Numbered from the stretch's first letter, positions 1-64,000 are shown. The stretch is DNA of 64,000 bases from Epithemia pelagica (GCA_946965045.2 OX337234.1:2604001-2668000); one strand, 5' to 3'. Numbers and translations are program-made. The notes: generated by a model from the sequence alone, not told the origin.

Positions 1-370
1 AGGTACCGGTTCTTAATATAGTGAATGACTAGTTACTTTGTTGGTATCTTGGTCTTTGAGACGATGCCGCAGACTCTGTCGGATGGCGATCTCCCATGTC
101 ATGAAATGGCACCTATGTGCGCACCTTTCACCCTTATGTCTGGCATCGATTTCATCGCAGGGTAATATCGCATGCTATGACATGGCAAAATCATTTGTGA
201 AGGATGACGTGCATCATGCATTCAGGCCGAGACACCATTCGACACAAGCAGACAGCCCTCTTGTGAACTCAACAGGTGGCCACTATCCCTGCCGGCTTCT
301 ATTCTAGGTTTCCTGACCTTGCCAGTCAAATACTGCACGCTTCTATTCCAGGTTTCCTGACCTTGCCACT

Positions 371-1193
371 TACATAGACATATCACGTCACCATTACGTT
401 CCCATCTCATTGCAAGGCCGGATCTCAGTTCATGACATGCCACAGTCATTGGTGAAGGGTGACGTGTGCACCAAATCAAGACATGAACAGCGCTGGAGAA
501 ACCGCAGTTGCGCATTACTCCTAAAATGTACTCCTAGCTGCACTGTGGAGAGACCGCAGTTGCGCATTATTCCTAAAAGCTGCACTGCGACGGTGTTCTA
601 GGCTCTATAGCTTCTAGCTGAGCTTTACATCCTGGTAGCACCACCTACATAGACATATCACGTCACCATTACGTTCCCATCTCATTGCATGGCCGGATCT
701 CAGTTCATGACATGCCACAGTCATTGGTGAAGGGTGACGTGTGCACCAAATCAAGACATGAACAGCGCTGGAGAAACCGCAGTTGCGCATTACTCCTAAA
801 AATGTACTCCTAGCTGCACTGTGGCGAGACCGCAGTTGCGCATTATTCCTAAAAGCTGCAGTGCGACGGTGTTCTAGGCTCTATAGCTTCTAGCTGAGCT
901 TTACATCCTGGTAGCACCACCTACATAGACATATCACGTCACCATTACGTTCCCATCTCATTGCATGGCCGGATCTCAGTTCATGACATGCCACAGTCAT
1001 TGGTGAAGGGTGACGTGTGCACCAAATCAAGACATGAACAGCGCTGGAGAAACCGCAGTTGCGCATTACTCCTAAAAATGTACTCCTAGCTGCACTGTGG
1101 AGAGACCGCAGTTGCGCATTATTCCTAAAAGCTGCAGTGCGACGGTGTTCTAGGCTCTATAGCTTCTAGCTGAGATTTACATCCTGGTAGCAC
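371..1193. repeat. Tandem array of three ~275-bp units (371-645, 646-921, 922-1193), near-identical, each with an internal duplication
   Basis: tacatagacatatcacgtcaccattacgttcccatctcattgca starts at 371, 646 and 922; each unit contains gaccgcagttgcgcatta(c/t)tcctaaaa twice; a more diverged partial copy is visible at ~90-215. Confidence 0.92.
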
Positions 1194-1424
1194 AGGTAGT
1201 GTTCCTCCAGCGGATGCGCATACCTCTACCTGCTAAGCGTGTTCCAGCTAGCTCCAGCAGACACAAGCTGTTCCCGCAGACACTTCTCACGTCATCCTTC
1301 ATTGATTATGTTTCCATGCCATGGCATGAGATATCACAGTCGGATGAAGTTATGTGTAGTTGGCCAACTCAATTCAATTACAATTACACCTACTATTTGC
1401 AATGTCACCGTGTTTAAGATGTCT

Positions 1425-1465
1425 GATGGTACTTAAGACTAAGCGCGTCAGCCGCTGTTATAGAC
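1425..1465 (+). repeat. ~41-bp direct repeat, copy 1 (copy 2 at 2932-2973)
   Basis: tgatggtacttaagactaagcgcgtcagccgctgttatagac vs tgacggtacttaagactaactgcgtcagccgctgttcttgac. Confidence 0.8.
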
Positions 1466-1803
1466 GTACCACCAAAACTTGACACATCATCATGATTGAA
1501 TAAGAGGTAACCTAGTATCATAGATTTGTACGTTTCAATGTCAAAGCATGACATATTGCGATTCCATGAATTGGTCTCGGGCATTATAGCTACGTCTTGT
1601 CGATTGGTTACCTAGCTAGCTTACTCTTTTTACCTAATACTAAGGGATTATTCTCGCTCCACTTGCCATATTTCGTCGTCTTTCGTTGTATTTGGCTACT
1701 TTCCTAACAAATATGTCCCTTACCACACGACAACTAACCACGATCCCTACAAGACCAAATTATACGAGACAAAATTCATTCATCACCTCATAATTTCCTA
1801 AAT

Positions 1804-2830
1804 ATGGAAGCACGTATTGACGAAAGCAGTGCATCCCAGGCCGCTGCTGGGGATTTGGGTCAACTACCATACACCGATTCTGCTATAAAAGAACGGGATG
1901 ATGCAGGTCCTCCAACTCTGTTTCCTGATATTAGAGGCATGGAGCAACGCACATTTTGGAAAAAACCGTACTCCTGAGCAGACCACTCGAATTAACAAGT
2001 ATTACACATTCCACGGTGTCTATCTGGTTGGGCAGGAAGCAACCAAAGCGATTATTTATGAAACACTTGACTATATGGGGGAGGATGTCTCGGGTGATTG
2101 GGAACTACGATGTGATGCTGTGCAACCAGAGTCGCGTTTACACCAGTACTGGCACGAAAGGAAAGACTTTTCCATGGCCCCTCCTGACGGTGCTCATTTG
2201 GTGAGACTCGATTTCTATAACTACAGCCGACCCGGCACTCAACTGGGAGATTACTTCACGGTCCAAATTATGTGTTCGAGATTTCTCTATTGCTCTGGTA
2301 AGCCTGTTCTAGGAATTGCTACTTCACCACCTCAGACTTACAATTTTCGCTTGAAAGAGAGTGCATGGAAACTCGAGTCGGTTGCTCACAAGAAAACTAT
2401 CGCCAATACCACCCATCCAATAAGGGAGCTACAGATGGGTATTACTGTCAGCTCCCTTCTGGGTATCGAAGACGATTCCTTGATACCGGGACTGCGATGT
2501 CGCATTCCTTCCTACTCCGCTTCTTTTGAGATACCAAATAAATGTTGGTCACCACCATTTATGGGCAATGTTCCTCGAGATGCCACTGGGGCTATGATGT
2601 TACATACGCCCGGGCCCACATGGGACTATAATTCCCAGCGCGTACAAATGCGTCGTGACGAGATGGAGTGTGATATGGACAACGAAACACACAACGAGGC
2701 GGAGGCGTTGCCATTGAAGGAGACAGAAGTTGATTTGGAAGAACAAAGTGCCGGAACAACTGAAAGCGACAAGGCAGATGCTCTACTCGTAACACATCGT
2801 CTGCGTCGCAAACGAACCTGGCATAACTGA
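1804..2830 (+). CDS. Orphan hypothetical protein, probably one gene with a frameshift in the A-run at ~1960-1965
   Basis: ATG 1804 opens MEARIDESSASQAAAGDLG...MEQRTFWKK, which stops soon after the A6 run; the 310-aa ORF 1898-2830 continues in another frame (NRTPEQTTRINKYY...); acidic C-terminal tail; no family recognised. Confidence 0.5.
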
Positions 2831-2931
2831 ACCAGAAGTCTATGCTTATTATCATCAGTAATTCTAGTTAAAACAACACACAATAATCATATAATTTGTG
2901 ACACTTAGCCAACTTACTACAGCTACAATTT

Positions 2932-2973
2932 TGACGGTACTTAAGACTAACTGCGTCAGCCGCTGTTCTTGAC
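2932..2973 (+). repeat. ~41-bp direct repeat, copy 2
   Basis: Matches 1425-1465. Confidence 0.8.
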
Positions 2974-3060
2974 ACTTGGTAGGCGCATATTATTTACTTT
3001 CACAATTAGAAAACTCGGATATGTCTGCTTAAGTTCCTCAGTATTTCTTCTTCTAGCATA

Positions 3061-4446
3061 CGAACCCTCGGTATCAGTGTCCACTGCTTAGCTGTTTTTT
3101 GTCTGTGCCATCTTCAAAGGTTCCCAAGTGGACACAGACAGCATTTGTCGTTTTTCGTCTGTCTGTCTAACCATTAAAATTCCTCAGGGTTGAAGCAAGG
3201 CCAGCGTGCAAGTGACAGTTGACGGTTGGTGGTTGTCCTTGCCGGGTCACCACGATTCAAATTTGGGCATCCATCATCATCTCGACACCTGTCACAAAAA
3301 CCCAAAACCGAGCCAAATGCTTGACCATGACGGGGGTGAGGTGAGAACAATGGATGGATCATGCTGGACTGAACCGTTTCTCTCTATTGCTGCTTATTAC
3401 TTATCTTGTGGTCTCTTTTCCCTTTTTCTCACGCATCACTGCTGCAGCTGTCTTTCCTAGTGTTCTTGCATGATCCTTTACTTTTGTCTCATTTCGTACG
3501 AGTAGATGACAAGCCGCCAGATGTCAACTGGAATATCTTTTCCTTGTCGTAATCGTTTGTTGTTTGATTGTTTTTTGGCTAGTGTCATATGCTCTATAGG
3601 ATAGATTATTCTCTCTTGTCTCTCATCATAGCGTCATTCTCAATCATTTCTCAACGATGTTGTTTTTGCATCAAATAGATGGGAAGCCATCTTGCCACAC
3701 CCTACTGACCAATTATCATATCCTACCTAGGTAGGCGACACAAAGTGCTCAAAGTGAGCGGTACAAGCTTGTGAGAGCTGTTCTGTTGTGCTTTCATAGC
3801 AAAACTGAGGGCCATCGTCGTGCTCAAAACAAAGAACAGAGCTCCAACGAATTCAGAAGGCTCAAAAGTCTCATGGATGACAAGCACTGGCGTTATACTA
3901 CTAGTAAATAAACAAAAGAAGGTCTAGAGTATAGAGTATGTATTTTAATGCAATCAAAGTTATGGGGCTCAGCAAAAACCAGTCATTTCTGTTCGACAAG
4001 AATGAACAATGGCAAGTTATGAGCTGCCCAGCGACTAAACAGATGAGTAGCGTCTCACACGAGCAGAGCAAACAAAAGTGGCAAGTGGCAGTGAGCATGA
4101 CTGATGTCATTGACAACATGGCAATTGGCAATGGATCAAGCTCACCTGGAAAGCCAGTAACATTCGTAAGTACCTAGTAAGTACGATGTGCTTTGGCAAA
4201 AGAAAAGAGAATTGTGAACCTGCCCCGAATTATGCAACAACCAACCGTCATCCACGCAGGGGACGCTTCTTGGGCTTGCGTCCGCTTCAAACGTCGAAAA
4301 ATTCAGCTGGGCATGCGTGCCAATTTGCAATTTGATAATTTCTATTTGCATCAAAAGCGAAAAATGTTGTCTGTGTCCACTTGGGAACCTGTGAAGGTGG
4401 CACAGACAAAAAACAGCTAAGCAGTGGACACTGATAACGAGGGTTC
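3061..4446. mobile_element. Non-autonomous TIR element (MITE-like, ~1.39 kb)
   Basis: 89-bp inverted repeats 3062-3150 and 4358-4446 with 5 mismatches; TA on both outer flanks (3059-3060, 4447-4448), one-base offset at the left end; no transposase ORF inside. Confidence 0.8.
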
Positions 4447-5185
4447 TATGTTGTGCGGGTATTGTCGCCCGAGCTATCAGAAATCTATTAGATATCTATA
4501 GCTACTCCACATCTATGCTATTCATTTTTTGCCGCTTTCCCTTCTACCGTAAGTTTCCTATCGGTTGACATCTTATCTCCAGGCAATCAACAGGTCTGTT
4601 CACAATAAAAACGGCTCTCATCCACTAGAGTGTTCAAAACTACCGGCTAATCCCTGAATTCCCGTAATTCTTTGGAAACCGGGACAACCCCGACACCATT
4701 TTTGAAAAAGTCATCTCTTTTCCATATAGTAATACAGCTTACCCCCAAAACAGTCAATGACACCTATACAGCCTTCACCACGCCACGTTTTTTCCCAATA
4801 TTCCCCTTCTATTTATTTCAGGGCAAACGGCGCCGTTATTTAATTTTTTCCCTCAACCTTACACTCCGGATTTGTATTTTAATCTCTTCAATGTCGTTAC
4901 GCTGGCAATGTGGTAAGCGTTCTTCCCCCTGCCGCAAATTCCCGGGGGGTCTGGTTACACCACAGTAAAACGCTTGTTTGGGGGCAATCAAAATTTGGAC
5001 TTTCTATGGTTTCACCCCGTCCTAATACTACTACGAGAGATAACTGTTATCATAAAAAAATTCGAAAAAGAAAAATCTTGGTGACTCAACGTGAAGTGAA
5101 CTGCACCAGGGACGATATCAACGAAGCGAGCCGCAAGTCGATCCCTTAGAACGAACTGTATCCGCAAGACAAGGGCACGCTGCCG

Positions 5186-8100
5186 ATGGGGCGCGACGCG
5201 GACCCGCCATGGGCCATTCCAGCTGAGAACATGATTCCCATGGCCAAACCACGACCCAACTGCCAACCGAACGCCGATCCACCCCCGCCCATCGGTTGGA
5301 AACACATACAACGCACGGCGGCCACAACATGGACCATGGAATCTCTCCACGGTCTTCGAAAAAACAAACAAAACAAACAACGGCAGCTCCCACCCCCTTC
5401 AACCCGTCACCATGGTAAAACCCAGAGCCCGGAGACAGCCAAAAACACGGAACCCAACGGATACCCCGACTCGCCGAACGTGCTACGGAGTAAGGGCCCC
5501 AATCCCCCAAACAGCCACCGATTCAGCAAACCAAACGAGCGAATGACCAAGCCAAGCCCAAGAATGACCCTGCCAGACCGCCGATCAACAACAACAGGCC
5601 CTTGACACGAAACCAACAACAAAGAACAAATACACGTCGACACCTCCACCGTCGACGTTCCACTCCCCCGCTCAGGCACACACCCGCCACCAGCGACGAA
5701 CCAAGAAACAACAACCAGGGCCACCACCAAACAAATCGGCGACAAGGCCAGCAAGACACCAAGCACCAAGCAATCCATCTGCCCACCACCGACAGGAATG
5801 ACCGGACAACTAGATCAAGCCCTTCAACGAGTCATTGCTCAGTTACAAATGACCCGGCCAACAAACCAACCGAAAGGACTCGGCCACAAAACCAGTGAAA
5901 ACCGAGTTTTTCACCCCAAGCTCTCAGCCGAAGCATCAACCGACCAGCAAAACTACCACCAGCACCCGAAGATGCAAGTCCATTCGAAGCCCTCCTCCGG
6001 CCGCCGCCAGACCCGCTCCAAAAGCAACTTGACCGCCCTCGGCCCGATCCCCCTCGTAGCCACCAACCTGCACAGCATCACCGCCATCACCCCCGATCGC
6101 CGCAACAACAACAAAGAAAACAAAAAAACAAACCAGAAAACCACCGAAGAACCCACCACCGACATCCACACCGAGAAAACAACAGGCACCACCACCTACA
6201 CTAATGAGAAAAACACCAAAAACAACACCAACAACAACAACGACAAAACCACGGAGAAAACCAACACCAACAACAACCAAGACGGAAACGAACAAAACAC
6301 TTACGGACACACAGAAGAGGAGACTCAGCCAACAACAAACAACAAAACCAACCACGACGATACCACCACCATCTTCAACAACAAACCAGGATCCAACAGC
6401 GAAGCAGGCACCCCAACAGCCAAGAATCCATACCTCAAAACCAAAACCGGAACAAAACGTCCCCTGTCGCCGGAGCCAACGACGCTGATTCACCTCCATG
6501 TGGCGGTGAACCACCACCAAAATCCCCAAGTCGAGTCTACCCTTCCCAGGCTCACGGAACAAGCCATGAAGACGCATCTCAACGAAGTCTTCTTTCATCA
6601 TAGCAAACAGGCAGAGCCCATGTGGCTCCAGGTCCACTCCGTGGACTTTCTCGAGACCAAGCAATCTGGATCGCGCCAATTCAGGTCGGACAACCAGACT
6701 AGATCCACCAAAGGAAGCGGACATACCTCCACCTTCCATGTCACCCTTTCTCCGGCTCCAGCAAACGACGTCTTTGACACCGAGATTTTTACAGAGCAAG
6801 GCCTACATTTCGTACTCCAAATGTGGCACAAACACCACAACGACGATTTTGTGTACGACGAATTCGACTCACAAACCGTTCTCCGGCCAGGCACCAAACA
6901 ATCCAATCCAACGATTAACCCCCGTTGGGACCAAATCAATGTGTACCAACCTGCATGCAACAACAGGACGAGCGACACCTTCGGCATTGTCGTCGGTGTG
7001 CCAGCTCAAACAATCAAACATCGACGGGCGGCCCTGGATCTCACTTCCGACATCCAGAACACCCTAACCCCCCCCCCCCCCCATCTACCCCGCAAACTGC
7101 ACTACCTGGATTTCTTCAACCACGTGGGATGCCACTCAGAAACGTTCAGCGGGTAACTGAAAAACAAACAACGTGGCCAAGTCCCGGCCATTTACATCAC
7201 GGCTTCGTCGCGAAACAACTTCGAAGCCCTGCTTCGAAGCTATAACGCCTATCTGGCAGCAAATAGAAACACCAAACTCAAGTGGAACAAAAACAACATC
7301 CAAATCATCCCTATGCCAACAAGCCAGGCCAATCGAACGGCAACGTTGGAGGCACTGAAGGACATCAACCAATTTTTCGGAGCCTGCGTCCGGATCAAAC
7401 TGAAACCGATAAACCAAGAAGCTACCGACGGCGACTGGCAGCGACTACGACACCTACGAGAATTCGTGGCTGTCTTCCCCGAATTCAACAATGAGGACCC
7501 AGACACGCAGTACTACACTCTATATTTGCGGAAGACGCCGGACACTCATTTGCTAACCACCAACACGATTAGACAGCACCCAGACTTCCCGGAAAACATC
7601 CTGCTCCCCACCCTGGCAGCAGTGGCGGCGACACATCCGAGACAACAAACCACCAACCAAGACCCGACAACTCCTTCCTCATCAAGTCACACAAACAAAC
7701 TCCTGGCCTTCACGAACCGGCTGCTACGCCGAAAACACAACAACTTGGAAGACAACACGGAGGAGACCGACGCCGACGTTCCAACAACACCAACAACCAA
7801 ACCAAATGATCCCAATAGCCCACCGACCAACAAACGTAGCGCCTCCGCTATGCAACCAGCAGACGAAGAAGCAAGTGACCCCTACGACGACGGAACAGAT
7901 TGGACAACAGTGGCAGCCCAAACAAACCAAAACCAATTCGCGGCCCAAACCTCCGACAACGAAGACTCGAAACCTCCGGCCAAACGGAACCAATCCGCCG
8001 CACTAGCGGAACAAACCGAAGACAAACAAAACAATGACGACATGGTGGACACTGAGGAATCAGACGACCACTCGCGGGCACTCATTGGTAGCGACGACAA

Positions 8101-8374
8101 CCTAGACCCAGGAGAGGGCGACAACGAATTCTCGGCAACAACCATGCAAGAAATTGAACTCATTTTCAAGTACGTTGCACACAACAACCCTTCCCGCATC
8201 GAGAAAATGCGACAATTTTTAGAAAGAACAAAGTCATTTACGAATGACACAGACGCGCAAGATGCTTGGAGGTTTGCGCAGACTTTGGTACAGTCTGGCA
8301 ACCCCAACATCGCCGACTCGCGCACCGGCCATGTGGTCCCGCATGAAGATAGGGCCAAAGGGCCACATGAGTAA
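5186..8374 (+). pseudogene. ORF1 of CRE-like element (T/N/Q/P-rich, ~1060 codons) with two in-frame stops
   Basis: ORFs 5186-5605, 5798-7156 and 7313-8374 share one frame, separated only by TGA 5603-5605 and TAA 7154-7156, each explicable by one C>T change. Confidence 0.65.
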
Positions 8375-11300
8375 TCCAACAAAAAAACCACCCAAACACT
8401 GTCCCGTGCCGGACTGCCCGTGGAAAGTGCCCCCATTGACAACCAACCCCCAAGCATCACTCAAACAACACCTCATCACCGAACACAATGAAACCCATCC
8501 ATCCAATTTCCTCACCCCAACCCTATGCACCCAATACGGACTCCATCCATGTCCGACATGCGACACTCCCACTGCCATCTTCGTCACTGAAGGTCACCTT
8601 AGAAAACACGTAACAAAAAACATAGTAGGTCAAAGACGAACATTGACTTAGTCCTACATACCTACCGACATTCTACACCAGAAACAACAGCAAACTGGAA
8701 AAACAGCCTAGCTTATATCCACAAACTACAAATATCTCCACCCCCTTTCGTCGGAGCCTCTGGCACAAGCTCAAGCCACCGCTCAGGGCCGAATTTTATG
8801 CAACCTACAACAACGTGACCAATTGGATACTTGAAGCCTCACCGCCGCTGGCGCCAACCATTCTGAAAGACGAACGGCCACCCGCCTATGACATCGATGC
8901 CACCCCATTCTGGAAACTGCTAATACTCCTAGAGCCGTTGCTCCTTGCACCAATAAAGGGCACAGTGCACCTCACCCATTCGAACGCGTTCCGAGCAAGA
9001 CTATCGCTGCTGAAATCAGGTAGGATCGAGGAACTCCATAACATGATATGGAAGCCAACACCGTTGCCAAACACAAAGACAACAAACAACAAAAAGAAGC
9101 GACAAAACCAAAAAACAAACAACAACATCAGCCAACTGACCCATTGCCTTCATGGCGGCTAGCCTCGGCACAACAACTGGCAGACTTAGGCAACTACCGA
9201 GCAGCAGTGAAAAGACTTACAACCAACACACCACCTGCAACCTTGACAACAGCACGAATCGACAGATGCCAAAAAGAACTCTTCCCTGAAAGACGACAGC
9301 CACCGCCGGCGACAAGAGCTCACGGTCAAACAAATATGCCTCCACCGGCAGCACAATACCTGAAACTACAAGATAAACTGTTTGAGTCAGCGCTCAGACA
9401 AATGAAACCAGGCACGGCCTCAGGACCGTTTGCCACATGCACAGACACTCTTGTGTCCATGGCATTATACAAAACCACAAGCGCACCTGACGCAACACGG
9501 CCATACTTTCACGACATAAAAGCCTTGTTCCAGCTCGTGGTGACAGGACAAGTACCAACCACAGTGCAACAAATCCTCGCAAGCAATTATTTCCTTGCCC
9601 TACACAAGGACATGGCAAACCTGGAACGACTGCGACCGATCGGCATCGGCACGGCCATACGAAGAGTAGCGGCTAAAGCCGCTCTGGTGCATCTCACAGA
9701 CGACATTCGCCCCCTCCTCTTGAAAGGAGGACAATACGGGATACAAGTACCCGGGGGGGGGGGTTGATTTTGTGGCCCAAACAACCGCAATGGCGGTTCA
9801 ACAATACATTGACAAGACTCATGATCTGGACAACAACACAACCGAAAACAAACAACGAACAACGCCTCCAAGCCGGGCTCTCGTCATGCTAGACCTTGTA
9901 AACATGTTCAACAACGTCAGCCGAACCGAAGCAAGAAAGATTTTGTTAGAGAACGAAGCGACAACACAATTGGTCCCCCTTTTCGACCTGCTAACCAAAC
10001 ATACCTGCAACCAATGGTACTTTGATGACAACAAAGCGGCCAACCACCTCACACAAACTGAAGGGTTTCCACAAGGCTGCCCACTCAGCCCTCTCTTCTC
10101 GTGCCTGGTATTACTAGCACTGACCAACCAACTCAACAACGAGTAAGCAAAAAGAGCACAACTCAGACTGCGCAACAACGACCCCAACAACGACGGAATG
10201 GGCGGCATCGGCCACACCGCATCCATCATGGATGATACATCGGTATGCCTGCCACACTGTGACATACCTTGGTTTCTTCACCGCTTCGAAGAACTCGGAA
10301 AACCTCTAGGAATTGTTTTAAACAAATCAAAAACAACCATCCTCACCTCCACTGAAGGCCACTCCCCGTCCAACCTGGACAAGAAACAAACACACAACCT
10401 CAACCAAGCACTGTCCTTTCTCTCGCCCGACGACCCCTCAAAAGCAGAAATAACAAACGGCGTGAGATTTCTTGGTCAACCAATCGGATCCACTGCCTTT
10501 GCACGACAATACATCAACAAAAAATTACAAAGCATGCAACACAAAATGGATTGCCTTCTCCAACTCGACGACCTCCAAACCCAGCATAATCTCTTCAAAT
10601 TCACAATGGTGTCTTCAATCCTGCATCTGTTACCAACCGATATCAACTTAGCATATAAGCAGACCAACCCAAGAACGACCCTCTGGTCAAGTCCAACAAC
10701 AACACAGACCGAGCAACTGATAACAAATTTCCTGGCAAAACTCACCTCCCTACCAGAAAATGAGATCTCCACATCCTCGGCACTCATAGCCACGATTCCA
10801 CAACGGCTAGGGGGACTCGGATACCAACAGGCAGCGGTGGCGGCCTATCCTCGTCTGCTGACACAGACAGCCAGAGCAATAGCTCTCGCAACATCAACCG
10901 ACACACCTATCCCACAAGTTCACCAACGAGAACTGTCGAACTGGAAAGATAGTACCGACGAACATATGACAACCTTCCGTAAGACTTTGTCGCTTTTCGC
11001 AAACGAACACGCAGAAGAGAGTCTATACGTACCAACGAGGTATGATCACACAACACACAACCGCCTTTTGAATCACACTGTGCAAGAGCACACAATCCCA
11101 AGAATATTCACAGAAATCGACCCAGAGCAACGAATCTTTTTGCCCGGCTTACTTTCGCCCCTCTCGAGCATGGCTCTCTCTCTTCCACTAACCGCAACCA
11201 AATTCTGTTTCTAAAACAGAGTTTTCCGAACCGCTATCAAACGAAAATTGAGATTACCTTTGTTTGTCCGAGACCCCACACAATCTTGGCCCCAACGATG

Positions 11301-12059
11301 TCGCTGCTCAGCCACAAAAGCGATCGATCCAATGGGTGACCATCTGTACTCGTGCGCCTCTGCTTCCAAAACACCTCTATCCAATGCCATAAGAGACACA
11401 CTCTATGACATTCTCTGCCAAATCGCTCCAGCAGCCGAAGCCGTCGACACTCCCCATGTTGTCCACATCGAACCCCCAGGTTTGACACCACAGCACCAAA
11501 GAAACATTAGACCAGCAGACGTCGGTATGCTCCTGTCCAAACCGCACAAACACTCACTGTTTCAATATGTCGCGATTGACATTACCATCCCACCTCCCCA
11601 ACAACCCCAAACCGTTCTTGACCCGTCCGACTGCAACACACTCGCCACTTTGGCATCCAGGACGCATCAAGAAGCGGCAAGGGCTAAGTTTTGCAGAGAC
11701 CCCGAGACATCAAAACACCTTCTCCACAACGGCATATACCTTCTACCTTTTACGGTAGACCCGCCGCCAACAGCAAAACAAAAAAATTCTCGTACCCAGA
11801 AGCACATATCTACTCAATCGGGCACTATGCAAAAGCCTCCCTTGGCCACGCAATCGTTTCTGCACTGGCAACCCATGCCAACAACAACATCGCCGCAATA
11901 CGACAACACCAAACAAAGAGAAAAACAAGAACCACTCAGTTGCAAAATCTGGCTACACCATGTTTTGCTCCGGTCACTCCCATTTACTCCCCCGCCCCTC
12001 TGGCACAGTTCCTTAGTGTCACGGACGAAACACCCCTCCTTTGCGAACCCACCGCTTAG
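8367..12059 (+). pseudogene. ORF2 of CRE-like element: C2H2 fingers + reverse transcriptase + CCHC + RLE endonuclease; multiple frameshifts and stops
   Basis: CPVPDC...HLITEH, CPTC...HVTKKH; LRPIGIGTAIRRVAAK, QYGIQVPGG, LDLVNMFNNVSR, GFPQGCPLSP, IMDD, RFLGQPIG, QRLGGLG; CRCS...DPMGDHLYSC; RPADV...IDIT; frameshifts near 8618, 9070-9120, 9755, 11760; stops at 10144 and 11212. Confidence 0.88.
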
Positions 12060-12134
12060 GAGTCCAATTGTTATAGACCGTAAAATAATCATTCAAATAA
12101 CAGATAAAAAAAATCTCTTGCTGAGCACGACTCC

Positions 12135-12273
12135 TGTGCGTCAGCGACAGGACACTCAGGTAGCTACACGTAGTCTAGCTAGATCACACTAGCTATGTCT
12201 AGGAGTCTGCCAACAGCAGCCATGGAGCTCGAGTTTTTGGAGCAACGCAATCTCTATCAAGTTTGCTGTTGGT
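12135..12273 (+). repeat. Split direct repeat A1 (copy 1)
   Basis: Matches 34394-34533 and 44444-44583 apart from a 1-nt deletion and a few substitutions. Confidence 0.93.
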
Positions 12274-12472
12274 GTTGGTGTTTTTCTTCCTTTCTTCTTT
12301 CTTTCTTGTCTTTGCCTTTGCTTCCTTTGTCATGTCGTTATCTTTCGCTATTAATCCTACCCTTCGCGGATTAATATCTCCCGATACGACCCAGTCGTTC
12401 CTTTTGTTTTCCCCCTCTGGTTTGTCCAAGCCTGTGGCATCCACCACAACCTATCCAAATTAGTTCTCCGGC

Positions 12473-15400
12473 ATGTCTCCTCTTCACCCTACCAATCTCC
12501 AAAACTCTAAAGACTTTATTTTCTTGTCCCCTGAAGAAAAATCCAAGGAAATCCAGAAGGAATTTTTGGCCAATCTTCTTTCCTTGAATTTTGGGCCAAA
12601 TAATTCCTCTCCCGACGCTACCGTAGTTACTTCCCCTGCCAAGTATACCCTGGCTGCGGACTCACCCACTATTGCCGGCTTCCTAGCCGTTGTCCAGCTT
12701 GACTCGGCTCCCACCACCGATCCCAGCAAGCTTTCCTCCAAAATCCCACCCCCGTCCGGCCCTTACCTGGTTGTCCTCGGGCCCACGGCGTTTGCCTTCA
12801 ATGGAAAAGGCTTGCAAGCACATGTATTTCCCGATACCCCCCAGAAAATCAGCTCCTCGCAGTTTCGTTTTCCTACAACGTTAATTGCCCCCGCGTTCGC
12901 TTTCCAATCGGGCATCCGTCCCCAATCCATTTCACAACTTAACCCCTACTCGTGGATTACTTCCCACCCCAGTTCCATACTGGCCTCCCTCCGTGCTCAC
13001 CGAGCCCTATTTTCCACTGTTATCCTTGAACAGTCTACGTCACGCCTCCACTCGCCTGACGACCCGTGGCATTCTCTTTGGATCCCCTCCCAAGACTCCC
13101 CTCCACATGCCCATCAAATTTTCTCGCGCCTCCATCGCGTCGACGAACCCATTCTCACAATTCCCGTTGAGAACACTTCTCCTATCGAGGGCTCCTGGAT
13201 TGCTCTTTCCGCCCTTCCCCTTCCTCGTCATCATCATCTTCCTATTGGTCTCCTTTTCGATCCTGCCTCCATTCCTGACTCCGCCAGTTTAATTAACGCT
13301 ATTCTTGGTTGGAATCAAACCTACAACCCGATGCCAGCCACTCGTTCTTCCCATCTCAAAGACTTGGCAACAACTCTCTCTTGGCTTGACGTCCCTTTTG
13401 TCAACGATTGGCTCCTCACCGTGAGTCAACGCGCTGACGACTTTGCTACTGTTTGGCACACTTCCAAGCAGATAGCATCCGACCTCACCACCCTCAAGAA
13501 CGTCCCCATCTCTACCAACCTTCCCCGTTCTTATCCGGCTCGTATCCACCCTTATGAAGCCCTGTTTGTGCATCCTTTCTTCTCCCTTACAACCAAGCTT
13601 TTCTCAGATGCACTCCTCCAAAACAATCCGTCGCATACCATGCGAACCAAATTCTTCACTTTCTTTCGGGAGAAAGCAAACATGCTATCCTCCCAAGACG
13701 TCGACCTGTTCCTCCCTCAAAACATCCCTCACGTGGACAACACCCACACATACGTTCCTTTCCTCTTTCGCCCTCAAACACAGTCGTGGTCCACCTCCTA
13801 CGGTTTCAAATCCTTTTCTTCCTTTGATGTCCAAAAATACCTTCCGGATTTTTTGAATCACCTCCCAAACGATCATCTTGCTCAACGCGTCATATCCACC
13901 CCACACGATCGGTCACCATCTTCGTCCCTCAACCCACCCCAACCCAACACGGTTACCCGTTTGAATGTCAATTCCCCGGACAAACCCTCGCAAAAAAAAC
14001 CTCCTTCCTCTCCCCAGACACCGGAAGTTCGACCATTCCCTCTGGAACCTCCCGCAGAAAGCCTCTCTCGTCGTCCTACAGCCTTTCACCCTCCAACGGC
14101 TCGCATTCCCTCACCAGCAGCCCTGGACCCCTCGCCAGGGTTTCCTGCCCCAGTCCCTGTCTCTCGTGCTCCTCTGCAACCCCAGCAGATGGAACCACAA
14201 CAGCGTGCTCCTCCACCCCCTCAGCAGCTGGAACCACAGCAGCCGCCACCTCAACCCCATCAGAATCGTCTCCTCGTCGGTCCGGACCCACCGCCCTTTC
14301 CCACTCAAACCCCCATTCAGCAACTTCCGCCTCGTCCTCCCTCGCGACAGGAGCATTTCCTCCCCCCCCCTTCCTCCCCCCCCCCCCCCCGCCTCCAGCG
14401 GTCTCCTTCCACCTCTACAGCCAATGCCTACTCCAACGCCTCTCCTCATGCACCCCACAACCCACCACGTCGACCCACTCATTATCACCCAGCCTCTCCA
14501 GCCATGGAGTCCTACCACTCCCAATCCTTCAACCCCTTGGTGCACCAACGTCAGGCCTGGGACGCACCCCTGGTTTCCACCACTACCTCACCCTGGTATC
14601 TCCCGGTTGACAACCCAACTTGGTTTACGAGCACACGGCTCAAATATGTGCATTCCACCTTGGCTTCCTCCGCGTATCTTCCCCTCATCCGACGCACCAT
14701 GGAAGAGCGCGGTCAATTTACTTTTGACCGCTTTATTTTCCAGGAAACAGACCAACTCCCACCTCATGTAGTCCAATGGGCCTTCCTGGGCATCGTTGCT
14801 CTACCTACTGATCTACGTTTGGTTGACCCCAACTTGCCCACAACCACGAGACGTCCCTCCTATTCCCACGACCTTCTCCATACCCCCAGCCATCTCAACA
14901 ACGATTGGCTGCGCCAAGTTCTGCCCTACGCAGGCGCTGATCATTGCAGCTCTGCTGCCGAGGTAGCGGCCATTGACCTCCTCGCCGCCGCCATTGAAGC
15001 TTCCAAATACCCGGTGGCTCCGTTCCGCGTCGATTTTTCTCAGTCTTTCCTTCACGCAGAAGCCCCGCGTAAAGCACTGAGAACATTCCGAATCAACGCA
15101 GGTCAGACTCTTCATCTCGACGACCCTAAGTCATTATATCTATCCCTCACTCCTTGGCACTTCCTCTGGTCCATCCCCTTGTCCCCAGAGGGTCGCCTCC
15201 CGCAACAAGGTCTCTCCTGCACCCAGTTTAAGCTGTTCTTCCATCATATTGTGTTTTTCTTAAACACGGTACTCACCAACGACGACTCCTTCCCCCAATT
15301 CCCTCCAGGTTTTAGCCCCTTTCTTCTCCGCCGTCCCCTTGCCGGTCAATTGCTTTGGGCAGCTCATCAGTTTGATCAAGCTCAAACTCGAGATGCATGG

Positions 15401-16224
15401 TCGACATTGGCTTCCTCGCAACCCAGTCACACGCTACAACTGTCTCAGGCCCTTCTCCATCACACCTGTGACCTGTTTCAACAATTCCTCCGCTGGGGCG
15501 CCCAGAATCGTACCAAAATAGCTTGCCCCGCCACCGCAGACCCTGAAGGCTTTGTTCCCCAGTGCACTCTCATCTACGATGTGAGCCCGCACTCAACCGA
15601 CTCAAATCTCACCTACTGTTTGGATTGGAGATCCACCTTTACCCTATTATTTACGGCTCCTACAATACTCTCCCACCAACACACCAACTCCATGTCACCC
15701 TTATTTTGCCGCTCCACCCCCAACTATCTCCTACCATCTCGTCCTGATCACCGGGGTGACTCTCGTTCTCCTCTTGAACGCTACGATCGTGCCCAACGGC
15801 GTCGCTCTCCCTCGGACCGTCCTCCTGACCGTGCTGCCGACCAACCACCGCCCAAGCGTGCTCGTTCTGACTCCGCTCAACCCCAGCGTCGCCCTGGCCA
15901 AAAAGCTCTCGTCCCGCTTGTCACCCTCACTGCGGCAGGGAAGGAACGTTATACCCACTCAGGTAAGCTCCTCGCCGACCTCGCGTCTTCCCTCACCATT
16001 CCCCGTTTCGACCAAAAGCAATATTGCTTTATGTACATCGACAAGAACTCTGTTGTCGGGTGCACCGGTCCCCATCGTTCACGCACAAACTCGGAAGGCC
16101 AACCGTTGCAATGCAATCCACACCACGTCTGCCTTTCTCCCCAGGCTATCTCCAACTGGCCCCAATGGCTTCAGACCGTCCGAACCGTCCAAACGCCCCT
16201 CAACAACCCCCGCCCTCGTCGTGA
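12473..16224 (+). pseudogene. ORF1 (gag-like) of copy 1; 85-bp deletion causes a frameshift near 16158
   Basis: Homologous to 34727-38554; bases equivalent to 38411-38495 are missing. Confidence 0.8.
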
Positions 16225-16281
16225 CTACCGGCACATCATTGCCCAGGTTCGACTTGCGCCCGTTCGCCGTGGTCTGATGAA

Positions 16282-19132
16282 ATGCCTCCCACTTCACCAG
16301 AGACATTTTATCCCACCTCTACGGCAGATCTTCTCCTCTCCCTTCCCGCTCCCACTACTGAGGCTGTCCCTACTGTCCCCAAGCTACCAGTATTTCCTTC
16401 TCACCCACGTGCTGCCCCCTCTCGGATCTCCTATGAGTTGCCAACGTTGCACACGGTGTTAACCACCGTCAACCCCTTTTTGACCGACGACGATCGCTCC
16501 CAACTCCTCCTTGCCTCTTCCTCCTTGGTGCCCAACTGGGGAATTCTTCCCCTGTTCCCTCTCTGGTCGTTCACACACCATCGCAAAAGAATTGGTTTCG
16601 GTCCCGACCGTCTCAACGTCGGCACATCCCATGCTGCTCCTGACGGCACTCCCCTTGCTGCAACCGCACCCCATGTTGTTTCCCTGAATTGCTCGGCCAC
16701 TACGCATGGGATTTTTTGTCCCCACAGGACCAACAAAACCTAGTCGCCTCCTCGCCAAGCTTCCACTTCTATCATCGTCTCCGCGTTGCCGCTGCTCATG
16801 GCACCTCTCTCGCTGTCTGTCGCATACCCCCATACGAAGACAAATCCCAACCCCTTCCATTCCATAAGGCTTTTCTGCTTGCCGTTGCCCTTTGTCGCGC
16901 AAACTTCGTCTATGCGGACATGTACCGCTGGCTTGGCGGAATCTACAATAATCATCACAGACGCCTGGCAGACACCTTCGACATCATCGACCGCGTCAAA
17001 GCTTTTGAGCCCCCACCGGACTATCCACGGTTGGACTATGCCCGCACTTGGCAACTTTTTCACCTGGGCGCCCCTCTCGCAGGCCACTATTCCTGTAGTC
17101 GCGTTGCCGTTTCCCAACGCAACCTCCTTGACAACTACCCCGGGGTCCGAGAAAACTTAGAGGAAATCACCAAAAAGTTCAAGAAAGAGGAACAGCTACA
17201 GTATCATCTTTTCCTTCCCCGCATTATCTGGCGGTTCCTCCCAGGTCTTTTCATTTCACTCATTAACTGGGTAGCGCCCAAACCCCACCGCATCGGCGAC
17301 ACCGGCCGCTTGTGCATCGATCCAAGCTCCAAAATCACAGACACTGATGACGGCAACACCAATGCCCAAATTCCTGATGCTGGACATGACGATGACTGTA
17401 ACCCCGCGGTGGCTTACGGCACGGCTTTCCTACGCTTTTTGCGGTACATCTACAATCTGCGTATTGACCATCCCTCGGAAGACATACTGCTCAGCGCCGA
17501 TGATATCAGTGCCGCCTTCCGTCGGGTCACATACAACCCCAACGCTGCCTTAGCATTTGCAAGCGTCCTCGGCTGGTTCCTAATCATACCCATTGGAATG
17601 ATTTTTGGCGCCAAAAACAGTCCTTCCTACTACATGCTACCGGGGGAGCTACGAGCCCATCTCTCTCGTTACCTTGCCGAGCTCACTTCCGCTCGTACTC
17701 TCTTGGCGGACACCATTGCTATCCCACCCCCTCCGTCCCCCCGCACCCTCAGAACCTTAACGACCGCCACTCCCGACGCTCTCAATCAAGGCACCTCCCA
17801 CTTGCTAGCATCCCAACCGTCCTCCTTTCCTCGTCCGGTGTATGCTCCGTTCGTTGACGACACCGGTGGAGCGGCCATCCGCTCGGAGATCCACCGGTTA
17901 GTCAATAGCAGTATTCTCGCTGCATACGTCACCTTCGGCTTCCCCGACGAAGACCCCCATCGACCCGACCCTATTAATCCAATAAAATTTGTGCGTGACA
18001 TCAGTCACAGCCTGAAATTCCTGGGGTATATCATCAACACTCGAACTATGACAATTTCCTGGCCGTCCCATAAACAGACACAACTACAGGTCTATCTTCA
18101 ACACGCCCTCGACCTTCCCACCACGCCCTCCGACGGGCGTCGGCTTTCACCGCAAATGGCGGCCACGATTCTGGGCCTCGTCCGTCACAGCGCCCCAGTC
18201 TCACTCTTGGGCATCTATTACACGTTGTCCCTACAGTATGCACTCAACGACCGCCTCCGTGCCACCGCAGCAGCAGGCAAATCCACCCGTGCCGCCTCCT
18301 TTTGGCACAAAACCCGGTTCACCCTCAACCGAGAAACCGTTATGGACCTCCGAACGCTCTTGGCCACCCTCCATTCTTCTCGGACCCACATTTGGACCCG
18401 TCCCATTGCTTTATGCATCCAGCGGGTTTCGCAATTTGAAATTTTGGGCGACGCCTACATTGAAGGGCTGGGAGGCTGGTTATCCACCCACTACCCCTTC
18501 ATGTGGAGACTGACCAAACCCGACTTACTTCGCCTGGGCTTCATCCTGCCAAAAGATATGCAGTCCACCAAATTATCCGATCCAACTCAAGACACGCCCG
18601 ATGCCCTGTGGCACATCAACTTGCTTGAATTCGTCGTCCTTCTCATAAACTTCTGGTTCCTGCAGCGCGTGGCTTCTCACGCCACCCCGCAACCCCAGAC
18701 CCTTGTCATCTCCATGCGCACCGACAACACGTCGGCGCTCTCGTGGCTCTCCCATGCCGCCCGTGCCAAGCGGCCCGCAACTCGTCGTCTTGCTCGTCTT
18801 TTTCAAGCCATGCTCACTTCTGCCCCTATTCCCGTTCAATTACAGGCCTCGCATATTGCGGGCGAGCTCAATCACAATGCCGACCTGTTGTCCCGCCCGT
18901 CCCTTGCCCCACTTGGGCCTCCGTTATCGAGCAGTCCAAGCCAGTGCTGGACCCATCCACCGCCTACCGCGTGCCCTCCAGGTTGCTATCAGTGATATTA
19001 ACGAGCTTCAAATTCAACAGGACCGAGGACGAACTAGGAACAAGAATGATCGAACTTTGGACTCTCGAGGCGCTCACTTTTCCCGATGGTCCGCTCGCAA
19101 TCACCTCACCCCCGAACTTTTATCTCGCCTGA
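16282..19132 (+). pseudogene. RT-RNase H ORF of copy 1; 1-nt deletions at ~16683 and ~18907
   Basis: DDISAAF, GMIFGAKNSP, FVDD, KFLG, HINLLEF, TDNTSA, ADLLSR; frameshifts relative to copy 2. Confidence 0.88.
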
Positions 19133-20153
19133 CCGATAACGAATGCATACACATCCTCCACCTTTACCTACATCACGTCACAAACGGCGAGAACTACTAC
19201 CGGAGGTCCGACCTGGCGGCAGATACCATTCAATCTTACGTAACTGCTGCCCATTCCGCACTTCAGGTTGCCCTCAACCGCCCTGTTAGCATCTCCAACC
19301 CAACCAACTCAACCCTGCTGCACCCACTGCTATCCGACCCATTACAATTTCATCGTCGCTGGCAACGTCCACGCGATCATAAGGAACCCATCACCGATGC
19401 CATCCTTAGCGTGCTCTATTGCCGTGCAGTCGGGGCCCCTCCTTCGTCACTTGACGCAACTCTCTTCGACTGGGTCCGGCTTGGCCTCTTCACCGGCTCC
19501 CGTGCCGTGAATTTGCCCAAACCTCTGGCTCAAAGTTTGTCTTCGCGGCCGTTCCCAATTGTCCCAATGATCCATCCTGGAACGATCGACCTATTGCCTT
19601 TGTCTCCAGTGACTTCGTCTTCTTGACTCAAGCGAACGACATGCTTCCACTTGCTTCCCTCCCCAAACACGAACACACCGTCTCGGCAGTCCAGATCCGC
19701 TTTCGGTATGACAAAAGCGCTCATAATTTCACGAAACGCATCTTCCGTCGTTCCGGCCACTCTTATCTCTGTCCCGTGCTCGCATCCTGTTCAATTGCCC
19801 GCCGCTCCCTCTCCCTCCAAGTCGGAGCCCACCTGCCCCTGGCCTCCTATCAGGTAAAACCGGGGAAAATAGCCTACCTTCGGTCGGCCGATATCATCAA
19901 AGCCCTCCGTCAAGCTTGCCTGGAGGCGTACCCAAACCCTCACAACTACCACCGGCGTCACGCCCACTTGCTCGTCGCCCATTCTACACGCGTCACAGCC
20001 GCTGTAGCGTTGTGGAACGTTCAAGTTCCCCTTCCCCAAATTGCCTTCCGACTCAGATGGCAAGAAGACTCGATCAAACACTACCTCCGTGACTGCTCGA
20101 AAGCAATTGGTCCTCATAGTCAAGCGGCCATTGCGGGCGTCCTAAATATTTAA
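18743..20153 (+). pseudogene. Tyrosine recombinase ORF of copy 1; 1-nt deletion at ~19506
   Basis: GLFTGSR, HSTRV and RWQEDSIKHYL split over two frames. Confidence 0.88.
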
Positions 20154-20221
20154 CTACCACTTTTCACATCAAATGTATCTCACTATTCTGTTATGGTATC
20201 ACTATTTTGTCCGCTCCAACA

Positions 20222-21818
20222 TTAAATCCTTGCTATGTTCTTGTCCGCTCGAGAATAACGCACGCCATTGTCGGTCTCCACGTGGATACGTTTGTCTGTT
20301 ACCTTCACCACCCGCCCAGTTGGGTCAGCGGGATCGTTTGGGTTTCGAATCCGGACCCGCTCCCCAACTTTGAAACGCTCCTCCGATCCACGGCTCGCCC
20401 GCCGACCCCGAAATCCACCTTGTGCTCGTGGACTCGTACGTCCACGGGGACTCGGTCCACCCACCCCTTTGCTTGCCACTCGCCAGCCCCATCTTCCTCC
20501 ACGGGCCGTCGACCCTTCCTCTCGGCCCCGTGGTGTGCCCTCTCGCATTCCATCTCTGCCCGTAGGGCCCACTCCATCGGGCTCCCACTCCCCCCTCCTC
20601 CTCCGTCGGCCACAGCCGCGTTCGCTGCCGCCACCACATTAATCGCCTGCTGCACTCTCCTCTCCGTCAATTCCTTCAATTCAAGCAATCGACTAGAGAT
20701 CTCCACTTGCCTCTCGGCCATCCGTCCCAACTCTCCCATAATCTCGGCCATTTGGGCCTGCCTATCCGCCATCTGATCCAGCTCTTCAATCAACTCGGCC
20801 ATCTCCTCCATCTTCATTCACTGTCTGATTCCAACTTCGACGCGCGTCCCGACGAATCGCCAGACAGGACAACCACTTCCGGTAAATGTTTCTTCCCCGA
20901 CAACAGCTCGTCCTCTGTCGCCGTATTTTCCCTCGTCGCCGTATTCTCCCTCGTAGGAGTTTCCTTAATCGATTTCTCCCTTGTGGGAGTTTCCTTGATC
21001 GACCCCTTGCCTTTCTCCTTGGGCGAAACACTCGCGCTCCTCTTCACAGGGGTACTGCTTTTGCGCTGCTTCTTGGGTAGGGTACTGAAACCCAGTTGGC
21101 CCAACCACTCTTCCAAAGAACGCTTCTCGCGCTTCGAAAACGCTTCACCAGTTCCTTTCCCTTCGGACCTCCTTTTACCCGCCTCGGGTTTCTTATCTTT
21201 TCGGTCGGCTGCTGCGGCAGCCGTCGCGGCTCTCCCTCCGGGAACTGGCACAGGCAATCCACGGCGGGCAGAGTTCTGTGCGAACAACTCACGAACAACG
21301 GCCACTTTTCGTTCCACAACCTCCTCTGCAGAAGGCCTCTCCCGTCCGCCAGCCAAGGCCAATCCACAAATCTGGTGGAAAACGACTTCTTGGTCTTCCG
21401 GGTGCGGAAACAACAGCTCTAGAGCCACCACGACCTTCTTGTTGCCTGGCGATGCTCTTCAAAACACCGTTTCCACGAAGTCTTCCCCGTCTCCTCCTTC
21501 CTCCGCAAAAGTTTCACACACACGGGTCACTAGTCGATCGATCTCCGCTTGATGGTCGCCCACCAACTCTCGCACGTTTTTCTGCGTCTGAATCACCGAC
21601 GCCTCTTTGGATGCAAGTATTCCGCCTTGCACGTCTTCCAAATGTTGACGCTCTTGGGCGTGCAACACGCGAGTCTTATCCAGCTCTGTTTGCGCGATAT
21701 CCACTCCTCCTAAAGCGCAGTGCAATTCTTTGCGTTGTGCCTCGACAACTGTTTTTAAACGATCCAGTTGTTCAGCCGTCGTTTCGCTTTCTTCTGTTCT
21801 CCAAGCTGCAGAACTCAT
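20222..21818 (-). pseudogene. Antisense accessory ORF pair of copy 1 (nonsense CGA>TGA at ~21459; 1-nt deletion at ~20590)
   Basis: Homologous to 43148-44152 and 42555-43151. Confidence 0.65.
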
Positions 21819-21935
21819 CTCACCTCTTCCGCAACCGTATCTTTGTGCCCATGTCCTACGCCCTCCAATTGTCCTATCGGCTACTCCCTCACACTCCGCA
21901 GTCAGCTGTGGTGGCTAGTCAAGGCAAAGACATGT

Positions 21936-22109
21936 GGTGCAGACGCTAGAGGGTTAGATCCCGATGATCTACTCCTCAGCGTTTCCGCTGTTGGCAGGCT
22001 CCCGATGACTCCTAGTCATCAGAAGCCACAACCAACCAGCGGAGTCTTTCCCTAAAGCTACCAAAGGACTGCAGCGTTAGCAAGCAATTCGCCGAGGGCA
22101 GGCGGATTG
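21936..22109 (+). repeat. Split direct repeat B (copy 1)
   Basis: 174 bp, matches 44270-44443 and 44600-44773. Confidence 0.93.
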
Positions 22110-22410
22110 GCGTTGTTGTCATCGGTTCTGGCGGGTGCTTCGACGTCTGGATTGCATCATTTCCTGCTCATTTCCGGAAGGACACAAATAGATTGATCCA
22201 AGAGATCGAGGCCGTACGATTCCGTTTCAAGACGTATCGACCACTGCGAACTTGTTGCTTGACTACCTAAACAAGTTGGAAGACTTTGTTCACCCAAAAG
22301 ATCGCCGAAATCAAGTGACTGAAAAACTCCAAGCCCTGTATCCCTTCGATTCTTTCGCGATTCATACCAAGAGGCTCTCCGTAAAGAGGAAGACACAAGC
22401 TTGATTCCCC

Positions 22411-24180
22411 GTGCATGCACATCAGCATCTCACTTGGAGAAGAGGTTACCAAAACAAAACGTTGCATTCAATTAACAAGTGGTTGAAGGGGACTCAGAGA
22501 CTAGTGGGCCAATTATTTCGCGACACAATGACCGCTGTACCGTCCCGTTTTTTCTCGATTGAAAACGCCCCAGGTTATCTCCACAACACCATCCTTTACG
22601 AGCGGAAGGCCGTGACGGATACATGGAAAAAATTGACATCTGTTGCCAGGCGGCAGTGGAAATGGATGAATGTGCAAACTAAGGGCGATAGGCAATGGAT
22701 ATGTACAGATAAACGAATTCTGCAGGTCCACGGCCCCCCTGGCACTGGAAAATCAAGCGCTGTGTTTTTCTGGGTCGAAAAGACTTGCGCCACAGCAAAC
22801 ACGCAAGCTCTCTGGCTGGAATGTGCGACAGTACAAGGGGAATGTTGGAAAGTAGAGAAGAACACTTTGAACGAAAGGATTGAAACGAAAAAACAGGCGG
22901 TTCCTCTTTCAGTGGAAGAAGTTGATCATGCCTCAATTGTTGTTTTCGACGGTATTCGAGTCGCTACACTTGAAACCTGGCGCGAGCTGATTAACCAGTT
23001 GGCGCGATCCGGTCTGTTTGTCATTGTCGTTTCTTCGGAAGGTCTTCGGTTCCATGCTGGCGATTCTCAAGATATCATGAAATTGTATCACTTTGTCCCA
23101 TCTTGGCTAGAGAACGAGTACTTGGAAGCTTGCAAAAATAATGATTTCTGGGCAAGTGTTCGGAATCTCATTGAAAATGTAAACGAAAATGATACGCAAG
23201 CCTGCCGCGAGGAAGCGATCCGGCAGAAATTTTCTATTGCAGGTCATTCTGCTCGGTTTATGTTTAGACGAACAGCTTCTGATGTTGAAGTTGAACTAGA
23301 AGGCAATGTGAGGGAAATGGGAAACATCACAACTCTGGACATGGCAGTGAGAAACGACCGAAGCTCTGGAGCTGTCAATTCATTGATTGCACGGCTACAC
23401 GAGGGCAAGAATGGACCCACACCAGCTCAAAACGCAACTTTCCCCTCTGAAGAAGAACGCAATGAGGTTGCCACAACAAAGGAGGACTTGTTGCAATGTC
23501 AAGAAGATTTGGATGAACGTGGTGGCTATCCTCGTTTGGTCAGCGACAAGGCCACCGATGAGATACTGAAGAAGATTCCCGGTCCAGCCAAGACTCTGCA
23601 ATCTATTGGCGTCGAGTTGCAAAACCAAGCAATTGTAGGGTACGCATTGGAAGAACATCTAAAGACGAAGCTCAAAGAAGCTCAGATTTCGAACGGAATG
23701 CTTGAGCTTTTCGAAGAGAATGGCGGGATGCTTCACCTGCCAGTTTCGAAAGTCTTTAAGATACGACCCAACGAAAATAGTACCCACGAATTTAATAATT
23801 TGTTGAGGAGCAAGGCGGCATATAAACCAAATACTTGGATATTCATTGGAGGACGCCAGGGCGCTTTTGATGCCATTCACCTTGTCGCGCATGACCGCAT
23901 TCGATTTGTGCAGGTCACTGCAGGGCAAAAGCATTCATTTAAGTTGAACCTTGTTGACTCTTTGATGAGAAGTCTCTCCACAGGGCAAGTCGACCCTGTG
24001 ACTTGGTCTCACATGGAATTCATGATTATCCGTCCCTTTGATGACACTCGTCTGTTCACTTTGGAAACGACCGTTGGGGGACTAAGTGGCAACTATCTAC
24101 ATTTTAACGACCAGAGATGGGATGCAAGAGACTACCGTTCCAATGTGACATATGCGCGGCTTCGCTGGGACTTTTTTTGA
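22411..24180 (+). CDS. Crinkler/RHS-type protein: P-loop NTPase + C-terminal restriction-endonuclease-fold domain; 5' end uncertain (first ATG 22528)
   Basis: Walker A VHGPPGTGKS, Walker B IVVFDG, AGHSARFMF; C-terminal WIFIGGRQGAFDAIHL...RFVQVTAGQKHSF. Confidence 0.7.
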   Translation: MHAHQHLTWRRGYQNKTLHSINKWLKGTQRLVGQLFRDTMTAVPSRFFSIENAPGYLHNTILYERKAVTDTWKKLTSVARRQWKWMNVQTKGDRQWICTDKRILQVHGPPGTGKSSAVFFWVEKTCATANTQALWLECATVQGECWKVEKNTLNERIETKKQAVPLSVEEVDHASIVVFDGIRVATLETWRELINQLARSGLFVIVVSSEGLRFHAGDSQDIMKLYHFVPSWLENEYLEACKNNDFWASVRNLIENVNENDTQACREEAIRQKFSIAGHSARFMFRRTASDVEVELEGNVREMGNITTLDMAVRNDRSSGAVNSLIARLHEGKNGPTPAQNATFPSEEERNEVATTKEDLLQCQEDLDERGGYPRLVSDKATDEILKKIPGPAKTLQSIGVELQNQAIVGYALEEHLKTKLKEAQISNGMLELFEENGGMLHLPVSKVFKIRPNENSTHEFNNLLRSKAAYKPNTWIFIGGRQGAFDAIHLVAHDRIRFVQVTAGQKHSFKLNLVDSLMRSLSTGQVDPVTWSHMEFMIIRPFDDTRLFTLETTVGGLSGNYLHFNDQRWDARDYRSNVTYARLRWDFF

Positions 24181-24941
24181 ATGATCCTGCGGATAAGTAG
24201 GCTGACTGATCACCATCTAATGTGTTTCTAATAGAGATGAGGTCAAAAGAAGCATATCGGACGAAGTGAAAGCATTTACCTCCATCACTCTCTAGGATTC
24301 TTCGTTGTCTTTCTTCCTCGGTCGGTTCACGGGCTTCTTCTCCTCCCAGATATCTATGATTGCTATAATGAAAATGAACCCCCAAGGCGGTAGAACTACT
24401 GAGTTCAGAGGTATGTCTTGATTTTGTAGGCCATGTGTATGCGCCTAAGCTTGCCACGATGCAGTGAAACGCATTCGAGTTGATATTTTCGTGGACCTTG
24501 GTAATCGGGGTGCGTCGCCGTGCAATTTCTGAGCTCCAGAGGTGCAGACCAGTACACCCGGAACTCTGCCATGAGCACCACCTGGTGGTACAGCCAATGC
24601 CAATTTTACACGATTGATTCCCGTGCCCATGGCGACAGAGATGTGTTTCTCAGCGCCACCACCGCCATCTGCGCGGTCAAGCAAAAGAAGACGAAGATCG
24701 CGGTGGCGGACGAGGAGGTGGATTCCGTGGTGGACGTGGGCGTGGTGGCGGACGAGGTTCTTATCATTCTCGAGGCAGAGGATTATACTAGAATGTAACT
24801 GCAAGGTACAAACATTGCCACCACTGATTAGCTCTGTAGACCTGAGCAAGAAAGGAAGTCGAAGATAAACCATGAAAATCGTGAAAAAAGAAGGAATTGG
24901 TGCGAGCATATTCTTATCGAAACAAACAGTTTTTATTGTTT

Positions 24942-26444
24942 TCATCTTGTCTTTTGTTTCTTTCGTGAAACAGATGCTACGACATTATCAACCACTGCAC
25001 TGTCTTCGTCGCTGTCCTCGGACGACTCTTCTTCGTCAAGGTCCACAATTTCATCCTCGCTACTCTGTACGTCGTTAGTTTTAGTTTCTGGCAAGGATTT
25101 TGGTTGCTGTCGTGACGAGCTTTCTTCCTTGTCTGAATCTTCGTAGTCGCTGACTTTATCTTCTTCGTCAATGTCTCCGTCCACATTTCGAGCGTGATCG
25201 GAATCCAACCAGCTTGTTTCCTCCCCAAACAAGACGCAATTCAGTCGTTGTCTCAAGTACATGCAATATAGTTGTTTTCGGCTTTGGGTGTCGTAGAGTC
25301 GTAACATTCGATCCAACCCCACGGTCGCCAAGGTTGGGAGAGAAGCATGTTGGACCAATCCTCGAATGGACCCCACGGGTCCAACGTACCGGCCCCACGT
25401 GGATACTGTGGTATCCTTTTTTTGTTTTCCCAAGGTTCTCAAATCCAGAGTGTGCAAGTCTCCTGTGGAATCGCCCACCACCACATGAAAGGTGTCCACC
25501 AGGCACAGGGTCGTGACACGGTGTTCCAGGAGCGAATTGGGGGTGTAGGAAATGGGTCGACGTTGAATGGTATCTTGGCGCACATCATAGATTCGCACTT
25601 CACAGTGGGCCGACCCGACCGCCATGATATTGCTTCCCATGGATGGGTCCGTCTGTTCCAAAAAGGATATGGCAGATGGCCAAACCTGTGGTGGCAATAA
25701 TGTTTGAGGGTCCGCCGAAAGATTCTTGGCCTTCCACACCTGTTTGGACGTTTCCAAATCCCACAAGGTCGTCTCACGTTCTTGTCCACCCACGGCAACT
25801 CGATGGTGTCTCCTATCGAGACCAGTGGCCGTAATGTAGGCATTGCCAAACTTGTTGTGTTGCTCCTGTTGAGACGTTGCGACGGTCGAAAATCTACCGA
25901 GGATTGCAGACTGTTCGTCGTCGTCGTTGTCGTTGTCGTCGTTGCAATTCATCACGACCACGTCTCCCAGGGCATTGCACGCACACAGACGGTCACTCTT
26001 GGTTTTCGAATCGCCCAGGGCAAATAAACTCAAGGGCTTGGTCCATGGTCGAATGGTCGGTTCCACGTCTCTGGTTGGGTCGGGGGCAAAAATGTTGCGA
26101 TTGGTCCACGGCCCCACGGTTCGATCGTGGTATCTCCCATAGTCTCGGTCCGTGTGAGAGGAGCGTTCCCAGACTTGTACCACTCCATCCATTCGCAACG
26201 ACGCAAAGGCCGTGTCATGATTCGAATCGACCCAGGCCAAATCCACAATCCCGGTACGACGACGACGACGACGACCCGTGTTGTCATGATGATCGGAGGA
26301 TGGAGAAACTCGAACACATCCCTGGTTGTCACTGGACACTGGTACTGGAACTCCTGGTGGAGTCGATTCGTCCTTGTGGGATCGGGACAACTCTGGAATA
26401 CATTCCTTGAGGAACCCACATTCATCTCCTGTAATCAATCGCAT
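24942..26444 (-). CDS. WDR74: WD40 ribosome-biogenesis factor NSA1/WDR74
   Basis: MRLITGDECGFLKE start; VAVGGQERETTLWDL...WKAKN, VRIYDVR...RRP, GSIRGL...LATVGLDRMLRLYD, YLRQRLNCVLF; acidic tail. Confidence 0.85.
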   Translation of the reverse strand: MRLITGDECGFLKECIPELSRSHKDESTPPGVPVPVSSDNQGCVRVSPSSDHHDNTGRRRRRRTGIVDLAWVDSNHDTAFASLRMDGVVQVWERSSHTDRDYGRYHDRTVGPWTNRNIFAPDPTRDVEPTIRPWTKPLSLFALGDSKTKSDRLCACNALGDVVVMNCNDDNDNDDDEQSAILGRFSTVATSQQEQHNKFGNAYITATGLDRRHHRVAVGGQERETTLWDLETSKQVWKAKNLSADPQTLLPPQVWPSAISFLEQTDPSMGSNIMAVGSAHCEVRIYDVRQDTIQRRPISYTPNSLLEHRVTTLCLVDTFHVVVGDSTGDLHTLDLRTLGKQKKDTTVSTWGRYVGPVGSIRGLVQHASLPTLATVGLDRMLRLYDTQSRKQLYCMYLRQRLNCVLFGEETSWLDSDHARNVDGDIDEEDKVSDYEDSDKEESSSRQQPKSLPETKTNDVQSSEDEIVDLDEEESSEDSDEDSAVVDNVVASVSRKKQKTR

Positions 26445-26963
26445 GATTATATAGTTGTTGTTGGCATTCACAGTTTGGGTGTTCTTGTGGATGAATGGTG
26501 TCTGGTGTCGGTTTTGCTATTGCTGCGGTCGACGTACAGACTGACGACGGTTCTGGGCTCGCGCGATGGGGGACGAAAAATGAGATAAAAGCGCCCGCGT
26601 CATGGCGCACGTCGACGTTCCAATGGCGGACGTTGTCCTTTTGGGGCTTTTTGGCATTTATGGAGGATGACCAAGCTTTAACTCTTGTTCACCCGTCGAC
26701 CCAACAAAAGCTGTTGGCAACTATAATGTAATCTTGAACTATATATCGACAGTCCAACCAGACAACAGCACGGGACCGCTACTAGACTCGAGCAAGGAGG
26801 AGAGAGGAGAGCGTAGGGCAATAAAAAGTGTATCTAATCAACGGATGTACGTTGTATCGACAATCTAAACTACAAAATCGTGCAATGAATCTCTTCCTGT
26901 ATGTGTTTGTTCCTTCAAGAGCTGAATGGTAGCGCTCCAACATCCATGTGAATCCAAAGAACT

Positions 26964-28109
26964 CTAAAAGGCCAATCCGTAATCCATTTGAGCCTCTCGA
27001 GAAGTAGTACTGGTCCACGAGTTTTTGTTGTAGCTCGGCGTCTCCACTTGGGTCCAGTTTCGTGGTGGTTGTTTCACGGGTGATTTCCCCTTTTGCACCG
27101 TGTCCACGATACGGCTTACTAGGACCCCTGCTTGTTCAGATGCCGCCACGTAGCCTCCCCGTAGTTTCTCCGTACGAACCTTGTTTTTGTAGGCCTTCAT
27201 ACGATCCCGTACCAGATCCATTTGGTCGCCTTCGAATGGGTCCTCTTCACTTTTCATAATGAGAAAGCTAATGCCCTGTTCTCGGCAATAGGTTTGATAA
27301 ATAGTCTGCAAGTTCCATCGGTCCGCCCGTGTCTTGTGTTCTTCCACAAACGAAGTCATTTGCGGCATGATCTTGCTACCTTGGTGCAAACGGATCGCCT
27401 TTTGGACGTCCTTGATCTCTTGCTTGAAGGCCTTGGAGTTGTTCTTGCGATATTCCTTGCTGTACAACGGAACCAGCATCTTATTGAACACCATGGTGGA
27501 TCGTTGTGCGGCCGATGCGCTCATGGGTCCAAACGTGCTCTTGACCACGGGCGTATTCATGACTCCGTGGCTATGACCATCGGCAAAGTATCCTCCATTC
27601 ACGGACAAGACATGTTCAATGCGAGGGTAGCGAATTCCCTTGGCCTCGCGAGCCTTTTGGCGCTGCAACAGCTCCAACATGACCAGAGACGAAAAGTCCA
27701 AGGAAACCAGCACGGTTGTCTTGACCCCTTGATTCTTCCAATGCGCTTCCACAAGGTTGGCCCGTTCAATCGTGCTGTAAGCATATCCCTCCTTGGGTTT
27801 GTCCGAGTTGCCTTGGCCCACGTACTCCACGTACAAACGGGGGATATCGGCATTCAGATTGCGGTTGGATTGGAGAAGGGTTTCCACCTTGGCGTATCCG
27901 TAGCTACCATGAGGAAAGCCAGGAAGCATGGTCAACCACATGGCATCCGGATTCGAATGTTGAGGAATCACCACTCGACGAAAGACTGGAACGGTACAAT
28001 CCTTTCTCTTTTCCGGGGCAATTTCCTTGCGCTTGTGATCAAAATGCACTCGCTTGCCAGTGGCAAACCAGTCATCCGCGGAAACAAAGGTATCTGTGGG
28101 GTTGGTCAT
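26964..28109 (-). CDS. Alpha/beta hydrolase fold protein, MEST/epoxide-hydrolase-like
   Basis: WFATGKRV, MLPGFPHGSYGY, YVGQGNSDKP, YSTIERANLVEAHW, SLDFSSLV, LSVNGG. Confidence 0.75.
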   Translation of the reverse strand: MTNPTDTFVSADDWFATGKRVHFDHKRKEIAPEKRKDCTVPVFRRVVIPQHSNPDAMWLTMLPGFPHGSYGYAKVETLLQSNRNLNADIPRLYVEYVGQGNSDKPKEGYAYSTIERANLVEAHWKNQGVKTTVLVSLDFSSLVMLELLQRQKAREAKGIRYPRIEHVLSVNGGYFADGHSHGVMNTPVVKSTFGPMSASAAQRSTMVFNKMLVPLYSKEYRKNNSKAFKQEIKDVQKAIRLHQGSKIMPQMTSFVEEHKTRADRWNLQTIYQTYCREQGISFLIMKSEEDPFEGDQMDLVRDRMKAYKNKVRTEKLRGGYVAASEQAGVLVSRIVDTVQKGKSPVKQPPRNWTQVETPSYNKNSWTSTTSREAQMDYGLAF

Positions 28110-29208
28110 GGTGTAAAAGTCGGTAGGTATTCTGGAGCCGGAGGCGGTTTCTTGAATTGAAATCTTGAGGGAAGTGAGGTAAGGGTTTCAAGCCCGAGCG
28201 ATTTGTGGGAATGCACAGGAGATGAGTTTTTCTCAGAACAAGATCTTTCTCCGTTTTGTGTCGGGTTCGATCGTTGGCATGAGATTTCGGTCACGCCACG
28301 CTGTCACTCGGAGTCGACAGTTGGAGTTGGTTCGATTTTGTTCCCATGATTGGTGTACTTAGACAAAAATGTGGGAGTTTCAATCCTGCCGGCGCTGGAC
28401 ATGACCGGTAAATTCCATATGTAAAGGTCGGCAGGCAGACAAACAAGACTGAGAATACGGAAATCCATACCTAGGGCAATTATAATCCGGATCGTACGCT
28501 TCTCCAGAACCCTTCCTCGCGCCAAGTTTAGAATGGTCCCCCACGAACCGGCCATTCTATGAAAATTTTGAGCTCGCGCGCACGTGCGGTGAGGCACCGA
28601 ACATGTTTTGGCGTCCACACTTTTCACACTTGGTTCCCCAAGATGCGAGACCCGCTGCACCGGCACGGAACTCTCAGTCTCCACGCTTCGCCGATGTTCC
28701 ACGAACTAACATGGAACGGGAATCTCCTTCATGTCGTGAGATTGAGTGATCGGGTCGTGCCCTGTCCGTAAATGAAGCTAAATGAAGGCTACGCTGGTCT
28801 TCTCACGAAACCCAGTAATCTGGTGGATTGAGCCGCTTGTGTTATTCGCAAGGGGAACATCGATTCGCTGAGCGGCGTAGCGATATAGAATGTCTATCTT
28901 ATGGGATTGTTTCTCGGATGGTCTTGATCGTGTCCACCGGGCTGAACGGGACAATCTCCTCCATGTCGTGAGATTGAGTGATTTGATCGCCATTCCCTAT
29001 TCCTTGTTCCGTGTGCCTCCGAAATCTGACAGTTTTGACCCAAGGTACTCAAATTCTGGTGGACACCACATGGCTAGTTTTACAGTAATTACCGTAGTTA
29101 GTAGATGTAATGGATTGCTTTTTTTTTTTCAGTTTCAAAATTTTTCCCTAGAGTAGCATTTTGGAGTTTGGCAACTACTACTTCCACGTACAATTTCTTC
29201 CTCGCTCC

Positions 29209-30327
29209 TTATTCATAATAGGCTGCATGGCATGATAGCAATGGTAGACCTGGCTTTCGAATATCATAACATAGATCCAACACTTGGACATGACCATTAG
29301 ATTGTTGATATCCCATGGAAATGATCATCGGAGCTTCCGCAGTCTCGTTCTCTGCAGGCAATTCTAGAGGACAAGCAACAACAACTCCATTGGGCAGTAC
29401 AACACGTAAGAGGCTCTCATCATCATCATCATCATGGTCTGCTGAAATACCCAACAAACGGTGCAAGGCGTCATTACCCAGGTTTCGCCGTCGGAAACCC
29501 AACTTTCCCAATCTTTGCCATAGATTTTTCCTTTTCCGCCCCAATCCATCCACTTCGCTGGTTTGCTTTAGATCTAGCTTTTGAATACACCACTGTTGGG
29601 CCAATTCTTGACGTGTTTGCAAGGACCAGCAAGCCTGGTTGGTGGAATCGATTTTCGGCAGGTTGGCAATATCGTCAGGATTAGTATCCGCAACATCAAA
29701 GACGGCTTCTCCCTTGTCTTGTTGATGTTGTTGAAGGAAACAGATGCGTTCGAGAGACTTTTCTTTGTAGATCAACACAACTGTTCGGCGTTTGGATATT
29801 CCTGTGGCGGTGGTCGCTTTCTCCCAAAAGCCGTGCTCAATGATGGGAAAGGCTTGGAATGTCCGCCCTGTGCGACCAATAATACCATCGTCAAAAACAT
29901 ACAACGTTTGCAGCAGGGTTTCGTCTCCTCCTTGCTCTGGTGGGAGTTTCGTCAGGACAACGGCTTCTCTGGATCCTGGATGACGTGCATGACATACGGT
30001 CCAATCGGCAGTCTCGTCATCATCTTGTCGACGATGAAAGGTCATGCGCATGTTCAACTCATGACTATCCTTGCGTAAAATCAAAGATGGACCATTCGGC
30101 TTATTGCTGTTTGGTTCCATCAAAGAAGACCGATCGACAGTGTACCAACCAATACTCCCCGACCAATTGCCAATGCAATACTTCATTAAACTATCCCAAC
30201 GACGATTGACAAATTCGGAATTCTTCCATTCAGCAGTGGCGTCCTGCCGATATGCATCACAGGTGCTGGCTAGCAGTAGCCATAGGCATGTCCAGCATGC
30301 ATGTCGCCAAAAGGAAGGATGGACCAT
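29209..30327 (-). CDS. Secreted or plastid-targeted hypothetical protein, possibly DUF3598-like beta-barrel
   Basis: Signal-peptide-like MVHPSFWRHACWTCLWLLLASTCDA; WDSLMKYCIGNWSGSIGWY and IEHGFW...RRTVVLIY; long intronless ORF. Confidence 0.55.
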   Translation of the reverse strand: MVHPSFWRHACWTCLWLLLASTCDAYRQDATAEWKNSEFVNRRWDSLMKYCIGNWSGSIGWYTVDRSSLMEPNSNKPNGPSLILRKDSHELNMRMTFHRRQDDDETADWTVCHARHPGSREAVVLTKLPPEQGGDETLLQTLYVFDDGIIGRTGRTFQAFPIIEHGFWEKATTATGISKRRTVVLIYKEKSLERICFLQQHQQDKGEAVFDVADTNPDDIANLPKIDSTNQACWSLQTRQELAQQWCIQKLDLKQTSEVDGLGRKRKNLWQRLGKLGFRRRNLGNDALHRLLGISADHDDDDDESLLRVVLPNGVVVACPLELPAENETAEAPMIISMGYQQSNGHVQVLDLCYDIRKPGLPLLSCHAAYYE

Positions 30328-30707
30328 CGTTCTATTTTGCCGATCGGTTTCGCTTTCGCCTTCGCCTCTGAATCCAGAGAACACCCGTCTGCCGTCTGCG
30401 TCCAAGGTACCCCCTAGCGGAAGGTGAGTCCTGCTCGTGAATGGGCAAGGGTGCAAGAATCAAGTCTACGATGGTCTTCTCGCAGGAAAGTTGTCTTGGC
30501 TTTAGAACCAGAATGAACTACTTGAGCAGCAAAGAGAAACAAGGGTCCTTCCTCATCGTGGGGCAATTCTGATGGAAAATTATCGTCAAGCGGGCTTTGT
30601 CGTTTCTATTAATCGCTTCCTAGCGCTCGCGCGATACCGTGTACATGACCTAAGCAAAAATAACAATCGGGCCTTTTGCAACAGGAAACACTGGCTATAA
30701 CGACAGC

Positions 30708-31945
30708 TTAAGGACCAAACTCCCGACGTGGTCCCGGGAGGTTTGGTGGTCGAATGGCTGTCAGTTTCACTCTCGTTCTTTCTGTATCGATATCCGCCAC
30801 CCAGACTCGAACACGATCGCCTTTCTTCATGAATTCTCGAGGAAACGCTCCTCGAACCCAAGCTGGATGGTCCATAAAATGGAGCCATCCATCCACAACT
30901 GCCCCAACCTCCACATAGGCACCATAATCAGTCACACGACGTAGTTCACCCCATAATTCGTCGTCGACTTGCATTTCATTGAGTTGAATGCGTTCGCTGG
31001 ATTCTGTTTCATCTTCCTTTTCCGACTCGAGGACTTCAAACGGAAGCATGGTGAGATGCAGCTTTTTCAGTTTGGGGCTGCACGACCGTACCCGAACTGT
31101 CACTTCTTGTCCAGGGGACAATACTTGACGTGGGTGCTCCACAAAAACGTCACGACTCAACTGCGATATGTGTAAGAGTCCATCACACTCCGTACCGACA
31201 TCCACGTATGCTCCAAAATTGGTGAGAGAAATCACCAAGCCTCGCATTTCCATTCCAGGTGTCAATACGGACAAGGGCGTACGTTCTTCAAAAGGGAGTG
31301 GACGCTCAATGCGGCTAGCGTTTTTTCGTTCCTTTTGTTTTTCCTTTACATACATGAGAAGTTCTGAAGAGGTTAGATGCAAATTGCAAAAACAAAAACG
31401 GTTGGCCAAACAAACATTGAAAGAAAGCGTTCGGGGTCAGAAATATAAGTCGATTTGCCGTATTCTCAAACATGGAACGCACTTCGTTTCTTATCCTTTG
31501 CTGGTTCTCGCTTTTTCTTGTTGGCTATGGCGCGCGCATGCGCTTCTTTTACAATACGTTCTTTCACCTTGGGATTCAGTCGATCCCATCGTGTTAGTTT
31601 CTTTTTGGGTGGCGTTGTCGCGTCATTCGTCGTGTCGTTGCTACCTTCATCATCATCATCATCCGCGTCACTGTTGCTCATGGAATAAAGAGTATCGACC
31701 GAGGAGGCCACATCACTGGTACCGGGAGTCAGGCGAGCGAGTGTCGGCCTTGTCGTCGTTCGCTTCCGTGTTCCCCTGTGAGGAGTTGTTGTTGTTCTTG
31801 GTACGTCATACTGGTCGTTGGGGTGTCTTGTAATAGCCAGCGCTGGTCGAATGTTCCAAGAAGGGGGGCCCAGGAGCGCTCTGCAGTGATGGACATTCCA
31901 TAGGAGAAGACAAAGCAGCGTAGAGTGAATTGTGATAAACATCAT
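30708..31945 (-). CDS. Tandem S1-domain RNA-binding protein with N-terminal signal/transit peptide; exons 31945-31483 and 31363-30708 (372 aa)
   Basis: Two S1 motifs (GLVISLTNFGAYVDVG..DGLLHISQL; GELRRVTDYGAYVEVG..DGWLH); a GT..CTAAC..CAG intron at 31482-31364 joins the frames exactly. Confidence 0.82.
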
Positions 31946-32228
31946 GGTAGTACCAGCAAGAGAGTGCCGCACTGGTGGTAATGTCGTGATGGGTCGTCGT
32001 CTGATGTCTGTGCTTGGAAGATTCTGACTCCGGACTTTTGATTTTTGATGTTTCGGTGGTTGTCGGAACGTTCCGGGCGGTGGAACGTAGACTGGATGCT
32101 TAGAAGGTACGAAAGCTCCATGGTTCCAAGTGGAAGTTATGGAGAGTATCTTTGTTTGAGTACCCTCACGCACTCAAACTCAAACCCAGACCATCATCCA
32201 TCCCATTTCAACTGGAACAAGCAAGACA

Positions 32229-33227
32229 ATGAAAGGAGTGTTGAGCCTCATATTGATTGCCCTTTTAATCTGCTCTACTGCAGGGCGAGGGAATAGACAA
32301 GCAGTAATCGGGCACAGCCGATCGTCGCTCTTCGGTCTACCAAATCGAGTAGGGTTTGTGAGCACAACACGACCAATCCATTCGGCTCGTCAACGAGCAA
32401 TAGACTTGAGGGGTGGTGCCTTGGATGAAGACGATCACGACGACGAAGACGAAGATGATGACGATGAGTTTGATGACGACGACTTTTTGGATCTAGAGGA
32501 GGACGAGATTGTAGAGAGTGACTTTGCCGAAGACAATACATTAGATCTTTTGCTAGAGGCATGGAAAAAGACGCCACCGGTAACCAAAATGTTTCTGCAA
32601 GCATCTGCTGCCACCACACTATATGGCTTTCTCTTCAACAAGAATGAATTCCCAAAACTTCTTTCTCTGGAATGGAAACCAGTGTTGTACAAGTTGCAGT
32701 TCTGGAGGCTGTTCACGTCGTTTCTGAACTTTGGTCCATTTGGATTGGGCTATCTTCTAACAGCCCAGTTCGTTTGGATGTACATGTCCACCTTGGAACG
32801 TCTTTCACACAACAAACCATATGATTTCTGGATCATGTTATTTTTTGGAAAGCTTTCCATGGTGGTTGGCTATCCTTTGCTTCGACTGAGTCCACGATTT
32901 CTGGGACACAACCTCAGTACATTTCTGGTCTACATTTGGTCCAGGTATCATGAAGGTGTGGAGGTAAACCTTTTTGAACTTTTCAATACACGTGCGGAGC
33001 TTCTTCCATGGCTGTTTTTGGCACAAACCTTTCTCCTCGAAGGAGAACCACCCATTCTCGACTTTTTGGGGATTGTGTTTGGCCATATCTATCATCATTG
33101 CAAATCCGTAGGCCTACTACAAGCTCCACCAGCACTGGTGAACTGGTACGAAAAGAGCAAATCACCTTTGGCTGCACGAATACGTGATTCATATCGAGTG
33201 ATATCCTCCGACTTTGAAGTTCAGTAA
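32229..33227 (+). CDS. sDer1: Derlin family protein with N-terminal signal peptide and extension: symbiont-derived sDer1 of the SELMA plastid import machinery
   Basis: MKGVLSLILIALLICSTAG leader; PPVTK, QFWRLFTSFLNFG, YIWSR, LPW, LGIVFGHIYH Derlin motifs. Confidence 0.8.
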   Translation: MKGVLSLILIALLICSTAGRGNRQAVIGHSRSSLFGLPNRVGFVSTTRPIHSARQRAIDLRGGALDEDDHDDEDEDDDDEFDDDDFLDLEEDEIVESDFAEDNTLDLLLEAWKKTPPVTKMFLQASAATTLYGFLFNKNEFPKLLSLEWKPVLYKLQFWRLFTSFLNFGPFGLGYLLTAQFVWMYMSTLERLSHNKPYDFWIMLFFGKLSMVVGYPLLRLSPRFLGHNLSTFLVYIWSRYHEGVEVNLFELFNTRAELLPWLFLAQTFLLEGEPPILDFLGIVFGHIYHHCKSVGLLQAPPALVNWYEKSKSPLAARIRDSYRVISSDFEVQ

Positions 33228-33327
33228 AGTCCCCCTGCGCCTATTCGGTCAGCCAGATTTGTGTCCGTGAGAGTGATCCTAACCTGTCATGCTGCGGCAA
33301 TAGAGAGAAGGCAGCCGAATGCGACCT

Positions 33328-34239
33328 CTAGACATTTAATTTTTCCGCGCCAACAATATAGTCAAATCCTAACCGTATCCGTCCCTTGGCAGCGACAGCT
33401 TTGGTTTGAGCCTCCAAGTCATCCAACACAGCCGCCATGGAGGAGGCGAGTTCCTTTGATGGAAAAAGAGGAAACTTGGATCGTGCGACATTAATTTGTT
33501 TCACAACTGTTTCATGCCGGTAGAGGATGGGCATTTTGACGCTTTTCACCAATTTCAATTTGCCGCATCCTTGGACTTGTCGTTGAATCCACTCCATTGG
33601 GTACTCACGATAACACCTATGTCCTGCCAACAGGATGCAAGCATCTCGAACTTGTCGCACCTTGCAAATGAGATTGGCACCTTCATCATTGGCGACTTCG
33701 TCTGGTATTGGTTGCAAACCCACTATATAGAGTCGTCCTCCTGGTCGCAGCAATCGGGCCAATTTAGGAATCATCATATCTTGGGCATAGGGAGAAAATC
33801 CATCCATGGCACCAATGAGATAATCCGCTATTATCACATCAAACTCGTTTTCGTAAAAGTCCAGCGAGGGTGTCGAAGCATTGGTTTCGTCAAACCAATT
33901 TCCAATCACAACATCAATGTGATCGTCGACATTGAGTGCCTCCACTTCTAGTTGACAATTCCGCTGCATTTTTCGGTCGGCTGTGACAGCGACACACCGT
34001 TCCATCCCCTTTCCAGAGTGTTTCAGGGTGGCCAACCATCGCAAGGAATGGATTCCGGTACCGGCATCTAGTACGACACCAAATGGTTTATCGCCCTGTT
34101 GCTTCTCGATGCTTCCAAAAAGGGCATCGTCCTCCCCGTACACAAAACGCGCAGCTTGTCGAGGTGAGGAAAGACTCATTTTCAGGCAGGACAGATTCGC
34201 AAAACACAGAGCAACAATGGCAACGACAATGGCTTCCAT
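33328..34239 (-). CDS. Class I SAM-dependent methyltransferase-like protein (start 34239 with signal peptide, or 34179)
   Basis: Motif I VLDAGTG; FDVIIADYLIG; LLRPGGRLYIVG. Confidence 0.75.
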   Translation of the reverse strand: MEAIVVAIVALCFANLSCLKMSLSSPRQAARFVYGEDDALFGSIEKQQGDKPFGVVLDAGTGIHSLRWLATLKHSGKGMERCVAVTADRKMQRNCQLEVEALNVDDHIDVVIGNWFDETNASTPSLDFYENEFDVIIADYLIGAMDGFSPYAQDMMIPKLARLLRPGGRLYIVGLQPIPDEVANDEGANLICKVRQVRDACILLAGHRCYREYPMEWIQRQVQGCGKLKLVKSVKMPILYRHETVVKQINVARSKFPLFPSKELASSMAAVLDDLEAQTKAVAAKGRIRLGFDYIVGAEKLNV

Positions 34240-34393
34240 TGCGATCGCTCTGGAACACTGCAACCAAAGGCCAAAGGCCTCGCAAAAATCTAAAGCAATC
34301 GCACTTTGGTCCTCGATTTTTCTCCAAAAAACGCGAAGGAAAAGATCCGTCCATTTATAGTAGTGTACAAAGTATATTGTAGGATGATTCATT

Positions 34394-34533
34394 TGTGCGC
34401 CAGCGACAGGACACTCAGGTAGCTACACGTAGTCTAGCTAGATCACACTAGCTATGTCTAGGAGTCTGCCAACAGCAGCCATGGAGCTCAGAGTTTTTGG
34501 AGCAACGCAATCTTTACCAAGTTTGCTGTTGGT
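34394..34533 (+). repeat. Split direct repeat A1 (copy 2)
   Basis: 140 bp, appears identical to 44444-44583. Confidence 0.95.
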
Positions 34534-37500
34534 GTTTTTCTTCCTTTCTTCTTTCTTTCTTGTCTTTGCCTTTGCTTCCTTTGTCATGTCGTTATCCTTC
34601 GCTATTAATCCTACCCTTCGTGGATTAATCTCTCCCGATACGACCCAGTCGTTCCTTTCGTTCTCCCCTTCTGGTTTGTTCAAGCCTGTGGCATCCACCA
34701 CAACCTATCCAAATCAGTTCTCCGGCATGTCTCCTCTTCACCCTACCGATCTCCAAAACTCTAAAGACTTTATTTTCTTGTCCCCTGAAGAAAAATCCAA
34801 GGAAATCCAGAAGGAATTTTTGGCCAATCTTCTTTCCTTGAATTTTGGGCCAAATAATTCCTCTCCCGACGCTACCGTAGTCACTTCCCCTGCCAAGTAT
34901 ACCCTGGCTGCAGACTCACCTACTATTGCCGGCTTCCTAGCCGTTGTCCAGCTTGACTCGGCTCCCACCACCGATCCCAGCAAGCTTTCCTCCAAAATCC
35001 CACCCCCGTCCGGCCCTTACCTGGTTGTCCTCGGGCCCACGGCGTTTGCCTTCAACGGAAAAGGCTTGCAAGCACATGTATTTTCCGATACCCCCCAGAA
35101 AATCAGCTCCTCGCAGTTTCGTTTTCCTACAACGTTAATTGCCCCTGCGTTCGCTTTCCAATCGGGCATCCGTCCCCAATCCATTTCACAACTTAACCCC
35201 TACTCGTGGATTACTTCCCACCCCAGTTCCATTCTGGCCTCCCTCCGTGCTCACCGAGCCCTCTTTTCCACTGTTATCCTTGAACAGTCTACGTCACGCC
35301 TCCACTCGCCTGACGACCCGTGGCATTCTCTTTGGATCCCCTCCCAAGACTCCCCCCCACATGCCCATCAAATTTTCTCGCGCCTCCATCGCGTCGACGA
35401 ACCCATTCTCACAATTCAAGTTGAGAACACTTCTCCTATCGAGGGCTCCTGGATTGCTCTTTCCGCCCTTCCCCTTCCTCGTCATCATCATCTTCCTATT
35501 GGTCTCCTTTTCGATCCTGCCTCCATTCCTGACTCCGCCAGTTTAATTAACGCTATTCTTGGTTGGAATCAAACCTACAACCCGATGCCAGCCACTCGTT
35601 CTTCCCATCTCAAAGACTTGGCAACAACTCTCTCTTGGCTTGACGTCCCCTTTGTCAACGATTGGCTCCTCACCGTGAGTCAACGCGCCGACGACTTTGC
35701 TACCGTTTGGCACACTTCCAAGCAGATAGCAACCGACCTCACCACCCTCAAGAACGTCCCCATCTCTACCAACCTTCCCCGTTCTTATCCGGCTCGTATC
35801 CACCCTTATGAAGCCTTGTTTGTGCATCCTTTCTTCTCCCTTACAACCAAGCTTTTCTCCGATGCACTCCTCCAAAACAATCCGTCCCATACCATGCGAA
35901 CCAAATTCTTCACTTTCTTTCGGGAGAAAGCAAACATGCTATCCTCCCAAGACGTCGACCTGTTCCTCCCTCAAAACATCCCTCACGTGGACAACACCCA
36001 CACATACGTTCCTTTCCTCTTTCGCCCTCAAACACAGTCGTGGTCCACCTCCTACGGTTTCAAATCCTTTTCTTCCTTTGATGTCCAAAAATACCTTCCG
36101 GATTTTTTGAATCACCTCCCAAACGATCATCTCGCTCAACGCGTCATATCCACCCCACACGATCGGTCACCATCTTCGTCCCTCAACCCACCCCAACCCA
36201 ACACGGTTACCCGTTTGAATGTCGATTCCCCGGACAAACCCTCGCAAAAAAACCCTCCTTCCTCTCCCCAGACACCGGAAGTTCGACCATTCCCTCTGGA
36301 ACCTCCCGCAGAAAGCCTCCCTCGTCGTCCTACAGCCTTTCACCCTCCAACGGCTCGCATTCCCTCACCAGCAGCCCTGGACCCCTCGCCACGGTTTCCT
36401 GCCCCAGTCCCTGTCTCTCGTGCTCCTCTGCAACCCCAGCAGATGGAACCACAACAGCGTGCTCCTCCAACCCCTCAGCAGCTGGAACCACAGCAGCCGC
36501 CACCTCAACCCCATCAGAATCGTCTCCTCGTCGGTCCGGACCCACCGCCGTTTCCCACCCAACACCCCATTCAGCAACTTCCGCCTCGTCCTCCCTCGCG
36601 ACAGGAGCATTTCCTCCCCCCCCTTCCTCCCCCCCGCCTCCAGCGGTCTCCTTCCACGTCCACAGCCAATGCCTACTCCAACGCCTCTCCTCATGCACCC
36701 CACAACCCACCACGTCGACCCACTCATTATCACCCAGCCTCTCCAGCCATGGAGTCCTACCACTCCCAATCCTTCAACCCCTTGGCGCACCAACGTCAGG
36801 CCTGGGACGCACCCCTGGTTTCCACCACTACCTCACCCTGGTATCTCCCGGTTGACAACCCAACTTGGTTTACGAGCACACGGCTCAAATATGTGCATTC
36901 CACCTTGGCTTCCTCCGCGTATCTTCCCCTCATCCGACGCACCATGGAAGAGCGCGGTCAATTTACCTTTGACCGCTTTATTTTCCAAGACACCGACCAA
37001 CTCCCACCTCATGTAGTCCAATGGGCCTTCCTAGGCATCGTTGCTCTCCCTACTGATCTACGTTTGGTTGACCCCAACTTGCCCACAACCACGAGACGTC
37101 CCTCCTATTCCCACGAGCTTCTCCATACCCCCAGCCATCTCAACAACGATTGGCTGCGCCAAGTTCTGCCCTACGCAGGCGCTGATCATCGCAGCTCTGC
37201 CGCCGAGGTAGCGGCCATTGACCTCCTCGCCGCCGCCATTGAAGCTTCCAAATACCCGGTGGCTCCGTTCCGCGTCGATTTTTCTCAGTCTTTCCTTCAC
37301 GCAGAAGCCCCGCGTAAAGCACTGAGAACATTCCGTATCAACGCAGGTCAGACTCTTCATCTCGACGACCCTAAGTCATTATATCTATCCCTCACTCCTT
37401 GGCACTTCCTCTGGTCCATCCCCTTGTCCCCAGAGGGTCGCCTCCCGCAACAAGGTCTCTCCTGCACCCAGTTTAAGCTGTTCTTCCATCATATTGTGTT

Positions 37501-38554
37501 TTTCTTAAACACAGTACTCACCAACGACGACTCCTTTCCCCAATTCCCTCCAGGTTTTAGCCCCTTTCTTCTCCGCGGTCCCCTTGCCGGTCAATTGCTT
37601 TGGGCAGCTCATCAGTTTGATCAAGCTCAAACTCGAGATGCATGGTCGACATTGGCTTCCTCGCAACCCAGTCACACGCTACAACTGTCTCAGGCCCTTC
37701 TCCATCACACCTGTGACCTGTTTCAACAATTCCTCCGCTGGGGCGCCCAGAATCGTACCAAAATAGCTTGCCCCGCCACCGCAGACCCTGAAGGCTTTGT
37801 TCCCCAGTGCACTCTCATCTACGATGTGAGCCCGCACTCAACCGACTCAAATCTCACCTACTGTTTGGATTGGAGATCCACCTTTACCCTTTTATTTACG
37901 GCTCCTACAATACTCTCCCACCAACACACCAACTCCATGTCACCCTTGTTTTGCCGCTCCACCCCCAACTATCTCCTACCATCTCGTCCTGATCACCGGA
38001 GTGACTCTCGTTCTCCTCTTGAACGCTACGATCGTGCCCAACGGCGTCGCTCCCCCTCGGACCGTCCTCCTGACCGTGCTGCCGACCAACCACCGCCCAA
38101 GCGTGCTCGTTCTGACTCCGCTCAACCCCAACGTCGCCCTGGCCAAAAAGCTCTCGTCCCGCTTGTCACCCTCACTGCGGCAGGGAAAGAACGTTATACC
38201 CACTCAGGTAAGCTCCTTGCCGACCTCGCGTCTTCCCTCACCATTCCCCGTTTCGACCAAAAGCAATATTGCTTTATGTACATCGACAAAAACTCTGTTG
38301 TCGGGTGCACCGGTCCCCATCGTTCACGCACAAACTCGGAAGGTCAACCGTTGCAATGCAATCGACACCACGTCTGCCTTTCTCCCCAGGCTATCTCCAA
38401 CTGGCCCCAATCCTCCCTTAAACCGCTCTGGGAGTTCTGTCACCATGATCGCGTTCGACACCTTCTCCAACCTACACCGGAATTTGCAGCCCACATGGCT
38501 TCCGACCGTCCGAACCGTCCAAACGCCCCCCAACAACCCCCGCCCTCATCGTGA
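34454..38554 (+). CDS. ORF1 (gag-like, Pro-rich, C-terminal Cys/His cluster); start 34454, 34481 or 34727
   Basis: 1366-aa ORF; C-terminal CFMY...GCTG...CNRHHVC; position 5' of RT. Confidence 0.8.
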   Translation: MSRSLPTAAMELRVFGATQSLPSLLLVFFFLSSFFLVFAFASFVMSLSFAINPTLRGLISPDTTQSFLSFSPSGLFKPVASTTTYPNQFSGMSPLHPTDLQNSKDFIFLSPEEKSKEIQKEFLANLLSLNFGPNNSSPDATVVTSPAKYTLAADSPTIAGFLAVVQLDSAPTTDPSKLSSKIPPPSGPYLVVLGPTAFAFNGKGLQAHVFSDTPQKISSSQFRFPTTLIAPAFAFQSGIRPQSISQLNPYSWITSHPSSILASLRAHRALFSTVILEQSTSRLHSPDDPWHSLWIPSQDSPPHAHQIFSRLHRVDEPILTIQVENTSPIEGSWIALSALPLPRHHHLPIGLLFDPASIPDSASLINAILGWNQTYNPMPATRSSHLKDLATTLSWLDVPFVNDWLLTVSQRADDFATVWHTSKQIATDLTTLKNVPISTNLPRSYPARIHPYEALFVHPFFSLTTKLFSDALLQNNPSHTMRTKFFTFFREKANMLSSQDVDLFLPQNIPHVDNTHTYVPFLFRPQTQSWSTSYGFKSFSSFDVQKYLPDFLNHLPNDHLAQRVISTPHDRSPSSSLNPPQPNTVTRLNVDSPDKPSQKNPPSSPQTPEVRPFPLEPPAESLPRRPTAFHPPTARIPSPAALDPSPRFPAPVPVSRAPLQPQQMEPQQRAPPTPQQLEPQQPPPQPHQNRLLVGPDPPPFPTQHPIQQLPPRPPSRQEHFLPPLPPPRLQRSPSTSTANAYSNASPHAPHNPPRRPTHYHPASPAMESYHSQSFNPLAHQRQAWDAPLVSTTTSPWYLPVDNPTWFTSTRLKYVHSTLASSAYLPLIRRTMEERGQFTFDRFIFQDTDQLPPHVVQWAFLGIVALPTDLRLVDPNLPTTTRRPSYSHELLHTPSHLNNDWLRQVLPYAGADHRSSAAEVAAIDLLAAAIEASKYPVAPFRVDFSQSFLHAEAPRKALRTFRINAGQTLHLDDPKSLYLSLTPWHFLWSIPLSPEGRLPQQGLSCTQFKLFFHHIVFFLNTVLTNDDSFPQFPPGFSPFLLRGPLAGQLLWAAHQFDQAQTRDAWSTLASSQPSHTLQLSQALLHHTCDLFQQFLRWGAQNRTKIACPATADPEGFVPQCTLIYDVSPHSTDSNLTYCLDWRSTFTLLFTAPTILSHQHTNSMSPLFCRSTPNYLLPSRPDHRSDSRSPLERYDRAQRRRSPSDRPPDRAADQPPPKRARSDSAQPQRRPGQKALVPLVTLTAAGKERYTHSGKLLADLASSLTIPRFDQKQYCFMYIDKNSVVGCTGPHRSRTNSEGQPLQCNRHHVCLSPQAISNWPQSSLKPLWEFCHHDRVRHLLQPTPEFAAHMASDRPNRPNAPQQPPPSS

Positions 38555-38611
38555 CTACCGGCACATCATCGCCCAGGTTCGACTTGCGCCCGTTCGCCGT
38601 GGTCTGATGAA

Positions 38612-41464
38612 ATGCCTCCCACTTCACCAGAGACATTTTATCCCACCTCTACGGCAGATCTTCTCCTCTCCCTTCCCGCTCCCACTACTGAGGCTGTCCC
38701 TACTGTCCCCAAACTACCAGTATTTCCTTCTCACCCACGTGCTGCCCCCTCTCGGGTCTCCTATGCGTTGCCAACGTTGCACACGGTGTTAACCACCGTC
38801 AACCCCTTTTTGACCGACGCCGATCGCTCCCAACTCCTCCTTGCCTCTTCCTCCTTGGTGCCCAACTGGGGAATTCTTCCCCTGTTCCCTCTCTGGTCGT
38901 TCACACACCATCGCAAACGAATTGGTTTCGGTCCCGACCGTCTCAACGTCGGCACATCCCATGCTGCTCCTGACGGCACTCCCCTTGCGGCAACCGCACC
39001 ACATGTTGTTTCCCCTGAATTGCTCGGCCACTACGCATGGGATTTCTTGTCCCCACAGGACCAACAAAACCTAGTCGCCTCCTCGCCAAGCTTCCACTTC
39101 TATCATCGTCTCCGCGTTGCCGCTGCTCATGGCACCTCTCTCGCTGTCTGTCGCATGCCCCCCTGCGAAGACAAATCCCAACCCCTTCCATTCCGTAAGG
39201 CTTTTCTCCTTGCCGTTGCCCTTTGTCGCGCAAACTTCGTCTATGCGGACATGTACCGCTGGCTTGGTGGAATCTACAATAATCATCACAGACGCCTGGC
39301 GGACACCTTCGACATCATCGACCGCGTCAAAGCTTTTGAGCCCCCACCGGACTATCCACGGTTGGACTATGCCCGCACTTGGCAACTTTTTCACCTGGGC
39401 GCCCCTCTCGCAGGCCACTATTCCTGTAGTCGTGTTGCCGTTTCCCAACGCAACCTCCTTGACAACTACCCCGGGGTCCAAGAAAACTTAGAGGAAATCA
39501 CCAAAAAGTTCAAGAAAGAGGAACAGCTACAGTATCATCTTTTCCTTCCCCGCATTATCTGGCGGTTCCTCCCCGGTCTTTTCCTTTCACTCATTAACTG
39601 GGTAGCGCCCAAACCCCACCGCATCGGCGACACCGGCCGCTTGTGCATCGATCCAAGCTCCAAAATCACAGCCACTGATGACGGCAACACCAATGCCCAA
39701 ATTCCTGATGCTGGACGTGACGATGACTGTAACCCCGCGGTGGCTTACGGCACGGCTTTCCTACGCTTTTTGCGGTACATCTACAATCTGCGTATTGACC
39801 ACCCCTCGGAAGACATACTGCTCAGCGCCGATGATATCAGTGCTGCCTTCCGTCGGGTCACATACAACCCCAACGCTGCCTTAGCATTTGCAAGCGTCCT
39901 CGGCTGGTTCCTCCTCATACCCGTTGGAATGATTTTTGGCGCCAAAAACAGTCCTTCCTACTACATGCTACCGGGGGAGCTACGAGCCCATCTCTCTCGT
40001 TACCTTGCTGAGCTCACTTCCGCTCGTACTCTTTTGGCGGACACCATTGCTATCCCACCTCCTCCGTCCCCCCGCACCCTCAGAACCTTAACGCCCGCCA
40101 CTCCCGACGCTCTAAATCAAGGCACCTCCCACTTGTTAGCATCCCAACCGTCCTCCTTCCCTCGTCCGGTGTATGCTCCGTTCGTTGACGACACCGGTGG
40201 AGCGGCCATCCGCTCGGAGATCCACCGGTTAGTCAATAGCAGTATTCTCGCCGCATACGTCACCTTCGGCTTCCCCGACGAAGACCCCCATCGACCCGAT
40301 CCTATTAATCCAATAAAATTTGTGCGTGACATCAGTCACAGCCTGAAATTCCTGGGGTATATCATCAACACTCGAACTATGACAATTTCCTGGCCGTCCC
40401 ATAAACAGACACAACTACAGGTCTATCTTCAACACGCCCTCGACCTCCCCACCACGCACTCCGACGGGCGTCGGCTTTCACCGCAAATGGCGGCCACAAT
40501 TCTCGGCCTCGTCCGTCACAGCGCCCCAGTCTCACTCTTGGGCGTCTATTACACGTTGTCCCTCCAGTATGCACTCAACGACCGCCTCCGTGCCACCGCA
40601 GCAGCAGGCAAATCCACCCGTGCCGCCTCCTTTTGGCACAAAACCCGGTTCACCCTCAACCGAGAAACCGTTATGGACCTCCGAACGCTCTTGGCCACCC
40701 TCCATTCTTCTCGGACCCACATTTGGACCCGTCCCATTGCTTTATGCATCCCGCGGGTTTCGCAATTTGAAATTTTGGGCGACGCTTCCATTGAAGGGCT
40801 GGGAGGCTGGTTATCCACCCACTACCCCTTCATGTGGAGACTCACCAAACCCGACTTACTTCGCCTGGGCTTCATCCTACCAAAAGATATGCAGTCCACC
40901 AAATTATCCGATCCAACTCAAGACACGCCCGATGCACTGTGGCACATCAACTTGCTTGAATTCGTCGTCCTTCTCATAAACTTCTGGTTCTTGCAGCGAC
41001 TGGCTTCTCACGCTACACCGCAACCCCAAACCCTTGTCATCTCCATGCGCACCGACAACACGTCGGCGCTCTCGTGGCTCTCCCATGCCGCCCGTGCCAA
41101 GCGGCCCGCAACTCGTCGTCTTGCTCGTCTTTTTCAAGCCATGCTCACTTCTGCCCCTATTCCCGTTCAATTACAGGCCTCGCATATTGCAGGCGAGCTC
41201 AATCACAATGCCGACCTGTTGTCCCGCCCGTCCCTTGCGCCCACTTGGGCCTCCGTTATCGAGCAGTCCAAGCCAGTGCTGGACCCATCCACCGCCTACC
41301 GCGTGCCCTCCAAGTTGCTATCAATGATATTAACAAGCTTCAAATTCAACAGGACCGAGGACGAACTAGGAACAAGAATGATCGAACTTTGGACTCTCGA
41401 GGCGCTCACTTTTCCCGATGGTCCGCTCGCAATCACCTCACCCCCGAACTTTTATCTCGCCTGA
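38612..41464 (+). CDS. Reverse transcriptase + RNase H (DIRS/Ngaro type)
   Basis: RLCIDPS, DDISAAFRRV, GMIFGAKNSP, FVDD, KFLGYII; RNase H GDASIEGLGG, HINLLEF, TDNTSA, HIAGELNHNADLLSR; no DIRS methyltransferase domain follows. Confidence 0.93.
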   Translation: MPPTSPETFYPTSTADLLLSLPAPTTEAVPTVPKLPVFPSHPRAAPSRVSYALPTLHTVLTTVNPFLTDADRSQLLLASSSLVPNWGILPLFPLWSFTHHRKRIGFGPDRLNVGTSHAAPDGTPLAATAPHVVSPELLGHYAWDFLSPQDQQNLVASSPSFHFYHRLRVAAAHGTSLAVCRMPPCEDKSQPLPFRKAFLLAVALCRANFVYADMYRWLGGIYNNHHRRLADTFDIIDRVKAFEPPPDYPRLDYARTWQLFHLGAPLAGHYSCSRVAVSQRNLLDNYPGVQENLEEITKKFKKEEQLQYHLFLPRIIWRFLPGLFLSLINWVAPKPHRIGDTGRLCIDPSSKITATDDGNTNAQIPDAGRDDDCNPAVAYGTAFLRFLRYIYNLRIDHPSEDILLSADDISAAFRRVTYNPNAALAFASVLGWFLLIPVGMIFGAKNSPSYYMLPGELRAHLSRYLAELTSARTLLADTIAIPPPPSPRTLRTLTPATPDALNQGTSHLLASQPSSFPRPVYAPFVDDTGGAAIRSEIHRLVNSSILAAYVTFGFPDEDPHRPDPINPIKFVRDISHSLKFLGYIINTRTMTISWPSHKQTQLQVYLQHALDLPTTHSDGRRLSPQMAATILGLVRHSAPVSLLGVYYTLSLQYALNDRLRATAAAGKSTRAASFWHKTRFTLNRETVMDLRTLLATLHSSRTHIWTRPIALCIPRVSQFEILGDASIEGLGGWLSTHYPFMWRLTKPDLLRLGFILPKDMQSTKLSDPTQDTPDALWHINLLEFVVLLINFWFLQRLASHATPQPQTLVISMRTDNTSALSWLSHAARAKRPATRRLARLFQAMLTSAPIPVQLQASHIAGELNHNADLLSRPSLAPTWASVIEQSKPVLDPSTAYRVPSKLLSMILTSFKFNRTEDELGTRMIELWTLEALTFPDGPLAITSPPNFYLA

Positions 41465-42486
41465 CCGATAACGAATGCATACACATCCTACACCTTTACC
41501 TACATCACGTCACAAACGGCGAAAACTACTACAGGAGGTCCGACCTAGCAGCAGAAACCATTCAATCTTATGTAACGGCTGCCCATTCCGCACTTCAGGT
41601 TGCCCTCAACCGCCCTGTTAACATCTCCAACCCAACCAACTCAACCCTGCTGCACCCACTGCTATCCGACCCATTACAATTTCATCGTCGCTGGCAACGT
41701 CCACGCGATCGTAAGGAACCCATCACCGATGCCATCCTTAGCGTGCTCTATTGCCGTGCAGTCGGGGCCCCTCCTTCGTCACTTGACGCAACTCTCTTCG
41801 ACTGGGTCCGGCTTGGCCTCTTTACTGGCTCCCGTGCCAGTGAATTTGCCCAAACCTCTGGCTCAAAGTTTGTCTTCGCGGCCGTTCCCAATTGTCCTAA
41901 TGATCCATCCTGGAACGATCGACCTATTGCCTTTGTCTCCAGCGACTTCGTCTTCTTAACTCAAGCGAACGACATGCTTCCACTTGCTTCCCTCCCCAAA
42001 CACGAACACACCGTCTCGGCAGTCCAGATCCGCTTTCGGCATGACAAAAGCGCTCATAATTTCACGAAACGCATCTTCCGTCGTTCCGGCCACTCTTATC
42101 TCTGTCCCGTGCTCGCATCCTGTTCAATTGCCCGCCGCTCCCTCTCCCTCCAAATCGGAGCCCACCTGCCCCTCGCCTCCTATCAGGTCAAACCGGGAAA
42201 AATAGCCTACCTTAGGTCGGCCGATATCATCACAGCCCTCCGTCAAGCTTGCCTGGAGGCGTACCCAAACCCTCACAACTACCACCGGCGTCACGCCCAC
42301 TTGCTCGTCGCCCATTCTACACGCGTCACAGCCGCTGTAGCGTTGTGGAACGTTCAAGTTCCCCTCCCCCAAATTGCCTTCAGACTCCGATGGCAAGAAG
42401 ACTCGATCAAACACTACCTCCGTGACTGCTCGAAAGCAATTGGTCCTCATAGTCAAGCGGCCATTGCAGGCGTCCTAAATATTTAA
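41074..42486 (+). CDS. Tyrosine recombinase, overlapping the RT/RH 3' end in another frame; true start uncertain
   Basis: Catalytic R (GLFTGSRASEF), HxxR (HSTR), W...Y (RWQEDSIKHY). Confidence 0.93.
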   Translation: MALPCRPCQAARNSSSCSSFSSHAHFCPYSRSITGLAYCRRAQSQCRPVVPPVPCAHLGLRYRAVQASAGPIHRLPRALQVAINDINKLQIQQDRGRTRNKNDRTLDSRGAHFSRWSARNHLTPELLSRLTDNECIHILHLYLHHVTNGENYYRRSDLAAETIQSYVTAAHSALQVALNRPVNISNPTNSTLLHPLLSDPLQFHRRWQRPRDRKEPITDAILSVLYCRAVGAPPSSLDATLFDWVRLGLFTGSRASEFAQTSGSKFVFAAVPNCPNDPSWNDRPIAFVSSDFVFLTQANDMLPLASLPKHEHTVSAVQIRFRHDKSAHNFTKRIFRRSGHSYLCPVLASCSIARRSLSLQIGAHLPLASYQVKPGKIAYLRSADIITALRQACLEAYPNPHNYHRRHAHLLVAHSTRVTAAVALWNVQVPLPQIAFRLRWQEDSIKHYLRDCSKAIGPHSQAAIAGVLNI

Positions 42487-42554
42487 CTACCACTATTCAC
42501 ATCTAATGTATCTCACTATTCTGTTATGGTATCACTATTTCGTCCGCTCCAACC

Positions 42555-43151
42555 TTAAATCCTCGCTATGTTCTTGTCCGCTCGAGAATAACGCACGCCA
42601 TTGTCGGTCTCCACGTGGATACGTGCGTCTGTTACCTTCACCACCCGCCCAGTTGGGTCAGCGGGATCGTTTGGGTTTCGAATCCGAACCCGCTCACCAA
42701 CTTTGAAACGCTCCTCCGATCCACGGCTCGCCCGCCGACCCATAAATCCACCTTGTGTTCGTGGACTAGTACGTCCACGGGGACTCGGTCCACCCACCCC
42801 TTTGCTTGCCACTCGCCAGACCCATCTTCCTCCACGGGCCGTCGACCCTTCCTCTCGGCCCCGTGGTGTGCCCTCTCGCATTCCTTCTCTGCCCGTAGGG
42901 CCCACTCCATCGGGCTCCCACTCCCCCCCTCCTCCTCCGTTGGCCACAGCTGCGTTCGCTGCCGCCACCACATGAATCGCCTGCTCCACTCTCCTCTCCG
43001 CCAATTCCTTCAATTCGAGCAATCGATTAGAGATCTCCACTTGCCTCTCGGCCATCCGTCCCAACTCTCTCATAATCTCGGCCATTTGAGCCTGCCTATC
43101 CGCCATCTGATCCAGCTCGTCAATCAACTCGGCCATCTCCTCCATCTTCAC
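42555..43151 (-). CDS. Antisense accessory ORF B: N-terminal coiled coil, C-terminal KOW/SH3-like barrel
   Basis: Heptad-like MEEMAELIDELDQMADRQ...; RFKVGERVRIRNP...GRVVKVTDARIHVETDNG; 3 of 4 inter-copy changes in the barrel are synonymous on this strand. Confidence 0.6.
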   Translation of the reverse strand: MKMEEMAELIDELDQMADRQAQMAEIMRELGRMAERQVEISNRLLELKELAERRVEQAIHVVAAANAAVANGGGGGEWEPDGVGPTGREGMREGTPRGREEGSTARGGRWVWRVASKGVGGPSPRGRTSPRTQGGFMGRRASRGSEERFKVGERVRIRNPNDPADPTGRVVKVTDARIHVETDNGVRYSRADKNIARI

Positions 43152-44152
43152 TCACTGTCTGATTCCGACTTCGACGCGCGTCCCGAAGAATCGCCAGACA
43201 GGATAACCACTTCCGGTAAATGTTTCTTCCACGTCAACCGCTCGTCCTCTGTTGCCGTGTTCTCCCTCGTCGCCGTATTCTCCCTCGTCGGAGTTTCCTT
43301 AATCGATTTCTCCCTTGTGGGAGTTTCCTTTATCGACCCCAGGCCTTTCTCCTTGGGCGAAACACTCGCGCTCCTCTTCACAGGGGCACTGCTCTTGCGC
43401 TGCTTTTTGGGTAGGGTACTGAAACCCGGTTGGCCCAACCACTCTTCCAACGAACGCTTCTCGTGCTTCGAAAACGCTTCACCAGTTCCTCTCCCTTCGG
43501 ACCTCTTTTTACCCGCCTCGGGTTTCTTATTTTTTCGGTCGGATGCTGCAGCATCCGTCGCGGCTCTCCCTCCGGGAACTGGCACAGGCAATCCACGGCG
43601 GGCAGAGTTCTGCGCGAACAACTCACGAACAACGGCCACTTTTCGTTCCACAACCTCCTCTGCAGAAGGCCTCTCCCGTCCGCCAGCCAAGGCCAATCCA
43701 CAAATCTGGTGGAAAACGACTTCTTGGTCTTCCGGGTGCGGAAACAACAGCTCTAGAGCCACCACGACCTTCTTGTTGCTTGGAGATGCTCTTCGAAACA
43801 CCGTTTCCACGAAGTCTTCCCCGTCCCCTCCTTCCTCCGCAAAAGTCTCACACACACGGGTCACCAGTCGATCGATCTCCGCTTGATGGTCGCCCACCAA
43901 CTCGCGCACGTTTTTCTGCGTCTGAATCACCGACGCCTCTTTGGATGCAAGTATTCCGCCATGCACGTCTTCCAAATGTTGACGCTCCTGGGCGTGCAAC
44001 ACGCGAGTCTTATCCAGCTCTGTTTCCGCGATATCCACTCCTCCTAAAGCGCAGTGTAATTCTTTGCGTTGTGCCTCGACAACTGTTTTTAAACGATCCA
44101 GTTGTTCAGCAGTTGTTTCGCTTTCTTCTGTTCTCCGAGCTGCAGAACTCAT
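43148..44152 (-). CDS. Antisense accessory ORF A: charged coiled-coil protein of unknown function
   Basis: 334-aa ORF conserved in copy 1; KETPTRE/NTATRE repeats; stop overlaps the start of ORF B. Confidence 0.55.
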   Translation of the reverse strand: MSSAARRTEESETTAEQLDRLKTVVEAQRKELHCALGGVDIAETELDKTRVLHAQERQHLEDVHGGILASKEASVIQTQKNVRELVGDHQAEIDRLVTRVCETFAEEGGDGEDFVETVFRRASPSNKKVVVALELLFPHPEDQEVVFHQICGLALAGGRERPSAEEVVERKVAVVRELFAQNSARRGLPVPVPGGRAATDAAASDRKNKKPEAGKKRSEGRGTGEAFSKHEKRSLEEWLGQPGFSTLPKKQRKSSAPVKRSASVSPKEKGLGSIKETPTREKSIKETPTRENTATRENTATEDERLTWKKHLPEVVILSGDSSGRASKSESDSE

Positions 44153-44269
44153 CTCACCTCTTCCGCAACCGTATCTTTGTGCCCATGTCCTACGCCCTCC
44201 AATTGTCCTATCGGCTACTCCCTCACACTCCGCAGTCAGCTGTGGTGGCTAGTCAAGGCAAAGACATGT

Positions 44270-44773
44270 GGTGCAGACGCTAGAGGGTTAGATCCCGATG
44301 ATCTACTCCTCAGCGTTTCCGCTGTTGGCAGGCTCCCGATGACTCCTAGTCATCAGAAGCCACAACCAACCAGCGGAGTCTTTCCCCAAAGCTACCAAAG
44401 GACTGCAGCGTTAGCAAGCAATTCGCCGAGGGCAGGCGGATTGTGTGCGCCAGCGACAGGACACTCAGGTAGCTACACGTAGTCTAGCTAGATCACACTA
44501 GCTATGTCTAGGAGTCTGCCAACAGCAGCCATGGAGCTCAGAGTTTTTGGAGCAACGCAATCTTTACCAAGTTTGCTGTTGGTCCCACCACTCCCTCCCG
44601 GTGCAGACGCTAGAGGGTTAGATCCCGATGATCTACTCCTCAGCGTTTCCGCTGTTGGCAGGCTCCCGATGACTCCTAGTCATCAGAAGCCACAACCAAC
44701 CAGCGGAGTCTTTCCCCAAAGCTACCAAAGGACTGCAGCGTTAGCAAGCAATTCGCCGAGGGCAGGCGGATTG
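44270..44773 (+). repeat. 3' split-direct-repeat block B1-A2-spacer-B2
   Basis: B1 44270-44443 = B2 44600-44773; A2 44444-44583 = A1; spacer cccaccactccctccc 44584-44599. Confidence 0.95.
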
Positions 44774-44801
44774 TCGTCGAGATCACCAATCTTGTTCCAT
44801 C

Positions 44802-45530
44802 ATGATCCTCCTTGGATTTATTGACATTGTGATGCTCATTCTGCATCCAACAGTAGTGCTGCGACAAAGCCAAAGGTCAATTGTACTTTCAAAGACAAGG
44901 TTCACAACTGCCATGAGCAAGCAAATGTGGGACGAGCGATATGGGTCAGATACCTTTGCCTACGGCACCGCGCCCAATGAGTTCCTCGAACAATCATGGC
45001 CATCCTTGGATTTGTCGGCTGGTTCCAAATGTCTCTTGTTGGCGGAAGGAGAAGGTCGCAATGGAGTCTACCTAGCCGAGTTGGGTATGGATGTGACAGG
45101 TGTCGATATCAGCAAGGTTGGTCTGGATAAGGCCCAAAAACTGGCAGCGGAACGAAAGGTTACCATCCAGACGCACGTGGCGGATTTGGCCTCCTTTGAC
45201 TTTGGCACGGCACAATGGGACGCAATCGTTGGTATCTACAGCCACTTTCCACCAAATGTGCGCCAACGAGTATTGGATGTCATTCCGGGAGCATTGAAAC
45301 CGGGTGGATACTTTGTGTTGGAAGCCTATCGACCGGGACAGTTGGACTACAAAACGGGAGGTCCACCCAACGCTGCCATGATGTACAGCAAAGAGATATT
45401 GGAGCAAGCCTTTGATGGAAACAAACTGGAAATTATTCGAAACGAGGAATTGGTTCGAAGAGTTGTTGAGGGGCAATATCATACAGGGAAAGCTGCAGTT
45501 GTACAATTCATTGGAAGAAAGTCAACTTAA
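44802..45530 (+). CDS. Class I SAM-dependent methyltransferase, bacterial TehB-like (core starts ATG 44913)
   Basis: WDERY...YGTAPNEFL, LLLAEGEGRNGVYLA, VTGVDIS, ALKPGGYFVLEAY, TGGP; intronless. Confidence 0.85.
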   Translation: MILLGFIDIVMLILHPTVVLRQSQRSIVLSKTRFTTAMSKQMWDERYGSDTFAYGTAPNEFLEQSWPSLDLSAGSKCLLLAEGEGRNGVYLAELGMDVTGVDISKVGLDKAQKLAAERKVTIQTHVADLASFDFGTAQWDAIVGIYSHFPPNVRQRVLDVIPGALKPGGYFVLEAYRPGQLDYKTGGPPNAAMMYSKEILEQAFDGNKLEIIRNEELVRRVVEGQYHTGKAAVVQFIGRKST

Positions 45531-45631
45531 CTTAATTTAGGAACGGCCAATTTGCGAATCCAACTATCCGTATCAACGAGTCGAAGTTAGCTGCAATATG
45601 CATCGGCACTAATGCCTTGGTTGACGAGACC
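45531..45631 (+). repeat. Diverged ~120-bp direct repeat, copy A (split by the Ginger-like element; continues at 53892-53910)
   Basis: Aligns to 55968-56087, e.g. tttgcgaatccaactatccgtatcaac...gccttggttgacgagacc. Confidence 0.85.
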
Positions 45632-45839
45632 TGTTACCCAACTTTTAGCACTAAAAACAAATAGCGCACCGAAAAATACAAATGCACGCACCAAAAAAAA
45701 AATTCCTTGCGTTTTCCTTAGCGTTACAATATTCATCGTTTTTTCACAACCCATCGTTTGTATCCATTATTTCTTTTGTTTTGCGGCTCCGTCTTCATTC
45801 CTATTCCTTTTCCCTTCTCCACCATCACCATCCGGCATA

Positions 45840-46445
45840 AGGGCTGGGTAAGCCGATCCATGTTCGGCTAAGTAGGCTCAGTACATTAATCTACGTAGAG
45901 TACATAAAATCAGATAGTACACGTCACGCCGGAAATGGTCGGAATTTCCAAAAAATGCAAAAACGCTCGACAATGATGGCGAGATCCGGTGACGCCGTAT
46001 GCATTCACCCATGCATCGCATAAACATCCAACCACCGTAAGTCCTTTGCCTTTACCTTTGAAATTGTTGTCTAAAATTAAAGAAGATTTGCCAAGTTGGC
46101 TGAAAAGGTACGCTCATTTTTCTGCAGTGATGAAATCGAACGACCGCCCTAACTCACTCATTTTTCAATGCTGACTCGACCGAATTGAAAGCATAGTCAC
46201 TCTAGTAGTAAATAATCTTATTGTCAAAGCGGTCGAGTCAAGCTCTATTATTGAGGAAGTTATGGCCATGGGGGTGACGGCTTCCACCATTGTCGAGTGA
46301 TGGCTTCCAGTTTGCATTGTTTCTCGTGGCAGCAAGTTTTCAATTTGAGACCATCCGCCCCACTTGTTACACTGATGAAAATAGTACTACGTAGATTAAT
46401 GTACTGAGCCTACTTAGCCGAACATGGATCGGCTTACCCAGCCCT
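45840..46445. mobile_element. 606-bp MITE nested in the left arm of the Ginger-like element
   Basis: Perfect 59-bp TIRs 45840-45898 and 46387-46445; TA at 45838-45839 and 46446-46447. Confidence 0.9.
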
Positions 46446-46690
46446 TATCATCATCCAATCCATCCCTTGTTTCATGGAGAGCACTTCTATTGCCGCAGTG
46501 CCATCCTTTCACCTTATTATCATTGTTTTTAAATGATCATCTGTCGTACCTCATCGGGTCACCATTGTCCATTCTGTGGTCCCCAATCTCTCATTTCTTT
46601 CCCCCAACCCAGATAAAGAGACATTGAGTCCCGGTAACCCTTGGTCTTATTTGTCGAGTGTTTTGTTTCCAAATGTCGCAACATTTGCCT

Positions 46691-46804
46691 ACAAATAAGT
46701 GCATATTTGTGACAAATACAATAACGTGAGTTTTTTTCTATCATATGTGGTCTACAAATACGTGCACTGCATCTATTTGTCGATCCGGTCGACAAATAGA
46801 TGCA
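46691..46804. promoter_or_regulatory. Cluster of ACAAAT-N3-TGCA motifs (candidate transposase-binding sites) including a perfect 16-bp hairpin
   Basis: Motif at 46691, 46754, 46792 and inverted at 46768; inverted copies at 53822 and 53853 near the right end. Confidence 0.55.
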
Positions 46805-47287
46805 AATCTCATGACGTCATCTCCACTTATGCCTTTATTTTTCCAGATCTTTGTGACAGCATTGTCGCACACGTGACAAACTCATCTGCCAAACGCACCT
46901 TTGCTTCTGTTCCAACCATTCTTCCTTGTCGACCTGGTCCTGCTTGTACCCCTTTGACTTCCTGGTACGTTCATTACATGATTCCAATGGATTGTGCTAT
47001 ATGATCTAACAACGACACAAATCTTTTGCTCCAACGCCATTGATTCCCTTCGTTTATTTTTGTTTCGGAACTACCACCCTCTGCCATCAGAGTTGATCAT
47101 TGGCTTTGGTTCCTTTCTTTTTGATCTACCTTTTTGAGATCGACACAGAATTTGTCCGGCGCAAGCGACACTGTGGTAGCTTGGCTGGCTGGTGGTGTGA
47201 GTGACACTGTGGTAACTCGACCAGCAAATTCTGTTCCTCAATACGTATCCCCAAGACAATTTCCCATCCTTGAATGCTGAACCAAGA

Positions 47288-50200
47288 ATGTCTCTCAGGA
47301 AGAAGAAGGGCAAGGATACCGGAAAGGAAGAACAGATCTCTGCTGAAGATTTCAACCTACTCCGTCGTTTTATCAATTTGATCAAGCCCCTAACAAATGA
47401 TTCTGCAAATGTCTCAAATCAGAGAGAAGACAACTCTGGTTCTGACAGTGATTTTACAGATTCCAACCCTGATGACGAGTTATCTGACGATTCGAACAAT
47501 ACAACACCTACACCCACACGTGTTACAAGATCTACAACCGGTGCATCTTCCCACAACAACCGTACCTCTCAAAATTTGAAAAGGAGAGGCTCTACTACGT
47601 CTCTTTCACGCTCAAGAAAGGAACGTCCTAGAAAGTATCAGAAGTCTGAGAAGAAGGGCAGAGTTCAAGCTAATGCAGAAGAAGAAATGCATGTAGATGA
47701 AGATGTTGGGTCTGATGAAGAAAATCTTGTCAGTCATGTCGACCCTCAGGATCTCCCTGAGACGTTCGATGGAAATTTAGACGAAGAGCATCGTCATAGA
47801 TTTAACCTTGAAGTTTTTGGTAACTCATTTGCTGATGTTGCGAATCTTTCACCCGAAAGTGGGGTTGCTGGTGCAAATACCAAGTTCATGTCCAGGTCCC
47901 AAATGGATCATGAAATATATATCAAAAGATTCTGGAGTACTGGCGACCCAAGAGCCAAGGGTCCTGCATACAAGGGTGCACCTGACCCTAGAACACCTAT
48001 AGGATTTCGTAAACTGTATCCTCAAGGACGAAATGCAAAGCTTGTGCGAAGAGAGGTTCGATCAATTACGTTACCTGATGGTACAGTGGAATATTTATTG
48101 TACGACAGAGACTTACGGGTTGTTGCCGTTGAGGACGTGTTTGATACAATAAGAGAGAAGCATATTCAAACTGGACATAAGCTTTCAGAAGAGACGACTT
48201 ACAACCTCATCAAGAATGAGTACCATAACATCACTATTCGCCAAGTCAAAAGTTTCATCAAGGGTTGTCCTCAGTGCATGTTGCAACGCAAGAAAACAGC
48301 ACCACACAAGGGAGCATCGAAACCTATTCGTTCCTTTGGTTTTCGAGACCGCTTCCAGGCAGACCTTATCCTAATGGATGAAGAAGGAAAGACAGGTGCC
48401 AAAGATATCTACGGGGTCGAAATGCATTACATTTTGTCTTGTAAAGACCATTTTTCACAGTTCGTAATGCTCGCTGCGGTACCAAGCAAGAGTCCCACCT
48501 ACATAGCTCATCAATTGGGAAATATGTTTGGTATTGTTGGTTTTCCAGCTATATACCAGAGTGATAATGGGTCTGAAGTATGTGGAAATGAAGTGATTTC
48601 CATGCTACTCATTAACAATCCCTACATCCACACATGTACTGGGAGGCCCCGTACTCCACGTGAACAAGGTTCTGTTGAAAACGCAAATAGGGGGATCAGG
48701 AATGCAGTGCAGTCAATTGTTGCAGAGGAATGGGCAAAAGGTAACAACACATTCAATTGGACCATGGCCCTAGGAAGGACGATGAGTGCATTGAATGGTG
48801 TTTCGCGACGAACGACAGCCAAGGCAATATCATCCTATGAAACTGTGTTTGGGGCTCAGTTTGGGTCCCCCTTTTCCGATGTCAAGGGATATTCACGAGA
48901 AGAAATCAACCTTGGAAAGACTGCTGTGGAACGATGTCGAGCCACTGGCAGTCAGGCGCTGACAGAAAAATTTGCCATCTGTGGAGAGATTACTCCTGAT
49001 GATCTTGCAAATCTTGGTGAGCTGGCAACATCACGAGTTCGTTACCTTATGGAACTATATCAAGCAACACAAGATGAGGTTGCGGATGAAAAGTTTTTGG
49101 CCGCAGGGAAAACAAACTCAAACGAGAATGACCAGCAAAAACCAATGCATAATCCCAGCGGTGAGGAAGAAGGACTTGATCATAAAGAGCCTGACATTGT
49201 GGAACGGAATGTCACAAGGGAAATGGGTTTGTTTTGCCGTGAAACATATGACTCTGTGATGCAGACGGATAGATCTACATCATTGGAAGAGCTATTGGAA
49301 AAAGAAACAATGCATTCCAGCAAATCAAGCCAAGAGTCCAACAAAATAGTCCAAGAGTCCAACAAATCAGTGCAGGAAACCAAAAAGTCGGCGCCAAAAC
49401 CTGACAAATCGGTGCAAAAACCCGGCAAATCGGTGCAGAAACCCGGCAAATCGGTGCAAAAACCGGGCAAATCGGTGCAAAAACCGGGCAAATCGGTGCA
49501 AAAACCGGGCAAATCGGTGCAAGAGTCCAACAAATCGGTACAAGAGTCCAACAAATCGGTACAAGAGTCCAACAAATCGGTGCAAGACTCCGACAAATCG
49601 GTGCAAGACTCCAGCAAATCGGTGCAAGAGTCCGACAAATCGGTGAAAGAGTCCAACAAATCGGTGCAAAAGCCCGGCAAATCGGTGCAGAAACCCGGCA
49701 AATCGGTGCAAGACTCCGACAAATCGGTGCAAGAGTCCAACAAATCGGTGCAAGAGTCCAACAAATCGGTACAAGAGTCCAACAAATCGGTGCAAGAGTC
49801 CAACAAATCGGTGCAAGATTCCAACAAATCGGTGCAAGATTCCAACAAATCGGTGCAAAAACCTGGCAAATCGGTGCAAGAGTCTGACAAATCGGTGCAA
49901 GAGTCCAACAAATTGATGCAAGAGTCAGACAAATTGGTGCAACACTCGAACAAATTGGTGCAAAAACCCAGCAAATTGGTGCAAGACAATGAAGAACTCC
50001 GAGAATCGTTAAACGCATTTCATAAATCTCTACAAAGGGACGACACCATGTGGCAGAAACAAGCCATGAGACCATCACTGGGTACGCAAGACATCCAATT
50101 GCAGGCACATGAATTGGTGGGTACAGAGAAACCACTGGAAAATATGGATGGAATGACGCACCATGACAATGATGACGAGTCCATTGTTGTTGTGGAAGAG

Positions 50201-51952
50201 GAAGAAGAAACCGACTATGAGATAGAAAGAGAATTTGATACGGAGGCTCCAATGTTGTGTACTGTTCTGCGCTTCTTGACAGCATCAGATAAGTACCAGA
50301 AGGCTGAACCCAAAGACAGGGTTCTACAAGTCCGTATTTACTGTGTGACATGCCCAGTGCTCCGGAACAGGCGTGTGTCTCTGGATATTCCCTCGAAATA
50401 TTGTTTACGACATTATTTTGGACCCTCTTCAACTGCTTGGCTACCAGATATATTGGTCCATTCATTTGGGGTTTTGTCTGCCCACTGGCATCATCGAGAA
50501 AATGTTGTTTTCTATGACGTTGCGCGCAATCTTGCAAGTAGTTCACTGAATGATATGAGGAAAGTTGTTGGACGACCATCTCTTTTGATAAAAAAGAATC
50601 CCAAAATCAACGAATTGATTGTCTTGGCCATGGCTAATGAGCATTACGTCATATTGCAAGTATTACTTCCTGAGAAAAAGACTATTGTCTATGATGGAAT
50701 GGAAAAGACAAATCACAAGGCATGGTCAAATGTAACCAAGTTTGTGCTTTGGAAATTCGGAATTCAAGGATTGGACAACGTCACCAAGCCCACCATCATC
50801 AAAGACACATCAAAAAAGAAAGTTACCGAAAAGTGGGTACTGGTGCGTGACTACAAAATGATCGGCATTCAACGTGATTCTCATTCATGTGGGCCAATAG
50901 CAATATTGGTTATAGCCTGTCTGTTTCATACGTCCAATGACAAGGAAAACAGGAATTTATCACAACTCCATCCAGCAAACATGAACAGATATCAATGGCG
51001 GGAAAATGCGGCAAACTTATTCAGGAAATATATATGCTTTGCATGGAATAACCTTTATGCACAGAAATATGTGGACCAAGAACAACGAGAAAACATCTGT
51101 GACATCAATACTGAAAAGCAGTGCAACGACTTCCTTGACGCACAACCACAACGCCGATCAAACAGGAATATATCACGAAGGTGAGAATCTTATTCATGGA
51201 AGGTTACCTATTGTTTGGATAAGCATTTCTTATAATAGATGTGTAGTGAGGTTGAAATTGTGGACGATACAGTGATTCGAGAAGAAAAAAGGTTGGAGAA
51301 TACGCTTCAGAGGCGCCTAGATCAATCTTATCAAGCTAGTAAAATGCTACGTATGAATCGAAGGTCAGGCTTCTCTGTTTCATTGGGTGAATCGGTGGCA
51401 TTATTCCCAGATAAAAGAGATCGTGCCACTCAATCAAGATTAGGCATTCACTGTTTAGTCATTGGTGTCTCAAATGGAAGCTATCCCGCTGTGAGAGTAA
51501 TGATCCCGGAAGGCATCATTGGCGATAAACGAAGCAAAACTTCTACGTGGTTCTCCCATGACAAATATAATGTCATGCACTCATCATCACCTTTAGGTCC
51601 TGAACGACGACAACTACGAAATGCCATTTCAAACAATACTCTGGTCTATACAGACTATCCCATAATCTCGGTACGTGATGCACATCGGGTAACATACAGC
51701 AGTCACAGAACTGTGAAGAAAAAACAACCTCCATGGAATAAACGAAAATTTAAATGTAACTGCAGACGACTTGGAATTCAATGTTCGACAGATAATTGTG
51801 GATGTCGAAAAGCAGGATTGTGCTGTTCAAATCAGTGCCTGTGTAACGAGCAGAGGTGCATGAATAGAAAAATTCACGGTGTCAGTTTGGCAGGCAATCC
51901 ACCAGAGACTAAGGCAGGCAGTGATGTGCCGAAAAACCACCCAACAGTGTGA
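47288..51952 (+). CDS. Transposase: HHCC + rve/DDE integrase (KRBA2/SCAND3-like) + 7-aa repeats + Ulp1/C48 protease + Cys-rich CXC tail; predicted exons 47288-51180 and 51247-51952 (1532 aa)
   Basis: HIQTGH...CPQC; RFQADL, KDHFS, QSDNGSE, QGSVENAN; Ulp1 EHYVIL, VYDG, QRDSHSCG; CNCRRLGIQCSTDNCGCRKAGLCCSNQCLC; AG|GTGAGA...TGTAG intron 51181-51246 joins the two ORFs in frame. Confidence 0.85.
49331..49990 (+). repeat. Coding 21-bp tandem repeat (~30 units; KSVQKPG / KSVQESN / KSVQDSD variants)
   Basis: aaatcggtgcaagagtccaac and aaatcggtgcaaaaaccgggc units in frame within the transposase. Confidence 0.95.
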
Positions 51953-53676
51953 CCCTCTTCTCCTTTGGTGGATTTAGAACGATTGTGTCTTGAAGTACAA
52001 TGCTGTATGACTCTGCCGTCAAATAATATTGTAACTCCGTGTGTCAGTTTGACCACAAGACCATTGTAGGAGCGACCATCAACTCTGAGAAGAATGTCGG
52101 GAAAAACAAAGAACCAGTCACTCGTAGAATGAGGTAAGGTCTCAGCAAAAGCAACCAGACAGACGCTGGCATCATTGATGTCAACATGAGCAGCGTTCTC
52201 CAAGTCCACACTGATGGCAATATTTGATGAAAAACCATTGTTGCCACCCAATTCGTCAGGAATCTCAATGCTTGCTTGGTTGCTCAAACTCCGAAATAAT
52301 GGACGAACACCGGGATATTGAATGTCAGCCAAATCAGCAATTCCCATACAAACCGTCTTTACACTTGATTTCAAATCCATGTTAGAGTCAGAAACAGGAA
52401 TGCACGTAATCTTCTGTTGATAGCGATTAAACATAACCCCAAATCCACACATTTGTCCGTTGTCTCCTGCTTTCCGTCGAGCATTACCACCGGACGCAAA
52501 TGTTTTATCAGCAACAACATCAAGTGAAGCATGGACTAAATCCTGGTACAACTTATTCGATGATGGTATGTACGATACAACAATATTTGATTGACCACAT
52601 GGCCTCTTGTCAGGATCCAATGTAGTTGTTTGGAACACGTAGCAGTTTCTCTCGTGTGCTCTAGGATCATGGACATAAGCAGTTGAGTCTTGAAGGTTTT
52701 GATATAAAGCTTGTGTGACATACCGGCGACAGCCATGTCTATTTGATGCAGATTGAGCAAACAAAGCACGGTAGAATAGTCTTCGATCTTGCACATCTTG
52801 GATCACGTTTTTGCCAAAACAATCAGGTGGAAGCAGTGGAGTGTCCGGATCAGCATCATGAAATTGTATGCTGTGAACAGTCTTTGGGATTTCCGAAGAT
52901 GTGGTATAGTTGACAGTCCAGACATGGTTGATGGTTTTGATGAAACTGCCTTTAGCTGGAAGGCCAGTCTTGTATACCAAGCGCAACCACGAAAGGGGTA
53001 GTGGTACAAGAGGTGATGTCGTAATTGAACACCCAATCCCACTCTCTACTTCGCTGAAAAGTTTCGTTGGATCCGATATGAAGGCAGACGTCCAGAACAC
53101 AGAAGAATAAGGAAAAATAATAATGGTGGTGCGGAATATGTCATCGTGTTGGTCAGAACACAATTCTTTGGAGGTACGAATTCTGTGGACGACTTCGTAG
53201 TATGGGGTCTGTTCCGGAATACGTGGTTTCTGGTGTGAACGTGACAGAACACAATCCACTAAAAAGGCCCCATGCAACTCATGGGTCATCTGCAGAGGTA
53301 CAGCATCTTGGATGACCCATTTATGACTTGAAGGAATAGAAAGAGACGTTTGCAAACTTGAGAAACCACGCATGAGAATATGACGAATTAGACTTGGAAT
53401 ATCTGGCACAGACATTCTGCTCTTGGTGAAAGGGAGACCGTCTGTAAAATGTAGCTTGCACTGGCGAATGAAGATGGCTTGGAAGGAGGAGGGGAGAGAC
53501 AGAGAGAGCATTTCGGTCAGAAATAGCTTGAAGTCACCTGTGTCAAAGCAGAAACGTTCGTGCTTCACAGGATTGCGAACAGACTGATAGACGTGGATGA
53601 TTCCTGGAGGACGGTGGCATTTAGACTTGCTCTTCTGTTTGGCTAATGGGCGGTTCTTTTTCTTACGGGGAGACAT
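51874..53676 (-). CDS. 2OG-Fe(II) dioxygenase, TET/JBP-like, 600 aa, with N-terminal NLS-like basic patch
   Basis: NIAISVDLENAAHVDINDAS (HxD, 52188-52180), WFFVFP, LVVKLTHGVTILFDGRVIQHCTS (distal His 52002-52000), upstream RRKAGDNGQMCGFG; N-terminus MSPRKKKNRP. Confidence 0.72.
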   Translation of the reverse strand: MSPRKKKNRPLAKQKSKSKCHRPPGIIHVYQSVRNPVKHERFCFDTGDFKLFLTEMLSLSLPSSFQAIFIRQCKLHFTDGLPFTKSRMSVPDIPSLIRHILMRGFSSLQTSLSIPSSHKWVIQDAVPLQMTHELHGAFLVDCVLSRSHQKPRIPEQTPYYEVVHRIRTSKELCSDQHDDIFRTTIIIFPYSSVFWTSAFISDPTKLFSEVESGIGCSITTSPLVPLPLSWLRLVYKTGLPAKGSFIKTINHVWTVNYTTSSEIPKTVHSIQFHDADPDTPLLPPDCFGKNVIQDVQDRRLFYRALFAQSASNRHGCRRYVTQALYQNLQDSTAYVHDPRAHERNCYVFQTTTLDPDKRPCGQSNIVVSYIPSSNKLYQDLVHASLDVVADKTFASGGNARRKAGDNGQMCGFGVMFNRYQQKITCIPVSDSNMDLKSSVKTVCMGIADLADIQYPGVRPLFRSLSNQASIEIPDELGGNNGFSSNIAISVDLENAAHVDINDASVCLVAFAETLPHSTSDWFFVFPDILLRVDGRSYNGLVVKLTHGVTILFDGRVIQHCTSRHNRSKSTKGEEGHTVGWFFGTSLPALVSGGLPAKLTP

Positions 53677-54131
53677 GGTGGATGGTATGTGTCGAAAAGG
53701 AAAGTGAGGTGGTACGAAGCAACAGAAATTAATGGTGGAGGAACGATGAGGAAGCTACGCTAAGATATGAGGAGTTTATCAATCCGTGACTGACTTCGAC
53801 AAATCACGTAGGTGCAAACTGTGCACTCATTTGTTCGGACAAATGACCGCAATGCAACCATTTGTCGTTTGCACTCAAATGTTGTGTAACAGCCCTCAGT
53901 TCTGCTAGGTCTAGCTAGCATACAGACTCCCGACGCCCCGCGATAATGTGTGTAACGTGTTTTCTAGGAGTAGGAGTACGTGGAGAAAGCACGCTAGGTA
54001 GACTACCAGAACACACAAATTCCAACCGAGAAATTTCGTCGTCGATATCTGATAGGAGTAGGAGTAGCCATGATATATGAAACACAGACGGAGCTACAAA
54101 GCACAGGGAAAGCTCAAGTGGAAGTGCGACG

Positions 54132-54162
54132 ATGGCAACTACTGCAGGGGCAGAAGAAAGGA

Positions 54163-54221
<59 letters not shown>

Positions 54222-55652
54222 CAATGGACCTTGGAACGGTTTCGTTTTAAGGCTCCCGAGGAAAAAGGACATTCGTTCGGCGCAGGGAACGGTTTCGGGC
54301 CTTTCGTTATCGAGAGGTTCCCACTCCGTCGCGAAATCTTGAACTCCGCTAATCCGGATCGTTCGTATCATATCAGCGGTTGCAAGGGGGCCGGAAAGAC
54401 TATCCTCTTGAAATTAATTGGACTGGACCTACTCGGAAAGGCAAAGTCGGTCTATTTTTTCAAAAATTCCAACGACATTGATCTTGTTCGATTCGATATT
54501 GAAAAAGTCATCGCTAGCAAGGAAGAGGCGTACTTCCTCATCGATGAGACGCAATCGAACGTGGGTTCGACCGTATTTACGCTTTTGCTGAAGAATGATG
54601 TCCATCACCGCGTCACAACAATCGGGGCGGGTGTTCCTGCCTTTCAATCCCTTTCTTCCGCTTTTACACGGGAAATCACGACGAATCGATTGTTCTTAAC
54701 GGAGTCTGAACTAGCCGCTGAGGGAGTGACGGCTTTCTTCGTTGGTGACACGTTCGACAACACAATTCGCTCTCAAGTCGAATTACTGCTTGTGAACATC
54801 CTCACCTTTGTTGGCGGGCACGTGTATCCTCTGATGCGACTTGCCGAGTTGCTTGTACAGCCTGTCAAACAGGGAACTCAAACGGCCAACCTTGCCATCA
54901 CACGCTTGAATTCAAAAAACTTTCGCAACATGGATGACTTTAAGGATCTTTCTTCGAGGATCACTCCATCTTTTGACGACGTCAACATCCGCACAATTTT
55001 TTACCCAAAGAAGCATAGTCTGAGTCCAGAGGTCCTCGAGCTGAAGAGGCGTGGATTTTGCGATGAAAATGGGAAGGTAGTGTCAATGTTGCTCCTCGAT
55101 CTCTACCTCAGTGAGACTGGAGCGGAAGGATCTGCTACGCCTCTTACAGCTCTTCAGGCTGGTGTGTCTGGTGTTCAAGATCTTCTGTGTTGGGGTGCGC
55201 CAAGGATGGATTGGTCTTCCTACAACGAACGCGGAGGGGCGGTCAAAGATGCGCTGACATTCGAACTGTTGCATGAATTAGCATGCGTTGAGCCACTTGG
55301 AGTGATGCTGTTCAACCCAAAGCTTGTCATGGCTAGAACGGCATCTCGCAGACCTGATATTTACTTTGACTCTACTGTTCATTGCTACGTGGAGTGCGTG
55401 CTGACCAAAGCAAACACTGCGACCGCACGAAAGGATGTGGAGACGCACATTTTGCGCTTTTATCCCGGAAGCAATCAAAAGGCACACTATGAAATCCAAG
55501 AGGCTGATTTTGCAATATTGCACTATCAAGATTGGGGAAATGCTCCTATGCAGTTGGAGGAGACAACTTGTGCACAGTGCTTCAACGAGAGAGTCTTTAC
55601 TTTCTTGATGACAACGAAACAACTCTATCTGGGAAACATGCTTATTTCTTGA
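54132..55652 (+). CDS. Crinkler/RHS-type NTPase + REase-fold protein with N-terminal (TA)n repeat
   Basis: Walker A SGCKGAGKT, Walker B YFLIDE, GGHVYP; C-terminal RRPDIYF...YVECVL. Confidence 0.7.
54163..54221 (+). repeat. (CAACGG)9+ microsatellite encoding Thr-Ala repeats
   Basis: Direct reading of the sequence. Confidence 0.95.
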
Positions 55653-55967
55653 TGGGGTGACAGACTAGTCAATAGTAGAGGAGGTCTAAGGGGGGCACGA
55701 ACTTGAAAAACCTTGGTATTGTTGCCGTTGCCGTGATCACGACGATACGGGTACCGATATCATCAATCATGGTCAATGGTATGCTCTTTCACATCAATGA
55801 TGTCCATAGCGTCAGTCGATGTACTGTACTCTATATTTGTTCTTTAGCACATCGTGGTAATAGATCGGCGATGCGCAATACAAAATCAAGTATTGATTGT
55901 CCAGATCAATCTCGTAGTGGATCAACAACGTCCTGACTCTCCTTCTTGGCCTGTCAGTTCTATTGCT

Positions 55968-56087
55968 CTTAGCTTAAGAATAGCCTATTTGCGAATCCAA
56001 CTATCCGTATCAACAAGTCGAAGTAGCTTACAATATGCATCGGCAATAATGCCTTGGTTGACGAGACCTCAGGTCTGATGTGTCTAA
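55968..56087 (+). repeat. Diverged ~120-bp direct repeat, copy B (contains the empty Ginger target site)
   Basis: Aligns to 45531-45631 + 53892-53910. Confidence 0.85.
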
Positions 56088-56170
56088 TTCAAAGCAAAGA
56101 GCATACTGTGGTCGATTCAAGTTCTTCGACCTTGGAGGCAGAAGCTGGACTGCTCTAGCGTTCTCGACTC

Positions 56171-59100
56171 TTACTTTTCCTCTTCGTCGGGCAATTCTGA
56201 CTGCAACTGCCCGAACCAAATCGACTGCATGTCTCCGAAAGAGTTTACGACTCGACCATAGCCTCGTGGTTGAGAGTCGTGTTGAACCGTTCGCAGATTC
56301 GCAATCCCTTTCTCCACCACAGTCTTTATCTGTTGTCGTGGCATGGGAGAAGCATTTTCCATAAACACATTGACATCCACGTGAATACGACCGTCCCAAC
56401 TAGCGACAACAGCGCCGCCTTTAACAAAGGCCACCAAGAGACACCCATCTCCCAGGTGAGTAGTTCTCACCGATGAAGCGTCGATGGTTTGTTCCCTCGG
56501 CCCCAATGTCCGGAGAATGTCTTGGATGACTGTTTCGAGATCAGAACATGACATGGCCGGAAGCTCGGGGATAAGTGGTCTCTCGGTAGCCCGAAATAGG
56601 TCACTGCGATGAGCAGGGAAGACCGTACCGTCTGTGATCTCCAGTACCATATACATGTCGTTATCCTTCACCTCCACAACCATGGCTTGAGTGTATCGCG
56701 CTTCGTCTTCCTTCCGCAAAACATGCTCACCAAAATTGAGGGGCTCAACAGCAGTGTAGTCATCAATTATTCGTATGCGAGAACGGTTCATTATGAACCG
56801 CTCCCGATCAATATCCGCCCTAAGCTCGTAGTTTCCACTTCTCTTTTCTGCTATTACTCGACCAGGAGTCCAAATGCCAGATAACGTGGCGACACGGACA
56901 TTCATCATCACATGATCCCCCGTTTTTATTACGAGCGACGGAATGACTTCGAACTGATAGATGTTTTGTTGACCCAAAGGTCTCTGTCCCATCCACTGTT
57001 CCGTCGCCGATTCCAAGTTGTATTCCTCTTTCATGGTAACCTTTTCGGGAATAAAGCCTGGGAGATGATTCATTAATCCATCTTTTAATCGAACGACTTC
57101 ATAGTTGATCGATGAAGATTGTTGAATCTTAGCTAGACAGTCCAGTAGACGTGCATGGTAGTTCTTGTCCCCAAAATGAAGCAATTCAACTTCCAGCATT
57201 CCTTCCCCACTCTTAAAAAGAACATTCGAAAGGAAAACAGGATTGTATAGTAGCATTTCTATTCGGAATCGTTCCAAAAGTTCGTGTCTCCAAGATGCTT
57301 CCTCTTGCTCTTCAATTGGGACTAACACAAGGAAACTTTCAGAGAGCAGCTGCCCACGCGTTAAGGTGTTGTTGAAGACCTTATGAACAAGTTGACCCAT
57401 TGCCAATGGAGCTTTGGGATCAACCACAATTCCACCTATCTTTCCCGTCACTGTTGCAGCTTGAAGACTCTGTCGAACTTGTTGTTCACAGGCCACCATC
57501 TCCAGATTTTCCGATGCTCCCAGGTCACCCCCTTGTGGTAAAATGGGACATGCACGAATGGGAAATACTTTAGTGTTTGAGTCGTTTGGCTCTGAAAACG
57601 TGTCAAGGCTTTTACAGAGTACCGACTCGTCAGGGCAGATAACTGCCACATTCGCGGCAGATTCATGCGACAAAGAAGACGTCATCTCCCGCAGAACAGC
57701 ATCATACTTTTGTCTCGACAACAATCCCGATGAAGCTGGCTCCTCAACTGTCAGATCATCTTGTCGGAGACTTGACCCTCCTTGTTTGTGTTTGTTCAAT
57801 GACAGTCCAAACATTCCACCAGTGGTTATTTGAAACGACGAGGTGGATCTCTCCAAATCCCCACCAACAGCCGCAACAAGTTGGGCGGCTACGCTTTGAT
57901 GTTTGTCAATATTGTTCCAAAGCTGCAGGTCAAAAGCACAGTAGTTGTGTTCAGGCCATATTCTCGCAACCACATACCCCTCCTGAAGAACATGAACAAA
58001 AGACTGGAAGCTCTCTGACTTTGAAGTTTCGGTAGAGAGTTCGGTCAGACCACTGTCACGAATTGCAATGCTAATGGCGTTCATGAACGTGGAGGAATCC
58101 TTTGCCGATGAGTCAATATCTTCTGCCTCAATCACAACGAGAACACCGTAGCGACCCTTGTCCCCGGATGTTTCTTCAGAATTTTCTTCCTGCGCGGTAG
58201 GCGGTGATTTCGGAACGCGACGTTTGTTCTTGCTCATTCCACTCCAAATGGAAGTATGGTTCGACTCATCGACATTGAAGTAGATTGTATCAATCTTGTG
58301 ATCTATTCTCTCCTTTTTCGTAAAGTCAATGCCGTTGCTTCCCATGGTGAATGATTGCTGGCAAATATAAGGAACGCCCGTGACCGCATATTCCAGGGTA
58401 TGTTCTGCAAAGTCAACGACTGTGTGGCTCACAAAGTCTTCTTGGCGGACAAGAATCCCATCCGGTTTCAACAGCTTCATCATGTAGTCGGCTAGTAAGA
58501 CACCCTCCACCCGAAGCGTGTCGAAAATGGTCGCCAAGAGATCAATGAACACCAAATCAAAGGTCCCGAAGTACTCTTCCGGAAGTAATGCTAGACTTTT
58601 GGACGCATCCCCGAACCACCATTTGACCCTACGGTCGTCAAAGTACGGCTGTACGCCGTACATTCGGAAAGAACTACGAACGACCGTTTGATCCAACTCC
58701 AACCCTGAAACAAATAGAAACTCGCGTAAGACAGGTAATACAGTGGCAGTTCGATCATAAAGCCAACATAATATACGTACCGACAACCAACTCCAAGGAA
58801 GGGTATTTGAGAATTTCATGGAGAATGATCAAGTCCCCACCACCGACAAAAAGAACCCGTTTGACCTCATCCAAGAAACTGGATGGATAATGCATAATGG
58901 GTTCATGGACCTGAGGTCGGATGGAGGTACACGAATGCAAAATGTCATCCAGCAACAAACAGGTATCTAGTTTCTGGCTGTTTGGGTTGACAATCTGGGC
59001 CCATTCAATCGCTTGATAATGGGACCTAGTGGAATCAAAAATATCGCTGCCTGATACAGGATTAGAACACGAAAAATGGACCCCCGTATTGTAGTCAAGA

Positions 59101-60478
59101 GTATCTGGCCGAAATCCAAGGTCATCGTAACGATCAGCTTCAATCTGACAGGTACCCTCTGACGAGAAAAGCAAAGATGAAGGTGAGTAACCCGACTTCG
59201 AACCAGCAAGGAACAAATTGGGACCGACTCACCGCTTTGTTCTGCTTCTGTTTGATCCTCAGACGCTGGTGCCCCACAGGTTAGGGAAAGTTCATCCTCA
59301 TATGGATCGCCATGTGCCCAAATAATTGCCTGTTCCAAATCAGTGATCAAGGCTTCCTGAAAGGCTTGGGTCCTTTCCCTTTCACTTTGATCTGGTACAT
59401 CGGCATCTGTGACATGAAACGTTTTCAACCGCTTGACTTGCGAATGGAACCAATTTACCTGATAACGGTTTGGTTCTCCTGCCATCCAAGTGACATGATA
59501 CTTTTCGTCACTCGTTTTGTCAATCTCAAAAAAGAGAGCAGCAACGTCGTACTTTGATCCATAGATATGTCCCTCATAACCAGTTTGAAATACCCATCGA
59601 CGAGGATAGGGTTGAACCTTTCCAAACAGGTTAAAGTAGGAGGCAGCGGAATCGTAGGATGTGTACAAGGATTCTCCTCGTGGAATTTTTCGAGTAGCTA
59701 CGACACCCACTGATTCGCTGTCAACCGTGTTGGATAACTCGCCTGATTCATCCACCATAATATTGGCTCGTTCCGGATTGCGTTCTACGAGATCATAGAT
59801 GGGAATCAGAAGCTTATTCCATCCTCGATTCGCAATCGTAGTCAACGCTTGAGGCAATAGGTGTGAAGCCTCTTCCCCTTCCAAAATCTCCGACAAGGTT
59901 TCATCACGACATTGTATCAATGCCGTTCCAAGGTCACCAAAAGGTGTTGGTTCCAGCTCTGGCCCTACCAGGCTACGAACCCATCTCTTGCCTTCCGTCG
60001 ACCAGTCTATTGTGACAGGCTCTGCATCTCCAATCATGTGAGAATAGTCCAGCAAAAATTGGGTATAGGGATAAAACGACGATTCTTCCTCCAGAATATG
60101 TTCCATAGCAACATGCCACGCCGTGTCACAAACGTTCAAAAATTCGATCGAACCGTGGCCTAGAAATACCGTATCAGCGGGAACGGTGAGTAAGACTTGA
60201 CCGGGTGCAATATCCTCCAAGGCAATGAGTCCATCGTCACCAAATCCAATGTTGCGATTTATATATCCACCTTCTCGTTTCAGCCATTCAAACAAGTACT
60301 CCGGCTTAAAGACGATGCGTTCCTCGTCCGATCCTTCTTCCTCGACCTCCGCAGATTCGTTATCAATTTCCTCCGTTTCTTTCGGAGTTTCTTGCGCATG
60401 GGCCGAAGGGACCGACGAGGCAATCAACAAGGACGTGAGTACCAAACCAAACGACCATGGCTCGATAACCTTCCACAT
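56171..60478 (-). CDS. Multidomain SET-like + aminopropyltransferase (spermidine synthase) + AdoMetDC-like + Tudor-like fusion, long-chain-polyamine synthesis type; exons 60478-59233, 59158-58781, 58704-56171 (1385 aa)
   Basis: Signal peptide; WLKREGG...GLIALEDI, VVATRKIPRGESLYTSY; HEPIMH...VLFVGGGD...ELDQTVV...FGDA...FDLVFID; EGYVVARIWPEHNYCAFD; both GT-AG introns restore the frame. Confidence 0.85.
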
Positions 60479-60873
60479 TCTCTCTCGTTTCTCCCTCGCT
60501 TTCCTTGATGTGAATATTCTGTGACAAAATTGAGGTGGCTTATGATGAGGCCAATCCTTTAGCTCAACAAAACCAATCCGTGCGGGATTTGGTTTTGGAA
60601 ATTGTGCCTAACGCCGTCCTTACGCATTCGCAAAACAAATCCAAAAGACCGCGCCTTTTCGAATCCTGTCCCCCATCCTCCCCCACCCTTCACTTAGAAA
60701 AATTGAATACTAAAACTTTTGGGTACTAAGGAAGCGCAAGGATACCGTTGAAGTCGAACGCCCGTCCATCATGTGTCACGCCCGCCCACCATGTCGAACG
60801 CCCGCCTGACATATTCGAAACTGTAGGCAGCCTCTACACTAGCATAAGTAAAACACTATCCCTAATGAATTTC

Positions 60874-60925
60874 CTGGATTTGTTCGAACAAATCCAGAGT
60901 TCTGGATTGGTTGGAACAAATCCGG
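60874..60925. promoter_or_regulatory. Two tandem 24-bp palindromes (one perfect, one imperfect), 28-bp period
   Basis: ctggatttgttc|gaacaaatccag at 60874-60897; ctggattggttg|gaacaaatccgg at 60902-60925. Confidence 0.5.
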
Positions 60926-61479
60926 AAATGCTCTTTTACCCGGATATATGACGTCAACGTGACGCAAAATGCTGACGTGCACGAAATTTTGATTTGGTTT
61001 TGCGAGCTAAAGGATTGGCCTGAAGACTCCGTTCCGCTTTCCACCACACAACAACAACAACAACAACGACGACGCAACTACACTCCTCTAAGAGTCATGT
61101 GGTCGACATTCACTGTGTTCGTGTGATGAGCAACCAAAGCGTGCCCCAAACGAATGACATTCCTAACAAAAAAAACTGTGATCCTCAAACAAGACTCGTC
61201 ACTCGTGGCGACTGGGAAGCTATATCGTGGTTAACGTCTGTACGTCGATAACCCGAGTCAGACCCATTCCCATTCCCGTTTGCGATATGCGACTGAGAAA
61301 TCGCACGGGACTCGCCCGATGAGTTCTTGCACAAAAACTCGAAATGGGTGCCATTTCCTGCAAAATGAACGACGAGCAGGTTGTCCTTAATGGCAATGTT
61401 AAAAGCAGCAAGGAACAGGCAAACAAAAACCAAAATCGGACTGCCGCAACAGGATTAACCGGCACAACTCGGTAACACA

Positions 61480-62316
61480 GTGAGCACTCTACTTCCATCG
61501 AGCTCGCCCCATCAGTTCAATTCTTACTGTTCATACAAACTACTTGAGATGATGGCCCAGACCCAGCTGCAGTTTAGCGACAAAGTGACGTTGGACTTGA
61601 CGAACAACTTCCTGCGGGGAGACGAGCACCGTTTTCTTCCCACCGTCGGCGAGACTTTGAGCCTTTCCTTCCTGCGTGAGGCGTTGCGTCCAAAGGACAC
61701 CAGTGGCAATTTCGTCGAAGTCCACGCAGCAGGCTGAGCTCTCACTTTCCCAGTCGGACTGTAGATCAACGAATGACCACGTGGATTCACTGCGTTCCAT
61801 GTTCAGGGTGCCTGGCAGATCAACTGACAGTGTCAGCTTACATGTCGACTCAAGTTACATGCTCAGGAAACTCAGGACAAAAATAAGCGGTGAGGAGCTA
61901 TTCCACAGCTACAAGAAGGCCGAACGAGAAAAGAACAAGGGTGCCCAAGCAAGCTACTTTGAAGAAATTCTTCACTGGTCTTCTGCCAAGATGGTATGTC
62001 CCCGTCGATACTCGGATCCGTGCATGCGGAGGGCTCTGGTACGGAAGGTGTACGGGAGCTATCACAGAAGAATCAGTATTGGATTCCTTCAGTTTCAAAT
62101 TTTGTCAACATCGATTCGGCTGTTGTTGGCAGTGATGATAAGGTGTGGTGCTATCAGTTCACCGTTTCGAGAACCCATACCTTCAAAAAACGAAGAATGA
62201 GGAGTTGCTTTCTCAATCATATTTCGGTCCTGGACAAAACTCAAAAAGTTGTGATTGTGTTTGTTTACCCATTGGGGACAGAGTTTCGGGTACCTGACAC
62301 AGATGGCGAGGTATAG
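61480..62316 (+). pseudogene. Frameshifted remnant of a third Crinkler/RHS-type gene (C-terminal REase part)
   Basis: YWIPSVSNFVNIDSAVV...VWCYQFTVSRTHTF...VIVFVYP in ORF 61996-62316; upstream pieces in other frames (SGNFVEVHAAG*). Confidence 0.55.
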
Positions 62317-62422
62317 AGACTGATGTTTTTGCCATTGACTGCAAGACACTTGAAACTGTATACGCTTCCGTCCAGACCTTGACGAATAGAGTAGCGGTGA
62401 ACTAAGGGTAATTTTGAAAATC

Positions 62423-62454
62423 CAAACAAACAAACAAACAAACAAACAAACAAA
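62423..62454 (+). repeat. (CAAA)n microsatellite
   Basis: Direct reading of the sequence. Confidence 0.9.
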
Positions 62455-62961
62455 TAAACGAAGAACCAGGAGACAGATCAATCGAAGCACAATATGACGA
62501 GGCCACTATCGACAGTGGCATTTCTTGGAGTTTCTGAATCTGTGTAGCTAGTACCGATGTCCTGTTCAACTGGAGCGGTACCTGGATTGAGTCGACTTGG
62601 TTGATACTGCAATCTAGGCGTCAACGCTCAACTCGAACTTATCCACTCTGAACCAGCACTTGCGTTGTCTATGTTATATTTAGGAACAAACAAGAAAGTG
62701 AAAAGCAAACTCATCTCTGAATACTACTGTGAAAGAGGGTACAAATGGATTATCATTCCCATAATGACAGTTCAAGAAATGAAGGCCTGGGATGGTTGTA
62801 TTGTAGTCCTTATCAGCCCCCGTAGGTAGCTATTCATTAGCCTGTAGACTCCGTCGGCGCCTTGTCCTTTCTGGATCGGCGAATCTTATCTACCCCGATC
62901 CATGTGTCCAAGGTTGTACGAAACAAATCCCATTTGAGAACTTTTTCTAACGTCTAACCGT

Positions 62962-64000
62962 CTACGACGGTGAGGATGAGTTTTCCGTTCTTGCCGTCAG
63001 GCGCTTTTTCAGTGCATGAGCCCAGGCCTTCCCATCTTGCTGGTACACGCACATGTAACAATCTTCAATGCACAAATGTGCCAACCCAAGAACGTCAAAG
63101 TCGGAGGGATCCGATCCAAAATTGTCGGTAAGCTCGATACTCACATATTCGATTCCCATAAAACCAAAGGTGATCATGGCGATCACCATCATGGCAAACA
63201 AGGGGAAATGTGCTCCTTGAGCCTTGTCCGTGTCGTAATTTTCATGAGCAATGGCCAAGGGAAGAGTAAACAGCCATGCATACAAAAAGACTTCGTTCAT
63301 TTGTACCAATGGAAATGGAATGGGTGTAATGACCAGTTTGAACAAACCGGAAATGGATTCCAACATATCCGATAGCAGTTGCAAAAAGCGCAGTTCGCTA
63401 ATCAGGTCTACTGGCTTGTGAAACCAGGACCCGTCCCGGTGCTTCATGAGATCTGCTCGCACGTTGAAGGCCAACACATAGGGTGCTCGACACATTTCTT
63501 CCATTTCTTTACGTTCGTCGTCCTGGACATGAGCCAAACGAGCCTTGAACAAACCAGCGCTACTGCCATTACTTGTTATCTCAAAAAGGTCGTCATCATA
63601 CTCGTTACCATCCTGCATGCGTCGCATGGACCGATGGGAACGGACATGGTCTTGTTTGACAACATCATGGAACGAGCAAATGGTACTTTCTTCTTCAAAT
63701 TCCAAGGCAACTTCAGGCAATCGCCATGGATGTTGGGAGGGATTGGATCGAAATTGAAGGACCGCCACGGCCACACGCAAGACAATCAAGGCTCCAAAGG
63801 CCACATCTTGTCGCCATTGTTTGGCTCGTCGGCTGGTTTCTTGCGCTGTCACGAGACAGGCCGTGGCGACCAAATCACGACAGGATCTCAAGAGTTTGTG
63901 CAAGTGCATGGAATTTTCCATGTACCGACGCAAGGTAATGGATAACCGAGAGACGAGGAGAAATGCCATCAAGGTGGAGGCATATTTATGACCCGAAGGA
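62962..64000 (-). CDS. Bestrophin-like (UPF0187) channel, 5' part outside the window
   Basis: Frame open to the window edge (GHKYASTLMAFLLVSR...RRYME); TPIPFPLVQM, WLFTLP, FGFMGIEYVSIELTDNFGSDPSDF. Confidence 0.8.
   Translation of the reverse strand, partial: PSGHKYASTLMAFLLVSRLSITLRRYMENSMHLHKLLRSCRDLVATACLVTAQETSRRAKQWRQDVAFGALIVLRVAVAVLQFRSNPSQHPWRLPEVALEFEEESTICSFHDVVKQDHVRSHRSMRRMQDGNEYDDDLFEITSNGSSAGLFKARLAHVQDDERKEMEEMCRAPYVLAFNVRADLMKHRDGSWFHKPVDLISELRFLQLLSDMLESISGLFKLVITPIPFPLVQMNEVFLYAWLFTLPLAIAHENYDTDKAQGAHFPLFAMMVIAMITFGFMGIEYVSIELTDNFGSDPSDFDVLGLAHLCIEDCYMCVYQQDGKAWAHALKKRLTARTENSSSPS

Follow-up and report, generated by a model that had tools for sequence, protein, structure and literature searches.

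Why should a transposon travel with an enzyme that, if its predicted fold is any guide, may oxidise methylated DNA? The question is raised by a stretch of 64,000 nucleotides from Epithemia pelagica (hereafter the window), in which positions 45632-53891 form a complete DNA transposon of 8,260 bp, carrying an integrase-type transposase gene on one strand and a gene for a TET/JBP-like protein, convergent to it, on the other. So far such TET cargo has been reported from fungi alone, in transposons of other types; a gene of this kind may let an element undo its own silencing by methylation.

The bounded 8.26-kb element reported in a preliminary description of this DNA was recovered as such. Four further copies in the same assembly (L004, L005, L006 and L008; 97-99.6% identical) align from 53891 to 45632 and stop there, the exact ends are common to the five copies of what we call family A, and the termini read TGTTAC...GTAACA, in agreement with the TGT...ACA ends proposed earlier. 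Terminal inverted repeats (TIRs) are imperfect and span ~33 bp, with ~25 of the 35 terminal bases inverted-repeat. The target site duplication (TSD) has the 4-bp length first given, but it is not perfect, GACC on the left facing GCCC on the right with one mismatch. Across the wider family, 4-bp TSDs flank eight copies from five lineages (five perfect, three with one mismatch) at GAYC-like targets (GACC, GATC, AATC, GATT and CATC/GATC), and the element inserts via a 4-bp staggered cut. A nested MITE is missing from the four other copies and therefore does not belong to the element proper. The segment at 55968-56068, previously taken for an empty site nearby, was rejected as an allele: it belongs to a ~125-bp paralogous segment with 87% identity to the left flank, which runs on for ~25 bp into sequence resembling the right flank. 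An allelic empty site is present in contigs from two public DNA sequencing runs, where 45600-45631 is joined directly to 53896 onward with a single GACC, and the insertion is thus polymorphic.

At least four deeply diverged subfamilies occur in this one genome, all with the same gene set, and the dioxygenase gene lies between the termini in the five family-A copies and likewise in subfamilies B, C and D, whose copies sit at different loci. The prospect that its homologues would turn out to be single-copy host genes with no link to this transposase does not hold in this genome, where they are multicopy and always transposase-linked; in two distant homologues on metagenome contigs (L010 and L011) a transposase of this type is not adjacent. 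Two derivatives, L013, whose enzyme gene is truncated, and L002, which lacks the integrase core, are each flanked by a perfect TSD, so the enzyme is not needed in cis. The family is one of young, still mobile, integrase-type (Ginger-like) cut-and-paste DNA transposons.

Table 1. Coordinates of features in the window, counted from its first nucleotide.
Feature	Position	Strand	Details
Left TSD copy GACC	45628..45631	.	same as empty-site sequence
Left TIR	45632..45666	+	starts TGTTACCCAAC; followed by subterminal motifs with ACAAAT
Nested 606-bp MITE	45840..46445	.	perfect ~60-bp TIRs, TA duplication
Transposase exon 1	47288..51180	+	ORF 47270-51184, first ATG 47288
Transposase H2C2	48161-48277	+	H298, H303, C333, C336
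Transposase DDE	D365 (48362), D432 (48563), E470 (48677)	+	
21-bp tandem repeat linker in transposase	49250..50080	+	7-aa, KSVQESN/KPG-type
Ulp1/C48 protease-like core of transposase	50600..50900	+	H1125, D1142, Q1201, C1207
Putative 66-nt GT-AG intron	51181..51246	+	inferred from conservation
ORF3, probable last transposase exon	51247..51952	+	237-aa ORF from 51239
Gene for 600-aa TET/JBP-fold 2OG/Fe(II) dioxygenase-like protein	51874..53676	-	convergent to transposase
Dioxygenase-like protein residues	H497 (52186-52188), D499 (52180-52182), H546 (52039-52041)	-	
Dioxygenase-like protein residues	R555 (52012-52014), Q558 (52003-52005), H559 (52000-52002)	-	family R at 558
Right TIR	53857..53891	-	reverse complement begins TGTTACACAAC
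Right TSD copy GCCC	53892..53895	.	one mismatch vs GACC
Paralogous copy of pre-insertion sequence	55968..56092	+	~125-bp segment

The two long intact genes first described correspond to open reading frames at 47270-51184 (+) and 51874-53676 (-), but the count of exactly two overlooked a conserved third frame, ORF3, at 51239-51952 (+), which the 3' end of the dioxygenase-like gene overlaps by 79 nt. That the plus-strand gene encodes a DDE integrase-type transposase was confirmed by rve and Integrase_H2C2 matches in the window protein and in all subfamilies, and by alignment to the MMTV and RSV integrases across the zinc finger and the D, D and E residues. Its 7-aa linker repeat differs in copy number among element copies. 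Peptidase_C48 matches subfamilies C and D at 21.5 and 22.5 bits (Pfam cut-off 20.7 bits), the C-terminus of the window transposase is homologous to their Ulp1 region and keeps the H/D/Q/C residues, and 79 of 100 Atlas feature matches were C48. ORF3, conserved in its N-terminal half and bearing a C-terminal CXC cysteine cluster (~51755-51868), is probably the final transposase exon, reached through a ~60-nt intron, because in each of the four subfamilies the transposase stop codon coincides exactly with a splice donor (GTRAGT). In the window copy the donor, GTGAGA, overlaps the stop codon, and removal of the putative intron gives an in-frame fusion with ORF3; in-frame acceptors lie 58-68 nt downstream of the donor even where the frames of transposase and ORF3 differ.

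Placement as Ginger-like follows from comparing these features with published group descriptions. Ginger1 elements combine an integrase-like DDE core and H2C2 finger with TGTNR termini, a TSD of 4 bp and, in some families, an OTU or Ulp1 protease domain at the C-terminus (Bao, Kapitonov, Jurka 2010; PMC2836005), and the present element shares the core and finger, the termini (TGTTA or TGTTG at all ends), the TSD length and, with some families, the Ulp1 protease domain at the C-terminus. Its TIRs, imperfect and ~33-35 bp long, may fall short of the 40-270 bp given for Ginger1. The element departs from Ginger1 in its targets (GAYC-like against CCGG/CCGT; PMC2836005), its transposase of ~1,300-1,540 aa against 500-800 aa, its additional CXC module and second gene, and the YPYY and GPY/F motifs, neither of which a pattern search found in the transposases or ORF3 of any subfamily. 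An H2C2 finger and DDE core without GPY/F or YPYY, a TSD of 4-5 bp and TGTNR termini are also the marks of Ginger2/TDD, from which the element differs in having GAYC-like targets and no AT-rich RTATAY target, and in its Ulp1 domain, none being described for Ginger2 (PMC2836005). Neither definition, that of Ginger1 or that of Ginger2, fits the element in full. Homologue searches with the transposase brought up unnamed relatives only. As a lead only, we note that C-terminal regions of SCAND3/KRBA2 type, which are Ginger2-derived, are among the language-model look-alikes of ORF3. IS3EU/GingerRoot, characterised by TA..TA termini and a 6-bp TSD (PMC10045372, PMC6839031), does not agree with the element's TG..CA termini and 4-bp TSD.

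What, then, does the convergent gene encode? A TET/JBP fold for the 600-aa protein is supported by its AF2 model (pLDDT 87.8, pTM 0.90). Aligned with VIA-align, this predicted model scored highest against TET2 (Z 20.5), CMD1 (17.2), CcTet (16.9) and NgTET1 (16.6), and lower against other oxygenases, namely ALKBH3 (12.4), FTO (11.8) and AlkB (11.4); TET2, CMD1, CcTet and NgTET1 account for all of the best 16 PDB entries (Z 15.8-20.5), after which come ALKBH3/FTO/AlkB at Z 11-12.4. The best Foldseek matches were TET2, CcTet, CMD1, NgTET1, JBP1/2 and fungal Tet-like oxygenases, the best neighbours in AFDB and Atlas belonged to Tet-like or JBP/TET oxygenase families, and residues ~130-600 of the model overlay TET2, NgTET1, CcTet, CMD1 and JBP1/2 more closely than any other structures (Z 16-20). 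Two checks proposed in the preliminary description diverged. Structure prediction sided with it, and assignment to AlkB or other 2OG oxygenases fails because the predicted fold groups with TET/JBP; the HMM search against Tet_JBP (PF12851) returned no match. The window protein has no match in Pfam, and with E values of up to 1 allowed, neither PF12851 nor PF20515 picked up this protein or relatives close to it; three of 64 distant relatives weakly match PF20515 or PF12851. Profile searches of the PDB with the 600-aa protein found no TET chain by sequence, so membership of TET/JBP rests on predicted fold and motifs. Identity to characterised TET/JBP enzymes is only 7-12%, the protein gives no HMM match, and the Cys-rich or CXXC module of animal TETs is absent.

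As in TET/JBP enzymes, an HxD is followed ~50-60 residues on by a distal His and then by conserved Arg residues. The HxD...H motif noted earlier stood up among 89 relatives: H497 and D499 are invariant (89/89), and candidates for the distal His are H546 (77/89) and H559 (86/89). Candidate 2-oxoglutarate-binding arginines are R555 (74/89) and R558 (R in 74/89, K in 7/89), the latter a likely 2OG ligand judging only from its position in the hairpin. The N-terminus is strongly basic (MSPRKKKNRPLAKQKSKSK) and, by inspection only, NLS-like. Between subfamilies pN is 0.20-0.35 and pS ~0.8 (saturated) for the TET-like gene and ORF3, values that point to strong purifying selection on both; within-family dN/dS is ~1.

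For the predicted enzyme we infer an anti-silencing role. It would enter the nucleus and oxidise 5-methylcytosine (5mC) in DNA with Fe(II) and 2-oxoglutarate, the CG methylation by which transposons are silenced would be reduced or lost as a result, and the transposase promoter or ends would thereby stay usable. Taken whole, this account of a Ginger-like transposon with a TET/JBP-fold enzyme as its 5mC-oxidising anti-silencing function is the one we favour, and we hold it to be somewhat probable. Since deletion derivatives in which the enzyme or the transposase is incomplete still moved, every copy is probably served by enzyme acting in trans.

Such a protein might instead hypermodify bases, hydroxylating thymine as JBP does or adding a group to 5mC as CMD1 does, and so mark element DNA or nearby chromatin in a way that could change how transcription terminates, how nucleosomes are placed or how the host's silencing machinery recognises the DNA. 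In fold it is about as close to CMD1 (Z 17.2) and JBP1/2 as to true 5mC oxidases, its family lies far from the characterised TETs and has no Pfam match, and the same idea has been raised for divergent fungal transposon TETs (Kojima 2025, PMC12730594). With TET2 the best structural match and no glycosyltransferase or other follow-up enzyme in the element, we nevertheless think such marking unlikely. It is improbable, too, that general de-silencing is not the enzyme's role and that it serves transposition directly, oxidising methylated ends or target for transposase binding or cutting, or flagging the donor site for repair. In favour of this, the pairing of enzyme and transposase has persisted through saturating divergence, there are CpGs in the subterminal regions, and the single mismatch in three of eight target duplications hints at unusual gap repair; yet the derivative with the truncated enzyme still moved, albeit with supply in trans possible, and we know of no integrase-type transposase that needs such a partner.

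The protein is identified by its predicted fold only, matches at Z 11-12 extend to AlkB, FTO and ALKBH3, and PMC12344493 mentions that RNA is the substrate of some TET relatives, all of which would suit a co-opted 2OG oxygenase with only the fold in common, acting on RNA bases or hydroxylating protein and modifying, for example, host silencing proteins or RNAs. We find this highly doubtful, given that the best 16 PDB entries are all TET/JBP-family DNA enzymes ~4 Z units above the next group, that the best AFDB/Atlas neighbours are likewise Tet-like or JBP/TET oxygenases, and that the protein starts with a basic, NLS-like stretch. Capture of host genes by transposons does occur, and the element can do without the enzyme in cis, but a passively captured passenger of no benefit to the element is very improbable when the frame stays intact (593-636 aa) across subfamilies whose synonymous sites are saturated while pN is only 0.20-0.35, the catalytic HxD does not vary, and the close relatives showed no single-copy host homologue.

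A TET-type enzyme carried by a transposon has precedent. Iyer and colleagues reportedly described fungal DNA transposons carrying TET genes in 2014. Such genes are now documented in KDZ (Kyakuja, Dileera, Zisupton), Plavaka, hAT, IS3EU, Harbinger, EnSpm, ESTA and Helitron lineages, for which an anti-silencing role has been proposed (Kojima 2025, PMC12730594). Like these, the present family places a TET/JBP-fold gene inside a TIR- and TSD-bounded DNA transposon, is multicopy with mostly intact ORFs and several diverged families per genome, and inhabits a host that methylates its transposons; CG methylation is restricted to transposable elements in a diatom, according to work cited in PMC12344493. 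Unlike them, it resides in what is apparently a diatom, its integrase-type Ginger-like carrier falls outside the 11 lineages of PMC12730594, and its enzyme family is so divergent that Pfam Tet_JBP and 2OG-FeII_Oxy_6 miss the window protein. The literature searched contained no TET-carrying transposon of Ginger type or from a diatom, in line with the earlier remark that no Ginger/TET pairing had been described.

Copies decay mainly by CpG transitions, with 29 of 123 substitutions being transitions at CpG positions that make up 6.7% of sites. One of these, R558Q (CGG>CAG), is private to the window copy, the other four retaining R, and its place at a conserved, likely 2OG-binding Arg means that the window copy's own enzyme may be impaired. 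CpG o/e is 0.76 in the element against 0.9-1.1 in neighbouring retroelements and host DNA; being more CpG-depleted than its surroundings, the element lineage shows no visible protection from CpG decay by the enzyme, if active. More speculatively, and in our view rather improbably, transposon-borne enzymes could be the diatom's only 5mC-oxidising activity and belong to a large unrecognised TET/JBP-like branch, carried on integrase-type transposons and erasing or rewriting CG methylation. That branch would take in ~520 clusters at 50% identity in public data, none of them annotated.

Our analyses show that an integrase-type transposon in the genome of Epithemia pelagica is mobile and carries a conserved cargo gene with a TET/JBP fold, and that its copies decay in a CpG-biased manner. 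Four further copies aligned from the same assembly (L004, L005, L006 and L008) are 97-99.6% identical to the window element and their alignments stop exactly at both of its end bases, the same boundaries that the preliminary description had drawn; a further locus, L007, is the window locus itself (100% identity), and through it the window is linked with ENA assembly ERZ21939226. The termini read TGTTAC...GTAACA, with an inverted repeat covering about 25 of the 35 outer bases, and the loci of all subfamilies end in TGTTAC or TGTTGA. Nested within the window copy, and absent from all others, is a Tc1/mariner-like MITE with perfect inverted repeats of about 60 bp and a TA duplication; judging by these perfect arms, it seems to have inserted very recently. 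The 'empty site' initially noted nearby (55968-56068) proved to be a paralogous segment of about 125 bp, not an allele. A true allelic empty site was found in a contig from two public sequencing runs, which joins 45600-45631 straight to 53896 onward and contains GACC once. The window insertion is therefore polymorphic or hemizygous, and its target was GACC, so that of the flanking 4-mers (GACC on the left, GCCC on the right) it is the right-hand duplicate that differs by one base. With a polymorphic insertion and near-identical copies, the family is young.

Features of the window element (window positions; residues numbered within their own protein)
Feature	Position	Strand	Description
Transposon	45632-53891		8,260 bp
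Nested MITE	45840-46445 (45838-46447)		606 bp
Transposase ORF	47270-51184	+	1,304 codons, four recognisable parts
H2C2 zinc finger	H298, H303, C333, C336		Transposase
Integrase-type catalytic core	D365, D432, E470		Transposase
Tandem-repeat linker			Transposase; 21-bp/7-aa unit, length differs among copies
Ulp1/C48 protease-like domain	C-terminus		Transposase; H/D/Q/C residues conserved
Putative intron	51181-51246		Between transposase ORF and ORF3
ORF3	51239-51952	+	237 aa, CXC cysteine cluster at end
Cargo enzyme ORF	51874-53676	- (convergent)	600 aa
Enzyme H497, D499			Invariant in 89 relatives
Enzyme H546			77/89 relatives
Enzyme R555			74/89 relatives
Enzyme R558			74/89 relatives R, 7 K
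Enzyme H559			86/89 relatives

The 4-bp duplications across eight copies are AATC/AATC, GATC/GATC (twice), GATT/GATT, GACC/GACC, CATC/GATC, GATT/GAGT and GACC/GCCC. Three of the eight thus carry one mismatch (GACC/GCCC, CATC/GATC and GATT/GAGT, at the flanks of the window copy, L004 and L003), in copies that are 97-99.7% identical to their relatives. This number exceeds what post-insertion decay would lead one to expect, and error-prone gap repair may be the cause; a 3-bp or shifted duplication was rejected as an explanation, as none suits every copy.

The cargo enzyme escapes recognition by sequence. The Pfam scan that the preliminary description had proposed gave no match for the 600-aa protein or its close relatives, and neither phmmer nor two profile searches of PDB sequences found a TET chain, so that identification rests on fold. 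An AlphaFold model built from an alignment of 64 relatives is confident (pLDDT 87.8, pTM 0.90), and its similarity to solved structures is greatest for TET2 (Z = 20.5), CMD1 (17.2), CcTet (16.9) and NgTET1 (16.6), followed by ALKBH3 (12.4), FTO (11.8) and AlkB (11.4). Foldseek searches of the PDB, Swiss-Prot models, AFDB clusters and the ESM Atlas ranked TET, JBP1/2, fungal 'Tet-like 2OG-Fe(II) oxygenase' and phage Tet_JBP proteins at the top. The predicted fold thus bears out the TET/JBP-like identity first proposed, and does not group with AlkB or prolyl hydroxylases. 2OG oxygenases usually hold a distal histidine and a 2OG-binding arginine at the strand starts of the last hairpin; in the strand pattern of the predicted model these positions are taken by H546 and R558, which makes them the candidate distal His and 2OG-binding Arg. 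Some 520 relatives in public data (clusters at 50% identity) are all without annotation, exposing an enzyme family that is missed by current Pfam models. One distant relative of the oxygenase domain, P0129 (1,165 aa), is fused behind a DEAD/DEAH helicase, sharing the oxygenase-helicase pairing of JBP2 but in the opposite order.

The transposase core aligns with the integrases of MMTV and RSV through all three catalytic residues, and rve and Integrase_H2C2 matches are present in every subfamily; in two subfamilies Peptidase_C48 exceeds its curated Pfam cut-off in the region homologous to the protease-like domain. Homologue searches with the core recovered a handful of relatives, none of them named. 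On the environmental contig L012 (298-3628), a relative of the transposase with 38% identity and an rve match precedes a distinct 236-aa ORF that matches Ulp1 weakly; the integrase-Ulp1 pairing thus also occurs beyond this genome, split in that case between two ORFs. The preliminary description counted exactly two long genes in the element; both are present, but a third conserved frame, ORF3, had been overlooked. Its matches to Tesmin/TSO1 CXC are weak (E 0.0075-0.13) and it otherwise has only language-model look-alikes; a profile search against the PDB gave no match, and structure prediction from four sequences gave no confident model (pLDDT 42.5). In four of four subfamilies the transposase stop codon sits within a canonical splice donor (GTGAGA, GTGAGT, GTGAGT and GTAAGT), and an AG acceptor 58-68 nt past the donor joins transposase and ORF3 in frame, even for the two subfamilies whose ORFs do not share a frame. 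Because synonymous sites between subfamilies are saturated, such conservation of donor and acceptor is hard to explain without a real intron, and we infer that ORF3 is probably the last transposase exon. Stop-codon readthrough into ORF3, which shares the transposase frame in subfamilies A and C, was rejected as a general mechanism, for B and D have the two ORFs in separate frames, and the donor is kept in all four.

Close homologues of the enzyme, about 40 predicted proteins in six 90% clusters, all come from the same assembly, and it is within this genome's assembly that the linkage of enzyme and transposase is seen. Subfamily A comprises the window copy (L007) and its four close relatives (97-99.6% nucleotide identity over the whole element), while the enzymes of subfamilies B (L001), C (L002 and L003) and D (L009) are 67%, 59% and 49% identical to that of the window. 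Every examined locus has the same layout, with the enzyme gene, a convergent ORF3 overlapping its 3' end, and then the transposase. The coding overlap (51874-51952) measures 79 nt for both the window copy and B, 70 nt for C and 19 nt for D and, if both genes are transcribed, would yield complementary RNA ends. On two metagenome contigs (L010 and L011), the large proteins beside distant TET-like homologues had no Pfam match and no similarity to the transposase or to each other. Between subfamilies pN is 0.20-0.35 and pS about 0.8 (saturated) for enzyme and ORF3 alike, and dN/dS comes to about 1 inside subfamily A. As is usual for transposons, the active lineage is under selection and copies decay neutrally once inserted. 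Two derivatives have lost internal parts of the element: L013 (9772-13576, 3.8 kb) has no transposase and retains nothing but an enzyme gene that breaks off at residue 556, and L002 (9807-15686) lacks the integrase core but still has the enzyme, the Ulp1 part and ORF3. Both have perfect 4-bp duplications and hence are non-autonomous derivatives mobilised in trans.

CpG makes up 6.7% of sites in subfamily A copies, yet transitions there account for 29 of 123 substitutions. At the protein level many of the differences replace R by C, W or Q, and R558Q, private to the window copy, is a CGG>CAG change. The observed/expected CpG ratio of the element is 0.76, against 0.9-1.1 in host DNA and in the neighbouring GC-rich blocks of retroelements (at about 5000-22000 and 35000-44000). 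The most CpG-depleted repeat of the window is the one carrying the TET-like gene. These data suggest that CG methylation has chronically targeted the family; protection of the element by its enzyme is not demonstrated by them. By analogy with TET-carrying fungal transposons (PMC12730594) and with the CG methylation restricted to transposable elements in diatoms, as cited in PMC12344493, the enzyme would oxidise 5mC and counteract silencing, working in trans. Rival readings are that it marks or hypermodifies DNA, like JBP or CMD1, that it directly helps transposition on methylated DNA, or that its substrate is something other than DNA. That the cargo gene is a neutral passenger is disfavoured, as the selection data speak against it.

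Transposons are heritably held in check mainly by DNA methylation, and the only enzymes known to us that attack the methyl group are TET/JBP. To our knowledge, transposons with a TET gene of their own had been described only from three lineages of fungi, and no integrase-type (Ginger) element was among the carriers. A published survey lists 11 lineages of TET-carrying transposons, all fungal and with no Ginger among them (PMC12730594). Our full-text literature search, with Iyer et al. 2009 and 2014 outside its scope, likewise gave no described Ginger/TET pairing, in keeping with the preliminary description, and no TET-carrying transposon from a diatom. Ginger1 is defined by YPYY and GPY/F motifs, a CCGG/CCGT target and an Ulp1 or OTU domain; Ginger2 is defined by H2C2 and DDE alone, and its target is AT-rich (PMC2836005). 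The window family has the termini and duplication length common to both and shares Ulp1 with Ginger1, but the YPYY and GPY/F motifs were not found in it and its target is GAYC-like, unlike that of either. Compared by defining features, not phylogeny, it is Ginger-like but matches neither definition. This stramenopile case, in which the transposase is unrelated and the enzyme very divergent, suggests that capturing an enzyme that oxidises methyl groups is a general means by which DNA transposons counter host defence; being young, with natural variants (R558Q, truncated enzyme, transposase-less derivatives) and a CpG-decay signature, the family is usable as a test system.

Just upstream of a methyltransferase-like gene (44802-45530) beside the element lies a perfect 175-bp direct repeat (44270-44444 and 44600-44774, 330 bp apart). 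The host-side neighbour, at 54132-55652, is a 506-aa STAND/AAA-type NTPase-like ORF, the 5' end of which contains an ACGGCA-type hexanucleotide microsatellite (54165-54215) encoding (TA)n in the protein.
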